Source of the DNA: Blasia pusilla | Taxonomy: Eukaryota | Assembly (NCBI GenBank): GCA_050084515.1 | Contig: CM114271.1 | Coordinates: 11,470,001-11,534,000 of the forward strand | Direction of reading: 5' to 3' | DNA: 64,000 nucleotides | In this document: positions 1 to 64,000 of the stretch, piece after piece | How positions within the stretch are numbered: position 1 is the first letter of the stretch | Layout of the letters: each line of letters begins with the position of its first letter | Position numbers and translations under genes: made by a program | Notes under the pieces: generated by a model | The model's database searches: none | Told to the model about the DNA's origin: nothing | The model's input: the letters and a program-made list of their open reading frames with translations, nothing else

Positions 1-270
1 CGTAACCAAGGGGGTATTTTCATGGACAGGATCACCACGAAGTTGCGTAGCAGGCCAAAGCGGGGTGTCCATCGAGATCGACCTAGCAACATGCCTCGCG
101 AAGACTCCACGTCCATTCTACGAAGCGCGGCAATGCCGATGGTCAAGCTGTCACCGGAGCTGGTCGAAGCGCTAGAGGAGCGATCGTTGGCAACTTTCTT
201 TCAAGCCAACTGGACCTTGACATCCGGAGAACTCCTTGGCGAGCTTCGCTCTTCGTCTGCCGTCATTACA
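1..270. mobile_element. Probable LTR end interrupting the DNMT-like coding sequence
   Basis: The minus-strand DNMT-like frame (..VEPNAD) breaks at ~271, where the second copy continues with ERERAMGF. The new sequence begins TGTAATG on minus (ends ..TTACA on plus), an LTR-type terminus. The other end is outside the window. Confidence 0.35.
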
Positions 271-2045
271 TCATCGGCATTGGGCTCCACAAACCGTTGT
301 ACCTGGTCATCCCAAACCAAGCCAGATCTGACCTCCTTGAATGCATAGGAAGCGGGAAAACTCACAAAAGTGGGAAAGGCTGCCCATGGCATGCCAATCC
401 TGTTTACCACAGTAAATTACGGTCGATCATTGTGCCTCACTACTTGTGATTGACGACTTGGATCCAAAATAGAATCCACCAACAACTAGGAAGGGCGCTC
501 TACTCTTGCATACGCCCTCCACAACACCTTATGTGGGACCAAGTTGGTGCACCAAAGATGCACCCGATATGCTTGTGAACCTACACTTTCCGCATCCAAC
601 AACACTGTCGGGCCGATCCATGAGTGCACCTGATGTGCACTCATTACCTCGCGGGACCTCGGATCGCCCAAAATCGGCACATTCTCCAAAATGTATGCTA
701 GAGAACGGGACTGATGCTCGTGCAAGTTTTGCAAGATCCGTATTATCTCCCAAAGAAAACTGGATCAAGTGTTAGCCAACCCGCTACCTCGTCTAGCACT
801 TGACTGGCCCTAACACGGCCAACCAGCAATGACCAAATCTATGTTCCTTACCCGCTCCAAGTCTTGTGCCCCTAACAATGAAATGTCCCTCATTAAGGAA
901 CTCTGGTATCCCTGGATGGAGGACATAGACAAGAAGTCATGAAATCGGAGGCGTAATTGCGCCACATGGTGAAGTGAAGTGTACCTTGCAACATCATCAA
1001 TCTCAACGTATAGGTAATGCAACACATGCATCCTTGCTTGCAAAACAACAACTAAGAAAATGCTGATCCCTCCAAAGAGATCCAACACCGGAGTACCCTC
1101 CTCTGGGATGCGCCACACTCTTGGCTACCTCGGGTTCCTCTAACTTGTCACCCTCTGGTGCAAACGCCTCACTCCATGTTGTCTACACGTGCTCATCTGC
1201 CAAGCATCGGAGCTCCTCACTCGATCCCCACTGCGGCACCGCTCCTCCACGAAATAATGCGGCTACCATAACGCTCCTCCACAAAATAATGCGGCTACCA
1301 TAACACTCCTCTCCCTAGAAGTGTCAAGCGCAAGTATGTCCTCTGCATGGACATGCCCCTCAATCAAATCACGAGGCAACGTGATGGTGCTGCTAAACGC
1401 CGCTAATGTCGCCATCTCTCCTGGCCGTCGCTTGATCACTCCATCTATGAATCAAATAGGTAATGAGCTAAGTCGCCCATCACCTGACTGCCATCCTAGT
1501 TTGTAGGACGTTGACTCCTCCCAATAATCCAGGGAAAACCCCATCGTGTACAACACTACTCCACCAACCAAGACGTCGTAGGACTTGGCATCAGTCATTA
1601 TCGCCTTGGTTCGCACCACGGACTCATCGGTAGGATGTCGTGAGCAAATCCTCACCACAACTTGCTGTCGGGTGATAAACTGTGTGGTACTTGCTCCACC
1701 CTGTATCCGGAATAGACAACGCTCCACATCGGCCCTTGTTAGGCCAAAACCTAAGAATGCAGCCTACCCCAACATAAGGGGTTGCACTCCTAAATCTAAC
1801 AAGACACGCTCCAGACAAAACACTCTACCTCTTGGACTAACCAAATAGGATACCTCTCCCCGATTATCCAACAACATAACACTTGGAGCAACCATGGCAC
1901 GCTCAATCGCAGGTCTAGCGAGCATCTCCGCCATCCTAGCAACCGCAACTGGCCATGAATCTAAGGTGGACGGCCTAAGCATCGGCTCCAAGGGCAGGTT
2001 CATCACCTCCTTTGCAATCACCTCTGAATGTGATGCAGGAACACC
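271..2045 (-). pseudogene. Ty3/Gypsy polyprotein remnant: aspartic protease followed by DNMT3-like C5-cytosine methyltransferase
   Basis: Protease-like VLLDLGVQPLMLG (ORF 1764-2126) and YDVLVGG (1452-1727). Then C5-MTase motif I VLDLFGGI, motif IV IDLVIAGWPC (810-1118), motif VI YILENV and motif VIII-like AYRVHLWCTNL (486-734). Broken by stops. Confidence 0.8.
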
Positions 2046-2049
2046 ATCT

Positions 2050-2400
2050 AACTTCCTTGGAAATTTTAGCCCGGAGTTATCATACAACAACACGAGATCT
2101 CTGGTACTTATGGATTTTGGCCGCAAATGTCGGTCATATCGCTTCTTCTATTCCTCATGTACGGTCTTTGTATGGCAAAAGGCTAAGAATTGTCTGTCCA
2201 AAGCAACTAAGACCTAATTCCTTCCCTATACAACCACCGACTCGTCTTCCACTCTACCCTCTTCCAAAACACGATAAGTGGGTAGATCCCATTCGATGGG
2301 AGTCGATGGTTGAACTCCGTACGTTAGGTAAAACGGGGTATACTTTGTGGTGACCTTCAGAGCCATCTGATAGGCCCACAATACCGCTGGGATCTTTGCA
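2050..2400 (-). pseudogene. Gypsy integrase C-terminal fragment (different lineage)
   Basis: RDLVLLYDNSGLKFPRKL resembles the GDLVLL...KL segment that precedes the integrase GPY/F motif. Confidence 0.45.
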
Positions 2401-2544
2401 TCCCAATCATAGGAATATGTAAAACACCAATTTCGACAAATATGGTATTTTAGAAAACCTGGTTTTGTTCTAATATGATTATAAGCACACTAGGACATAG
2501 TGTAGTGGGAGTACAACTTAGGTTTTACTGTCTAAGTCAACCAT

Positions 2545-3488
2545 GTTTATGACTTAGGGTTTAAGGTTTATGTGTTAAGGTTTAAGGTTTATGGCTTGGG
2601 TGTAAGGTTTATGTCTTAGGGTGGAATCATTTCTCTATACTTATTTAACTTAGAATTCACTTAGGGCTTAGGGTTTATGGCTTAGGGTTTAGGGTTTGTG
2701 GCTTGGGGTTTAGGATTTAGGGTTTATGGCTTAGGGTTTAGGGTTTGTGGCTTGGGGTTTAGGATTTAGGGTTTATGGCTTAAGTTTTACGGTGTGTGGC
2801 TTATGTTCTAGGATTTTGAGTTTTTGGCTTAGGTTTTAGGGTTTTTGGCTTATGCTTTAGGGTTTAGGGTTTTTGGCTTAGGGTTTAGGGTTTATGGGTT
2901 AAGGTTTAAAGTTTATGGCTTCGGGAGTAAGGTTTGTGTCTTAGGATGGAGGGCTAAGGGTTTAGATTAATAACATTTCTCTTTACTTCCTTAAGTTAGT
3001 TTTCACTTAGGGCTTAGGGTTTAGGCTTTAGGGTTTATGGCTTAGCGTCTAGGGTTTATTGTTTAGGGTTTAGGATTTTGGCTTATATTCTAGGGTTTAG
3101 GGTTTTTGGCTTAGCGTTTAGGATTTATGGCTTAGGGATTAGGGTTTGTTGCTTAGGTTCTAGTTATTGTTTAGGGTGTTTGGCTTAGGGCTTAGGGCTT
3201 AGGGTGTATTGTTTAGGGTTTAGGGATTTTGGATCAGGGGTTAGAGTATAGGGTTTTTGGCCTAGGGTTTAGGGTTTTTGGTCTAGAGTTTAGGGTTTTT
3301 GGCCTAGGATTTATGGTTTATAGCTTAGGATTAGGGCTTTTGGCTTAGGGTTTATGGGCTTTGGTTTAGGATTTATGGCTTAGGATTTAGGGTTTATGGC
3401 TAAGGTTTTAGGGTTTATGATTTAGTGTTTACGGTCTAGACTTCAAGAAAGGGTTCCGGATGTTTGGCTTGGGCTTAATGTTTAGGGT
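2545..3488 (+). repeat. Interstitial degenerate telomere-like (TTTAGGG/CTTAGGG) array
   Basis: Dense ttagggtttagggttt variants, often as ~21-bp units (ggcttagggtttagggtttat). A non-telomeric spacer is duplicated at ~2628-2670 and ~2974-3017. Confidence 0.9.
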
Positions 3489-3489
3489 G

Positions 3490-4228
3490 TAGGAGGTGTT
3501 TCGACGATTGCAATTACATGGGCTGAAGCTATATCCAGGAAAGTGCAAGTTCTTCTACGACCAGATTGAGTACTTGGGTCATATGATATACGTAGGAGGC
3601 CTTCGTGTACAACAGACAAAGGTAGAGGCTATCTCACGCATTTCACGCCCTACAGATGTGAGCCGTGCTCGTGCATTCATGGGATTGGCGAACTTCTATC
3701 GGCGGTACGTCAAGGGATTCACTTTGATTGCAAAGCTGCTAACCTTACTGACCAAGGTGGATCAGGAGTGGCATTGGGGGGATGAGCAGGAGCGAGCATT
3801 TCAGTTGCTCAAGGACAAGTTGACATTGGCGCCCATCTTGAGGAGACCAATCAGGGGGCGTCCTTTCCAGTTGCACACAGATTGGAGCATGTTCGGGCTT
3901 GGAGCGGTGCTCACGCAGCATGATGATGAGGGTGGAGAGTTTGTGGTGGCTTACGCTAGTCGCTCGAACAATGTTGCAGAGGCAAAGTAAAACTTGTATG
4001 AGGGTGAGTGCTTGGCTGCAGTGTGGGCTGTCACGCATTTCAGGTGTTACTTATCCGGCAACCCCTTTACCATCATCACTGATCATCAACCATTGAAGTG
4101 GTTGATGGAGTCCGACAAGCTTACTATGAAGCTTGCCAGATAGTCTTTGTTGTTGCAGGAGTATGATTTTTAGGTGGTACATAAACCTGGGACGCTCAAC
4201 CAGGATGCAGATGGGTTGAGTTGTAACC
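3490..4228 (+). pseudogene. Ty3/Gypsy RT C-terminus and RNase H (continues at 34735)
   Basis: EVFRRLQLHGLKLYPGKCKF, FMGLANFYRRYV, FQLHTDWS, VVAYASR and ADGLSCN. The frame resumes as SCNPCPSQ after the duplicated target at 34735. Confidence 0.9.
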
Positions 4229-4638
4229 GGGGGCTGGTATTCTGGCAGAAGAGAGGAAGAGAGGAGAGTCTCTCTTCAAAAAAAAGGGCCAAATCCGCCT
4301 CCTCTCTTCAAATTTTTTTTACATATTTGAAATTTTTGTTTGCTTTCAAATTCATGAAATCTTTAGAATAGAGTAGGTAGTGGTCCACATTCAGGCCTAA
4401 AGAAACCTCCTTTTTCCAACGGGCAAAAAAAAAGTAGACATCATAAGACCACTACAAACATTTTTCCATCACTCTCCATGTGAGCCTAAGTTTCTTAACA
4501 TTGCCTGTCTTGGTCTACAATAAGCAGTGCCCATGGGTATTTTTGTTGGAGGACCACCCGGATGCGCATCGGTACGATGCCAACCTCTCTTTTTGCAGGG
4601 ATTGTTGCCTGCATCATGGCCTCCCTTGAATTGCCTCA

Positions 4639-7292
4639 TAACCAACTTTCTGTTGGTTATGAATGGTGTCTGCTCAAGACCAACTTTGTGAAATATGAAC
4701 ACATAAGACGATAATTGAACCAAAATATTGCAGTGGTCAAAAAGTGAGGGGGGTGGTATTCTTGCAGGAGAGAGGAAGAGAGGAGAGGAAGAGAGGAAGA
4801 GAGGAGAGTCTCTCTTAAAAAAAAAGGGCCAAATCCGCCTCCTCTCTTCAAAACTTTTTGACATATTTGAAATTTTTGTTTGCCTTCAAATTCATGAAAT
4901 CTTTAGAAGAGAGTAGGTAGTGGTCCACGTTCGAGCCTAAAGAAACCTCCTTTTTGCAAGGGGCAAAAAACCAGTAGACATCATAAGACCACTACAAACA
5001 TTTTCCCATCACTCTCCATGTGAGCCCAAGTTTTTTCACATTGCGTGTCTCAGTCTACAGTAAGCTGTGCCCAGGGCTATTGTTTTTGCATGACCATTGG
5101 CAAATAATGTGACCAAAAGTAGCAATCTCATCTCAACAAAGGAGACGATAATTAAACCACGGCTTGCAACTTTTCACTTTTTGACCACTGCACCTTTTTA
5201 ACCACTTCCAGACAACCTGTCGGATTCCGACAGGTTGGCTGCGTGAGTGATTGGACTCTTTCCCTGTTGGTCCAACTTTAGAGGCATTCTGGCGAGCTTC
5301 TTCACTTTGGCACCTACCCCTAGTATCGTCAAACAAGGCGTAGGCTTCTTCTCTTCTCTCACACCTGTTGGATTCCTACTACCTGTGGGATTGCCATCAT
5401 GATATTTCCAAGGACGGAGCACATATTGATACTGGATGGGTGTCACATTGCACAGCGTACAAGATATATTGCCGAGGAAGGCGGTGGGACTCAAATCAGG
5501 TTGCATAGGATCGTTATGGTGTACCTAGGGGGGGGCCAAGGCTCTCGAATTCGCCAATATTTTTTATCCCCGTCTACAATCGGCTAGAGGAGCCACTTGT
5601 ATCCCAGGACATTCCTTTTGTAGATGAACCTAGGAGAGTTAGGAGTAAATTTGTAGATGATGAGGCTGAAGAAATCATAGACTAGATCAAATATACATTT
5701 CCGAGGTTCCTTCGGAGGTAATAAAGGACGAGATTTTTTCAACCGATAATGGTGTTTGTAAAAGTTTGTTGAATTTTTTTTTTGGACTTCTGGATTGTGT
5801 TCGTCTAGCTACTCAGAATGTTTATTTCGCAACCCGTGTGATTCCGACGTGTTGCAACTTTTCACTTTTTGACCACTGCAACTTTTCAACCATTTCCAGG
5901 CAAGCTGTCGGATTCCGACAGGTTGGTTGCTTGAGTGGTCGGACTCTTTCCCTGGTAGACCAAATTCTGAGGCATTGTGGACGGCTTCTTCACTTTAGGC
6001 TCGTTCCCCTAGTATCGTCAAACCAGTCTTAGGCTTCTTTTCTTCTCTAAGACGTGCTGGATTCCTATAACCTATCGGATTGCCATTTCAGATTCCCAAA
6101 CAGTGGAATTTTCGTGGGTGCAGGGTGGAATGGAATCACTTCTCAAAATCTTTCCCTTCTTATGGTGAGCTTGCTTGCAAGGGGTGCAAGCCATCTGATT
6201 CCGACGGGTTGCAAGAGTTGGAACCTGTAAAATTCCAACAGGTTCGGAGGGGCGCAGCATCTCGGTTTATCAGATTTAGGATCTAAATGAAGGGACATCA
6301 GTTTCTCTTTACTCCAGACAGTTAACAATCTTTTGGTTTAATTATCGTCTCCTCTGTTGAGATGAGATTGCTACTTTTGGTCATATTATTTGCCAATGGT
6401 CCTGCAAAAACAATAGCCCTGGGCACAGCTTACTGTAGACTGAGACACGCAATGTGAAAAAACTTGGGCTCACATGGAGAGTGATGGGAAAATGTTTGTA
6501 GTGGTCTTATGATGTCTACTAGTTTTTCGCCCCTTGCAAAAAGGAGGTTTCTTTAGGCCCGAACGTGGACCACTACCTACTCTCTTCTAAAGATTTCATG
6601 AATTTGAAAGCAAACAAAAATTTCAAATATGTCAAAAAGTTTTGAAGAGAGGAGCGGATTAGGCCCTTTTTTTTTAAGAGAGACTCTCCTCTCTTCCTCT
6701 CCTCTCTTCCTCTCTCCTGCTAGAATACCAGCCCCCTCACTTTTTTACCACTACAACTTTTTAACCATTTCTAGGCAAGCTTTCGGATACCGACAGGTTG
6801 GCTGCTTCAGTGATCGGACTCTTTCCCTATGAGACCAACTTCTGAGGCATTGTGGCCGTCTTCTTCACTTTTGGCTCGTTCCCTTAGATTCATCAAACCA
6901 GTGGTAGGCTTCTTTTCTTGTCTAAGATGTGCAGGATTCCTACTACCTGTCGGATTGACATTTCGGATTCCCAACGTGTTGGATTTTCGTGGGTGCAGGG
7001 TGGAATGAAATCACTTCTCAAAATCTTTCCTTTCTTATGGTGAGCTTGCTTGCAATGGGTGCAAGCCATCTGATTTCGACGGGTTGCAAGAGTTGCAACC
7101 TGTGAAATTCTGACGGGTTGGGAGGGGTGCAGCTTCTCGATTTCTCAGATTTAGGATCTGAATGAAGGGACATTAGTCCCTCTTTATCACAAATTGCTAA
7201 CAATGTTTTGGTTCAATTATCGTCTTATGTGTTCATATTTCACAAAGTTGGTCTTGAGCAGACACCATTCATAACCAACAAAAAGTTGGTTA
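4639..7292. repeat. Inverted/duplicated left-end segments of E1
   Basis: 4730-5160 is the reverse complement of ~6330-6757, each including a copy of the left terminus (4748 and 6736). 4639-4729 is the reverse complement of 7201-7292. ~6010-6330, 6870-7200 and 7293-7575 are direct repeats. Confidence 0.8.
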
Positions 7293-8036
7293 TCATCAAA
7301 CCAGTTTTAGGCTTCTTTTCTTGTCTAAGATGTGCAGGATTCCTACTACCTGTCGGATTGCCATTACAGATTCCCAACCTGTTGGATTTTCGTGGGTGTA
7401 GGGTGGAATGGAATCACTTCTCAAAATATTTCCTTTCTTATGGTGAGCTTGCTTGCAAGGGGTGCAAGCCATCTGATTCCGACAGGTTGCAAGAGTTGCA
7501 ACCTGTAAAATTCTGACGGGTTGGGAGGGGTGCAGCTTCTCGATTTCTCAGATTTAGGATCTGAATGAAGGGACATCCCGTCCTCGTGGCAACCCGTCGG
7601 AGACCAACAGGTTGCGGGCCTTGCGGGATGCCTTGAACCCTCGGGAAGCGTGCAACATGTCAAAGCCGTCGGGTTGGTTTTTTTCACGTCCAGACTTCCA
7701 TAACGGTCAGCACGTCGCCGTCGGAAGGACGATGCGACCCAACGGTCAGCCCAACGGCTCGAAAAGTATAAATAAGGGAAGGTTCGCTCATTTCTGGTTT
7801 TTCATTTCGCGATCACAATTGCTCTTCCACGCAGTAGTTGACCAGATACCAAGGGGCGCTTTACACGGCAACTCATCGTGAGATGATTCGAGCGACCGAT
7901 CGCGAGACGATTCGAGCTACTCATCAAGGCGACTCATCGCGACATCAGCAAGGTGTCTCATCAAGGCAATTCCTCGAGCCGATTCATCATGCACAGAGAG
8001 CAATTTCCTTGTCCATAGGAGGCATTTTCGGGAACA

Positions 8037-10697
8037 ATGACGAGGAAAAAATCTCAAGCAAACAAGGCTGGGAGCTTCACTCTCAAGTCCATGAGGACTC
8101 CTGCGTCACCATCTCCAGGGCCTCGTTCGGCCAATGAGATAAGGCATCAAGAAATCGAGGAGCGGGAAAGGGAAGCGGAGTTGCACAAGCTGGAGCTTCT
8201 TGCAAAACGTGTAAATGAGGCGCTCGAAAAACAGAACGTAGAGGCTGAGGCGTTGCAGGCCTTGAAGAAAAGGATCCCCGACGAAAAGCATGAAAAGAAG
8301 CGTCTGGACGCGTCGGTGAGGAGAGCAGAATTGGCAAGAGCTCGGAGGGAAAAAGAAATTGCCATTGAAGAAAGCCCTGCCGGTCCAACCAAAAGTGTTG
8401 AGATGCAGGAAATATCCCCGATGAAGTCCGGGGATACAATCAATATAGCGAAATGGCCAAAGTTCAAGTGACGGACGATGAGGTCATGAGGACCGCCAGC
8501 GTGGAGATGGTGGACATCGCTGAAGAAGCAGGAGAGCGGTCATCCTCGTCCCTAAGCCTGGCGGAAGAAATCGACCTTTATCGGATCGACGAGTTTCCAA
8601 TGGACTTGCCAGCTGCTGTCCCAAAGCAGTTGGCTGGCCAAGACACCGACCCAATCTTCGAGCGGATAAGAGAGGATCTGTGTTCTTTGAATTATGTGAA
8701 GGCCCATGTTGCAATTCATTGGCAATTTAGTGTAGCTTATTGACCTTGTCCCCGTTGTGACAGGTGGTAAAGCAGATGGCACTCATGGAGAGCTAGAATG
8801 CCCCGAGAATTCCACTATGCCGATTGCGAACTATGGAGTACGTACGTGAAATTCAGTCTGACGAGGATATTGCGAAGCTGAAACAATCGGCAGCGACAAC
8901 ATCCTACGTCGACAGCTTCCCTCCGTTCTATGTTCAGCCTTACGATGATCATGGAACCTTAGCGCTGGTTACGGAGGAGGACTTGGAAGTGCTCGACACA
9001 TTCTGGAGGATGAGAGATCAGGAACTCAGAAGGGAGAAAGAGGGGACGGAATTCAGCTGGATGTGGAACCTGTATTTCTTCATATGGGATGGAAACCATA
9101 GGTTTATGGCGTGGACCCAGTTTGCAGAGGAGTGCCCAAACTCATTGGAGGCAGATTTTTGCGTGAAGGCAGTGGTGCTACATCCATACACTCATCACAT
9201 GGCGACGGTGGAGATGGCCATGCATGCCATGAACACGTAAGTTTCCTCTTGCTCCAAATCGTCGGACTTCGACAAGTTGTTTGAGTCGCCACTGTTTTTG
9301 GAATGTTTTTGGCCGAAAGCAACTCATCGGACTCTGACGAGTTGCTCGATTGATCACTGGTTTAGGATGTTTTTGGCCGAAAGCAACTCGTCGGACTCCA
9401 ACGAGTTGCTCGACTGATCACTGGTTTAGGATGTTTTTGACCGAAAGCAACTTGTCGGTGTCCGACGAGTTGTTTGACTGACCACAGGTTAAGGATGTTT
9501 TTGGCGAAAGCAACTCGTCGGAGTCCGACGAGTTGCTCGACTCACCGCTGTTTTTGGATGCTTTTTGAAGAAAGCAACTCGTCGGAGTCCGACAGGTTGC
9601 TTGACTCGAAGCTATTTTTGGATGTTTTTTGATGTTTCTAGCTGAAAGCAACTCGTCAGAGTCTGACAGGTTGCATTCGGAAGTAGGGGAGCTACATTTT
9701 TGGCGTCAAATTGCAGCTTTAATTGAAATTGCGTAACCTGTTGGACTCCGACTGGTTTATATGTTCACTTTTCTCGCGGAAACCACTCTCTAAATACAGA
9801 TTATCTGACAATCCGTCGGAGTCCGACGGGTTGAAACCAGACAATCACAAATCTGAATGCAATCTGTCGGACTCTGATGGGTTGCAAAATTTAGCTCGTT
9901 GCTTCCATTCCGACCATGAGCTGTGACGACCTGTCGGAGTCCAACGGGTTGCAGGAACCCATGTACCTTGCAAGATCTCTAATATTGAGTTTGGATGTGC
10001 AGGATTGCATCGGAGGGGAATGTCACCCACCACTGGATCCAGGATTGCGATCGGGTGAAGAAAGTGCTAACGACGCACTCGGCAGAGTACAAGGGGTTCT
10101 TGGGCGATGCCCTTATAAATTAGATGTTGGCAAAGGGTGCTCAAATAAAATAAAAGACTTGGGCAAATAAGTTTATTTCCCAAGATGCAGCCGTGACAAT
10201 CCTTTGCTCGTCGAAGATACAGGCCGCCAAGAAGACCGCTGCATTGGAGCTGGAGTGGAGGGAGAAAGTGTTTGTGTCTGAACGTGCAAAGTTCATCCAT
10301 GCTGCACTATCTGCATCTACAAAGTACACGGCAAGCAAGATGCAGTGCTACATCGCCATTCTCAACCCCGAACTTGGCCTCGATTTCTACAAGGAGCTGA
10401 AGGCGATAATCAAGCGCGAGCGGAAGAGGGATGAAGGTCTGTAGGGTCGGATTGGGGGGAAAGTGTCTCTCCATTGCGTGCATCGATTTGCCTTATCTGG
10501 GATTAGCAAATTTAGGAGAATTTGACTGATGAAAATCAGTCTCGAGGGCGTAGAGGCCCAAAAGAGGGCAGCACACCATCCTCCGAGTGTCTCTGATCGA
10601 GTGATCTCCCACTGGCTCCGTGAATGGTCATTCTAGCACGCGTTGCGGCTTCTCGGGAAGTCCATGCTCGTGGGTCTCCAAGCGGAGCTGAAAAGAA
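8037..10697 (+). pseudogene. E1 gene B, 5' part (charged N-terminus and ParB/Srx-like domain), truncated
   Basis: MTRKKSQANK... then FFIWDGNHRFMAW (ORF 8824-9240). GT-AG intron 9237-10002. Homologous to the E2 minus-strand gene; TATAAATA at ~7767. Confidence 0.7.
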
Positions 10698-10933
10698 TAG
10701 AGGCTATCTCACGTATTTCACGCCCTACAGATGTGAGCCGTGTTCGCGCATTCATGGGATTGGCGAACTTCTATCGGCGGTACGTCAAGGGATTCACTTT
10801 GATTGCAAAGCTGCTAACCTTACTGGCCAAGGTGGATCATGAGTGGCACTGGGGGGATGAGAAGGAGCAAGCATTTCAGTTGCTCAAGGACAAGTTGACG
10901 TTGGCGCCCATCTTGAGGAGACCAATCAGGGGG
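10698..10933 (+). repeat. Copy of flanking Gypsy RT segment 3623-3858 embedded in E1
   Basis: Near-identical to 3623-3858 (EAISRISRPTDVSR...LRRPIRG). Confidence 0.9.
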
Positions 10934-13197
10934 TACCTTGAACCCGTCCTCGTGGCAACCCGTCGGAGACCGACAGGTTGCGGGCCTTTGTCGTCTTCGG
11001 ACAAGAACACGAGGTACCCGCGCAACCCGTCGGAGACCGATAGATTGCGCGCCTATGCCGTCTTTGGACAAGAACGTGAGGAACCCGCGCAACCCGTCGA
11101 ATTCCGGTGGGTTGCACGCTTCCCTGGTCTTGGGATAACAAGGCGGGTTTCCCGTGCAACTTGTCGGCTTCCTTCATGTTAGCGTTACAAGGCAAGGCAC
11201 TTGCGCAACCCGTGTGAGGTTGACGGGTTGCGCACCTCCGCCGTCTTTGAGCAAGAAGGTGCGGCACCCGCGCAACTTGTAAAAAACAGACGGGTTGCGC
11301 GCTTCTTTAATGTAAGTGTAAGAAGGTGAGGAAATTGCGCAACCCGTCGGAGGCCGACAGGTTGCGCGCCTCCACCGTCTTTGGGCAAGAAGGCGCGGCA
11401 CCCGCGCAACTCGTCAGAGATCGACGGGTTGTACCCTTCCTTCATGTTAGCGTTACAAGGTGAGGCAGAAGCGTCCAACCCGTCCGAAGCCAACGGGTTG
11501 CACGCTTCGCTTATCTTGGGTTAATAGGCGAGGTACCAGGGCAACCAGTCGGTTATCGACAGGTTGCACGCTTTTCTATCCCTCGGGTAATAATGCGACA
11601 ACACATAATTCCGAGGCAACCCATTGCAATCCGACGGGTTACAAGATCTACCCTGAGTTGGACAATCCCGCAAAAGTCCCCAACGATTGGTTGCCTTAGC
11701 ATATGCAAGCGATATCTTGTGTTTGATGCTAGCAAAATCGACTCAAAAAACCTTTGGTCGGCAAGAAGGGGATACCAACCCAACGGACTCCGACGAGTTC
11801 CAACAAAAAGAAGTGCACGCTTCGCAACCAACATCTCTGATTCCAAAATTCTGCAACCCACCTGACTCCGACAGGTTGCAAAAGAATTAAATCCATTGTG
11901 TCAGACATTTTCAACTACCACACTTCATCTTGTCAGTCAAAGTCTGTCAAGAGAATCTGAGTCCCTATTCACTATAAATTAAACATTCTCATTCTCATTC
12001 TCATTCTCATACCAATTTCTGTCTCCTCCCAGTAGAATCTTCTCGGAATGGATAATTATATGAAGCTCACTTGTGGTAGTCATCTAGCGTCCCTTCCTCA
12101 ATCAGAAATCGTTTGACCGTAAGCTCGTGAGTCTTTCATAGCAGTGGATGAAAATTTTCTCTCAGTTCGATTTCTTCTCCAAATTGGAACCATCTTTGTA
12201 TCCAAGGATGTTAGGGTGGACTGTATGGAGGACATAATAGGTGAGACAGTCCAGCCAATGATTGTAGATTGTAAAGTATGGAATCTCCTACCTCTAGCAA
12301 ATGGTCAATACAGAGTTTACGGCTTGCCCCTAAATTCTTCTGTTTCCCAAGTAGACGGTCCAGAATTTCCTAGTGCACCGAGCTCTACGTTTGCAACTCC
12401 CAGCTCAGTAGAATCGGCTTCGACTCCAACTTCACACGCTCGTAATAATGTTGTACTCCCTAAAGACATTCTGGATGTTATCAACCTCAATGGATCTGTG
12501 GACATCAACCGGACTCGTCAATGGATCTGTCCGCCTACTCGTTCCTCTTGCGAGTATCACGCAATAGTTTGCTATCGTCTGTGGCCTTGAAAATATTCAA
12601 GCATATTCTTGTCAACGAGCTGCCGCCCAAGTACGATAGTAATTGCATTTTTGAGTTGCCTCCACTTGCTGCTCCTGCTCAAAAGAAAGATGGAGTACGC
12701 TTGAAGGGTATGGACAGAAAGTTTGATTGTCATCGATGGTGCAGGCTTCAACGGACTAGTGCTTCAATTCCTGATGGTCCTTGGATTGTCTCCCGCCGCC
12801 AATGTGTTGGAGCCTTGGAGTGTAGAAGTCCATAATGCCGGTATCTAGAGTGCAACGGGCGAGTCAATACGTCGCCCGTTGCGCCCCCAAGAATGCATAA
12901 ACTCCATACGGGGTCGCTGCCACCATACTGCCGGGAGGCCATTGATGTCCTCATTGTCAAGCATCGCCCTTCTGCGTTGGAGCGTGTCTTACATATATAT
13001 TTTTCATTGTCCACGACTTGGGCTCCACGTCAAAATACACAAGGCTGGAAGGTCATATTGGCTCCCACACTCATCCTGTGACCGATGCAATTCAAAGACA
13101 CAGCAAGGAGGATATGGCAAAGAAAGTTGCCGAGGTCTACAGAAACTCTCCGGGTTCAAAGCCCGGAGTGATCAAGCTCACAACAGCATCGCAAATT

Positions 13198-13574
13198 TGT
13201 GAGAAAACAGAAAGTGGCCTAGTCCGTCTGTGCGCTCACAGAAGAGCTTCGATGGAACCTGAACTGGGAGATAACTCGACATACGAGAATGCGCTACCGC
13301 TGCGGCTCCCAACTATTTGACTACTCAGGAAAACTAGGGTTTTTACCTATTTTTCTTTATTTCTATTAATAGAAAAAATATGGCATCAGGGTGCCCGGCA
13401 CCTTGATGCAATATAGGGTTAGATAAATAGTAACGCTGCTCCTAAAACCACCTACGTCATATTACTATGACTCCTTCGACGTCTAAGTCGGAACCATCAA
13501 TCTAGGCTTCTCCTCATACAAGGGGGCCGATCAGATTAATGGTGCTTAGAGAAGTGGATGTTGAGAATTCAACC
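13198..13574 (-). repeat. Copia 3' LTR (with internal deletions)
   Basis: Matches 17670-18105, except for a ~43-bp deletion between AAAGTG microhomologies and a second short deletion. Confidence 0.9.
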
Positions 13575-13599
13575 CCCCCCCCCCGCCCTCCTCAACATC

Positions 13600-16500
13600 C
13601 ACTCTCATGTGGACTACTGTCTTGGACCTATGCCAAGATCCTTCAGATGTCGGTGAAGTTGATCTCCGCTCAAAGCTTTTGTGAAGATGTGTGCACGGTT
13701 ATCCTCTGTTGGACAATAGACTAACTTCAAACCCTCTCTCTCGATCAATTCACGAACAAAGTGATATCGATCTCTATGTGCTTAAATGACGAGCATGAAA
13801 CACAGGATTATGTGCTATGGCAATGCAACTCTGATTGTCACACCACATTACACTAGCACTTTCTGGTGCTTCTCCTATGTCCTCCAATATCCATCTCAAC
13901 CGTACTACTTCACAAGAAGCATAACAAGCCGCCTTGTACTCTACCTCGGTAGAAGAAAGAGCCAGTGTAGGTTGCTTCTTGCTGACCCATGACACCACAC
14001 CTGATCCTACCAAGAAGCAATAACCCGAAACTGATCTTCGAGAATCTGAATCTCCTACCCAATCCGAGTCACAAAAACCTGTCATTTCCATCCCTGCTCC
14101 ATAGGTGATGCCGTACTCGATAGTGCCTTTGATGTACTTCAACACACGCATCCCTGACTTCCAATGGTTCTCACGAGGCTTAGTTGAGAACCTACTCAAC
14201 ACTCCTACAGCGAAGCTAATGTCTGGTCTAGTGTTACACAAAAATATCAAACTGCCTATAAGCTTTCTGTACAACTTTTCATCTACCAATGGTGAAACAT
14301 CATCCATAGAGAGTTTCAACTCTACCTCCATTGGCGAGACCACTGCCTTACACTCGGTCATCCCGAATGCCTTCAAGATTTCTCTAGCATACTTCTGCTG
14401 AGAGAGAAAAATAGAATCTGACTGTTGCCAAATTTCCAGCCTTATAAAGTAGTGCAAAAGACCTAAATCTGATATTTCAAACTCAGATTTCAACACTCCC
14501 TTCATTTCCTCTATTTTCTTACTATGGTCTCCTGTGACGATCAGATCATCCACATACAGGACTATCAACATATACATCCCATCTTTGCAAAACACATACA
14601 AATTTGCTTCTGACGGACTCTTGATGAGACCCTTCTCTTGAAAGAATGTATCTATTCGTTGATACCATACCCTTGGGGCTTGCTTCAACCCATACAATGC
14701 TTGATGAAGTAAACAAACTTTCTCTTCTGATCCGGGTGTCTCAAAACCTCGTGGTTGAGAAACATATACCTCCTCCTTGCGACTCCCGTTCAGAAAGGCA
14801 AACTTTGCATTGTATTGGTATACAGGCCAACGTCTTGTTCCTGCAACCGCTAGAACAATTCGAATGGTTGTCAGTCATCCTTGCAGTAGCAGCAAAAGTC
14901 TCATAGTAGTCAAAACCTTTGATTTGTGAGCATCCTTGTGCAACCAACCTTGCTTTGAATTTATCCAATGTACAGTCCGACTTGTACTTGGTCTTGTACA
15001 CCCACTTGGTGCGTATTATCTTCCTGTCCTTTGGCTTTTCAACCAAAGTCCAAGTTTCATTCCTCTGAAAAGCGTCCATCTCCATCTGCATGGCCTCTCT
15101 CCATTGAGGATGAGCAAGGGCCTCATCCAAGCATGATGGCTCTTCCACTTTCAAGACCTTTGTCATCAAGGCCATGTTGACGAGATGTGCGGAAGCTCTA
15201 TTCTACTCCTCTAGTCTCTTGGATCTCCTTGGATGTGTAACAACTTCATCAGTTGGTGGTGGATCCTTACCATCCAAGAGCTGCTTTATCCACTTAGGGT
15301 ATGACGACCGTAGTGGAAGAGCAGGTTGCTCTTTGTAATCATCACCAAATTCTTCTTCTTGATGATCTGGTGTAAACATTTGTGGTGTGCTCTGGTGGGT
15401 TATCTCTTCGTTTGATGATAATGTGGACGGACCACTGATATCCGCCACTTGACGAGGCTGTTCCTGGAACACCACATCACGACTCACAAGCATCTTCTTT
15501 TCCTCAGGACACCAAAGGCGATAAGCTTTAGACTCATCACTGTACCCCATAAAGATGCACTTCCTGCTCTTGGACTCCAGCTTGGTCCTCGATGCTTCAG
15601 GAATATGTACAAAACACTCACTACCAAAAGTCTTAAAATGTTGGACTGATGGACCTTACCTGAGTATGATTGATGAGGAGTCATGCCTTTCACTGACTTG
15701 GTAGCACTTCTATTTAGAATGTATACTGCAGTATTAACAGCTTCAGCCCAAGATCCTTCTGTCAAACCTTTTGCTTTCATCATACATCTTGCCATCTCCA
15801 CCATTGTATGGTTTCGACGCTCAACAACTTCATTTTGTTGTGGTGTATGTACCGTGGTTAACTGTCGCTTGATTCCATGCTCCCCCATATATTTGTTGAA
15901 TTTTGTTGATAAGAATTCTCCTCCTCGATCGGTGCAAAGCTTTTGTACCTTCTTTCCTGTCTCATTCTCAACCAGCTTGTGCCATACTTTAAATTTTCCA
16001 AAAGCACTTGCCTTATCACGAAGGAAATACACCCACATCTTCCTGCTATAGTCGTCGACAACTAAAAAGAAGTAGGAAGAACCACCTAATGCCATTGTTC
16101 TCACTTTACCACAGAGGTCAGCATGTATCAACTCTAGAGGAGCCTTTGCCCTATTGCTAGACTCTTGTGGAAATGATTGTCGGTGTTGCTTGCCCATCAT
16201 ACAAGCTTCACAAGTATCCGACACTCCAGAAATTGTTGGTATCCAACTTCTCAGTAAGCTTCTCAAGTATCCAACTTACTACTACTAAGATCTGTACCTA
16301 CACTTGTCGTGAAAGCATACAACTCGTAGATATTTCCACGTCGTATACCTTCATCCACTACTTTCCTATTGGCATCCTCAATGACTGCTCCAGTTTACTT
16401 GAAACGAACTTCTAGGTCACGATCACATAATACTGCCACTGAAATCAAATTTCACTTCAACTCTGGTAGGTATAGTACATCAGTTAACTTCTTTTCATCT

Positions 16501-17522
16501 CCTTTTTGTGAGACTAAAGAAATTGTGCCTTTCCCTTGTACAAGGCACTTTGCATTATTCCCAACAGTAACAACAATTGGCTCCTGTAGAGGCTGTAAGG
16601 AGCTATACCAATCCTTATGATTGATCATATGCCTAGATGCTCCACTATCGAGCATCCATGCATCTTCACTCTTTGACTTAGTGGAATGTTCTGCATGTGT
16701 GCAAAACTCTTTTATTGCTACCCAAACATCTACTTCATGTTCTCCTAGTTCTGCACAATTTTCAGACTCCTTCTTAGGTCTTAAAAAACCGTTCTTCTCA
16801 TCTTGACTCCTCTTTCTACAATCTTTGATAAGATGACCTAGCTTACCACAATAAAAGCATTTGAAGGCTTTTCTTGGAAATTTCTTCTTGACATTTGAAT
16901 TGTAATCTTGATTTCTACCTCTCTGTACGTTGGCAGTAAATGCTGCATCACTTCCCTCTCTTGCTGTGAAGCGCATTTCCTCTTCTACCAACATTGCACT
17001 AAATTGTTCAAAAGTAAGCGGCGTGGATCTTACTTGAGTATTCAGTGTAGTGACCAAATTGTCATACCTTGGAGGCAAAATCCTTATGCACCGACGTGCC
17101 AAATCTTTGCTAGACTTTGAAACTCCTACGGACGCCATCTGATCTTGAAGATTCTTGATCCTTGTCAAAAATTGCTCCGCACTTTCTCCTTCTGAAAATT
17201 TCTCGGACGTAAGCTGATTCTCCAGATTCTGAATCCGAGTCTCATTCCTCGTTTCATACTGATTCTTCAAAATGTTCCACGCCTCAACAACAGTGGTTGT
17301 ATGTTGAATGAGAGTCATGACAGAATCAGTTACATTCGTGACAATTGCATATAGAGCATCAGCGTTTCCGTGACTCCATGCCAACAATACAACAGGATCG
17401 ATATCCCAAGATGAAGATGAACATGCAGAACTCAAACTAGCTTGTGGATTTGAATCGACCCCTATGGCCGTTTCCCAAATCTCAAATGATTCGAGGATAA
17501 TTCTCATTTTCAACTTCCACAA
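13600..17522 (-). pseudogene. Copia gag-pol (disrupted)
   Basis: Zn knuckle CFYCGKLGHLIKDC, protease WMLDSGAS, integrase LELIHADLCG/TDRGGEF, RT LYVDDL, RNase H GFCDSDW. Confidence 0.92.
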
Positions 17523-17669
17523 CGTTTAGTTAGACCCATCTAACTTCCCTTCACCCAGCGGAGGAGGGCGATCACGAACTGAAGAAGAAGTAGCCATCTT
17601 TCAAGATTTTGTGCAAACATACTAGATCGCCAGATACAAAATACTGGAAAACCTATTGCACTGATATCA

Positions 17670-18105
17670 TGTGAGAAAAAAGAAAGTGACGAAATCACTG
17701 AAATCTTTACAAAACCTAGAGATACAAAGTGGCCTAGTCCGTCCGTACGCTCACATAAGAGCTTCGATGGAACCTGAACTGGGAGATAACTCGACATACG
17801 AGAATGCGCTACCGCTGCGGCTCCCGACTATTTGACTACTCGGAAAAACTAGGGTTTTTACCTATTTTTCTTCTTTTCTATTAATAGAATTTTTTTATCT
17901 AACCCTACATTGCATCAGGGTGCCCCGCATCCTGATGCAATATAGGGTTAGATAAACCTAGGAACGCTACTCCTAAAGCCACCTACGTCATATTACTATG
18001 ACTCCTCCGACGTCTAAGTCGGAACCATCAATCTAGGCTTCTCCTTATACAAGGGGGCGGATAAGATTAATGGTGCTTAGAAAAGTGGATGTTGAGAATC
18101 CAACA
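17670..18105 (-). repeat. Copia 5' LTR
   Basis: TG..CA, adjacent to the PBS, homologous to 13198-13574. Confidence 0.9.
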
Positions 18106-21100
18106 AAATTTGTGAACAATTGCTTGGAATCCCTGTACAAGGCGAGATCACGGCTGCTGAGGAGAAACAATTATGGGAAAATCTCGCATTTCTCGTTGAT
18201 CCTGAATGCTTCCGGAATTTGCTGTGTCAAATATGGGTACTGGATGGAAAGACGGCCGAAATGGATGCCATTTCCAGAATCAAGGCCAACTCCAGATTTC
18301 CATTCATTCAGAGATGGTTGTTCATGGGCCAGGGAGGCGAGGGATCTAGGGCCTATGTCTTCAAAATATCAACCACAAGTCCGTCGAGTGGCCTCGATCT
18401 TATAGATCGAATGAGGGAAGGGGAAGATCTTTACGGCTGTTGGGTAAGCTTTGATATTTGCTACAGAGTGCTGAACGGATGGTTGACGATGGATGCTCAC
18501 GTTTATGACCATGTGGAGAAGGGACTCAAAACTATATTTGTGTGTGAAGTAAAGGCAGAAGACGTTGGCAGTTTGAAGATGTGCTGGTTACTCTTATTGG
18601 AGGTGGTGAAGGAAAATAAAAGGCCACCTCCGGAAATTTATGGGTTCATGGCGAACAATGCACAACCTAGGTGGATTGCTATTAGGGAAGTGTTATGGGG
18701 TGAAGAGGTTCAATCGGAGAGGGAAAGGTCGGATGCTTTCCATGGGAAACAATCTGTGACCCGGTACATCAAATCTTGCATCAAGGAGAATAAGAGGACA
18801 GAGCATGTCACTCTACTCCAACGTTGCAAGGACAGCAAAACCTTGAAACAGGCCATGGAATGCCAAGAATAACTTCATTGGTGGTGGAGGAAGCATGCGA
18901 TTGAGGGGAAGTACAAAGAGTTGTGCTCTTGGTTGAGTTGGTGGACTATACATATGAGACAATGGGGAAACTTCATGCGGCAGGTGAGTTCACTATTTCG
19001 TCTTGTCACACGCTGAGAATTGTTTGAAAAGTTGCAGTTCAAGTTGAGAAGCGTGGGAACTATAGGGATTTCAAATCGAAGAAACCAAACAATTTGTTGG
19101 ATGGGACGGGTTGCTCGAGTGTGCAACCCGTCGGAAACGGACAGGTTGCCTGAGTGTGCAACCAGTCGGAAACCGATGGGTTGCATCGAGGAATTTGGTG
19201 CAACCCGTATACAAGTATGTAAGTTGCATGTATACAAGGCCTGCAAATAGTTCGACCCGGATGGGTTTCGGATGACTTGCAATTGGATCTTCCAGCCCGG
19301 AGTGGCCAAAGGTTCTTGCAACCCTTCGGAATCGGACGGGTTGCAGTAGGTGTTTCCTGGGTGTTGCAACACGTCAGGACCCGACGGGTCACAGAGTCCT
19401 TCATGGGATGCCTCTGCCTTGCAACCCATCTATTTCTGACAGATAGCTTATTTCTTTGACTTCTAAGCTATTTTCGTTCCCTTCTAACATTGCCGTCGTT
19501 GCAGGGATTGAACAGTCATGAAAATACCCTCTGCCCCAACACAAGTGGAGCAGAAAGTGTTCATTTCTCCTGGAGGTTGTCACAAGCATGCCAACAAATT
19601 TCACTTGTGGAGGCATGCCAACAAGACCAAGCAAGAGCAATGCTACAGTCTGCAGCATCCCATATCTTCCTCACAAAAGGCATAACAAAAGGAAGGGTCC
19701 TTCAATCTACGAGCTCTATGTCAGGGCGGCTGTGAGATCTGGTGATGAAAAACTCTATCTGGAAGCCTTCAACCAGTGCATAGCAGGAACTCCCCTCGAG
19801 CAAGGCGTACACATTGGTGGGGATATTCGTGGGCGCCTTTCAAGACGTCCCATACAGATGGTGGTAGAGCAGCCCGAGCGAGACTCGTGGAGACCAAATA
19901 AGTATTTTGACTTCAGGCAGATGAAGAGGCAACATCGAGGAATGAATCCGGTGATTGATTTGGATGAGGAAATCACGCCGACCAGGTATTCGCGGACCCC
20001 GGACCGCTCCCAAATCCATGATGGAGTAACTTCTCCAAAATCAATGAATGTTTTATTTCAAAAGCCCTCCGTTGCTGGAAGTTCGCAACATCCGGTTGGT
20101 GGGGTGGTTCAACAATATGGGATTCCGGTAATGGAGGTGGATTCCAACCTAAAATGGTGGCATATATCTCGGAGCAACCCAGGACGTGGACACACTTGCA
20201 GGGCAGGATCTGATGGCATTAGGAGAGCATGCAACACTTTCCTAAATAAGAACTGTACAAGGACTGGACGACCACTGCCTGGGTTTTGGGGACTCAAAAC
20301 CTTTGATCGTTTAGGGTGGACCGGGGATCAATTGAAGTACTTCTTCTGCCCAAATGAATCTTGCGCTTTCCGCAAGTCTTATTCGGCTGGCATTGGAGCT
20401 CCGGGGAATACCCCCACGATTTGGCCCATCGTTGCAGGTACGAACTGCACTCAAGACGAAGTGGACAATCTTACAAGTGCCGGTTTCAGACTCATAGACG
20501 GAGGAAGTTTGGAGCATGTTTGCATTACAGAGACCTTCGCATTTCATATTCAACCCAAGATTGATGTCAACATGTACCCGGAGAAGGTGGGGGGCTGGTA
20601 TTCTGGCAAGAGAGAGTAAGAGAGGAGAGGAAGAGAGGAAGAGAGGAGAGTCTCTCTTCAAAAAAAAGGGCCAAATCCGCCTCCTCTCTTCAAAAATTTT
20701 TGACACATTTGAAATTTTTGTTTGCTTTCAAATTCAGGAAATCTTTAGAAGAGAGTATTTAGTGATCCACATTTGGCCCTAAAAAAACCTCCTCTTTCCT
20801 AGGGGCGAGAAAAAAGGAGACATCATAAGACCACCCTAAACATTTTTCCATCACTCTCCATGTGAGCCTAAGTTTCTTAACATTCCCTGTCTCGGTCAAC
20901 AAAAAGCAGTGCCCTTGGTATTTTTGTTGGAGGACCACCCGGATGGGTACCTCTCTTTTTGCAGGGATTGTTGCCTGCATCATGGCCTCCCCTAAATTGC
21001 CCCATAACCAACTTTCTGTCGGTTATGAATGGTGTCTGCTCAAGAAAGTTGGTCTTGAGGAACAAATCAGATCCTTAGGCTGAGAAACCGAGAAGCTGCA

Positions 21101-22405
21101 CCCCTCCCAACCCGTAAGAAAGCTCACCATAAGAAAGGAAAGATTTTAAGAAGTGATTTTCTTCCACCCTGCACCCACGACGATCTAACGGGTTGGGAAT
21201 CCGAAATGGCAATCCGACAGGTAGTAGGAATCCTGCACATCTTAGACAAGAAAAGAAGCCTACAATTGGTTGGATGAATGAAGGGGAACGAGCCAAAAGT
21301 CAAGAAGCCCGCCACAATGCACCAAAAGTTGGTCTCACCGGGATAGAGTCCGATCACTCAAGCAGTCAACTTGTCAGAATCCGATAGGTTGCCTGGAAAT
21401 GGTTAAAAAGTTGCAGTTGGCAAAAAGCAAAAAGTTGGAATCATACGGGATGCAGAATTGTAATTCTGAGTAGCTAAAAGAACACAATCCACAAGACCAA
21501 AAACATATTCCAGCAAACTTTTACAAACACCAGTATGGGTTGAAAAAATCTCGTCCTTTATTACCTCCGAAGGAACCTCGGAAATGTACATTTCACTAGT
21601 CTATGATTTCTTCAGCCTCGTCATCTACAAATTTACTCCTAACTCTCCTCGGTGACAGTACCAAAGGAATGTCTTGGGATTCAAGTGGCTCCTCTGGCCG
21701 ATTGTAGACGGGGATCGAAAATATTGGCGAATTCGAGAGCCTTGGGCCCCCCCTAGGTACACCATAATGGTCCCATGTAACCTGTCTCGAGTCCCACCGC
21801 CTTCCTCGGCAGTATACCTTGTACGCTCTGCAATGTCACACCCATCCAGTATCAATATCTGCTCCGTCCCCGGTAATACCACTATGGCAACCGCACAGGT
21901 AGAAGGAATCCAACACATGTGAGAGAAGAAAAGAAGCCTACGCTTGCCTTTACGAGTTGAGGGGAAGGTGCCAAGGGAAGAAGCCCGCCAGACTGCCTCT
22001 TAAGTTGGACCAACAGGGAAAGGGTCCGATCAGACAACTTGTCGGAATCAGACAGGTTTCCTGGAGGTGGTAAAAAGGGTACAATGGTAAAAAAGCAAAA
22101 AGTTGCAAGGAGGAGAAATCCGACGGGTTGCAGTGGTCATAAAGTGAAAGTTGCAAGCAGGAGAAATCCGACGGGTTGCAAAGTAGAAGTCCGTGGAGTA
22201 CATAGACGATCGCATTCGAAAAGACAAAATGATCAGCAAACATTTACAAGCACCACCATCGATCGAAAAAATCTTCTGCTTTATATCATCCCAAAAAAGC
22301 TCGGAACTGTACATTTGATCTATTCTATGAAATCTTTTGCCTCATTATCAAAAAACTCCCTACTCTTAACGGTGCAGTCAAGCTGGGTCGTTGAGTTCTT
22401 TGAAC

Positions 22406-25400
22406 TCACTCGTCATCGTCCGAGAGCTCTTGCAAAATCACTTTCGGCCTTGCCCTCCCAATTTTGGGAATCGTTGGAAGTGACGATGGAGTCACTACCA
22501 AGGGTGGCTCTAGAACCGGAGCTCTCGGCTTCGGTGGAGAGTTGTACGCCCCAACGAGCCTTTCGTATTCTGCCTTTGCCTCCTTGCAAAGGTCAAACAG
22601 TTCCTGCCTTCCCTCGAGGCAAAGAATGTTCCTGTCACTCTGCCAGGCGCCTCTGATACTCGCCCCTGAAAGGCCCACTAACCCCGGGATACTCGCCCCT
22701 GAAAGGCCCACTAACGGGATGGAGTGGTCCATCTGTAAATCAGCACGTTGGAAACAATGTCAGAAACTAAAGAAGTCGCCTTGAGAACATTTTCAATAAC
22801 TGACTTTGGATCAACCTATCGGAGTCCGACGGGTTGTTTTGTCCCGGACCAACCCGTTGGAACCCGATGGGTTGCAGTTGCTTTTGGGTTTTCCCAGTTG
22901 ATTTTGGTTTTTGGATGCAACCCGTCGAAAGGCGACGGGTTGCTGGCCTAGAGCAGCCCATGCTCGCTTGAGAGCAACCCGTCGCTATCAGACGGGTTGC
23001 ATCCAAAAACCAAAATCAACTGGGAAAACCCAAAAGCAACTCCAACCCGTCGGGTTCCGACGGGTTGCAGGTACACCACGGTTTTCCCTGTGTATGTGGG
23101 AAAGATGCAACCCGTCGGAAATCGACGGGTTGCTCTCAGCCGAGCATGGGCTGCTCTAAGCCAGCAACCCGTCGCCTTCCGACGGGTTGCTCACGGACAA
23201 AAAAAACCCAGATTGACTCTCATTCTACACATCATTATAAGATAATTGAAATTATTGTATAGGAATTGAGCCTTATCCGAATCTGACTCGTCGCGGATCG
23301 GAGTGGGTACTCGTTTTTTATGATCCATGATTGTGCCGTCCTCCACTTTAGCGACCTCTTGACGCACTGGAGGTTGAAGAGCTCGTCCTCGCTCCCTCCA
23401 GTCAACACCAAGAAGCAGCCCCTGTCACTCAGATAGGCGTCTGCAAAGGAGAACAAAAGTGCAATCTGGTCATAAGTGAGCGGCACATTCCACTCAGGTA
23501 CCTCCTCCGACGGATTCTCGCCCCAAAGTCGCAACCCCGAGGGCAGATCGGCGATCAAGAGATCCACCGCAACCTCTTCGACCACTCCATTCACCGTCCA
23601 GGCAGCATGCCCGTTTCGTTGGAGCTTCCGTCCCAGCGTTGTCAATTTTTCGATGGCTCGTGTCGACGCTTGAGAAGTGAAGCTCTTCAGCTCATCCAGT
23701 AAAGGAGTGAACTGAAGGAGGACGCTTGTCCAGGTCGTTGTTTGTCTGTGTCTTCCCAAGGATGATGGGCTGTATTCTCCTTAGGACAACCCGAGCATCT
23801 CTCGCTTCCGCTTCTCCCTAGCCTGGGGATGGCTTGTCGGGGTTTCTATGACCTCGGATTCTGGTGGCGTTTTTTTCGCTAAGGACCTGGTCCGACCCTC
23901 TCTCCCCGCTCGTCCGGACGATTCCGCCTCAAGCCTTGAATCTTCAGCCTCTCTTTGGGAAGACTCGGCCTCTGAATTTTTCCCTCCCCTCGCCTTGCCT
24001 TTGAGACCCGCTGTGGATTTGTCTTTGGCTGTCCGGACCTTGGAAGCCAACTCAGTTGTCTTGTGGGCTTGCTCTTCTGCATCTCCTCCGAAGAAGTCTT
24101 CAGGCTGGACGAAATTGGGGATGTCGTCTTGTCCTGAGGCCACTGCATCATGAAGTACTCGCAAGTCCTTATCCGTGATGTCTTCAAGGTCATTGAAGTC
24201 GAGCCAAATGGGGCAATTCTCCACCTCCCTATCGGACATGTGCTGCCCCATCTCCACGTCGTACATGGAGAATGTCTCTGCATCCGGCGGCGAAGCCCAC
24301 AATTTCAAGGCTACCGGTAATTTTCCCCACGTACCTACGTTCTTACACTGGATGAGGTTCCTGAAGACCATCCGTTGGGCAGCTTTTAGTCGAACAGAAT
24401 CGGCCGTCTGCTCCTATAGATCTCGCTTCTTCTTCGCTTGATCCCGTTTGTTCCCCTCTACTTCTTCATCAAGCTCTATCTGAGGGAGGACGCAAACCTT
24501 GAACATGGTCTTGAATCCTGGGTTTTTGGTTGGCTTGTCCCGGATGTCGTCGAGCCAAACCTCGTAATCTCCAGAACTTTCAAGGTTTGCTTCCGGCGGA
24601 ATGGGATCTAATCTTCTGAGCTCCGCTTGCAGACCGTCAAGCACGGACTTCCCGATTACTTGCAACGCGTCCCAGAACGACCATTCGCGTAGCCAATGCG
24701 AGATCACTGGATCGGACACACCTGGAGGATGGTGTGCCGCCCTCTTCTGGGCCTCTGAGCCCTCGAGACTGATTTTCATCAGTCGTATCCTCCTGAACTC
24801 GCTTATCCCGGACAATGCAAACCGATCCATGCGGATCTTCATCCCTCTTCCGCTGGCGCTTGATAATCGCCTTCAGCTCCTTGTAGAACTTCGGACCAAG
24901 TTCGGGGTTGAGAATGCTGATGTATCGCTGCATCTTGCTCGCCGTGTATTTCATTGCAGCAGATACTGCAGCTTGGATGAATTTGGCGCGCTCAAACGCA
25001 GATACCTTCTACCTCCGCTCTAGCTCCAGTGCAGCGCTTTTCTTCGCGGCCTGTATCTTCGACCAGCAAAGGATGGCTACGGCTGCATCTTGAGAAATAA
25101 ACTTGTTTGCCCAAGTTTTCTTCTTAATCTGAGCACCCTTTGCAAGCATCTGATTGACGAGGGCATCGCCCAAGAACCCCCTGTACTCTCCCAGGTGCGT
25201 CGTAAGCACCTTCCTCACCCGATCGCAGTCCTGGATCCATTGGTGGGTGACATTCCCCTCCGATACAATCCTGCACATCCAAACTCAACCCGTCAGGAAA
25301 TAACATGGGTTCCTGCAACCCGTCGGACTCTGACGGGTCGTCACAGCTCAAGGTCGGATTCTAGCAACGAGCTAAATGATGCAACCCATCGGAGTCCGAC

Positions 25401-27278
25401 GGATTGCATTCAGATTTGCTAATGCCTGGTAAGCAAACCTTCGGAGTCCGACGGGTTGCTCGATAGCCCGCCTTGTGAGGATGTTTTTTGAAGAATGCAA
25501 CTCGTCGGACTCTGACGAGTTGTTCGAGTGATTGCAGGTTTAGAAGGTTTTTTCCCCAAAGCAACCCGTTGGAGTCCGACGGGTTGCTTGCCTCGAAGCT
25601 GTTTTTTCCCCAAAGCAACCCGTCGGAGTCCGACAGGTTGCTTGCCTCGAAGCTGTTTTTTCCCCATATCAACTCGTCGGAGTCCGACAGGTTGATTTCG
25701 GCCAAAAACAGTTTCGAGGCAAGCAACCCGTCGGACTCCGACGGGTTGCTTTGGGGGAAAAACCTTCTAAACCTGCAATCACTCAAACAACTCGTCAGAG
25801 TCCGACGAGTTGCATTCTTCAAAAACATCCTCACAAGGCGGCTTTGTCGAGCAACCCGTCGGACTCCGGACGGTTTGCTTTGGGCCAAAAACTAGTTAAA
25901 TCTATGTTCAATCAAACAAGTCGCCGGAGTCCGGCGAGTTGCAATCTTAAAAAACATCCAAAAGCGTGCGATCCGAACAACCCGTCGAGTCCGGCGAGTT
26001 GCTTTCGGCAAAAACAAACCTAACCCATTCATCAATCGAGCAACTCGCCGGAGTCCGACGAGTTGCGAAAAAGTGTTAAAGATACTCACGTGTTCATGGC
26101 ATGCATTGCCATCTCCACCGTCGCCATGTGATGAGGGTATGGGTGAAGGACCACCGCCTTCACGCAGAAATGTGCCTCAATGAGTTGGGCGGCTCCTCCA
26201 AACTTGGTCCACGCCATGAACCTGTGATTTCCATCCCGGATGAAGAAATGCGATTCCTCATCCGGCTGAATTCCGTGCCCTCAACTTGCCTTCTGAAGTC
26301 TTGGTCTCGCATCCTCCAGAATGTGTCGAGCTTTTCCAAGTCCTCCTCGGTAACCAGAGCTTGGGTTCCATGCTCGTCGTAAGGCTGAACATAGAAGGGA
26401 GGAAAGCTGTCGACGTAGGATGTTGTCGCCGCCGATTGTTTTAGCTTCGCGATGTCCTCGTCGGACTGAATTTCGCGGACGTATTCCATTGTCCACAATC
26501 GGCATAGTGGAATCCTCGGGGCATTGTGGCCCTCCATGAGTGCCATCTGCTTTACCACCTGTCAGAAACCGGGACAAGAGGAATAAGCTACACTGAAATC
26601 CCAATGAATTGCAATTCACATAATTAAAAAAACCCAGAACCTCTCTTACCCGCTCGAAAATGGGGTCGGTTTCTTGACCAGCTAACTTGTCTGAGACAGA
26701 GGCTGGAAAATCGACTAGGAACTCGTCGATCAGATAGAGGTCGATGTCCTCCGCTGGGCTTGGAGTCGAGAATGACCGCTCTCCGGCTTCTTCGGCCATG
26801 TCCACCATCTCCACGCTGGCGGTCCTCATGACCTCGTCGTCATCGATTTCAACTTCTATTGTTTCCACTATGTTGATTGTGTCCCCGACTTCGTGGGGGA
26901 CATTTACCGCATCTCAACACTTGCGGTTGGACGGGCTGGGCTATCGTCAATGGCTATCGCTTTTTCCCTCCTCGCTTTAGCCAATTCTTCCCTCCTCACC
27001 GACGCGTCCAGACGCTTCTTTTCTCTCTTTTCGTCGGCAATCCTTTTCTTCAAGGCCTGCAACGTCTCGGCCTCTGCGTTCTGTTTATCTAGCGCCTCTT
27101 GAACACGTCTCGCAAGAAGCACTTGGTTGTGCATCTCCGCTTCCCTTTCCCGCTCCTCGATTTCCTGCTGCCTAATTTCATTCGCCGAACGAGGCCCAGG
27201 AGAAGCTGACGTAGGAGTCCTAATGGACTTCGGAGTGAAGCTCCCAGACTTGTTGGCTTGTGATTTTTTCCTCGTCAT
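22406..27278 (-). pseudogene. E2 gene B: ParB/Srx-like domain plus beta-class amino-methyltransferase-like domain; three exons (27278-26090, 25270-~23275, 22732-22406)
   Basis: DGNHRFMAW at ~26211-26240; VDLLIADLPSG and YLSDRGCFLVL (ORF 23235-23759); LVGLSGASIRGAWQSDRNILCLE (22406-22732). Palindrome-filled introns sit at the same positions in other copies; the intron 2 donor is mutated here but is GT in E3. Confidence 0.65.
25310..26070. repeat. Array of 27-bp palindromes (GCAACCCGTCGGAnTCCGACGGGTTGC) in gene B intron 1
   Basis: Perfect copy at 25723-25749 and many variants. Similar clusters at ~9260-9960, 10950-11880, 19080-19440, 22810-23190, 27650-28010, 31670-31930, 48980-49380, 50370-50950 and 53770-54150. 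Confidence 0.95.
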
Positions 27279-27552
27279 TTTTGCCGGAAATGCCTCCACC
27301 TATGTCCACGAAGAATTCCTTGATCAATCGCCTAGTTGATGTCGAGATGGGAGCTCGAATCGCCTTGATGGTTAGCTCGAATCGTCCCGTTATCGCTCGG
27401 TCGAACCGTCTCGCTCTCGTTCCCTCCTATCGACTCGCGATGTGTCGCCGTGTGAAATGCCCTTCAGATCGATCGATCGGCCGCTGCTGGAGAGTGAGGA
27501 GTGAGGAATGAAGATCGCGAAATGAGAAACCAGAAATGAGCGATTTCTGCCC

Positions 27553-28350
27553 TATTTATACTTTTCTAGCCGTTGGGCTGACCGTTGGGTCCCGTCGTCC
27601 TTTCGACGGCGACGTGCCGGATGTTACGGAAGTCCGGACGTGAAAATGGCAACCCGTTGGAGTGCGATAGGTTGCGCGGCTCCGCCATCCTGGGTACGTC
27701 GCCACGTGCGCGAGCAACCCGTCGGAGACCGACGGGTTGAGCGCCTCCGTCATCTTCGGAAAAGAACGCGAGGTACACGCGCAACCCATCGGAGACCGAC
27801 ATGTTGCGCGCCTCCGCCATCCAGGGTACGTCGCCACGTGCACGAGCAACCCGTCGGAGACCGACGGGTTGAGCACCTCCGTCGTCTTCGGTAAACAACA
27901 CGAGGTACCCGTGCAACCCGTCGGAGACCGACATGTTGCGCGCCTGTGCCGTGTTTGGGACGGGAACGGGACGTATCTTGGGCAATCCGTCGGAGACCGT
28001 TAGGTTGCACGCTTCCCTCATCAAGGGTTAGGAACGAGGGCTTCCCGTGCAAGTCGTTGAAGAGTGTGGAACAGACGGTTTGCACCACTGGCGTAAGGCC
28101 GGTTAGCCGGGTAATTTCCGACAAGTTACCAAGACTCCTGAGTTACCAAGACGGGTTCCAAGTGTGATCGCAACCCTCTCGCTTCCCAAATCCGGTAACA
28201 TATTGCAACAAAATTGAATGTGTTCTGGAATTGGATCCATTTTGTCAGACAATGTCACCCACCGAATTCATCGTGTCAGTAAAAATCTGTCAGGAGTATC
28301 TGTTTCCTACTCACTATAAATTAAATATTCTCATTCTCATTCTCATTCTC
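27553..28350. promoter_or_regulatory. Putative divergent promoter between genes B and A
   Basis: TATAAATA on minus (27560-27553) and TATAAAT on plus (28315-21) followed by (TTCTCA)n. Both are conserved in E1 (~7767, ~11973). A palindrome array lies between them. Confidence 0.6.
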
Positions 28351-28378
28351 AGTCTCCTCCCGTTGAAATCTTCTTGGA

Positions 28379-31300
28379 ATGGATAATTATGTTAAGCTCA
28401 CTTGTGGCGATCATCGCGGCCCTTCGCCAATCGGAAATCATTCGACCCCAAGCTCGTGAGTCTTTCATAGCAAAGATGGATGAAAATTTTACATCATTCG
28501 ATTTCTTCTTCAAATTGGAACCATCTTTGTATCCAAAGATGTTAGGGTGGACGGTACGGAAGACATAATAGGTGAGACGGTCCAGCCAGTGACCTCAGAC
28601 CGTAAAGTATGGAATCTCCTACCTCTACCAAACGATCAATACAGAGTTTACGGCCTGCCCTTGAATTCGTCTGTTTCCCAAGTAGATGGTCTAGAATTTC
28701 CTAGTGCTCCGAGCTCTACGTTTGCAACTCCAAGCTCTGCAGATCCGGCTTCGACTCCAACTTCGTACGCTTGTAACAATGTTGTTTTTCCAAAAGAGAT
28801 TCCGGATGTTATCAACCTCAGTGGATCTGTCGGGCACCAATCGGGCCCTCTCTCCGCCCACTCGTTCCTCTTGCGAGTATCAGGCAATAGTTTGCTTTCG
28901 TCTCTGCCCTTGAAAATGTTCAAGCACATTCTTGTCGCATTTGCCGCCCACGTACGATGGTAATTGCATTTTTGAGTTGCCTCCACTTGCTGCTCCTGCT
29001 CAAAAGAAGGATGGAGGACCCTGAAGGGTATGGACAGAAAGTCTTATTGTCATCGATGGTGCAGGCTTCAACAGACCAGTGCTTCAATTCCAGATGGTCC
29101 TTGGATTGTCTCCCGCCGCCAATGCGTGGGAGCCTTGGAGTGTAGAAGTCCAGCATGCCCGTATCTAGAGCGCAACGGGCGAGTCAATACGTCGCAATTC
29201 CCTCCCAAGAATGCAGAAACTCCATACGAGGTCGGTGCCACCATACCACCGGGAGGCCATCGATGTCCTCATTGTCAGGCATCACCCTTCTGCGTTGGAG
29301 CGTGTCATGCATACATATTTTTCATTGTCCACGACTTGGGCTCCACGTCAGAGTATACAAGGCTGGCAGTTCATGTTGGCTCCCACACTCATCCTGTGAC
29401 CGATGCAATTCAAAGACACATCAAGGAGGATGTGGCGAAGAAAGTAGCCGTGGTCTACAATAACTCTCCGGGTTCAAAGCGCGGAGTGATCAAGCTCACA
29501 ACGGCATCATAAATGTGTGAACAATTGCTTGGACAGGGCGAGATCACGGCGGTTGAGGAGAAACAACTCTGGGAAAATCTCGCATTTCTCGCTGATCCTG
29601 AATGCTTCTGGAATTTTTTGCGTCAGATACGAGTTCTGTATGGAAAGACGGCCGAAATGGATGCCATCGCCAGAATCAAGGCCAACTCCAGATTTCCATT
29701 CATTCAGAGATGGGAGTTCATGGGCCAAGGAGGCGAGGGATCCAGGGCCTATGTCTTCAAAATGTCAACCACAGGTCCGTCGAGTGGCCTCGATCTTATA
29801 GATCGAATGAGGGAATGTAATGTCTAAGTGTTTCCTATTTACAGTCAATTGTAGAGTTCGATCCCCAAGAGGATCATTGTTGGATAAAAAGAGAGTATAA
29901 AGTGATGATTATGTGGTAAAAGTGTAATTGATTATGTAATTCAAATGTAATATTCCAGTAACATCTTCCGATCCTTTTTAGTACCTATGTTTTCTTCTTC
30001 AATTCTCTCGAGTGGAGTTTAAAGTATGCTTAGGAAATTTGTTCTCTCGACATCTCGGAACCTCACAGAGACCTCAAGAATAAAGCTCGCTTCTCCTACT
30101 TTGGAACTCAATCCGTCGGGGCAGGTTACTCTCTGTCAAACAGATTTCATACAACTTTATGTTGATTATTCCATTGATGAGAAAGGTTCGCCTGATTCAC
30201 TCTTCACTCGGCAGACCCAAAAAGAATATTCAGACATAAGCATCGCACATCAGAATGAATGAATGAATGCTTTAATACTCCATCAAGAATTGGAAGACTT
30301 CAAAGTATATACAAGCTCGAGAGGGTACAACTCTCTTGCTCGGACCATTCCTACAGCATAAGGACTTCATGAGCGAATGATAATAATAGCTTTTGTCCTG
30401 TTTCTTAAATATTCTCGAGAGTAGGAGCGTTTCTATGATCCAAAGCGTTCTTGATGAAGTTGGTGTCTCTTCAATATCTGTAACTACCTAGATGTATGGT
30501 TCTCTTAGCTTTTCCTACGACCCCTGTGAATCCGCGGTACAAAATTGTTCTAACTACCAATTTGATACAAAGGGTCGCGCCCTTTCCTAGTCTAATTGTT
30601 TAAACTATGTGTCGGTTCGAATCACAATCATGCTGAGCTTCGCTGTGCTAAATTTCCGGAGGACGGAGTTCTTCATTCTTCTTCGTCTTCGTGCTTCGTG
30701 CTTCGTACTTCGGTCAAGAGCGAAGTACTTTGTATATAGAGCTTCGTTGAGCTTCGTTAGACTTTGTTAAGCTTCGCGTTGATCCTTTATACTTCGTTAG
30801 AGCTTTTGATTCTCCTCTAAGGCAAATCCTTGATCTTCCATCTCTCTGCCTTGTCTTAAGAGCTTGGTGATTCACTTATTCTTCTTCATAATAATAAATA
30901 ATCATAATCAAAATCATAATATACAAGAGTCTTCGTTGAATAAAAAGATATATTCTTCAAGATTACAAAATTGTGGGTATCATAGGGAAGGGGAAGATCT
31001 TTACGGGAGCTGGGTAAGCTTTGATATTTGCTACAGAGTGTTGAACGGATGGTTGACGATGGGTGCTCACGTTTATGACCATGTGGAGAAGGGACTCAAA
31101 ACTATATTTTTCGTGAAGTAAAGGCGTAAGACGTTGGCGGTTTGAAGATGTCTTTGGTTACTCTTACTGGAGGTGGTGAAGGAAAACAAAAGGCCACCTC
31201 CGGAAATTTATGGGTTCATGGCGGACAATGCACAACCTGGGTGGATTGCTATACGGGAAGTGTTCTGGGGTGGAGAGGTTCAACCGGAGAGGGAAAGGTC

Positions 31301-33493
31301 GGATGCTTTCAATTGGCAACTGTCTTTGACCCGGTACACCAAATCTTGCATCAAGGAGAATAAGAGGACAGAGCATGTCACTCTACTCCAACATTGCAAG
31401 GACAGCAAAACCTTGAAGCAGGCCATGGAATGCCAGGAAGAACTTCATGGGTGGTGGAGGAAGCATGCGATTGAGGGGAAGTACAAAGAGTTGTGCTCTT
31501 GGTTGAGTTGGTGGACTGTACGTATGAGACAATGGGAAAACTTCATGCGGCAGGTGAGTTCACTATTTTGTCTTGTCAAGCTCACGCTGAGAATTGTTTG
31601 TAAAGTTGTAGCTCAGGATGAGAAGCGTGGGAATTATATGGATTTCAAACCCAAGAAACCAAGCAAGCTGTCGGATGCGACGAGTTTCCCGAGTGTGCAA
31701 CCCGACGGAAACCGACGAGTTGCATCCAGATGTTTGGTGCAACCCGAGTGTGCAACCCGTCGGGACCCGACGGGTCACAGAGTCGTTCATGGGATGCATC
31801 GGCCTTGTAACCCGTCGGGTTCCAACGGGTTGCAGTAGGTGGGTTTAAGGTTACAACACGTCGGGACCCGACGGGTCGTAGAGTCCTTCATGGGATGCCT
31901 CGGGCCTGCAACCCGTCTGGTTCCGACAGGTCGCTTATTTCTTTGACTCCTGTGTTATTTTCGTTCCCTTCTAACATTGCCGTCGTTGCAGGGATTGAAC
32001 GTTCATGAAAATGCCCTCTGCCCCAACACAAGTGGAGCAGAAAGTGTTCATTCCTCTTGGAGGTTGTCACAAGCATGCCAACGAATTTCACTTGTGGAGG
32101 CATGCCAACAAGACCACGCAAGAGCAATGCTACAGTCTGCAGCATCCCATATCTTTCTCACAAAAGGCATAACAAAAGGAAAAGGACCGTCGATCTACGA
32201 GCTCTATGTCAGGGCGGCTGTGAGATCTGGTGATGAAAAATTGTATGTTGAAGCCTTCAACCGGTGCGTAGCTGGAACTCCACTCGAGCAAGACGTACAC
32301 ATAGGTGGGGATATTCGTGGGCGGGTTTCAAGGCGTCCCATACTGAGATGGTGGTAGAGCGATCGAACGAGACTCGTGGAGACTAGATAAGTATCTTGAC
32401 TTCAGGCAGGTGAAGAGGCAGCATCGAGGAACGAATCTGGTGATTGATTTGGATGAGGAAATTACACCGCCCAGGTATTCGGGGACCCTGGACCCGTCCC
32501 AAATCCATGATGGAGTTACTTCTCCAAAATCAGTGAATGTTTTATTTCAAAGCCCTCCGTTCTTTGGAAGTTCGCAACATCACATCCAGGGTGGTTCAAC
32601 AATATGGGATTGCGGTAATGGAGGTGGATTGCAACCTAAAACGGTGGCATATATCTCGGAGCAACCCAGGACGTGGACCCACTTGCAAGGCAGGATCTGA
32701 TGGCATTAGGAGAGCATGCGGCACTTTCCTAAATAAGAATTGTACAAGGACTGGACGACCTCTGCCTGGGTTTTGGGGACTCAAAACCTTTGATCGTTTC
32801 ACGAGGACCGGGGATCAATTGAAGTACTTCTTCTCCCAAATGAATCTTGCGCTTTCCGGAAGTCTTATCCGGCTGCCATTGGAGCTCTTGGGAATACCCC
32901 CACGATTTGGCCCATCGCGCCATGAGCAAGGCGCACTCAAGACGAAGTGGACAATCTTACAAGTCTTTGGTTTTGAGACTCATAGACAGTGAAGTTTGAG
33001 CATGTTAGCATTCTGAGAGACCTTTGCATTTCGTATTCAACCCAAGATTGATGTCAACATGTACCCAGAGAAGGTGGATGATCTCAATCCATTATTTTTG
33101 TTTGAGTCTAGAAATGGGGTGAAGAGAAACAGAATGTGTAGGCGAACTGTGGAGAGACCAAAGCGAATTGCATCAGCTCGGGAGGAAAAAATGGAGATCA
33201 TTGCCACGAAAGATGTCTTGAGTGGCAATGGAATAGGAAGGATGTATTGGGTCATGAACAACATTGTAAATTCAAGTGTCACAAGGGTGTATGTGATGCA
33301 CATCTGTTGCTTTCCCACATGTTCATGTGATGACTTTGTCCAAAGAGAGACAAGTGGCAAAAGGTATTTCCCTTGTAAGCACATGTACTATGTGTTGCTG
33401 GTAGTTTTAAGAGAGTCAGAGGTAGGAGTAGGAATCCACCAACCAATTCTGTCCCTCAAAGAAGTTCGAAGTATTTTAAACAAACCACTTTGA
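28379..33493 (+). pseudogene. E2 gene A: GCM-like, MULE DDE transposase and SWIM
   Basis: QCVGALECRSPACPY..CPHC..CHA..HVGSHTHP; WVSFD; FMADNA; NTSGAESVHSSW; CSCDDFVQRETSGKRYFPCKH. Intron 31554-31991. Interrupted by a solo LTR. Confidence 0.85.
29816..30984 (-). mobile_element. Solo LTR (TGTGATACC..CATTACA family)
   Basis: TSD GGGAA (29811-15 and 30985-89). Homologous to 37308-38583, 44068-46263 and 47666-48937. Confidence 0.85.
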
Positions 33494-34734
33494 GGATGCA
33501 AAATGAGGTTTTAGATTGTACTTTTATTTTTCTCTCAACCTTCACTTCGAGCTTGAACTCTATTCAGCCCCGGGAAAATGACATATTTTTTCCACACCTT
33601 GGATGGAAAAAGTGATTGGTTCCACACTTATGATTCCACTGATTTTTCAGTTTTCTAAATTTTGTGCAATTTGCAACTTGTCGGACTCAGAGGGGGTTGC
33701 CAAAATATGGAAGAGGAAAAAAAAAACTGTGGGACTGCTTAATATATGAACAAAAAAGTGCAAAAAATTTCAAACAAAAATTTTCCTCTCTTCAAGCCAA
33801 CGGAAACTCTCTTCAAAAAAACGTATCTATTTCGGTTGACCCTAGTTTCCTCTCTCCTCTCTCCTCTCTCCTCTCTTCCTCTCTTCCTCTCTTCCTCTCC
33901 TCTTACTGCACCTCGAGAAGGTGGATGATCTCAATCCACTATTTCTGTTTGAGTCTAGAAATGGAGTGAAGAGAAATAGAATATGTAGGCCAACGGTGGA
34001 GAGAGCAAAGCGAATTGCATCAGCTCGGGAGGCAAAAATGGAGATCATTGCCACAAAAGATGTCTTGAGTGGCAATGGAATAGGAAGGATGTATTGGGTC
34101 AGGAACAACACTGTAAATTCAAGTGTCACAAGGGTGTATGTGATGCACATCTGTTGCTTTCCCACATGCTCATGTGATGACTTTGTCCAAAGAGAGACAA
34201 GTGGCAAAAGGTATTTCCCTTGTAAGCACATGTACTATGTGTTGCTGGTAGTTTTAAGAGAGTCGGAGGTAGGAGTAGGAATCCACCAACCAATTCTGTC
34301 CCTCAAAGAAGTGCGAAGTATTTTAAACAAACCACTTTGAGGATGCAAAATGAGGTTTTAGATTGTACTTTCATTTTTCCAGAACCTTCACTTTGAGCTT
34401 GAACTCTATTGAGCCCAGGGCAAATGATAGATTTTTTCCAGACCTTGGATGGAAAAAGTGATTGGTTCCACACTTATGATTTCACTGATTTTTCAGTTTT
34501 CGAAATTTTGTGCAATTTGCAACCGGTTGGACTCAATGGGTTGCCAAAATATGGAAGAGGAAAAAAAAATGTGGGACTGCTTAATAACTGAGCAAAAAAG
34601 TGCAAAAAAATTCACACAAAAATTTTCCTCTCTTCAACGCAAGAGAAACTCTCTTTAAAAAAAAGTATATATTTCGGTTGAAGGTAGTTTCCTCCCTCCT
34701 CTCTTCCTCTCTTCCTCTCCTCTTACCGCACCTC

Positions 34735-36371
34735 AGTTGTAACCCATGCCCGAGTCAGCAAGATGGGACTGGAGCTCAATGGCATGGAGAGAGTGATGAA
34801 GAGTCAGTGCCAGGATGGCACGCGTCAGCCTATTTAGGCATGTTGGCTATGGAGAGCCAGAGTGTGGAGACTTCGATGGCGAGGTCTAGTGGAGAGTCCT
34901 TGGATCCCGAGGCCAGTGAGGAGACGACAGGTGGCCGAGATATTCATGATGATGGAGTAGTCTTGGAGTACCTTCGTACTCGCAGCGTTGCGAACACTGT
35001 GGATGCTAGAGAGCAAGATTGGATCCTACAGCGGGCCAGATGGTTCCGTTGGGAGGGGACACATGTTTTGAGGGTTTGGGAGGATGGTAGAGTGCGCGTA
35101 GTGCCGCAGCCTTTGGAGAGAGCACGACTAGTGCAGCATGCCCACGAGGAGTTGGGTCACTTTGGGGTGAAGCGGACGTACGGCTTGCTCCAGATTCAGT
35201 ATAAGTGGCGAGGCATGCAGATTGACGTTCAGCAGTTTGTTGCCAGGTGCATGGTGTGTGATCGGGTCCAAGCATCGTTTAATGCTACGACTCCATAGTT
35301 GCATCCATTACCGATCATGGGCTTAGGGTATAGATGGAGTTTGGATTTTGCAAGACCTTTGCCCTTGACGAAGCGTCACAGTCGTTATGTGTTGGTAATG
35401 GTCAAGCCTTCTCAAAGTAGATCGAGTTGGTTGCATTGCCTGACAAAGTGAGTGAGGGAGTAGCTTATGCCTTCCTTGACAGAGTGCTGAGTCATTATGG
35501 CGCACCGACTGAGGTGTTGACAGAGCAGGGTACCGAGTTTCGCAGTGAGTTCCTGGCCTTGTGTGATCAGGCGTTGATTGACCACCGCACGACTTTGCGA
35601 GATCATCCCGAGGCGTATGGATTAGCGGAGAGAGTTGTGCAGACGATGAAGAGGGGTTTATGCAAGTATGGCTTGTAGAGAGGTCACCTAGGAGATTGGG
35701 ACCTCTAGTTGCCGTAGTTGGCGATGGGATACAGATTCAACAGGCATGCATCCTTAGCGTCTTTTTCATCGTACTTGCTACTTTATGGCCGAGAGCCAAA
35801 TTTACTTGCAGCCATTTGTTGAGATGTTGGTGAGGTGTTGGACCTTGATGACCCAGATGTATGGATGCGAGCATGTTCTCAAAGGGCTGAGTTGTTTCGG
35901 AGAGAGATGCCCATGGCGTTTGAGAACTTGGCAATTGTGCAGCATCGGGATACGTTGGGATATGCGACTATTCGGGGTGGTGGTTATCAACCAACTATCA
36001 AGAGGTTTCATCATGGAGATTATGTCTAATTGCAGCAGACGGCACCGACAATGTTGGATGTGATTGCAGGGTGCACTATCTTGAGAGTGCGTGACGTTTC
36101 GCCATCCGATGTTCTCTTGCTAGAGGGACGCGATGGTATGGTATGGAAGGACCATGTGCGTAATTGTGCGCCATGTCACCTTCCTAACATTGATGGTACA
36201 GTAGATCTGAGCTCAGCATTAGTTCCTGCAGGCTTGCGTTGTATTTTGTGTGGTTCTGCTCGTGCTGCGGCCACGATGCTAATCTATGATGGATGTTCGA
36301 GAGGTTGGTATATGGCATGTCTAACACCACCTCTCATTAGGGTTCCTCGTGGACGATGGATGTGTCCCTGA
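34735..36371 (+). pseudogene. Gypsy integrase with C-terminal PHD finger (continuation of 3490-4228)
   Basis: HEELGHFG..CMVC zinc finger; WSLDFA and EVLTEQGTEF core; PHD-like CILCGS..DGCSRGWYMACLTPPL..PRGRWMCP. Confidence 0.88.
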
Positions 36372-36696
36372 TGTACATAGAGGAGATACTAGGTAGGTTT
36401 CGATTCCGACATTTTCTGTGACATGAATGATAGGAAGGCGACTAACAATGGGGCCACATGAGCACCCGGCCTTTCTGCTCTTAGCGTCTTAGAGATGTAT
36501 GTCGTGGTAGGTAGGGATAGATGGCTACCTCAAGTTAGAGGGACCTTACAACCAGCTAGGGTGGCGATTGGAAATATTTTTGTACTTCTCGTCTCTGTAT
36601 ATGGATGCCATGAGTTAGCATGGGATCGTGTGTATTTATGTGTGTGTTTGATGACAGCGATGTATGTTGTGTAGCGATGTATATGCGCACAACAAC

Positions 36697-37247
36697 TGTC
36701 ACGACTATTAGGATAGATCAGTGGGATCTAGCACAGCATCTGCACGAGTAGTGGAGGACAGGCCCAAGAGGTCAAGGATGAGCTGTTGAGGCCTCAAGAA
36801 ACCTGAGAGAGCAGGATTCCCCTTCGTTTCGGCTCATTTGGAGCCATATAGAGAAACTTACTATTTTGGGTAAGTTTCCATGTTGGGGATAGTTGAATTT
36901 CCACTTTGGGAAGTGGCCCTTGTTCCGCTACAGTAGGTCAAGAGCCAAGGAGAAGACCTGCGAGCATAGGTTCCCGTTGAGAGGGCTTGGGAGAGGGAAG
37001 GGGGTATACCTCCAAGAGAGAGAGCTTGAGAGATCATTCTCTCTTTGTTGAACCTCTTGGCATAAGGCGGCGGAGCTATGGTCCCTTGCCTAGTGAGTGT
37101 AACCCAAGCCTTTCATTAGGAGAATGGGTTTGGTTTGACATGAGAGAGAGTCCACACCTTTGAGAGCTATGGTGTAGAGAGAGATGGGATCTTACTTTAT
37201 TGGAGATATTTTGGTACTTCTCTTTTCTGAAACTCTCGAACATTACA
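36697..37247 (+). mobile_element. Putative LTR (TGTCACG..CATTACA) followed by the start of a PBS
   Basis: TG..CA ends, followed by the same short spacer and TTTTTGGCGCC seen after the opposite LTR. Confidence 0.5.
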
Positions 37248-37307
37248 TAGAGAACCAAAAACTTTTTGGCGCCCCGGAAACGGTGCCAAAAAGATTCTGG
37301 TTCTCTA

Positions 37308-38583
37308 TGTAATGTACAAGAGTTTCTATTTTACAGTCGTTTAATAAGTTCGATCCCCAAGAGGATCATTGTTTGATGAAAAGAGAGTTCGAAATTACAA
37401 TTTTGTTGTAATAGTTGTATTTAAATATGTATGATTTATATTCATTGTCTTATCAATATCTTAGGATCTTTTTTTAGTACTAAAGTTTCTTTTCTCAATT
37501 CTCTCTAGTGGAGTTGACAGCATGCTTAGGTAGATTTCCTCTCGATATCAAGAAACCTCACAGAGACCTCAACATGAAAGCTGGCTTCTCGTACTTCGGA
37601 ACTCAATCTGTCTCGGCAGGCTACTCTCTGTCAAACAAATTTCCTACAACTTTATGTTGATTATTCCACTAATGAGAAAGGTTCGCCTGATTCACTCCTC
37701 ACTCTGCAGACCCAAAAAGAATACTCAGACATAAGCATCGCACATCAAAATGAATGAATGATCTGCTCCATCAAGAATGAGAAAGCTTCAAAGTGTATAC
37801 AAGCTTGAGAGGGTACTACTCCCTTGCTCGGACCATTCCGACAGCATGAGGACTTGGTAAGAGAATGATAATGATAGCTATTTCTATGCTTCTTAAATAC
37901 TCTCTGAAGGAGGAGTGATCCAAAGATTCGAAGCGGTTTTGATGAAGCTGGTGGCTCTTCAACTTTTGTAACTACCTCGATCTATGGTGCTCTTTGCTTT
38001 TCCTATGATCCCTATGAATCCGTAGAACAAAACTATGATAACTACCAATTTGATACAAAGGGTTGCGTCTTTTCCTATTCTAATTGTTCTAACTATGTGT
38101 CGCTTGAAATCACTGTCAATCTTAGCTTCGTTTTGTTGCTAAGTCTAGACCTCTTTTGCTTCGCTTGAGGACGAAGCTCTTTCTCTCGACAGTTGACGAA
38201 GCGCTCCATTCTTTGTTCTTGTTCTATGTGCTTTGTTCTTCGTGCTTCGTACAAGAGCAAAGTACTTCTTTCTCTTCTTCTTCCTGCTTCGTTATGATTC
38301 GTTATAGAGCGAAGCACTTCATAGACAGAGCTTCGCTGAGCTTCGTTGTCGTTCCGAAGCTTCTTGTTGGGTCTTGAGACTTCATTATTTTATTCTCCTC
38401 TCCTCTTAGGCAAATCCTTGATTTTCTATCTCTCTGCCTTGTCCTTGGAGCTTCGTGATTCACTTTAATCTTACTTATTCCTCCCCATAATAATAAATAA
38501 TAATCAAAATCATAATGTATATATAAGTCTTCGTTGAATAAAAAGATATATTTCTTCAAAAGTACAAAATTGTGGGTATCACT
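37308..38583 (-). mobile_element. LTR of the TGTGATACC..CATTACA family with Athila-type PBS
   Basis: Homologous to the solo LTRs. Followed on minus by TTTTTGGCACCGTTTCCGGGG, resembling the TGGCGCCGTTGCCGGGG PBS of Athila-like elements. Confidence 0.75.
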
Positions 38584-39187
38584 GTTTATGTGTGTGTTCG
38601 ATGACAACGATGTATGTTGTGTAGCGATGTGTATGCGCACGACATAGGAGATATCAAAATTGGGATGAAAAAAATGGGAGAAGAATAATAGTAAGAAACC
38701 AATCTTGTGTCCAGATGACTCGGGTATAGCATCTTTCACTAATTCAACATATGCAATAGAGGGTGGACTAGTGAGTATCCTCATTCACGTGGCTAATTTT
38801 ATAAAGTCTAGAATAACTATTGGCACTAACCTAGTACTAGAAGATAAAGTAACTAGTAACTACAACATAATTACTAGAAACCTTTATTATAATTTAGTGT
38901 AAATTAAATGTTATTGAGATCATCACTTGATTTTATAAAGTTTCTTTACATTTCAACATATGGTATGAGATTATTGAATATGGTTTTGTAGAAGCTCACA
39001 ATTGGAATCGGATTCCATGTTCTTCTCATTTTAAATTTTCTTGATTAGTATCATGCTCCAACTTGCACTATGTAGTTTAATTCATCCATTTGGACTTTAG
39101 ATGAAAACCGGGTTTCCCTAAGTAAGACTACACTCTATATCATAGTAAGTCCCAAAACCTATTGGTTTACAACATTGAATAGATCAT

Positions 39188-39252
39188 TTACCCTAAGCCC
39201 TAAATCCTTAATCCTTCAAACCGTAAGCCGTAAGGGATTAATAAGCCTAAAC
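39188..39252 (-). repeat. Short telomere-like repeat tract
   Basis: ccctaagccctaaatccttaa..ccgtaagccgtaa..agcctaaa on plus (G-rich strand on minus). Confidence 0.6.
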
Positions 39253-42156
39253 TAGATGTCGCTCATGCTCCTTAACCGTGGCGCTAAAGACTACGATGTC
39301 ATCAATATAACACCTAGCAAAATCCATACCAACCAAGATCCTATCCATGACCCTCTGAAACTCCGCCGGTGCGTTCTTTAACCAAAATGGTAAGAACCGC
39401 CACTGGTACAAACAATCCTTCCCGTGAGGATCGATGCCCTAAAATATCGTCTTCTGCCTGTCCTCCAATCTGATAGGCAACTGATGGTATCCGACTTGCA
39501 AATCCAATGAATTGAAGAACTTTGCGTGACCAATTGCATCAAATATCTCCTCAAGGGTGGGCATGGCATACCTACCGGGCTTTGTCTGCCGATTGATAGG
39601 TCGGTAATCCCCACATATCCGCCTATCCGTCTAGTTGCCATGCACATCCTTTGTCGCGACCCTCATGACCAAACGAGTGCCAAAGCAGAACATCGGAACA
39701 TTAGCGGGCTCACGCTAAGATGGTTTGCGCGTTGGAGTGGTCTCGAAGAAGAGACAAGAGATGAGACACAAGCGAGGCTTCACATTTCAGATGTTATGGT
39801 CATGACCGAGAAACCTTGACCAAACGCAGAATGAGACTTGAAAGAAGTCGAGTCTAGAAAGTGGGTTGCCAAAAGGAAGAATCCGGATTTGGAACGCCAC
39901 TAGCGTTTTAGAGTTTCCGACTGTATTTATAACCATAACTTTTAGCACCAAGATGAGTTTTGATCAAAAAAGGGTGCATTGGAAGGCTTATGGAAATCTG
40001 GTTCAAACGCACTAAAGATCTCTACAAACGCATAAGCAGCGGCTGAGAAAAAACCCGGAAACGATTGTAAGTGGAGCCGGATTGAGGGCCACAATGAAGG
40101 GCCCGACCCTCCTTTTCCAAAGGGGGCATATTGGAGAACCCCAGAAGTACTAGTAAGGGGGAAGGTCTCTGAGAGTGCTTGGAACCCGAACCCCACTTTG
40201 GGCGCCTAGGGCGGCTCAAGGGCATGGAACGGAACGCGAGTTTGGGAGTTGGGTTGGAAAACCTGCACCAAGTCTATTGAGGCGATTTTAGACATCCCTC
40301 TTGGATTTCACCCCGCGACTTTACTTGGGTCTCGTTTTGGAACTCACACGAGGTCCGTTGAACAGTTGGGATCGCTAGGCGCGCAAGTGCCGTTTCAATT
40401 CCCTGGACTAACCAGGAAGTCTGTTCCAAGTCTTGAAGGACTTGCCATGTTTTGGAAACTATGAACTAAGGAAGGTTGAGCTTGATGAGACGCCGAGTTG
40501 AGAACTCGGTGGGTTGGAACGCTCGTTGGCCCAGACCCGACTAACGAGAGTGCGTGTTTGGGTGTAGATCGGCGATGAGATCGTGTCCTACTGAACATAC
40601 GCTTCCGCAACAATAAAGATTGACGTTCAAGGAGAGTAGGGGCGCGACATCCTTCTTGGCGGGTATGACACTGGCAGATGCATACTTCCCATGCGACATC
40701 TCAACTACTCCTGCTCTGACCAAGTCCTGGCTCCTACTCTAAATCAGAGCCCTCTCCATATCACTGTATATGTAGGATCATCGGAAGATTGGCGTATCAC
40801 TTGACAACTCAATGCAGATCCTCGGTCCCTTCAGTGTACCCAAATCCTCCATGCTAAATGGAAAGAAGCTCCTATAACTCCTGAGGAACTGATGTATCCG
40901 GCGCCGCTCTCCTCCTGTCAACTTAGGGCCCATATCTGGCTCCCAAGTCTCCATCGTGACTACGGTAGGACTCTCTGGCGCGGGTATCGATGATTGCTAT
41001 GGTGCAACCCCGTCTCGGACAACAACACTCGCCTGCTCTCTTATAGCCAACTACAAACTCTGATCTCCTCCACTTGCAGTGCCCAGAACCACGCTCAATG
41101 CTGTGGCTATCATCTCCTGGCGTACCTGCAAAACATCCCAAGAAGTCCAAGGGTGTCTCTCTCGATCTCCCCTGGTGTGTAGATCTCCTCAAGTCTCTCC
41201 CCCCAACCACTACCTCCACCATCTCGATAGGCATGGAGCTCACCAACGCAACCGTTGTAATCTATCGCGATCTCATACGACACTGCTCAACCACTCCCAA
41301 GCTGAGGATCCATGTCAAGCAGTTCAGGTCCATCGCCTGACCCAAGACATGGCGTCGTGATGCCTCTGACACTGACGGTACCGCCGCCACTCCTGTGGGA
41401 AATCCCATCGCTCGCTCTCTCTCGTCGGCCTTGAGATCCACCAACCGCTGAACCTCGTTATCCCAAACCAAGCCAAGACCGGCCTCCTTGTATGCATAGG
41501 AAGCGGGAAAACTCATAAACATGGGCAAGGCTGCCTGCGGCCTGCCTACCCTATTGACCATAGTCAACGGTGGTCGATCATCGTGCCTCACTGCCTATGA
41601 TCGACGACTTGGATCCATAATGGAATCCACGAACAAATGGGAGGGGCGCTCCACTCTCGCATATGCCCTCCGTAACACCGCATGGGGCACCAAGTTGGTC
41701 CACCAGAGACATAGGAAATGGGATCTAAACCTACACTTGCTGCATCCAAGAACATTGCTGGGCCGATTTAGGCACACACTTGATGAGCACTCGTCACCAT
41801 CCGTGACCTGGAGTCTCCTAAGATCGGCCCATTCTCCAGAATATAGGCTGGAGAATGAGAGTGGTGCTCCTGCAACTGCCGTAAGACCCTCAACATCTCC
41901 CAAAACAACCAAGACCGAGTGTCAGCCAACCCGCTGCCTCGTCCAACACTAGATTGGCCCTGACATGGCCAACCGACAATGACCAAATCAATGGTCCCTA
42001 CCTACTCTAAGTCCTACGCCCCCAGCAATGGAATATCCCTCGGTAGGGAACTCTGGTACCCCTGTTCTGCGGACGCAGACAATAAGTCGGGAAAACATAG
42101 GCGTAACTACGCCACATGTTGTAGTGAGACGCGCCTTGCAACATCACTCTCCACAT
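39253..42156 (-). pseudogene. Gypsy remnant: DNMT3-like C5 methyltransferase followed by the RT N-terminal half
   Basis: IDLVIVGWPCQG, YILENG, LWWTNL, motif IX ERERAMGFP and motif X RRHVLGQAMD (41262-42150). RT YASASVIPAKKD, ICGDYR, LKNAPAEFQR and CYIDDIVVFS..EHERHL. Confidence 0.85.
39652..40649 (+). mobile_element. Solo LTR of the chromovirus family
   Basis: TGTCGCGAC..GCGCGACA with TSD TCCTT (39647-51 and 40650-54). Homologous to 43163-43873. Confidence 0.92.
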
Positions 42157-43873
42157 ACACGTTGAGGCTGGCGGACGAGTTCAAGATTCACCCGACCTTT
42201 CATGTGTCATTGTTGAAGAAATATCTTCAAGATAATGGACGTTTCGCGCGGAGAAAGGTGGTGAGACCGCACCCGGTCATCATAAATGAAGAGCCGGAGT
42301 TTGAGGTGGGGACCATCTTACGTTCGAGGCGTCGAGCCAACAAGTATGAATACTTGGTAAAATGGAAGGGCTACCATGTGAAGGAGGCGACTTGGATTGC
42401 GGAGGTGGATTTGGAACACGCGCAAGAGTTGTTGCGAGACTTCAAGCAAACACAAGCGAAGCACATACGTTAGTACGAGGAGAAGCTAGAGACATGACTT
42501 GTAACCAGTGGAATCTTGGGCTGAAGGCCGTTGTAACTAGAATATGCTAGTGTTGCAATAAAGGAGTGTATGAATTTGGAGATTCGATGCCAGAGTGATT
42601 GCAATTTGTATGTGGTAGTGCATGGCTATGAGTCGTTCATCATAGGCTTAGGATGTACGTCAAGAGGACAGACAAGGAGTATTTGAGGTGAGAGCTCGTA
42701 TGTGGATAAGCACCTTGAACAGGACCTTGTGTTGGATTACACTCGGGCTCGCCCTAGCGTCGGCGGGGCAGATGATGTCTGTCTTGGGGCTTGGGGTGAT
42801 CTTACTTGTGGCCACATAAGTAAACTTAGTGACGCGCCTAAGTCGAATACGAGAGCGACCCAATAGTATTATGATTTGTAGACAAGGTAAACAAGTGTGA
42901 TGTTTACAGGAATGAGTCAGAAAAGTCTAAGGTTGCACACTTAGTTAGCTTATTTGATAGGTTAGTTCTTTGGAACTTGTCCAGGCTTATCAAAGAGGAA
43001 AGGCTAATAATTCTAAGTGGTGCAAAGCGACAACTATAGACTAAGAGGAATTGCGGGTTAGCCACCAGAACGCAATTCAATGTCAAGGGGTAGGCTGCCC
43101 AAGAGAGTTGACATAACAAAGGTTTGCATTGATGAGGGCATCAACCTCTAAAGAGGCATGAGTGTCGCGACCCTCATGACCAAACGAGTGCCAAGCGAAA
43201 CATCGGAACATTAGCGGGCTCACGCTAAGATGGTTTGCTCGTTGGAGTAGTCTCGAAGAGAAGACAAGAGACGAGATGCGAGCGAGGTTTGCGTTTCAAA
43301 TGTTGTGGTTGCGACCGAGAAACCTGGACCAAATGCGGAATGAGACTTGAAAGAAGTCGAGTCTAGAAAGTGGGTTGCCAAAAGGAAGAATCCGGATTTG
43401 GAACGCTACTAGCGTTTGAGAGTTTCCGACTGTATTTTTAACCATAACTTTTAGCGCCAAGATGCGTTTGGATTAAATAAGAGTGCGTTGGAAAGCTTGT
43501 AGAAAGCGGGTTCAAACGCATTAAAGATCTCTAAAAACGCTTCAGCAACGGCTGAGAAACAACCCGGAAACGACTGTAAGTGGAGTCGGGTTGAGGGCCA
43601 CAATGAAGGGCCCGACCCTCCTTTCCAAAGGGGGGGGGGGTTATTGGAGAACCCCAGAAGTACTAGTAAGGGGGAAGGTCTTTGAGAGTACTTGGAACCT
43701 GAACCCCACTTTGGGCGCCGCGGGGCGGCTCAAGGGCATGGAACGCTGGTTGGCCCAGACCCGACTAACGAGAGTGCGTGTTTGGGTGCAGATCGGCGAT
43801 GAGATCGTGACCTACTGAACGCACGCTTCCGCAACACTAAATATTGACATTCGAGGAGAGTAGGGGCGCGACA
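42157..43873 (+). mobile_element. Chromovirus (Gypsy) 3' end: integrase tail with chromodomain, PPT and 3' LTR (43163-43873)
   Basis: IHPTFHVSLLKKY; EFEVGTIL..EYLVKWKGY..ATW. The LTR carries a ~285-bp deletion relative to the solo copy. Confidence 0.88.
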
Positions 43874-44067
43874 GAACGTGATGCACCACTAGATCCAAGA
43901 ATGCGCAAGGGTGTAGAAGGTGCTTATAATGCACCTTGCACAATCTAGGGGATTTCTAGGAGACCAATTGGTGGACAAGATGCTCGCAAAAGGAGCACAG
44001 ATAAAGAAGAAGACTTGGGCAAACACGTACATTTCCCAAGATGGTGTAGTGACAATTCTTGGCTAGT

Positions 44068-46263
44068 TGTAGTGCCCACATTTTTGAAATTTTGATAAGG
44101 AAGTCAATTTTTGTACAGAATTGTAATGAAGTCTTCATTGAGTGAAGACTAAAGACTCAAGAGTGGAAGTAAAGACGTATGCTTTACAGAAATTGTGTGG
44201 AAACATGGAATGACTCAGCTCTGTACAAAGGACAAGAGATAGTAAGAAATTGAGGATTGTAGCATAGGAATGAGCCTTGTGTAAGAGTAAGAAAGGAGTT
44301 GGAAAGAAGTAAGAGTAAGAGGCGCAAGTACTTCGCAGGGAAGACTGTAAAAGACTTCTTCTCTGTAGTAGAGGATCCAAGGGAGTCTTCGTGCGAAGAT
44401 TGTGAACAAAGAATGAAGAACCAAGACCAAAGAGCGAAGACTAAGAAATTCAAGAAGCAGGGGGAAGAAGACGAGGAAATCAAAGAGTCTTCAGAAAGCA
44501 AAAAGGTGTATGAAGAATAGGAATAGAAAAAGAAAGAATGTTTTGAGGAAAGTGGATTGAAAGAAAGTTGCAAGGAGGACTCTTCGTGGCGGCAGAAGGA
44601 TAAGAGTCTTCGCGAAGATAGGACTACGAAGACTGCGAAGACTGTAAATAATGAATCGTCGCAGGGGTTTCGGAAGGCAAAAATGAATAGGCACATCGGT
44701 TTAAAAGGAAGCGGAAGGGAATCGACAGAGCAACCAACCAACTTAAAGGAAGTGAAGGGTTGGAGAATCTGAACGAAGGGGTTAACAGGAACCAAGGGGT
44801 TAGCAGCTAGAAAATTGATATACAAAAGGCTCAGCTATCGATACACTCAGAATTTGAGGATTTCTCACAAGATTACAAGATATCTCTAGTTATCCTCACT
44901 TCTCTACTATAAATAATCCTTGGTTAATGTTTTAGATTCTCAGAGAATTGTACCTTTTCACCACTCCCTACTGTGGCTGTTAACCCCAAGGAGCCACAAA
45001 TTTTAAGAAACTATTTGAAGAATAGAGCATAAGAACAAGGGGTCATTCCCTTGTGTCTTGAGTTTCCAGTACTTTTGGTGGATTATGTGAAGAGGACTTT
45101 GGGGAATGATCCAAGCCGAAGAGTCTTGTACCCTTGGAAGCTTGCAAAACGTTCTAATTCTTTCCACTCTTTGATGCAGTAGAAGTGTCTTCTCTCATTC
45201 TTTCTGATGTGCGGAGTTGAATGCAAATCTTATTGGGTTGCGATAGGGATGAGAGTTGAGTCCTTGATTTCAGAATTCCCGAGGATAATCACGAAGAGCG
45301 TAGGAAAGTTGTTAGACAGTGAGGGGGGCTGGTATTCTAGCAGGAGAGAGGAAGAGAGGAGAGTCTCTATTAAAAAAAAGGCACAAAAGGGAAAAAAAAC
45401 TGAAACTCTCTTCAAAAAATATGAAGATTATGGATAATAAGTGAGCAATTTTTTTTGAAGAGAGGAAACTTAGTGCAACCTATCGGAATCCGATGGGTTG
45501 CAATTTTTTGGTTTAGGAAAAAAATTCAGTTTTTTGGGTTTTTTCAACATTTGCAACACGTCGCACTTCGACGGGTTGCTTTCTAGGCATCATGGCAGCC
45601 TGTCGAACTCCGACTAGTTGCAAATGTTAAAAAAACCCAAAAAAATTGAAAATTTTTCCTTAACCATTAAAAAGAAAACCAAAAAAAATTGCAACCCGTG
45701 GGATTTCGACGGGTTGAAAAGGTATATATATATTTTAAATTTAAAAAAAATTTCACCACCAATTTTTTTGGAATTTTTTTTCCTTTTCAACTTGTCAAAA
45801 CTTTCCTCTCTCCAACATGTTGGAAACTCTCTTCAAACCAAAAGAGCCCTAGGGGTTGCCAGTATCTTCCTCTCTCCTCTCTCCACTCTTCCTCTCCTCC
45901 TCTCCTCTTACCGCTCCTTGACAGTGAATAACCTACCGTGACACATTCAGTTCTGAAAGTAGGGTGAGTCGAAACCTTCTTGAGGTCTCTTTGAGGTCTT
46001 CGTTGGAACTTTCTTATCCAAGATTCGCAAGAGTCTTTATGTGCACTTGAGAAGATTCTTTTCCAAGAGGGAAGAAAATCCTTTTGTTCTTTTGTACTAG
46101 AGAAGACTTAGTCATTGAAATTAGTGAAGTGCCTAGTAAAGAAGGAGTTATTCTTGATATTTCTTATAAAACATCTCTTTACTCATGAAACATTGGTCTC
46201 TTAGGAATGAACTTAATACTTTGTGATTAAAAGAGTACCTTTTTCCTTGAGTTGTACATTAGA
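44068..46263 (+). mobile_element. Solo LTR (same broad family) containing a MITE-like insert
   Basis: TSD CTAGT (44063-67 and 46264-68); TATA-like CTATAAATA at ~44907. Confidence 0.8.
45323..45919 (+). mobile_element. Non-autonomous ~600-bp derivative of the Mutator-like family
   Basis: Both family termini, TSD GACAGTGA (45315-22 and 45920-27), four 27-bp palindromes and no coding sequence. Confidence 0.88.
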
Positions 46264-47665
46264 CTAGTCTAAAATCCACGTAGCTAAGAGAAGTGTGCAA
46301 CTTGAGCTAGAGCGTAGGGAGAAGATTATAGTGGCAGAGCAATTGAAATTCACCAGGATGCAATGGTGACAACAAAAAATACACAACCAGCAAGATGCAG
46401 AGTTACATCGATGTGTTGAACCCCGAGCTTGGCCCAAAACTTTACAAGGAGTTAAAGGTGATAATCAAAGGCCAACGAAAGAGGGATGAAGATCCCCATG
46501 GACATATACGAAAGAAGTGTCTCTCGATTGCATGCACAAGTTTTCATTTTCGGGGCTTTCAAAATTCAAGAGAATCAAACTAATAAAAATGAGTCTTGAG
46601 GGGACGGAGGCAAAGAAGAAGGCGGTACACCACCCGCCGGGTGGTGTACCGCCTGAGTTGCATTTAGTATGAATACAGGTAGTACTGGAGCAAGTACTCG
46701 GCCGCCTGCAGTTTGTGGGCTACTATTCCAAATGGTGATGGATTCTCCATGTATGACACAGATATGGCTCAGAAGATGATAGACTGGGAGGTCCTCAATT
46801 GTTCAATCTGGTTGGACTACAATGACCTATGGGAGATTAGCAATCGGACGCTGAGATCCTTCCATGATGTAGTTGTTGTGGGCAAGGAGGAGATCTCCAA
46901 CTTCTTGAAGGTTGAGGAGTACTTTGAGGGTGATGCGGACGAGCAGGCCGTGGAGACCGTTGATCTGGTGTCCAAGGTGGTCACAGCCAAGGACTAGTCG
47001 ACTTTGGGTCTCAAGGGGAAGGCAAAGGGGTCTAGGCAGTTTGAGGTTGGATCCTTGAGACAAGAAGGACACGCAAGAGATGCCCAAAAACATACGTCTG
47101 TTGATTCATAAGTTATCGAGACCTTGACAAGTAGGCAAATAATTCACGAAAAGCGAAAATATGAAACGTCAAGTTCCTCGGAGTTAGGAAGCAAAGGTAT
47201 CAAATACTCTCCGTCATCCTTGGGCAAGCCAAGGGACGCCATGAGGAGGAGAAAAATCCTCCTACATCAGACCTTGCTCTTGGATGAACTTGAAATTCTT
47301 GAGTCAAGAGTCCACGGCTGCCCTGGAGAAGCTGACAGTCTTGGGACGAAAGCTTCTTCAAAACGGCCACTCGCCATGGAGTGTGAATAGGGTAGTTAAG
47401 GATGCTATGGTGGATCTCCTTATTGCACACCTACCATCTGGATTCAAATTGTGGGATGATAACCTACGTGACACTGTCCCAGACTGGAACATGACTTTGA
47501 CTTACGACCATATTGCGTTGCTCTTCTCCTTCACCAACGTGTATATGAGTGACAAGGGATGTTTCCTTGTTTCGACTGGAGGAAGCAAAGAAGTGCGTTA
47601 GGAGATCACTTAAGTGGTAGACGGCGTAGTCTTGGGTAGTCAAGAATGACTACCCCCTGAGATCT

Positions 47666-48937
47666 TGTGATACCTGAAATTTTGCAAATTTTGAGGATAT
47701 ACACATTTTTGTATGAAAAAGAGTATAGAAGTCTTCAAGAATGAAGACTGAAGACTATATGAAGTAAATCTTGTATATAAAGGGAGTCTTCAATAGTATT
47801 TATGTGTAATGGAAGAATGAGGAGTATTGGAATTGATTATGAAGCTCCTAGGATAAGGCAGAGAGATGGAAAATCAAGGATTTGCCTTAGAGGAAAGGGA
47901 AATGAGTTAACAAAGTCTGAAGATCAAGAGCGAAGCTCGGCGAAAACAACAAAGCACAATAAAGAACATGTTAAAAAAGTACTTCGCTCTTCATTGAAGC
48001 TCCAAGATGAAGTATAAATGAAGAATCTAGAACTTTGCACATGAACGAAGACCGAAGCACTTTGTCTGACAACGAAGAGGAAGAGGTCCCCACTTTGCAT
48101 TGAAGAGAAGACTATCTACGATTTCAAGTGACACACCGTTAGAGTAGTTAGGCTTAGAAGAGGCGTGACTTTTCAAAGCAGATAGAAAGGTAGAAAATTT
48201 ACAACCAACGGATTCCTAGGGATCATAGGAAAAGTTAAGAGAACCGTAGATTAAAGTAGTTAAAAGATCCTAAGAGATGTCTACTCTAAAGAAGCGCTTC
48301 ATATCTTTGTTACTGACGTTGTTTAAGAGACAATTGAATGATTATCAAAGAAGTCTTTAGCATCATTTGGTTGCAACGTCCTTATGATGTAGGAATGATC
48401 CAAGCCAGAGAGTAGTACCCTCTTGCGCTTGTAAACACTTTACAGCTTTTCTGTTCTTGATGGAATAGGACAAACCTCATTTCTTCATTCTGATGTTTGG
48501 TGCATATGTTTGAGAAGTCTTATTGGGTCTACAAAGTGAAAAATAATTGGGAGAGCCGCTTGCACTAGAAGAATAATCAATTGCGAGATGTAGGAAATCT
48601 GTTTGACAGAGAATAACCTACTGAGACGGATTCAGTTTTGAGAGTAGGAGAAGCCATCTAGCGATTGAGATCTCTGTGAGGTTCTTGTGTGTAAGGAAGC
48701 ATCTGCCAAAGAGTTTGTTCTACACCACTCAAGAGAACAGAAGAAAGGAAATCTTGGTACTTGTGAGAAAGAGAATGATCTGATGAATGTTTGAATCTGT
48801 TTGTATAAACATAATTATCATCTTTACATAAACAACACACCTTAAAGCTCTCTTTTTGGATAATAGTGACCTTCTTGGGGATCAAATTTCAGAAATACTC
48901 CCAAAACAATTACTTTATATTATCCTTGTACATTACA
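47666..48937 (+). mobile_element. Solo LTR
   Basis: TGTGATACC..CATTACA with TSD GATCT (47661-65 and 48938-42). Removing it restores YPLRSPTNQLR in gene B. Confidence 0.92.
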
Positions 48938-51665
48938 GATCTCCAACAAATCAACTCCGGGTAAGTTAGAAAAAAACATTTGCAACTCGTCGGAATCCGA
49001 TGGGTTGCGAATATGGGTTTTTTTATCATTGTAAGTGCTACCCGTTGGATTCTAACGGGTTGCACGTATGTTAAGTCTTTTATGTCGTTCTGCGCAACTC
49101 GTCAAATTCGGACGGGTTGTAGATTTGTTATGTGTTTTTTGTGGCTTCTGTGCAACCTCTCTTATTCCGACAGGTTGCAAATTTGTAATGTTTTTTTTGT
49201 GGCTTCTGCATAACCCGTCGGATTTCAACAGTTTGCGCAAAAATTTGGCAAAAATCCTTGCTCAATTCTGAGCTACCCCTAGGAATAAAAATCATCTTTT
49301 TTTTCTAGATATTTGCTCGCTTTCTTGTATATGCTGCAATCTTTCCCTTGCAACTTGTCGAAATTTGTTGGGTTGTGGAAGAGAAATCATTCATTCTCTT
49401 GATACTCCTTGATGCTGACCAACATTATTGCCACTTTCATTTGTGCAGATCGAGTATTTGTGTGTATACTATTTTGTGCGGCTAGAGTATAGATTCCAGG
49501 TTTTCAAGATCAACGATCAAGTTGATCCCTCCAATGGTTACACTTTGAGCAACTTGAACAATTTTCCCCTAGGAATTTTTGTGATGGACAGTGTGACATC
49601 GCTAAGAGGAAGGAAAAAGTCCCCGGCACTAATGCAAACCTTGATGGAGCTCTGCTCGTGCCTGGGTGACTTGGTGATGAATTTGGCTGGGTTATCTAGG
49701 GCCAATGTTAGAGCTGCATGGCATAGCAGACGAAACATTCTCTGCCTTGAGTTGAGGAGGGAGTTGCTGATCCTATTCCATGAGGCCAAGGGGGATTATG
49801 AGAGGCAGTTGGGAGTATACAAGTCACCTCCTCGGAAAAATACATAAGATCCATTGGTAGTGACACCATCGTCACTACTTGTGATTCCCAAAATCGAGCG
49901 TTCAAAGCCAGTTGTGATTTTGGAGGAGCTTTTTTTATGATGACGAGTGAGTGCACTGATTTGTTGGTTTAAACACGTTTTGGAGTGGGACAGTAGTGGT
50001 CTCAAGCGGACTAACACATATTGATTCTGGATGGGTGTCACTTTGTAGAGCATACAAGATAACCTGCTGGGATAGGGGTTGAGACATATCTTGAGTGTCA
50101 CAGGACCGATATGGAGCACCTAGGGGGCAAGACTCTCAAGTTCCTCTTCTTTCTTAATCCCCATCTACAATTGTCAAGATTGTACCCATTGGATTTCTTA
50201 TCATTTCTTCATATGGATGTCAAGCTCATGAAATTTTGTTGTTTTCCTGTCTCGCTACCTCTCCAATACCAACAACTTGCAATCCGTCTCTTTATTGTTC
50301 TAATTCTTTCTTTTTTCTTACCTTTGGTGAGTCATGTTTGTTTTTGGTTTTTCTTCATCTTGTGTCTTGCAACCAGTCGGGTTTCGACGGGTTGCATGTC
50401 TGAATAAAACCTGTGTGTTTCCTAACATTTCTTCAAATGGATATTTTGTTTTTCTTACATCATGTCTTGCAACCTATCGGATTCCAACAGGTTGCATATA
50501 TGAGTGGAACGTGTTTTCTTCCTAGCATATCTTCATATGGATGTTTCATTTTTCTCACATCATGTCTTGCAATCTGTCAGATTCTGACGGATAACATGTC
50601 TGAAAGGAACCTAAGAGCAACTTTCCTTTCTCTGCCTTCACATGTATGTTCCTGTTTCCTTCAATTTTTTAGTGGTCATGTATTTCCTCCCTTTCTTTTC
50701 CTCATTTAGATTTCGATGGGTTGTAGGTCTAGATGGAACATGTGTGTTTCTTATCATTTCCTCATATTTATTTCTAGTTTTTCAATAGAATTTTACACTG
50801 GTCATGTCTAACAACATGTCTAATTCCGACACATTGCATGTCAGGATGATTACCTTCTATTCATTTCATTCTCTTTCTTCACCTCTTTTGTCACTAGCAT
50901 TTCTTCACTTCTTACATCTTGCAACGTGTCGGATTCCGACACGTTGCAAGATGTTGGCTAGCTCATTACTTCCCTTTTCCTCTCAATCCTTCCTCTTAGG
51001 CATTCTTGTTGGTTTCCTTCACTTTTGACATGTGTGTTTAAACATAGTTGCCAAATGCCCATCAGCCTCCTAAAGACTCCATGTACCTATTCCAGAGCCA
51101 AGTCTTCTAACTCTTTCGTGGCCTCCGAGTCTTTTGAGTCATTGTTGGCAATATTGCAATCCTACACTTTCTACCAACTTTACCAAATCATCTCTTTGTC
51201 AATTCCTTTATCTCCAAGACTTTTATCATTGGTTGTGGAATTCTGACAACATGTTGGGAATGAGGATGAGAGTCTTGGGCTAGACCCCATAGTCATAGTT
51301 TTATTTTGAACGGCTTTGATTAGTTTTGTAATGATACAATCCCATCTTATGGATTTGCGTATATAAGATATCCTCCTTCCCGATAACACTGGCCTACACA
51401 AAGAGTGATTTAAGCATGTCTGAAGTGGTCTCCATTGTTCCATCTTCACAACCTAGTGCAAAAAAATATGTTAGTTTTTGCCCCAACCTGGTCCACTTAT
51501 TACTCTCTTCAAAATATTTCTTGCATTTGAAGTAGAGGAAAAAATTTCAAAATAGTGGAAATTTTTGAAGAGAGGTTAAAGATTTTGTCTTTTTAGAAGC
51601 GAGACTCTCCTCTCTTCCTCTCTTCCTCTCCTCTCTTACTCTCTCTTGTCTAAATACCAGCCCCC

Positions 51666-52120
51666 TTGCGATTACTACCTGATGGCATCCTTTCCACCAA
51701 GGTTCCACGTTATGAACCATGGTTAAATGAGTTAAAGGTATGGGTAATGAGGTACTTGGCCTTATCTTGCATCGAGCTTAGTAAGAAAAATGCCATCAAG
51801 ATGACAGTTGTTCAAAATCATATCATTGAAGCATACATCTACTTTGGTGCACTATCTCTCTCCCTTGATTATTTTAGAAGGAAAATGTCCAAATTGTTGA
51901 AGATAGAGCGGTCCAATTTCAAGAAGAATTGGACAACTCATGGGGCTCATTATGGAGTCCCATCCCACCCTGACACCAATGAAGAGTTATGGGCCCGATT
52001 GGTAGATTATTGGCTTTTTTAGGAGGGTAAGACAAAAGCTGAAAAGATGGTGCAAGCGAGGTCCAAGGTCCAAATCCTAAATTTTTCCGCCCATGGAGGT
52101 CTAGGTGGGCTTGATGTAAG
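51666..52120 (+). pseudogene. Fragment resembling a CACTA/En-Spm accessory (Ptta/Transposase_24-like) protein
   Basis: PDTNEELWARLVDYWLF*EGKTKAEKMVQARSK resembles the W..LV.YW...E.K......R.K pattern; judged by eye only. Confidence 0.4.
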
Positions 52121-53134
52121 TTTAGTTTGCATCCTTTTGATGTAGCTAAAATATTTCTAGAGACCACTTCCTCCCAATATTTCAATAAAATTTGAAAGTG
52201 AGTTTATGCGTGAAAACTAATACTTGATGAGTAGTTATTGTTTGAGTAGGTTTGGGCCCAAAAGCTCCATGGCCACCGGGACAAAAGGAGTGGAGCTTGA
52301 ATCCAAGTCTTAACATCATGCTTTCACTAATTTGTGGTTGCCAGTAAGTCTTGCTGAAATTGTTTCTTCGCATAGTTGAGAGCACTCACATATTTAGTTT
52401 CCATGTTGTTATTGTCATGCTTTCTTGCTCTTAGTACTTAATTTCAGGTGTTATTGTGTGGAGAGTGTGGAAAGTAGAATGACCACTCAATTGGAGGAAG
52501 TGGAGAGAAAATGGAGTGCAGACTTGGATGTTGTGAAGTCCTAGATGGAGCAGCAGAATAAGACTCTAGGTGTGCTTATGGAGATGGTCTCCAAGCTAGC
52601 AGGGCAGGATCCTCCATTGCCATCTTCGGCAATTGTTCCATCTAATGCCACAAAATCAATTCCTTCTTCCAATGTTGCCCCTCCAATAGGTACGTTGTGC
52701 AGATCCCTATGCATTTTGGTTTCATTCCTCAAAACCTGAGAGGTAACTTTATCCCATTGTGCTTGGAGATAGTCACCTCAGTATGGCCCACATTGGAAGC
52801 ACCTTTCATGTCCTCACGTGGCTTAGCTTGTTGGAGGAGCCTATTAGGGAGCCTTGTTTTTCCTTCTTCTGCTCGGATGTTAACATATACATCATGTCTA
52901 GCGACAAAGTCTTATGGGCAATATAATATCACTTCTTCTACTAGTGGTTTTATATGTGATGGATTTATTGATATTTTTCTGAAATTCCTTTAATTTTGGG
53001 TCCTTTGGACTTCATATGAGTACCCTTTCAGACGGATTTGGGACCTCATATGGGGATGGCACCACAAATCCAAATCAGCAATCTAGAATATCAATGAAAG
53101 GGAAAAATCTGCCAAGGAATGAAGAAGGTATCAA

Positions 53135-56120
53135 CTTTGATATTTGCTACAGAGTGCTGAATGGATGGTTGACAATGGGTGGTCACGTTTATGACCATAT
53201 GGAGAAGGGACTCAAAACTATATTTGTCTATGAAGTAAAAGCAGAAGACGTTGGAAGTTTGAAGCTGTGCTAGTTACTCTTATTGGAGGTGGTGAAGGAA
53301 AACAAAAGGCCACCTTCAGAAATTTATGGGTTCATGGCGGACAATGCACAACCTATGTGGATTGCTATCAGGGTAGTTTTTTGGGTTGAGGAGGTTCAAC
53401 CGGAGAGAGAATGGTTGGATGCTTTCAATTGGAAATAGTCTATGACCCGATACACCAAATCTTGCATCAAGGAGAATAAGAGGACGGAGCATGTCACTCT
53501 ACTCCAACGTTGCAAGGACAGCAAAACCTTGAAACAGGGCATGGAATGCCAAGAAGAAATTCATGGGTGGTGGAGGAAACATGCGATTGAGGGGAAGTAC
53601 AAAGAGTTATGCTCTTGGCTGAGTTGGTGGACTGTACGAATGAGACAATGGGGAAACTTCATGCGGGAGGTGAGTTCACTAATTTGTCTTGCTGAAAATT
53701 GTTTGAAGAGTTGCAGCTAAAGTTGAGAAGCATGGGCTACTATAGGGATTTCAAACCGAAGAAATCAAGCAACTTGTCGAATGCGACAGGTTGCTTGAGT
53801 GTTCCACCCATCGCTTACCGACGGGTTGCCTGAGTGTGCAACCACTCGGAAAACGATGGGTTGCAAGTCGCATGGCCAAATTTACTTGCAACCCGTCGGA
53901 ATCGGACCAGTTGATGGGTTGTCTGAGAGTGCAACCAGTCAGAAAAGGACGGGTTGACGGGTTGCCTGAGTGTGCAACTAGTTGGAAAAGGAAAGGTTGC
54001 AAGTCGCATGGCCAAATTTACTTGCAACCCGTCGGAATCGGACGGGTTGCACTAGGTGGTTCCTAGGTGTTGCAACACGTCAAGAATCGAGAGGTCCCAG
54101 AGTCGTTCATGGGATGCCTCTGCCTTGCAACCTGTCTGGTTTTGACAGGTATCTTATTTCTTTGACTTCTGAGCTATTTTCGTTCCCTTCTCACATTGGG
54201 GTCGTTGTAGGGATTGAACATTCATGAAAATGCCCTTTGCCCCAATACAAGTGGGGCAGAAAGTGTTCATTCCTCCTGGAGGTCGTCACAAGCATGCCAA
54301 AGAATTTCACTTATGGAGGCATGCCAACAAGACCAGGCAAGAGCAATGCTACAGTCTGCAGCATCCCATATCTTCCTCACCAAATCCATAACAAAAGGAA
54401 GGGGGCCTTCAATCTACGAACTCTATGTCAGGGCAGCTGTGAGATCTGGTGATGAGAAACTCTATGTGGAAGCCTTCAACCGGTGCGTAGCAGGAACTCC
54501 CCTCGAGCAAGATATACAAATTGTTGGGGATATTCGTGGGCGCGTTTCAAGACGTCCCATACAGATGGTGGTAGAGCAGTCGGAGTGAGACTCGTAGAGA
54601 CCATAGAAGTATCTTGACTTGAGGCAGATGAAGAGGCAACATCGAGGAAAAAATCCGGTGATTGATTTGGATGAGGAAATTACGCCGCCTAGGTATTCGA
54701 GGACCTTGGATTACTCCCAAATCTGTGATGGAGTAACTTCTCCAAAATTAGTGAATGTTTTATTTCAAAAGTCCTCCGTTGGTGGAAGTTTGCAACATCC
54801 GGTGGCTAGGGTGGTTCAACAATATGGGATTCCGGTCATGGAGGTGGATTGCAACCTGAAATGGTGACATATATCTCGGAGCAACCCTGGACGTGGATCC
54901 ACTTGCAAGGCAGGATCTGATGGCATTAGGAGAGCATGCGGCACTTTCCTAAATAAGAACTGTACAAGGATTGGACGACCACTTCTTGGGTTTTGGGGAC
55001 TCAAAACCTTCCATCGTTTCATGAGGACCGGACATCAATTGAAGTTCTTCTTCTGCCCAAATGAATCTTGCACTTTCCAAAAGTCTTATCCGGTTGCCAT
55101 TGGAGCTCCGGGGAATACCCCCACGATTTGGCCCATTGCCGCAGGTACGAATTGCACTCAAGACAAAGTGGACAATCTTACAAGTGTCAGTTTCAGACTT
55201 GTCAACGGAGGAAGTTCAGAGCATGTTTGCATTACACAGACCTTTGCATTTCGTATTCAATCCAAGATTGATGTCAACATGTACCGGAGAAGGTGGATGA
55301 TCTCAATCCACTATTTCTGTTTGAGTCTAGAATTGGGGCGAAGAGAAACATAATGTGTAGGCCAATGAGGGAGAGAGCAAAGCGAATTGCATAAGCTTGA
55401 GAGGAAAAAATGGAGATCATCGCCACAAAAGATGTCCATAGTGGCAATGGAATAGGAAGGATGTATTGGGTCAGGAACAACATTGTAAATGCAGGTCTCA
55501 CAGGGGTATATGTGCTGCACATCTGTTGCTTTCTCACATGTTCATGTGATGACTTTGTCCAAAGAGAGACAAGTGGAAAAAGATATTTCCCTTGTAAGCA
55601 TATGTACTATGAATTGCTTGTAGTTTTAAGAGAGTCGGAGGTAGGAGTAGGAATCCACCAACCAATTATGTCCCTCAAGGAAGTGCAAAATATTCTAAAC
55701 AAACCACTTTGAGGATGCAAAATGAGGTTTTAGATTGTCCTTTCATTTTTCCAGAACCTTCACTTTGAGCTTGAACTCTATTCAGCACAAGGCAAATGAT
55801 AGATTTTTTCCACACCTTGGATGGAAAAAGTGATTGGTTCCACACTTATGATTCCATTGATTTTTCAGTTTTCTAAATTTTGTGCAGATTGCAACTCGTC
55901 GCACTCACATGGGTTGCTAAAATGTGGAAGAGGAAAAAAAATATGTGGGAGTGCTTAAGAACTGAGAAGAAAAGTGCAAAAAAAATCACACAAAAAGTTT
56001 CCTCTCTTCAACCCAACGGAAACTCTCTTCAAATCATAAGAAACTCTCTTCAAAAAAGAAATCTCTTTGGGTTGAAGGTAGTTTCCTCTCTCCTCTCTTC
56101 CTCTCCTCTTACTGCACCTC
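53135..56120 (+). mobile_element. Mutator-like copy E4, 5'-truncated (transposase core to right terminus)
   Basis: FDICYR, FMADNA, GAESVH, SWIM (55410-55712) and terminus ..TCTTACTGCACCTC at 56120. Confidence 0.88.
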
Positions 56121-56925
56121 AAACAGAATGTGCAGGCTATTCGTGGAGAGGGCAAAGTGAATCGCATCGGCTTGGGAGGTCAACATGGAAATCATTGCCA
56201 CGAAATATGTGCATAGTGGGAATGGAATAGGAAGAATGTATTGGGTTAGGAACAATACCATGAATTCTAGTGTTTCTGGTGTGTATTTTGTATACATCTA
56301 TTGCTTTTCCACATGTTCCTATGATGACTTTGTCTAGAGAGAGAGATAATTGAGAAAAGGTATTTCCCCTATAATCACATGTACTATGTTTTGCTCGTAG
56401 CTTTAGGAGATTCGGAGCTAGGAGTAGAAATCCACCAAACAATTTTATCCCTGAAAGAAGTGCAGAGTATTCCAAACAAGCCACTTTGAGGATGCACCAT
56501 CAGATATGAGAGTGTACTTTGGAAATGCCAAACTATTCACTACAAGCTTAAACTCGTATTAGTATACTTAACTGAGATTTTTTTTCGACCTTGGATGGAA
56601 ATAGTGATTTGTTCCACATTTATGATGATAATGATTTTTCCAATTTTTAAATTATATGTTGAGAGATTATTGGATATAGGATTTTTTCGTGAAATTGCAA
56701 CCCGTCCGATTCAGATAGGTTGCCATATTGGGAAAGATGAAAAACATTTTGTGAGAGTGTCTAAGAACAAAATTGTAAAATCTGTTCCAAAAATGCCTTC
56801 CTCTCTTTAAATCATAGGAAGCTCTCTTTAAATCAGATGAAACTCTCTTTAAAAAATGATCTCTTTGGGTTGAAAATAGTTTCCTCTCTCCTCTCTTCTC
56901 TCTTCCTCTCCTCTTACCGCTCCTT
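56121..56925 (+). mobile_element. Older Mutator-like copy E5: SWIM remnant and right terminus
   Basis: Degenerate homolog of 33127-33914; terminus ..TCTTACCGCTCCTT. Confidence 0.8.
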
Positions 56926-58108
56926 GTTATTTTGTGATTGCAGGAATATTGGTAGAAGAAGGAAGACTAGTAGCATACAAGAGCAAGAAGCTTAGCGACA
57001 CCAAACAGAGATGGCTCACTCATGAGAAAGAGTTATTTGTGGTGTTCCATTCCTTGAGGAAGTGGCGTCACTACTTGGGACTTCACAAGACTCGAGTATT
57101 CATCGATAATATTCCACTCAAGTATTTTGAGACCCAAGATTGAGTGACACCAAAGCAACTCTGATGGCATGATACCTTGGGATTGATGAATGTGGAACTA
57201 GTCCACATGCCACAGAAGCATAATGTCATTCCAAATGCGCTGAGTCGCAGGAATGGGTACATGCCATCAATGACACAAGTCTTGAGAGTGATGTTCCCTA
57301 AGGAAATAGATGTGGAGAGAAGGATTCACGAAGGATATATAAAGGACATCCAAGCAAGAGAGTACCTAAGGAAGTTGAAACAACGTGAGAAGGTGGCCAA
57401 CATAAGTTTCAGGCATGGTTTACTAAGGTTTAAGCAGAGTAGGATCTATGTGGGCGAAGGTAGATTGTGGACCAAGGTGTTGGTGGAATGTCATGATCGA
57501 CCCTTGGCAAGATATAAAGGGAAGATATCCACGTTGGTTGTCCATACTAAGAAGTTCTTCTGACCCAACATGAAAGAAGATGTTGCTTAGTATGTGAAGA
57601 CTTGTATGACCTGCTAGGCAAACAAGGTTTCTTATGAAAAGAAATAAGGCTTACTACATCCTTTGTCGATTCGAGAAGAATCTTGTAGAGTTTGAGTATG
57701 GATTTCATTACGAGTCTTCCAAAGTATGAGAGATACAATGTTGTACTTGTGATACTTAATCGCTTCAGCAAGTTGGGGAGGTTCATATCGACGATGGGCT
57801 CTTCAAAGGCCATGCAACTTCCCTACTATTCCTTGATAATTGGTGGCGAGCTCATGGATTGCCAAGGAATATTGTTTCCGACAAGATCCAAAGTTTACAA
57901 GTGCTTTTGGGAAGCACCTATTCAGAAGGTTTAGGACCAAGCTGAACTTTATTTCCGCCTTCCATCCTTAGATAGATGGATAAATAGAAAAAGGTAAACT
58001 CGATCTTGAATCAATACTTAAGGAATTACGTGAGCGCAGATCAATGAGATTGGACCATGTAGCTAAGCATGGCTGATTACTGCTACAACTTAATCAAGCA
58101 TTCTCCAA
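56926..58108 (+). pseudogene. Gypsy RNase H-integrase fragment
   Basis: LVAYKSKKLS..HEKELF, NALSRR and SMDFITSLP; many stops. Confidence 0.85.
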
Positions 58109-58560
58109 CACTAGTAGAAAAGGGGTGGTTTTAAACCCACATGGATGTGACTCGTCTTACTTAGAGTCAATTTAATTACTCTTTGTTACTCCAAAATAAG
58201 AAAAGGGACTCAAGAATTATTCACACGGTAGAGGAGTCGACTCTAGGGGCCGCTTTCACTAATTAGGAAGCTAAGAAAAGAAATTAAACCCTACACTCAT
58301 AGGGGCGTAGGGTTTAATCTTAACTCTAATATTTTGGACCCCACGGACTATGTTGTAGTCCGTGTTTCACCCTCTCTTACTACCCCGCCTTGAAGCGTCC
58401 GCGTTTCCCCCTCTCTTTTCCAACTTACGGCGGCCCGACTCAAGTCAAGTGTTTCCTCCTCTTTTTTTTTAATTCATACTGATGTGATCTTGAGTGCGCG
58501 GCGTAGGCAAATTGATGATATTTCCATGTAGAACCTCTAGCAGCAGAGTGAGCGTGGGTA
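58109..58560 (+). mobile_element. Probable CACTA terminus (element may extend past the window end)
   Basis: CACTAGTAGAAAA begins exactly where the Gypsy homology stops; TAGGGGC-type subterminal motifs follow. The other end is not seen. Confidence 0.5.
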
Positions 58561-58564
58561 CACA

Positions 58565-63532
<4,968 letters not shown>

Positions 63533-64000
63533 GGAGCGGCTCAACTAAGGTCCGAAAATTCACTCTCATTTTCCATACGGCAGTCCTTGCACCTTATCTT
63601 AACTTGAACTTTTACCCATATCCCTAGTGCTAAACCATACTCGTACCCCTCTATAAGCGGCATACATAGGCTTGCAAGATTTTGAGGCAAATCGGAAATT
63701 CCATGAATCCAAGACAAATGCGGGTAAGATGTGTGCTATCTACGGAGCAATAGTTGTTGTAAGGTTTGTTGGTTTTTCATAGTGTCTGGTGGTGTAGTGA
63801 CGACAAAGTGTGGGGTTTAACAAGATATCCATTCACTTGTCATCATTTCTTTTTTTGTGCGGTTGTGCAACGCGGGTGGCTCTGATGTTTTACTTGTGTC
63901 CCTTGTGTCAATGGATAGTATGTTGTGACACCTGAGATCGCATTGTTTCGCCACTCTTTGCCATGAAAGGCTGAAATATTATACTTCGAGTGGTTGGAAG

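What the first reader, a model, noticed from the sequence alone, without database searches (positions are those of the whole stretch)
22810..28010. 27-bp CpG-rich palindrome concentrated in introns, promoter and subterminal DNA
Seen: GCAACCCGTCGGA-N-TCCGACGGGTTGC (13-bp arms, four CpGs; perfect at 25723-25749) recurs dozens of times. It fills both gene B introns, the gene A intron and the intergenic region, is essentially absent from exons, and I did not see it in the neighbouring retroelements. Surrounding spacers diverge between copies E1-E5 while the motif persists. Inference: a selected cis-site for a dimeric binder (gene B product or the GCM-like domain).
Basis: partly seen in the sequence, partly recalled or inferred. 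Interest (0 to 1): 0.78.

Follow-up and report, generated by a model that had tools for sequence, protein, structure and literature searches.

The report
Palindrome arrays inside a Mutator-like transposon
The 27-base palindrome is a real repeated signal found only in the non-coding parts of one family of large cut-and-paste transposons in a plant-like genome, most likely serving as docking sites for a protein the transposon itself encodes.

Summary
GCAACCCGTCGGA-N-TCCGACGGGTTGC occurs 36 times at ≤3 mismatches (0 expected) and 93 times at ≤7. All 93 lie inside copies of one transposon family, and 0 of 36 in the complete copy lie in coding-like sequence.

"Gene A + gene B" is one 13.3-kb DNA transposon (20590-33914) with defined ends and a 9-bp target duplication. 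It is nested in an older copy (4229-34734). A 596-bp miniature derivative (45324-45919) also carries four palindromes. The 9-10-bp duplications, a DDE-like core whose model best matches an IS256-family transposase and feature hits to MULE clusters place it near Mutator, although Pfam is negative.

The motif sits in at least 7 arrays whose spacers are unrelated (motif identity 0.74; spacers 0.37, same as shuffled). Within arrays it evolves no more slowly than its spacers, and it decays mainly at CpG/CCG sites.

Best reading (0.55): cis binding sites for an element-encoded protein, analogous to VANC targets in VANDAL21, TnpA sites and Muta1 subterminal repeats. The binder is unidentified. A ParB-like reading of gene B is only a weak lead.

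The parts
20590..33914 (+). E2: complete 13.3-kb copy of the transposon. Left end GGGGGCTGGTATTCTGGCA..., right end ...CTCCTCTTACTGCACCTC. Carries gene B (- strand) and gene A (+ strand), transcribed divergently.
   Evidence: End motifs found by scan. Junctions read. The host copy E1 continues at 33924, and 33060-33886 matches 33907-34722 at 92%.
20581..20589 (.). Left copy of the 9-bp target-site duplication GAGAAGGTG of E2. The right copy is at 33915-33923.
   Evidence: Read directly.
21366..22179 (.). Degenerate palindrome copies in the left non-coding region of E2: 5 copies at 5-7 mismatches, 0.8-1.6 kb from the left end.
22811..23190 (.). Array of 7 palindromes downstream of gene B, arranged as nested foldbacks. 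Arms 22850-22944/22973-23067 are 93% complementary; arms 22917-23003/23104-23190 are 92%.
23235..27278 (-). Gene B, a degenerate copy with stops and frameshifts. TATAAATA at about 27553-27560 and ATG at about 27278. Exon 1 runs to about 26650 and intron 1 is about 26559-26649 with no palindrome. Exon 2 runs to about 26090 and intron 2 is about 25271-26089. The remaining reading frames run down to 23235.
   Evidence: E1/E2 alignment, ORF list, and Pfam with no family. Splice sites are inferred and no RNA joint was seen.
25271..26089 (-). Large intron of gene B, holding 12 palindromes at <=6 mismatches plus one copy with a deletion. Period is 54-64 bp. Includes an inverted duplication with arms 25485-25640/25670-25825, 92% complementary.
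   Evidence: The RNA fold has an MFE of -523.9 kcal/mol against -267.6 for shuffles, z = -30.8.
27649..28008 (.). Array of 6 palindromes between the divergent genes B and A. Period is 65-67 bp with a 132-bp higher-order unit. Local CpG observed/expected is 1.39.
28228..33076 (+). Gene A, the transposase-like gene. It has a Cys/His-rich N-terminal region, then a DDE-like core (WIMFD / GFMAD motifs). It is interrupted by an unrelated 1.18-kb insertion at 29801-30984.
   Evidence: 142 homologues by phmmer and alignments A1 and A3. The model has pLDDT 82.9 and its best fold matches are ISCth4 transposase chains, E = 6.4e-4. The insertion is absent from other genomic copies (joints 29801-30984).
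31697..31934 (.). Array of 5 palindromes in the non-coding gap (putative intron) of gene A. The same position holds palindromes in E1 (19123-19392) and E3 (53803-54050).
33673..33699 (.). Single degenerate palindrome about 240 bp from the right end. The matching position holds one in E3 (55891) and E4 (56697), and a shortened copy at about 34525 in E1.
4229..34734 (+). E1: older copy flanked by the 10-bp duplication AGTTGTAACC, inserted in a Gypsy pol gene. It is split by a Copia (13211-18104) and by E2. Palindrome arrays lie at 5212-7615, 9254-9952 (gene B intron), 10955-11879 (upstream of gene A) and 19123-19392 (gene A gap). Its left part is rearranged, with gene B on the + strand at 7681-10701.
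45324..45919 (+). T3: 596-bp non-autonomous derivative with the family's ends and a 9-bp duplication (GACAGTGAG / GACAGTGAA, 8 of 9). Holds 4 palindromes (45475-45717) in a foldback.
46264..51665 (-). E5: diverged copy, 67-81% identical to E2 in alignable parts, in opposite orientation. Arrays lie at 48982-49236 (the same relative position as 22811-23190 in E2, with unrelated spacers) and at 50369-50947.
53135..56925 (+). E3 (3' part of gene A plus tail, right end 56120), inserted in the tail of E4 (right end 56925). Palindromes at 53803-54050, 55891 and 56697.

Best explanation
The palindrome is a family-specific cis element of a large Mutator-like DNA transposon. The autonomous form (13.3 kb) carries two divergently transcribed genes. 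One is a DDE transposase-like gene (A) with a Cys/His-rich N-terminal region. The other is an accessory gene (B) of unknown family.

The 27-bp site (core GCAACCCGTCG-N5-CGACGGGTTGC) is multiplied as short tandem arrays with 54-100-bp periods. The arrays lie in the shared promoter region, in the large intron of gene B, in the non-coding gap of gene A, downstream of gene B and near the ends. Miniature derivatives keep it.

I infer that it is the docking site of an element-encoded, probably dimeric, sequence-specific protein, and that high local site density is what matters. The effect would be to mark 'self' copies for transposase assembly, for transcriptional activation or anti-silencing, or for both, as shown for VANC on VANDAL21, TnpA on En/Spm and the transposases of Muta1 and AtMu1. 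Arrays are rebuilt by slippage and inverted duplication in the active lineage, so spacers turn over while the site persists. After insertion each copy decays neutrally, fastest at its methylatable CpG/CCG positions.

Shown: the element's structure, the motif's distribution, and the array turnover. Inferred: protein binding, the identity of the binder, and the effect.
For: Motif reality:
- 36 hits against 0 expected.
- The two half-sites pair only at spacing 14.

Element definition:
- Ends plus 9-10-bp target duplications in 3 of 3 copies where both ends are visible: E2 GAGAAGGTG, E1 AGTTGTAACC, T3 8 of 9.

Transposase assignment:
- 142 homologues of the gene A core.
- AF2 model with pLDDT 82.9. 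Its top five PDB matches are ISCth4 (IS256-family) transposase chains, E = 6.4e-4 to 4.5e-3, followed by retroviral integrase cores.
- Atlas feature hits to clusters carrying PF10551 MULE, scores 0.93-0.94.

Distribution:
- 93 of 93 instances lie inside family copies.
- 0 of 36 in E2 lie in coding-like sequence, which is 45% of E2.
- 4 instances in the 596-bp derivative T3.

Persistence through array turnover:
- Between 7 array classes, motif identity is 0.742 and spacer identity 0.369, against 0.374 for shuffled spacers.
- The positionally equivalent arrays of E2 (22811-23190) and the diverged E5 (48982-49236) share the motif but not the spacers.
- The per-copy consensus is the same in E1, E2, E5, T3 and E3/E4.

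Precedents, read as passages:
- VANC21 binds a short motif arrayed as rapidly changing tandem repeats in introns, intergenic and terminal non-coding regions of a MULE (PMC5735166).
- Muta1 subterminal repeats raise transposase binding and excision (PMC5499845).
- AtMu1 transposase binds and activates cognate copies (10.64898/2026.08.24.746577, abstract and section 7).
Against: - No binding, methylation or accessibility data were available.
- No DNA-binding family could be assigned to either gene product.
- In 15 reciprocal-best unit pairs the motif changes as fast as its spacer: 0.153 against 0.126, p = 0.16; non-CpG positions 0.114, p = 0.58.
- In E1/E2 columns the motif (0.77-0.82) is no better kept than exons or the small intron (0.85). 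The lower spacer value (0.65-0.67) may reflect misaligned array units.
- Of 333 departures from consensus, 102 are CpG transitions and 29 are C>T at the CCG cytosine, which is the pattern of unprotected methylated DNA.
- Motif instances were selected by likeness to the consensus, which inflates motif identity.
- Only one window was examined, with a few related and mostly dead copies.
Confidence: 0.55

Rival explanations
1. Neutral structural by-product. A palindrome-bearing minisatellite spreads inside the element by replication slippage, template switching and inverted duplication because hairpin-prone DNA is unstable. It has no function for the element or the host.
For: - Copy number and arrangement differ between copies. 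E1 has a direct array where E2 has a 450-bp foldback.
- There are several inverted duplications: 22850-23067, 25485-25825, 45530-45644, and 4638-7293 in E1.
- The motif evolves no more slowly than its spacers within arrays.
- The decay spectrum is dominated by CpG/CCG transitions.
- Arm-to-arm complementary double changes are 30 against 15.5 expected (1 of 2000 permutations reaches 30). Many are inherited within arrays, so this is weak.
Against: - Slippage copies motif and spacer together. It cannot place the same 27-mer into at least 7 arrays whose spacers are as unlike as shuffled sequence.
- It does not explain why the same consensus is kept in a copy 67-81% identical to E2.
- It does not explain complete avoidance of coding-like sequence or retention in the miniature derivative, though disruption of reading frames would also be selected against.
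Confidence: 0.25
2. RNA-level element. The arrays are transcribed as intronic or untranslated hairpins that feed small-RNA pathways. This would either be the host's handle for silencing the family (like the Mu killer inverted duplication, recalled) or a self-limiting device of the element.
For: - The gene B intron of E2 folds into a roughly 200-bp near-perfect hairpin: MFE -523.9 against -267.6 kcal/mol, z = -30.8.
- RNA reads from three runs of the same species label cover the intronic arrays at depths like the exons (0.37-0.86 in bin 25587-26003). Their loose ends match the E1-type intron.
- Sasaki et al. 2023 (abstract only) report that RdDM targets exactly the non-coding VANC-target regions.
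Against: - The long foldback is specific to E2. E1 has direct repeats at the same place.
- The arrays in the untranscribed-looking intergenic region and near the ends do not need RNA.
- RNA coverage is only 61-71 reads per run and no small-RNA data were available.
- This reading is compatible with, and not exclusive of, protein binding.
Confidence: 0.12
3. The intronic arrays are nested insertions of foldback-type miniature elements of the same family, not parts of the parent element.
For: - The family does make miniature derivatives that carry the palindromes in a foldback (T3).
- Family members insert into one another repeatedly: E2 in E1, E3 in E4, T3 in E5.
Against: - No family end motif lies beside the intronic or intergenic arrays.
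- The arrays occupy the same positions in E1, E2, E3 and E5, so they were in the common ancestor.
Confidence: 0.05

Closest known systems
VANDAL21 (Hiun) and its anti-silencing protein VANC21 in Arabidopsis (Hosaka et al. 2017, PMC5735166, passages read; Sasaki et al. 2023, PMC10398659, abstract read)
   Same: - A Mutator-superfamily element with accessory gene(s).
- A short motif specific to the family and rare elsewhere.
- The motif is concentrated at high density in introns, upstream/intergenic and terminal non-coding regions and absent from exons.
- The motif is carried in tandem repeats whose number and sequence change quickly between related copies.
   Different: - Here the site is a 27-bp CpG-rich palindrome. 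VANDAL21 has a 9-bp AT-rich motif arrayed in one orientation.
- This element has clear ends, whereas I recall VANDALs as lacking long TIRs.
- Gene B shows no detectable likeness to any Pfam family, so it is not shown to be a VANC relative.
- Binding and hypomethylation are untested.
Muta1 of Aedes aegypti, a 'type 2 foldback' MULE (Liu and Wessler 2017, PMC5499845, passages read)
   Same: - A MULE with 8-9-bp target duplications.
- Short tandem repeats that multiply transposase binding and raise excision.
- A palindromic pattern matters for binding of its terminal motif.
   Different: - Muta1 repeats are 12 bp, not palindromic, and sit inside the 145-bp TIRs.
- Here the arrays are mostly internal (introns, promoter, 3' flank), up to kilobases from the ends.
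- This element is four times larger and has a second gene.
En/Spm (CACTA) TnpA-binding 12-bp subterminal motifs. Recalled; related work in 10.64898/2026.08.24.746577, abstract and one section read.
   Same: - Many copies of one short site for an element-encoded regulator.
- Some sites occur as inverted pairs bound by dimers (recalled).
- The sites are tied to promoter control and methylation state.
   Different: - A different superfamily: no CACTA ends and no 3-bp duplication here.
- The sites here are strict 13-bp-arm palindromes and extend into introns.
Bacterial ParB-parS (recalled biology)
   Same: - A palindromic site, sometimes in several copies.
- Gene B exon 2 has an IPLCRL...FFIWDGNHR pattern, shared with a 35%-identical homologue.
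- Its language-model features are nearest to clusters of which some carry ParB_N (11% of members), DUF6551 (98%) or DUF3723 (31%).
   Different: - No profile or structure method supports the link. Pfam, NCBIfam, PHROGs, PADLOC and PDB profiles are all negative.
- The model is unusable, pLDDT 38.
- The host is a eukaryote.
- No helix-turn-helix was identified.

Membership tests
Mutator superfamily (MULE) DNA transposon | Target-site duplication of about 9 bp (8-11) | tested here: met
   Met in 3 of 3 copies with both ends visible: E2 9 bp GAGAAGGTG, E1 10 bp AGTTGTAACC, T3 9 bp with 8 of 9 identical.
Mutator superfamily (MULE) DNA transposon | DDE transposase with an RNase H-like core related to IS256 | tested here: inconclusive
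   The model has pLDDT 82.9. The top five Foldseek PDB hits are ISCth4 transposase chains (E = 6.4e-4 to 4.5e-3, probability 1.00), but TM is only 0.30-0.34 over 146 columns. Conserved WIMFD and GFMAD motifs appear in alignment A3. That ISCth4 is an IS256-family member and that IS256 is kin to Mutator are recalled.
Mutator superfamily (MULE) DNA transposon | Match to the Pfam MULE transposase domain (PF10551) or Transposase_mut | tested here: not met
   No Pfam family for the window ORFs, even at E <= 10. None for 37 of 37 members of alignment A1 or for the 707-724-aa homologues. The only support is atlas feature likeness to clusters carrying PF10551, scores 0.93-0.94.
Mutator superfamily (MULE) DNA transposon | Terminal inverted repeats | tested here: inconclusive
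   The two ends are defined and recur: left at 4229, 20590, 45324 and 51665(-); right at 33914, 34734, 45919, 56120 and 56925. They resemble each other only loosely (G-rich tip, then a GA-rich run), and no long perfect TIR was seen.
   A Cys/His-rich block ending in H-x-H-P is conserved with homologues P0145 and P0149. Pfam gives no family for it. No structure was predicted for this part.
VANC-type sequence-specific anti-silencing system | [quoted passage not shown] | tested here: met
   compared with the description in PMC5735166.
VANC-type sequence-specific anti-silencing system | A VANC homologue encoded by the element | tested here: not met
   No Pfam family on any gene B ORF. No homologue was found for the C-terminal ORF among longer proteins. 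That VANC carries a named Pfam domain is recalled.
VANC-type sequence-specific anti-silencing system | Protein binding to the motif with local loss of DNA methylation | not testable with these tools
   Needs ChIP/EMSA and methylome data.
ParB/Srx-fold protein with a parS-like palindromic site | ParB N-terminal (ParB/Srx) domain in gene B | tested here: inconclusive
   The only support is atlas feature hits and a DG-x-HR-like motif, whose meaning is recalled. All profile searches were negative. The AF2 model failed at pLDDT 38.4.
CACTA (En/Spm) subterminal TnpA sites | CACTA termini and a 3-bp target duplication | tested here: not met
   The ends read GGGGGCTGG... and ...GCACCTC, with 9-10-bp duplications.

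The most novel reading that the evidence does not exclude
Gene B encodes a ParB/Srx-fold DNA clamp or bridging protein, a eukaryotic transposon-borne counterpart of bacterial ParB. Its relatives may include the DUF3723 accessory genes of fungal Starship elements. The 27-bp palindromes would be its parS-like loading sites. Dense arrays in the promoter, introns and flanks would let the protein coat or condense the 13-kb element, either to shield it from silencing or to bring its distant ends together for transposition. That would be a partition-type DNA-binding module recruited by a plant-lineage cut-and-paste transposon.
Probability: 0.1. Interest if true: 0.85.

Novelty: new variant of a known kind. 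Interest (0 to 1): 0.5.

Why it matters
Arrays of a family-specific recognition motif in transposon non-coding DNA have been worked out experimentally mainly in Arabidopsis VANDALs, maize En/Spm and a mosquito MULE.

This case would show the same design in a distant, Pfam-invisible Mutator-like lineage. Its named relatives are in liverworts. The site is unusually long, palindromic and methylatable.

That gives a clean, testable pair: one 27-mer and two candidate proteins. It could address how large DNA transposons recognise their own copies and interact with DNA methylation outside flowering plants.

It also corrects the annotation. "Gene A" and "gene B" are parts of one mobile element nested several times, not host genes.

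Tried and rejected
- **Whole genome of the window:** not held.
- **Literature search for the motif letters:** 188 papers with chance primer-like matches, none relevant among the 20 listed.
- **Metagenome scan for the palindrome core:** 2 loci, both single occurrences in bacterial-looking contigs, unrelated.
- **Sequencing runs:** no RNA holder listed.
- **Laid RNA reads:** too few to show splicing (61, 71 and 69 reads); no joint at the predicted introns. One recurrent loose end, at 22681, has no match in the window.
- **Gene B identity:**
  - Pfam, NCBIfam, PHROGs, PADLOC, and PDB phmmer and profile searches were all empty or gave chance-level hits.
  - The search among longer proteins for the C-terminal ORF found nothing.
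  - The AF2 model from 3 sequences was unusable (pLDDT 38.4), so no fold search was run on it.
- **Fetching ParB sequences for a profile-profile comparison:** I left it there.
- **A simple inversion between E1 and E2 for the opposite orientation of gene B:** rejected, because segment order is not that of a single inversion.
- **Arm covariation as evidence for a hairpin:** 30 observed against 15.5 expected. Set aside as inconclusive, because many of the double changes are inherited within arrays.
- **Literature on bryophyte Mutator elements with palindromes:** nothing relevant. A search for ParB in Mutator-like elements also gave nothing relevant among the 15 listed. These searches cover only the held open-access library.

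Full report
**1. The observation**

The pattern GCAACCCGTCGGA-N-TCCGACGGGTTGC has 36 matches in the window at up to 3 mismatches, against none in 100 dinucleotide-preserving shuffles. The perfect copy is at 25723-25749. Relaxing the threshold gives 88 instances at <=6 mismatches and 93 at <=7.

At <=2 mismatches there are 66 forward and 67 reverse half-sites. Of these, 43 pair up, always with the same spacing and never another.

The position table of the 88 instances shows which positions are kept:
- Best kept: CAA (positions 2-4) and its mirror TTG (24-26), 94-100% on the family consensus, and T9/A19 (92-95%).
- Freest: the central positions 12-16.

The conserved core is therefore GCAACCCGTCG-N5-CGACGGGTTGC.

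**2. What surrounds it**

The window is repeat-rich eukaryotic DNA. It holds a Copia element (13211-18104, with LTRs at both ends), Gypsy fragments and a LINE.

The complete copy, E2, runs from 20590 (GGGGGCTGGTATTCTGGCA...) to 33914 (...CTCCTCTTACTGCACCTC). It is flanked by the 9-bp duplication GAGAAGGTG at 20581-20589 and 33915-33923.

Insertions are nested repeatedly:
- E2 sits in the 3' tail of an older copy, E1 (4229-34734). E1 is flanked by AGTTGTAACC on both sides and splits a Gypsy pol gene.
- E1 is also split by the Copia.
- Its left part is rearranged. There is a large inverted duplication at 4638-7293. Gene B lies on the + strand at 7681-10701, truncated and joined to a 236-bp Gypsy fragment.
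- A 596-bp derivative, T3 (45324-45919), has the same ends and a 9-bp duplication matching at 8 of 9 bases.
- A diverged copy, E5, lies in the opposite orientation at 46264-51665. It is 67-81% identical to E2 where alignable.
- E3 (right end 56120) is inserted in the tail of E4 (right end 56925).

A DNA run of the same species label shows very high summed contig depth over the whole element, so the family is abundant. That run also shows that 29801-30984 inside gene A is a later insertion, absent from other copies.

**3. Which kind of transposon**

Pfam finds nothing in any gene A or gene B reading frame, even at E <= 10.

The gene A core (ORF 18096-18872 in E1) has 142 homologues by exhaustive phmmer. 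None of the 37 aligned members carries a Pfam family. Two homologues are named, from the liverworts Calypogeia fissa and Riccia sorocarpa.

An AlphaFold model from that alignment has pLDDT 82.9. Its five best PDB matches are chains of the ISCth4 transposase (E = 6.4e-4 to 4.5e-3, TM 0.30-0.34), followed by retroviral integrase cores. That ISCth4 belongs to IS256, the bacterial kin of Mutator, is recalled.

The language-model atlas places the ORF next to clusters carrying PF10551 MULE, with scores 0.93-0.94. Longer homologues align with the window's N-terminal Cys/His-rich block and with conserved WIMFD and GFMAD motifs. E1 has GFMAN at the second.

Together with the 9-10-bp duplications in 3 of 3 testable copies, this supports a Mutator-like element of a lineage that the curated models do not cover. 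The Pfam criterion itself is not met.

**4. Where the palindromes are**

All 93 instances lie inside copies of this family. None lies in the retroelements or elsewhere.

In E2 the 36 instances form discrete groups:
- five degenerate copies at 21366-22179;
- seven at 22811-23190, downstream of gene B;
- twelve (plus one with a deletion) in the large gene B intron, about 25271-26089;
- six between the divergent genes, at 27649-28008;
- five in the non-coding gap of gene A, at 31697-31934;
- one at 33673, about 240 bp from the right end.

None lies in the 5,996 coding-like bases, which are 45% of E2. The small first intron of gene B (about 26559-26649) has none.

The same positions carry arrays in E1, E3 and E5. 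T3 carries four.

The gene models are inferred. The evidence is a TATA box and ATG, GT..AG boundaries and frame continuity between E1 and E2. RNA reads were too few to show splice joints (61-71 per run). They are in the sense orientation for both genes and also cover the intronic arrays. Loose ends of those reads match the E1-type intron.

**5. Motif versus spacers**

Each array has its own spacer family, with periods of about 54, 57, 64, 67 and 100 bp.

Between seven array classes the mean pairwise motif identity is 0.742. Spacer identity is 0.369, indistinguishable from shuffled spacers at 0.374. This includes the positionally equivalent arrays of E2 and E5. The motif consensus computed separately for E1, E2, E5, T3 and E3/E4 is the same.

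Recent tandem amplification alone therefore does not explain the pattern. The 27-mer has been kept or re-seeded while everything around it was replaced. One caveat: instances were chosen by likeness to the consensus.

**6. Results against ongoing selection**

- *Paired units.* In 15 reciprocal-best pairs of array units, partnered by spacer likeness (which favours the spacers), the motif mismatch rate is 0.153, or 0.114 at non-CpG positions. The spacer rate is 0.126. Neither difference is significant: p = 0.16 and 0.58.
- *E1/E2 columns.* Motif columns are 0.77-0.82 identical, exons 0.85, the small intron 0.85, the promoter 0.78 and intron-2 spacers 0.65-0.67. That last value is probably lowered by non-equivalent array units.
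- *Substitution spectrum.* Of 333 departures from consensus, 198 are transitions. Of those, 102 are at the four CpG positions of the half-site and 29 are C>T at the CCG cytosine.
- *State of the copies.* The copies in this window are dead, with stops and frameshifts in gene B and a lost catalytic D in E1. They decay like methylated DNA.

Any constraint must therefore have acted in the active lineage, not on these copies.

**7. Structure-forming potential**

The E2 intron array includes an inverted duplication with 156-nt arms at 92%. As RNA it folds at -523.9 kcal/mol, against -267.6 for shuffles, z = -30.8. E1 has a direct array at the same place, so the long foldback is not a constant feature.

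Complementary double changes in the two arms number 30 against 15.5 expected, and 1 of 2000 permutations reaches 30. Many are shared by descent within arrays, so this is inconclusive.

CpG observed/expected is 1.4-1.5 in the intergenic region and 0.87 over E2. The retroelements are at 0.43-0.75.

**8. Gene B**

Exon 2 (ORF 8797-9237 in E1) has one homologue, P0144, at 35% identity. They share IPLCRL... and FFIWDGNHR.

Atlas features put it beside clusters in which 11% of members carry ParB_N, 98% DUF6551 or 31% DUF3723. DUF3723 is a conserved accessory gene of fungal Starship transposons (10.1101/2021.12.13.472469, passages read). That DG-x-HR marks the ParB/Srx fold is recalled.

No profile search supports the link. 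The three-sequence AlphaFold model failed at pLDDT 38.4. It remains a lead only.

**9. Interpretation**

The pattern is a family-specific short site, absent from exons, piled up as fast-changing tandem repeats in the promoter, introns and terminal non-coding DNA of a Mutator-like element with an accessory gene.

Hosaka et al. describe the same pattern for VANC21 targets in VANDAL21 (PMC5735166, passages). It also parallels the repeat-number-dependent transposase binding of Muta1 (PMC5499845, passages) and the self-activating AtMu1 transposase (preprint, abstract and section 7).

I therefore rate element-encoded protein binding as the most likely function (0.55). The rivals are:
- a neutral hairpin-prone minisatellite (0.25);
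- an RNA hairpin or small-RNA role (0.12);
- nested miniature elements (0.05).

The palindromy and fixed arm spacing fit a dimeric binder but would equally fit a hairpin.

**10. Novelty**

The design is known. What is new:
- the long CpG-rich palindromic site;
- its mainly internal placement;
- the Pfam-invisible lineage, with relatives in liverworts;
- the uncharacterised second gene.

Searches of the held literature found no description. These cover open-access papers and preprints only.

Noticed in passing
window 3493-4228 and 34745-35298: A Gypsy pol gene (RNase H part, then integrase zinc-binding part) is split exactly by the 30.5-kb E1 insertion. The reading frame resumes across the duplicated AGTTGTAACC.
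   Followed up: partly
window 4638-7293: The left part of E1 is a large inverted duplication (arms 4818-5159/6334-6675 at 96%). It creates a second, inward-facing left end at 6718-6736. Gene B of E1 lies in the opposite orientation to gene B of E2. A single inversion does not explain the segment order.
   Followed up: partly
window 10698-10933 and 3623-3858: A 236-bp Gypsy RNase H fragment, 96% identical to the flanking Gypsy, is joined in frame to the truncated gene B of E1. This could be a captured or rearranged fragment.
   Followed up: no
window 29801-30984, 37307-38581, 47794-48761: An unclassified repeat of about 1.2 kb. One copy interrupts gene A of E2 and another interrupts E5. DNA contigs of a run of the same species label join 29801 to 30984, so most family copies lack it.
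   Followed up: partly
window 8797-9237 (+) and 26160-26561 (-): Gene B exon 2 carries IPLCRL... and FFIWDGNHR, shared with a 240-aa ENA protein (P0144). Language-model features point to ParB_N, DUF6551 and DUF3723-like clusters, but every profile search was negative.
   Followed up: partly
window 18096-18872 versus 31146-31838: E1 has asparagine where E2 and all aligned homologues have the second conserved aspartate (GFMAN against GFMAD). The E1 transposase would be catalytically dead even without its insertions.
   Followed up: no
window 33060-34722 and 55287-56924: The apparent 847-bp and ~775-bp tandem repeats after gene A are not tandem duplications. They are the tails of two nested elements lying side by side (E2 within E1, E3 within E4).
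   Followed up: yes
window 27276-28008: The region between the two divergent genes is CpG-island-like (observed/expected 1.4-1.5, GC 0.53-0.64). The right tail of the element is strongly CpG-depleted (0.33).
   Followed up: no
window 22681: In two RNA runs, 4-5 reads match up to 22681 and then continue into sequence not present in the window. This could be a splice joint or a copy with a different neighbour.
   Followed up: partly

Follow-up and report, generated by a model that had tools for sequence, protein, structure and literature searches.

The gene fragments at 47284-49850 in the window (the whole stretch of 64,000 nucleotides that was analysed) very probably belong to one of the dead copies of an element gene that ends in a β-class methyltransferase (MTase)-like domain, derived from a phage or a bacterium and devoid of the base-stacking tyrosine. 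This stretch would come from the 3' part of a large gene that belongs to a repeated element, in a copy that is dead; a second copy on the opposite strand is equally dead and strongly diverged. The only named homologues of the open reading frames (ORFs) are multi-copy proteins of about 800-1250 residues from the liverwort genus Riccia.

Two dead copies of one large gene

Copy 1 lies on the + strand. Pieces further upstream in the gene, identified by tblastx, span 43857-46654: a piece at 43857-44060 with two in-frame stops and a piece at 46268-46654 with changes of frame are separated by about 2.2 kb that is absent from copy 2. The middle region of the gene follows as "exon 1" (46683-46997; ORF list, tblastn, Riccia alignment), which ends in a stop, is read in a frame different from that of exon 2 and gave no known domain in a Pfam scan. 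"Exon 2" is an ORF of 118 residues (47245-47601), of which 47284 is an internal ATG; it aligns to the Riccia proteins and supplies the first half of the MTase-like domain, namely strand β4 with motif IV followed by β5. Its motif IV equivalent, VDLLIAHLPSG (47410-47442, with HLPS at 47428-47439), pairs with VDAIITDPPYN of M1.HpyAVI; the histidine is peculiar to copy 1, the position being Asp in 28 of the 29 family rows. YMSDKGCFLVS (47542-47574), the strand after motif IV that occupies the "LKPGG" region in the family and M1.HpyAVI alignments, contains a D-x-G that is almost invariant across the family. According to tblastx and frame translations, exon 2 continues out of frame at 47591-47665 as KCVRRSLKW-stop-TA-stop-SWVVKNDYPLRS, with two in-frame stops where copy 2 has the intact LKWRTAQSWIIKNEYPLRS.

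The two domain halves of copy 1 are separated by an intron-like gap (47666-49499), whose boundaries, including an acceptor at 49499/49500, are placed from sequence. It is enlarged by repeat fragments matching 38502-37476 and 30865-30058 and contains palindromes at 48983-49119; the corresponding gap in copy 2 measures about 650 bp. The putative C-terminal SAM-binding half with motifs X, I and II, "exon 3" (49500-49847; ORF list, tblastx, homology searches), is terminated by a premature TAA at 49845-49847, and the leftover of the original tail is found at 49851-49931. MTase alignments place the motif X helix, an eroded motif I and β2 in KSPALMQTLMELCSCLGDLVMNLAGLSRANVRAAWHSRRNILCLE (49617-49751), where motif I reads LAGLSRAN (49683-49706) and β2 reads ILCLE (49737-49751), with its terminal Glu.

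A tblastn search with the three copy 1 ORFs revealed a single other copy within the window, at 52%, 64% (exon 2) and 56% amino acid identity (E values of 3e-34, 1e-40 and 7e-17). In copy 2, on the - strand, the middle region and the corresponding first half of the MTase-like domain share a single frame of 392 codons (23238-24413) with one in-frame TAA (23783-23781). This frame includes the motif IV equivalent VDLLIADLPSG (23567-23535) and YLSDRGCFLVL (23435-23403). Its exon 3 (22409-22759, - strand; tblastn, tblastx, frame translations) contains LVGLSGASIRGAWQSDRNILCLE (22681-22613) and a 33-bp tandem duplication at 22714-22649; it lacks the motif X helix (KSPALMQTLMEL...) and still has the complete acidic tail ending in SDDDE. 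All peptides quoted in the sequence-only reading were located in these two copies.

Stops and frameshifts, together with the repeat-laden intron of copy 1 and the 33-bp duplication of copy 2, show that both copies are dead, and neither has any present function. Between the copies, pN/pS amounted to 0.290/0.693 in exon 1, 0.234/0.743 in exon 2 and 0.296/0.829 in exon 3, the pS values (0.69-0.83) being saturated. With pN far below pS, purifying selection acted while the two lineages diverged.

Searching 1.84 billion representatives with HMMER gave five matches, the named ones being from Riccia sorocarpa and R. fluitans. With a profile search the family grew to 41 proteins, of which 30 are from R. 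sorocarpa and the other 11 are unnamed database entries. In Riccia, the gene described above and "gene A", a group of ORFs that lies upstream of copy 2 (26163-27299, - strand; PRIPLCRL...), correspond to one protein: gene A makes up its N-terminal part, and the MTase-like domain its end. A second copy of gene A, at 8019-9237 on the + strand, also reads W-D-G-N-H-R.

Homology to β-class amino-methyltransferases

The last 270 or so residues of the intact Riccia relatives form a divergent amino-methyltransferase domain of the β class, of the type described by Pfam N6_N4_Mtase, in the putative order β4 with motif IV, β5 to β7, a variable loop, the motif X helix, motif I and β2 ending in Glu. Taken alone, the window ORFs are silent: those of this gene that were scanned had no Pfam match at E<=10, and two of them, compared with the PDB by phmmer, found no MTase. 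On the other hand, N6_N4_Mtase was the only or the top Pfam match in all four scanned Riccia proteins that hold the C-terminal region (E values of 4.8e-4, 7.8e-4, 0.14 and 0.29, all under the curated cut-off of 26.7 bits), and a precomputed PF01555 assignment exists for 5 of the 41 family proteins. The Pfam check proposed by the sequence-only reading was thus negative for the window ORFs scanned and positive, below the cut-off, for their Riccia relatives.

The family profile (A1) retrieved first from the PDB the β-class N6-adenine MTase M1.HpyAVI (E 1.8e-5), followed by M.RsrI (E 0.3). One single alignment with M1.HpyAVI paired vDlLivDlPsg with VDAIITDPPYN and sDrGClli with NPNGCMVIF, and included the motif X-I-II block. 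M1.HpyAVI was again the top match of a deeper profile, A3 (E 1.5e-3), and hhalign of A1 with two phage MTases and one plasmid MTase gave probabilities of 93%, 94.5% and 84%. In BLASTP, the Riccia protein P0018 aligned over 244 columns with a cyanophage N6_N4_Mtase that itself scores 103 bits to the Pfam family (E 3e-9), DLPSG standing opposite DLPYG. With P0018 as a tblastn query, 44 phage records were matched, with all 10 of the matches listed under MTase genes, and 60 plasmid records, with 9 of the 10 matches listed under MTase genes.

Could the resemblance be due to chance, the two ORFs being unrelated non-coding sequence or sequence of another fold? The silence of the window ORFs in Pfam and the PDB would fit, as would the exon 2 half, which in pairwise tests against phage MTases was not significant alone (10/200 and 21/200 shuffles equalled the observed score; BLASTP E 0.032). 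A profile of the N-terminal half only (A4) retrieved no MTase from the PDB at E<=10, and hhalign gave it a probability of 4% against the cyanophage MTase; this half is placed as MTase only via the family profile and the fold model. In contrast, copy 1 exon 3 scored 27.7 bits against a Streptococcus phage N6_N4_Mtase, a score that none of 200 shuffles reached, and 28 of its 30 ESM Atlas matches, with a best score of 0.94, belong to the N6_N4_Mtase set. Profile, Pfam, PF01555, tblastn, language-model, shuffle and two fold searches, several of them independent lines, contradict a chance resemblance, which we consider exceedingly improbable.

The fold model was built by AF2 from P0018 rather than from the broken window copies; its mean pLDDT is 58, with 70-84 at residues 10-175 and less than 50 in the C-terminal half. 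An earlier model from a 12-row alignment had a mean pLDDT of 44. Foldseek returned as top matches CcrM (1.5e-7), M1.HpyAVI, M.BceJIV, MboIIA, RsrI, rotifer N4CMT and PvuII. VIA-align against 48,161 chains ranked β-class amino DNA MTases at all of positions 1-11 (Z 14.1-11.3), followed by the MT-A70 family at 12-20 (Z 10.8-8.3) and by a next row at 6.9. The MTase homology is real, because the family profile finds M1.HpyAVI and the Riccia model matches β-class amino-MTases. As modelled, the C-terminus is a homologue of N6A/N4C-type amino-MTases of the β class (permuted, motif IV before motif I). The β-class relationship proposed earlier is therefore borne out.

The family shares its motif order and fold with small stand-alone β-class N6-adenine MTases (M1.HpyAVI/DpnA type, phage and plasmid orphans, PF01555), which are its best PDB profile match and among its best fold matches. 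The motif X-I-II block is common to it and phage MTases (37% identity across some 65 residues), and in both groups a short, poorly ordered variable region separates β7 from motif X. Unlike these enzymes, the family has no motif IV aromatic, stays below the Pfam cut-off, and carries the domain at the end of a eukaryotic, multi-copy protein of about 800-1250 residues encoded with introns. By sequence, the domain stands closest to small stand-alone MTases of phages and plasmids, so that a phage or bacterium was most likely its source.

Prokaryotic-type β-class amino-MTase domains also occur in eukaryotes as MpDN4MT1a/b of Marchantia, likewise a liverwort (bioRxiv 10.1101/2021.02.12.428880), and as N4CMT of bdelloid rotifers, which is among the fold matches of the P0018 model (Z 11.9). 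Those are described as single or duplicated host genes whose (T)SPPY is canonical and whose 4mC activity is proven (bioRxiv 10.1101/2021.02.12.428880; PMC8885841). In contrast, the element gene is multi-copy, reads D-L-P-S/T-G and encodes a putative MTase; for MpDN4MT1 the comparison is with its published description.

N-terminal region and carrier element

A palindrome, CAACCCGTCG-N5-CGACGGGTTG, is found 62 times, with 0 occurrences expected, and is clustered in non-coding parts of the element. These arrays alongside the gene, and the presence of a PRIPLxRL...W(D/E)GNHR region and the MTase-like domain within one Riccia protein, would suit descent from a bacterial or phage ParB-MTase fusion, with a ParB/sulfiredoxin-like W-(D/E)-G-N-H-R region and parS-like palindromes. 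The GNHR motif is, in our view, reminiscent of the GxxR/DGHHR box of ParB-like domains. However, no ParB_N match was found by Pfam at E<=10 in the 10 Riccia proteins or three window ORFs scanned, profile A2 gave three unrelated PDB matches and no ParB, and hhalign of A2 with a plasmid ParB_N protein (31.5 bits) yielded a probability of 0.55%. Moreover, the closest MTases examined among phages and plasmids are encoded by stand-alone genes of 227-256 residues, and about 600 residues of no assigned nature lie between the N-terminal region and the MTase-like domain. The link to such a fusion suggested earlier gained nothing from these searches and is improbable.

Copy number, decay and context point to a DNA transposon from a liverwort-like plant genome as the probable carrier. 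A transposon-borne amino-MTase domain is also described in DIRS1 retrotransposons, where it is thought to be inactive via catalytic and substrate-binding substitutions (PMC4738411). That domain belongs to an M.EcoKI/TaqI-like group, is probably derived from PCIF1 and has a retroelement as carrier (PMC4738411), whereas the present family has a β-class domain in an apparent DNA-transposon setting.

Motif conservation and possible roles of intact members

Across the family, motif IV reads D-[LMV]-P-[ST]-G: of 29 rows, 28 have the D, 28 the P and 26 the G. The fourth position holds S in 15 rows, T in eight and E in four, all of the latter unnamed database proteins; an aromatic residue is found in none. 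Motif I has G in 23/26, W in 20/25 and G in 22/25 rows, and β2 ends with E in 22/28. In Riccia, motif I reads F-A-G-G-W-G with an unbroken G-x-G, and the β2 Glu is kept. Alignment thus indicates strong conservation in Riccia of the presumed SAM-contacting positions (motif IV Asp, G-x-G, β2 Glu), and motif I erosion has gone further in the window lineage. In M1.HpyAVI, AdoMet binding depends on both D29 and E216 (PMC5173035). Intact members would retain SAM binding.

Asp-aliphatic-Pro at the end of β4, as in the family, is also found in HindIII-like MTases (DIPY; PMC12294265, figure 7 legend) and in two phage N6_N4_Mtase members, of cyanophage ACG-2014f (DLPYG; the full-length P0018 match) and Streptococcus phage Javan597 (DIPYN), where the contexts of ADIPYN and ADLPSG are almost identical. 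D-I/L-P-Y in place of D-P-P-Y is thus present in some of the closest phage and plasmid relatives. The D-I/L-P-Y MTases retain the Tyr, which the element family replaces by Ser or Thr (Glu in four rows). Leu in motif IV is no defect, because D-I/L-P-Y enzymes such as HindIII-like MTases are active (PMC12294265, figure legend). Judged from these alignments, Leu/Ile at position 2 is a natural variant and Tyr to Ser/Thr the sole real departure. Of the degeneracy read from the sequence alone, the missing aromatic holds in 29/29 rows, the Leu does not count, and LxGLS, read in both copies, is limited to the window lineage. The odd motif IV is indeed older than copy decay: it is family-wide in Riccia, and the window copies diverged under purifying selection.

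Intact members could still be working DNA amino-methyltransferases (6mA/4mC) with an odd motif IV that mark element DNA such as the palindrome arrays, the missing Tyr being replaced by another aromatic or by a conserved P-x-W-N loop. Conservation within the domain is highest in the motif IV D/P/G, the motif I G-x-G and the β2 Glu, among paralogues only about 50% identical overall, and together with the low pN relative to pS these residues fit a constrained active site; the activity of D-I/L-P-Y enzymes and the abundance of the palindromes also speak for it. However, no row has an aromatic at position 4, the residue that is described as stacking on the flipped target base in all amino-MTases (PMC7544214), and changing SPPY to APPA in rotifer N4CMT (catalytic Ser and Tyr to Ala) is reported to abolish activity (PMC8885841). 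We regard a working enzyme as rather unlikely.

METTL14 (EPPL) and MTA9 (NALW) have a β-class-like fold whose motif IV no longer holds a base, and are described as non-catalytic nucleic-acid-binding partners (PMC7544214). Bacterial-type DNA MTases fit the element family better (Z 11.3-14.1) than the MT-A70 family (Z 8.3-10.8), and METTL14 and MTA9 heterodimerize with an active paralogue, whereas a second MTase gene is not seen in the element. Because the base-stacking Tyr is missing, intact members may, by analogy with METTL14 and MTA9 and with a likelihood that we put just short of even, show little or no methyl transfer to DNA bases and serve as a DNA- or SAM-binding module of the element.

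Two decayed copies in the window and their liverwort homologues

The peptides that the sequence-only reading had quoted for 47284..49850 are indeed present in two plus-strand ORFs, and a diverged copy lies on the minus strand. In copy 1 (+), the N-terminal half of the methyltransferase (MTase)-like domain is encoded by an ORF of 118 aa at 47245-47601 (hereafter exon 2; VDLLIAHLPSG at 47410-47442, YMSDKGCFLVS at 47542-47574) and the C-terminal, SAM-binding half by an ORF of 142 aa at 49419-49847 (exon 3; KSPALMQTLMELCSCLGDLVMNLAGLSRANVRAAWHSRRNILCLE at 49617-49751), all on the plus strand and both ORFs measured from stop to stop. A tblastn search of the window with these two ORFs and the preceding one (exon 1, middle region; 46683-46997, +) revealed a single additional copy, which is on the minus strand. 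Copy 2 (-) matches exons 1, 2 and 3 at 24329-24021, 23681-23385 and 22699-22529, with 52%, 64% and 56% amino acid identity, respectively, and encodes the peptides VDLLIADLPSG, YLSDRGCFLVL and LVGLSGASIRGAWQSDRNILCLE.

Both copies are pseudogenes. In copy 1, the upstream pieces at 43857-44060 and 46268-46654 contain stops and frame changes, and about 2.2 kb, absent from copy 2, lie between them. The reading frame changes between 46997 and 47245, the continuation of exon 2 at 47591-47665 carries two stops, the halves are separated by about 1.8 kb of repeat fragments and palindromes, and a premature TAA at 49845-49847 precedes the conserved tail. Copy 2 has an in-frame TAA at 23783-23781 and more defects upstream. 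Its last exon is devoid of the helix preceding motif I, and a 33-bp tandem duplication (22714-22649, -; LVGLSGASIPG/LVGLSGASIRG) falls exactly on the motif I equivalent. Differences between the copies are mostly silent, with saturated pS values of 0.69-0.83 and pN values of 0.12-0.30 over five conserved blocks (exon 2: pN 0.234, pS 0.743). Since pN is far below the saturated pS, the copies stem from two old lineages in which selection maintained the gene, and their death came later. Both are now relics without function.

With copy 2 as the query, its single stop being read through as X, HMMER retrieved five matches from 1.84 billion representative sequences (best E 6.3e-21). Those with names come from two liverworts, Riccia sorocarpa and R. 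fluitans, and are annotated as hypothetical proteins. One further search gave seven proteins and a profile search 41, made up of 30 R. sorocarpa proteins, encoded on many chromosome-scale contigs, and 11 unnamed ones. Database labels in this family are “hypothetical”, “DNA methylase N-4/N-6 domain-containing” and “Trimethylguanosine synthase”. Three Riccia homologues, P0011 (1244 aa), P0015 (1089 aa) and P0013 (793 aa), are single proteins with both domain halves. A word-based search found no longer homologues of copy 2 exon 2, and phmmer of the window ORFs and P0013 against the PDB returned nothing relevant.

When the window was searched by tblastn with P0011 and P0015, an upstream ORF set, gene A, proved to be part of the same protein, with matched segments at 8803-9234 (+) and 26603-26250 (-). 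The gene A ORFs, at 8019-9237 (+) and 26163-27299 (-) and also at 10001-10708 (+), correspond to the N-terminal part of the Riccia-type protein; the plus-strand copy contains PRIPLCRL...FIWDGNHRF, and the minus-strand ORFs reach PRIPLCRL.... Gene A and gene B, the ORFs bearing the MTase-like domain, thus appear as one gene in Riccia. The gene also has a third, truncated copy (about 7600-10708), which ends before the MTase part.

Homology to beta-class amino-methyltransferases

The last domain of the gene is a METHYLTRANSFERASE domain, as indicated by several independent lines. Likeness to beta-class N6A/N4C MTases, proposed earlier from the peptides, is borne out by Pfam matches of the homologues, PDB profile searches, hhalign, tblastn and fold comparisons, which all agree. 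The scanned window ORFs of this gene alone have no Pfam match, N6_N4_Mtase included, at E<=10, but the Riccia homologues have matches below the cut-off. N6_N4_Mtase is the sole or top Pfam family in the four scanned Riccia proteins with the C-terminal region (E 4.8e-4, 7.8e-4, 0.14 and 0.29; 20.6, 19.9, 12.5 and 11.5 bits), all four scores being under the PF01555 gathering cut-off of 26.7 bits and all matches lying on profile positions 166-218 of 221. A precomputed PF01555 assignment exists for 5 of the 41 family proteins.

When a family profile of 12 rows (A1) was searched against 177,635 PDB sequences, M1.HpyAVI, a beta-class N6-adenine MTase, came first (E 1.8e-5, 27.4 bits) and M.RsrI second (E 0.3). 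The match to M1.HpyAVI is one colinear alignment, in which vDlLivDlPsg pairs with VDAIITDPPYN, sDrGClli with NPNGCMVIF, and rrkctgfvqtllen..GdividlaGlsga..RnilvlE with TQKSLALMEKII..NDIVLDPFMGSGTT..RNFIGIE. M1.HpyAVI was again the top match of a 38-row profile (A3; E 1.5e-3). In hhalign comparisons, the motif X-I-II block of A1 matched two phage MTases with probabilities of 93% and 94.5% and a plasmid MTase with 84%. With the Riccia homologue P0018 as the tblastn query, 44 phage records were retrieved (best E 6e-4), the best 10 all under annotated DNA MTase genes, and 60 plasmid records, 9 of the best 10 under MTase genes. The decayed exon 3 itself (49500-49847) aligns at 27.7 bits with motif X-I-II of an MTase from Streptococcus phage Javan597, a score equalled by none of 200 shuffles, and 28 of its 30 ESM Atlas matches belong to the N6_N4_Mtase set (top score 0.94).

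By such comparisons, the N-terminal half can scarcely be recognised. A profile restricted to it (A4) gave three unrelated matches and no MTase in the PDB, and hhalign of A4 with the cyanophage MTase reached a probability of 4%, with motif IV still aligned to motif IV. The window exon-2 peptides do not rise above shuffles, of which 10 of 200 and 21 of 200 score as high; copy 2 exon 2 matches the cyanophage enzyme at the correct position (BLASTP E 0.032), and in the ESM Atlas MTase families occupy ranks 9-18 for exon 2 (scores 0.85-0.86), which we take as a lead only. Full-length BLASTP of P0018 with the cyanophage MTase gave E 3e-9 over 244 columns. The permuted order of motif IV, variable region and motif X/I is found in the M1.HpyAVI alignment, in the cyanophage BLASTP match and in the order of elements in the fold model. 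Because of the M1.HpyAVI colinearity, the BLASTP match between P0018 and the cyanophage enzyme and the fold model, VDLLIADLPSG is assigned to motif IV.

The fold was modelled with AF2 for the Riccia homologue P0018, in place of the broken window copies. With a 38-row alignment, the mean pLDDT is 58, with values of 70-84 at residues 10-175 and below 50 across most of the C-terminal half. The model contains a strand, ADCLYLD (residues 63-69), followed by the loop LPSG. Foldseek retrieved CcrM (1.5e-7), M1.HpyAVI, M.BceJIV, MboIIA and RsrI and, further, type III Mod, the rotifer N4CMT, TTHA0409 and PvuII. Independently of Foldseek, VIA-align over 48,161 chains returned beta-class amino DNA MTases at all of ranks 1-11 (Z 14.1-11.3; 192-224 residues aligned, over about residues 1-280 of the model). 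P0018 is therefore predicted to adopt the seven-stranded SAM-MTase fold, with beta-class enzymes nearest to it. An earlier model from a 12-row alignment (mean pLDDT 44), which already had CcrM and M1.HpyAVI in its Foldseek list, was not relied on.

Members of the MT-A70 family (METTL3/14, MTA1/9) occupy VIA-align ranks 12-20 with Z 10.8-8.3 for the P0018 model, below the 11.3-14.1 of the bacterial-type beta-class enzymes and ahead of the next row at 6.9, and no MT-A70 Pfam match was found in the Riccia proteins scanned. The UniRef label “Trimethylguanosine synthase”, borne by 12 of the 41 family proteins, is rejected as a probable naming artefact in view of the permuted order and the beta-class fold matches; the scanned Riccia proteins have no Pfam match to this enzyme, and no TGS1 chain is among the best 50 VIA-align rows. 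A suggested link to ParB-MTase fusions gained no support from Pfam, PDB profile searches or hhalign: ParB_N (PF02195) has no Pfam match in the Riccia proteins and window ORFs scanned, ParB is absent from the PDB profile search with the N-terminal region, and in hhalign that region matches one plasmid ParB_N protein with a probability of 0.55%. By sequence, the domain is nearest to small stand-alone MTases of phages and plasmids (227-256 aa), and structural comparison ranks bacterial beta-class enzymes highest, which fits acquisition from a phage or a bacterium. The block alignable for a phylogeny with the liverwort enzymes MpDN4MT1 or with ParB fusions spans about 60 residues.

Motif IV and the SAM pocket

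In the 38-row alignment, motif IV reads D-[LMV]-P-[ST]-G family-wide, with HLPS and DLPS in the window copies. The first position is Asp in 28 of 29 rows, the single His being that of window copy 1. The second is Leu (17 rows), Met (6) or Val (4), and Pro in no row; the third is Pro in 28 of 29; the fourth is Ser (15), Thr (8) or Glu (4), and an aromatic residue in 0 of 29; Gly follows in 26 of 29. The family thus departs from (D/N/S)-P-P-(Y/F/W), also with D-I/L-P-Y admitted as a natural variant. As the sequence-only reading had supposed, the non-canonical motif is older than the decay of the copies, since it is seen across the family rows. Its description of xLPS as a degenerate motif needs division: the Leu is no defect, D-I/L-P-Y being natural, but the change of Tyr to Ser/Thr is a real departure.

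Two of the three nearest relatives examined have Asp-aliphatic-Pro-Tyr, namely the cyanophage ACG-2014f MTase (N6_N4_Mtase, 103 bits; CDLPYG) and the Javan597 MTase (87 bits; ADIPYN), and the Rahnella plasmid MTase has TDPPYL. In addition, the figure 7 legend of PMC12294265 gives “DIPY” as the catalytic motif IV of HindIII-like restriction-modification MTases. Hence, DLPY and DIPY in the nearest relatives identify Tyr to Ser/Thr as the family's real departure. MpDN4MT1a/b, the liverwort 4mC enzymes, are described as carrying TSPPY, in contrast to the D-[LMV]-P-[ST]-G of the family. In an excerpt of PMC7544214, residue 4 of the beta-class motif IV stacks on the target base and residue 1 abstracts a proton, and METTL14 (EPPL) and MTA9 (NALW), with eroded motifs, are non-catalytic partners.

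A D-M-P-P-F string (e.g. KLDMPPFD) occurs between beta7 and motif X in P0014, P0015, P0020, P0027 and P0029. It was rejected as motif IV: it sits in a variable, low-confidence loop, where other members have DLAPF or CTSF.

Motif I, the SAM loop with the standard pattern F-x-G-x-G, reads G-D-I-V-I-D-F-A-G-G-W-G-A-T in the Riccia proteins; the first Gly of G-x-G is kept in 23 of 26 rows and the second in 22 of 25. In the window, copy 1 has LAGLSRAN, with both Gly lost, and copy 2 LVGLSGAS, with the first Gly lost; motif I appears further eroded in this lineage than in Riccia. The acidic residue that closes beta2, a position binding the SAM ribose in beta-class enzymes (E216 of M1.HpyAVI), pairs with IGIE of M1.HpyAVI; it is Glu in 22 of 28 rows and Asp in 2, and both window copies keep ILCLE. 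The Riccia motif IV Asp and beta2 Glu occupy the positions of M1.HpyAVI D29 and E216, without which AdoMet binding is lost, according to an excerpt of PMC5173035. To judge from these residues, the SAM pocket of the Riccia proteins looks intact, and their base-holding loop seems devoid of an aromatic residue.

Overall, the domain derives from a beta-class amino-MTase, has been conserved by selection and ends a large multi-copy protein. Intact proteins would be expected to bind SAM and, probably, also DNA. That it is exactly the active-site columns that are very strongly conserved speaks for a working enzyme whose loop is unusual; this main alternative we consider rather unlikely. Our tentative preference, held well short of confidence, is that methyl transfer to a flipped base would be weak or absent and that the domain may be used by its element for binding or sensing.

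Carrier element, candidate target and significance

The window is repeat-rich eukaryotic DNA, in which a Pfam scan of 40 of the 105 ORFs with 110 aa or more showed copia, gypsy and LINE domains. The tail of a gypsy-type integrase with a chromodomain lies just upstream of copy 1 (41964-42470, +), and other mobile elements around the gene, at 13777-17525 (-) and 59896-62805 (+), comprise copia (gag, integrase, RT) and LINE (endonuclease and RT) sequences. A multi-exon ORF set is repeated three times on the plus strand (18444-20577, 31014-33800 and 53130-56600), with about 75-85% amino acid identity in tblastx. These ORFs have weak Pfam matches only (SWIM, E 0.0072; DDE_Tnp_ISL3, E 0.11) and no match in a PDB search.

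A palindrome, CAACCCGTCG-N5-CGACGGGTTG, occurs 62 times in the window with <=3 mismatches, versus 0 expected. It forms arrays with sites about 55-70 bp apart. Some arrays belong to the MTase-like gene (intron and spacers) and others are within or beside the repeated SWIM-bearing ORFs, with clusters at 5213-7614, 9384-9951, 10956-11641, 19124-19343, 22812-23189, 25316-26065, 27650-27938, 31698-31933, 45476-45716, 48983-49119 and 53804-54049. As the SWIM-bearing ORFs share these arrays, they may encode a Mutator-like transposase of the same element system. A block of about 200 bp, present in both orientations (51461-51666, 20590-20764, 4747-4955, 6538-6737 and 4248-4415), follows the MTase-like gene at a distance of about 1.5 kb in both copies and, at 20590, adjoins a SWIM-ORF copy directly at its 3' end; such a block may represent a long terminal inverted repeat. 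An element protein could bind at the palindrome arrays, and the palindrome is an obvious candidate target of the MTase-like protein, to which its link is spatial only.

A more daring scenario, which we regard as quite improbable, is that a liverwort DNA transposon captured a phage-type MTase and rewired D-L-P-Y to D-L-P-S/T-G with the SAM pocket kept, the protein acting on the element's own palindromes. These would then be methylated with altered chemistry or, alternatively, a SAM-sensing, base-flipping clamp would shield the element from host 5mC/4mC silencing. As a bolder corollary of the capture scenario, such elements would have carried beta-class amino-MTases, e.g. the ancestors of MpDN4MT1, into liverwort genomes.

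Few eukaryotes possess amino-MTases of prokaryotic type. In both of the proven 4mC cases considered here, that of bdelloid rotifers and that of Marchantia sperm, the genes belong to the host (PMC8885841 and bioRxiv 10.1101/2021.02.12.428880). The closest precedent is DIRS1, whose transposon-borne, probably inactive amino-MTase domain is described in part of PMC4738411 and belongs to a different MTase group from the beta-class domain of the present family. Literature searches on transposon or liverwort DNA methylases, N6_N4_Mtase and HGT yielded no account of the family, although supplementary clade lists (PMC4738411, PMC8885841) could hold members; the Riccia sorocarpa genome paper uses “methyltransferase”, “methylase” and “Mutator” 0 times each.

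Here, a beta-class MTase domain is found in a multi-copy element gene of liverworts, a plant group using 4mC, with an active-site loop that changed long ago and is still conserved. Should intact members bind SAM or DNA, DIRS1 would be joined by a second kind of MTase-like module carried on transposons, and the family could also give transposons a means of coping with host methylation. The comparison of D-L-P-Y with D-L-P-S offers a natural experiment on the requirements of motif IV.
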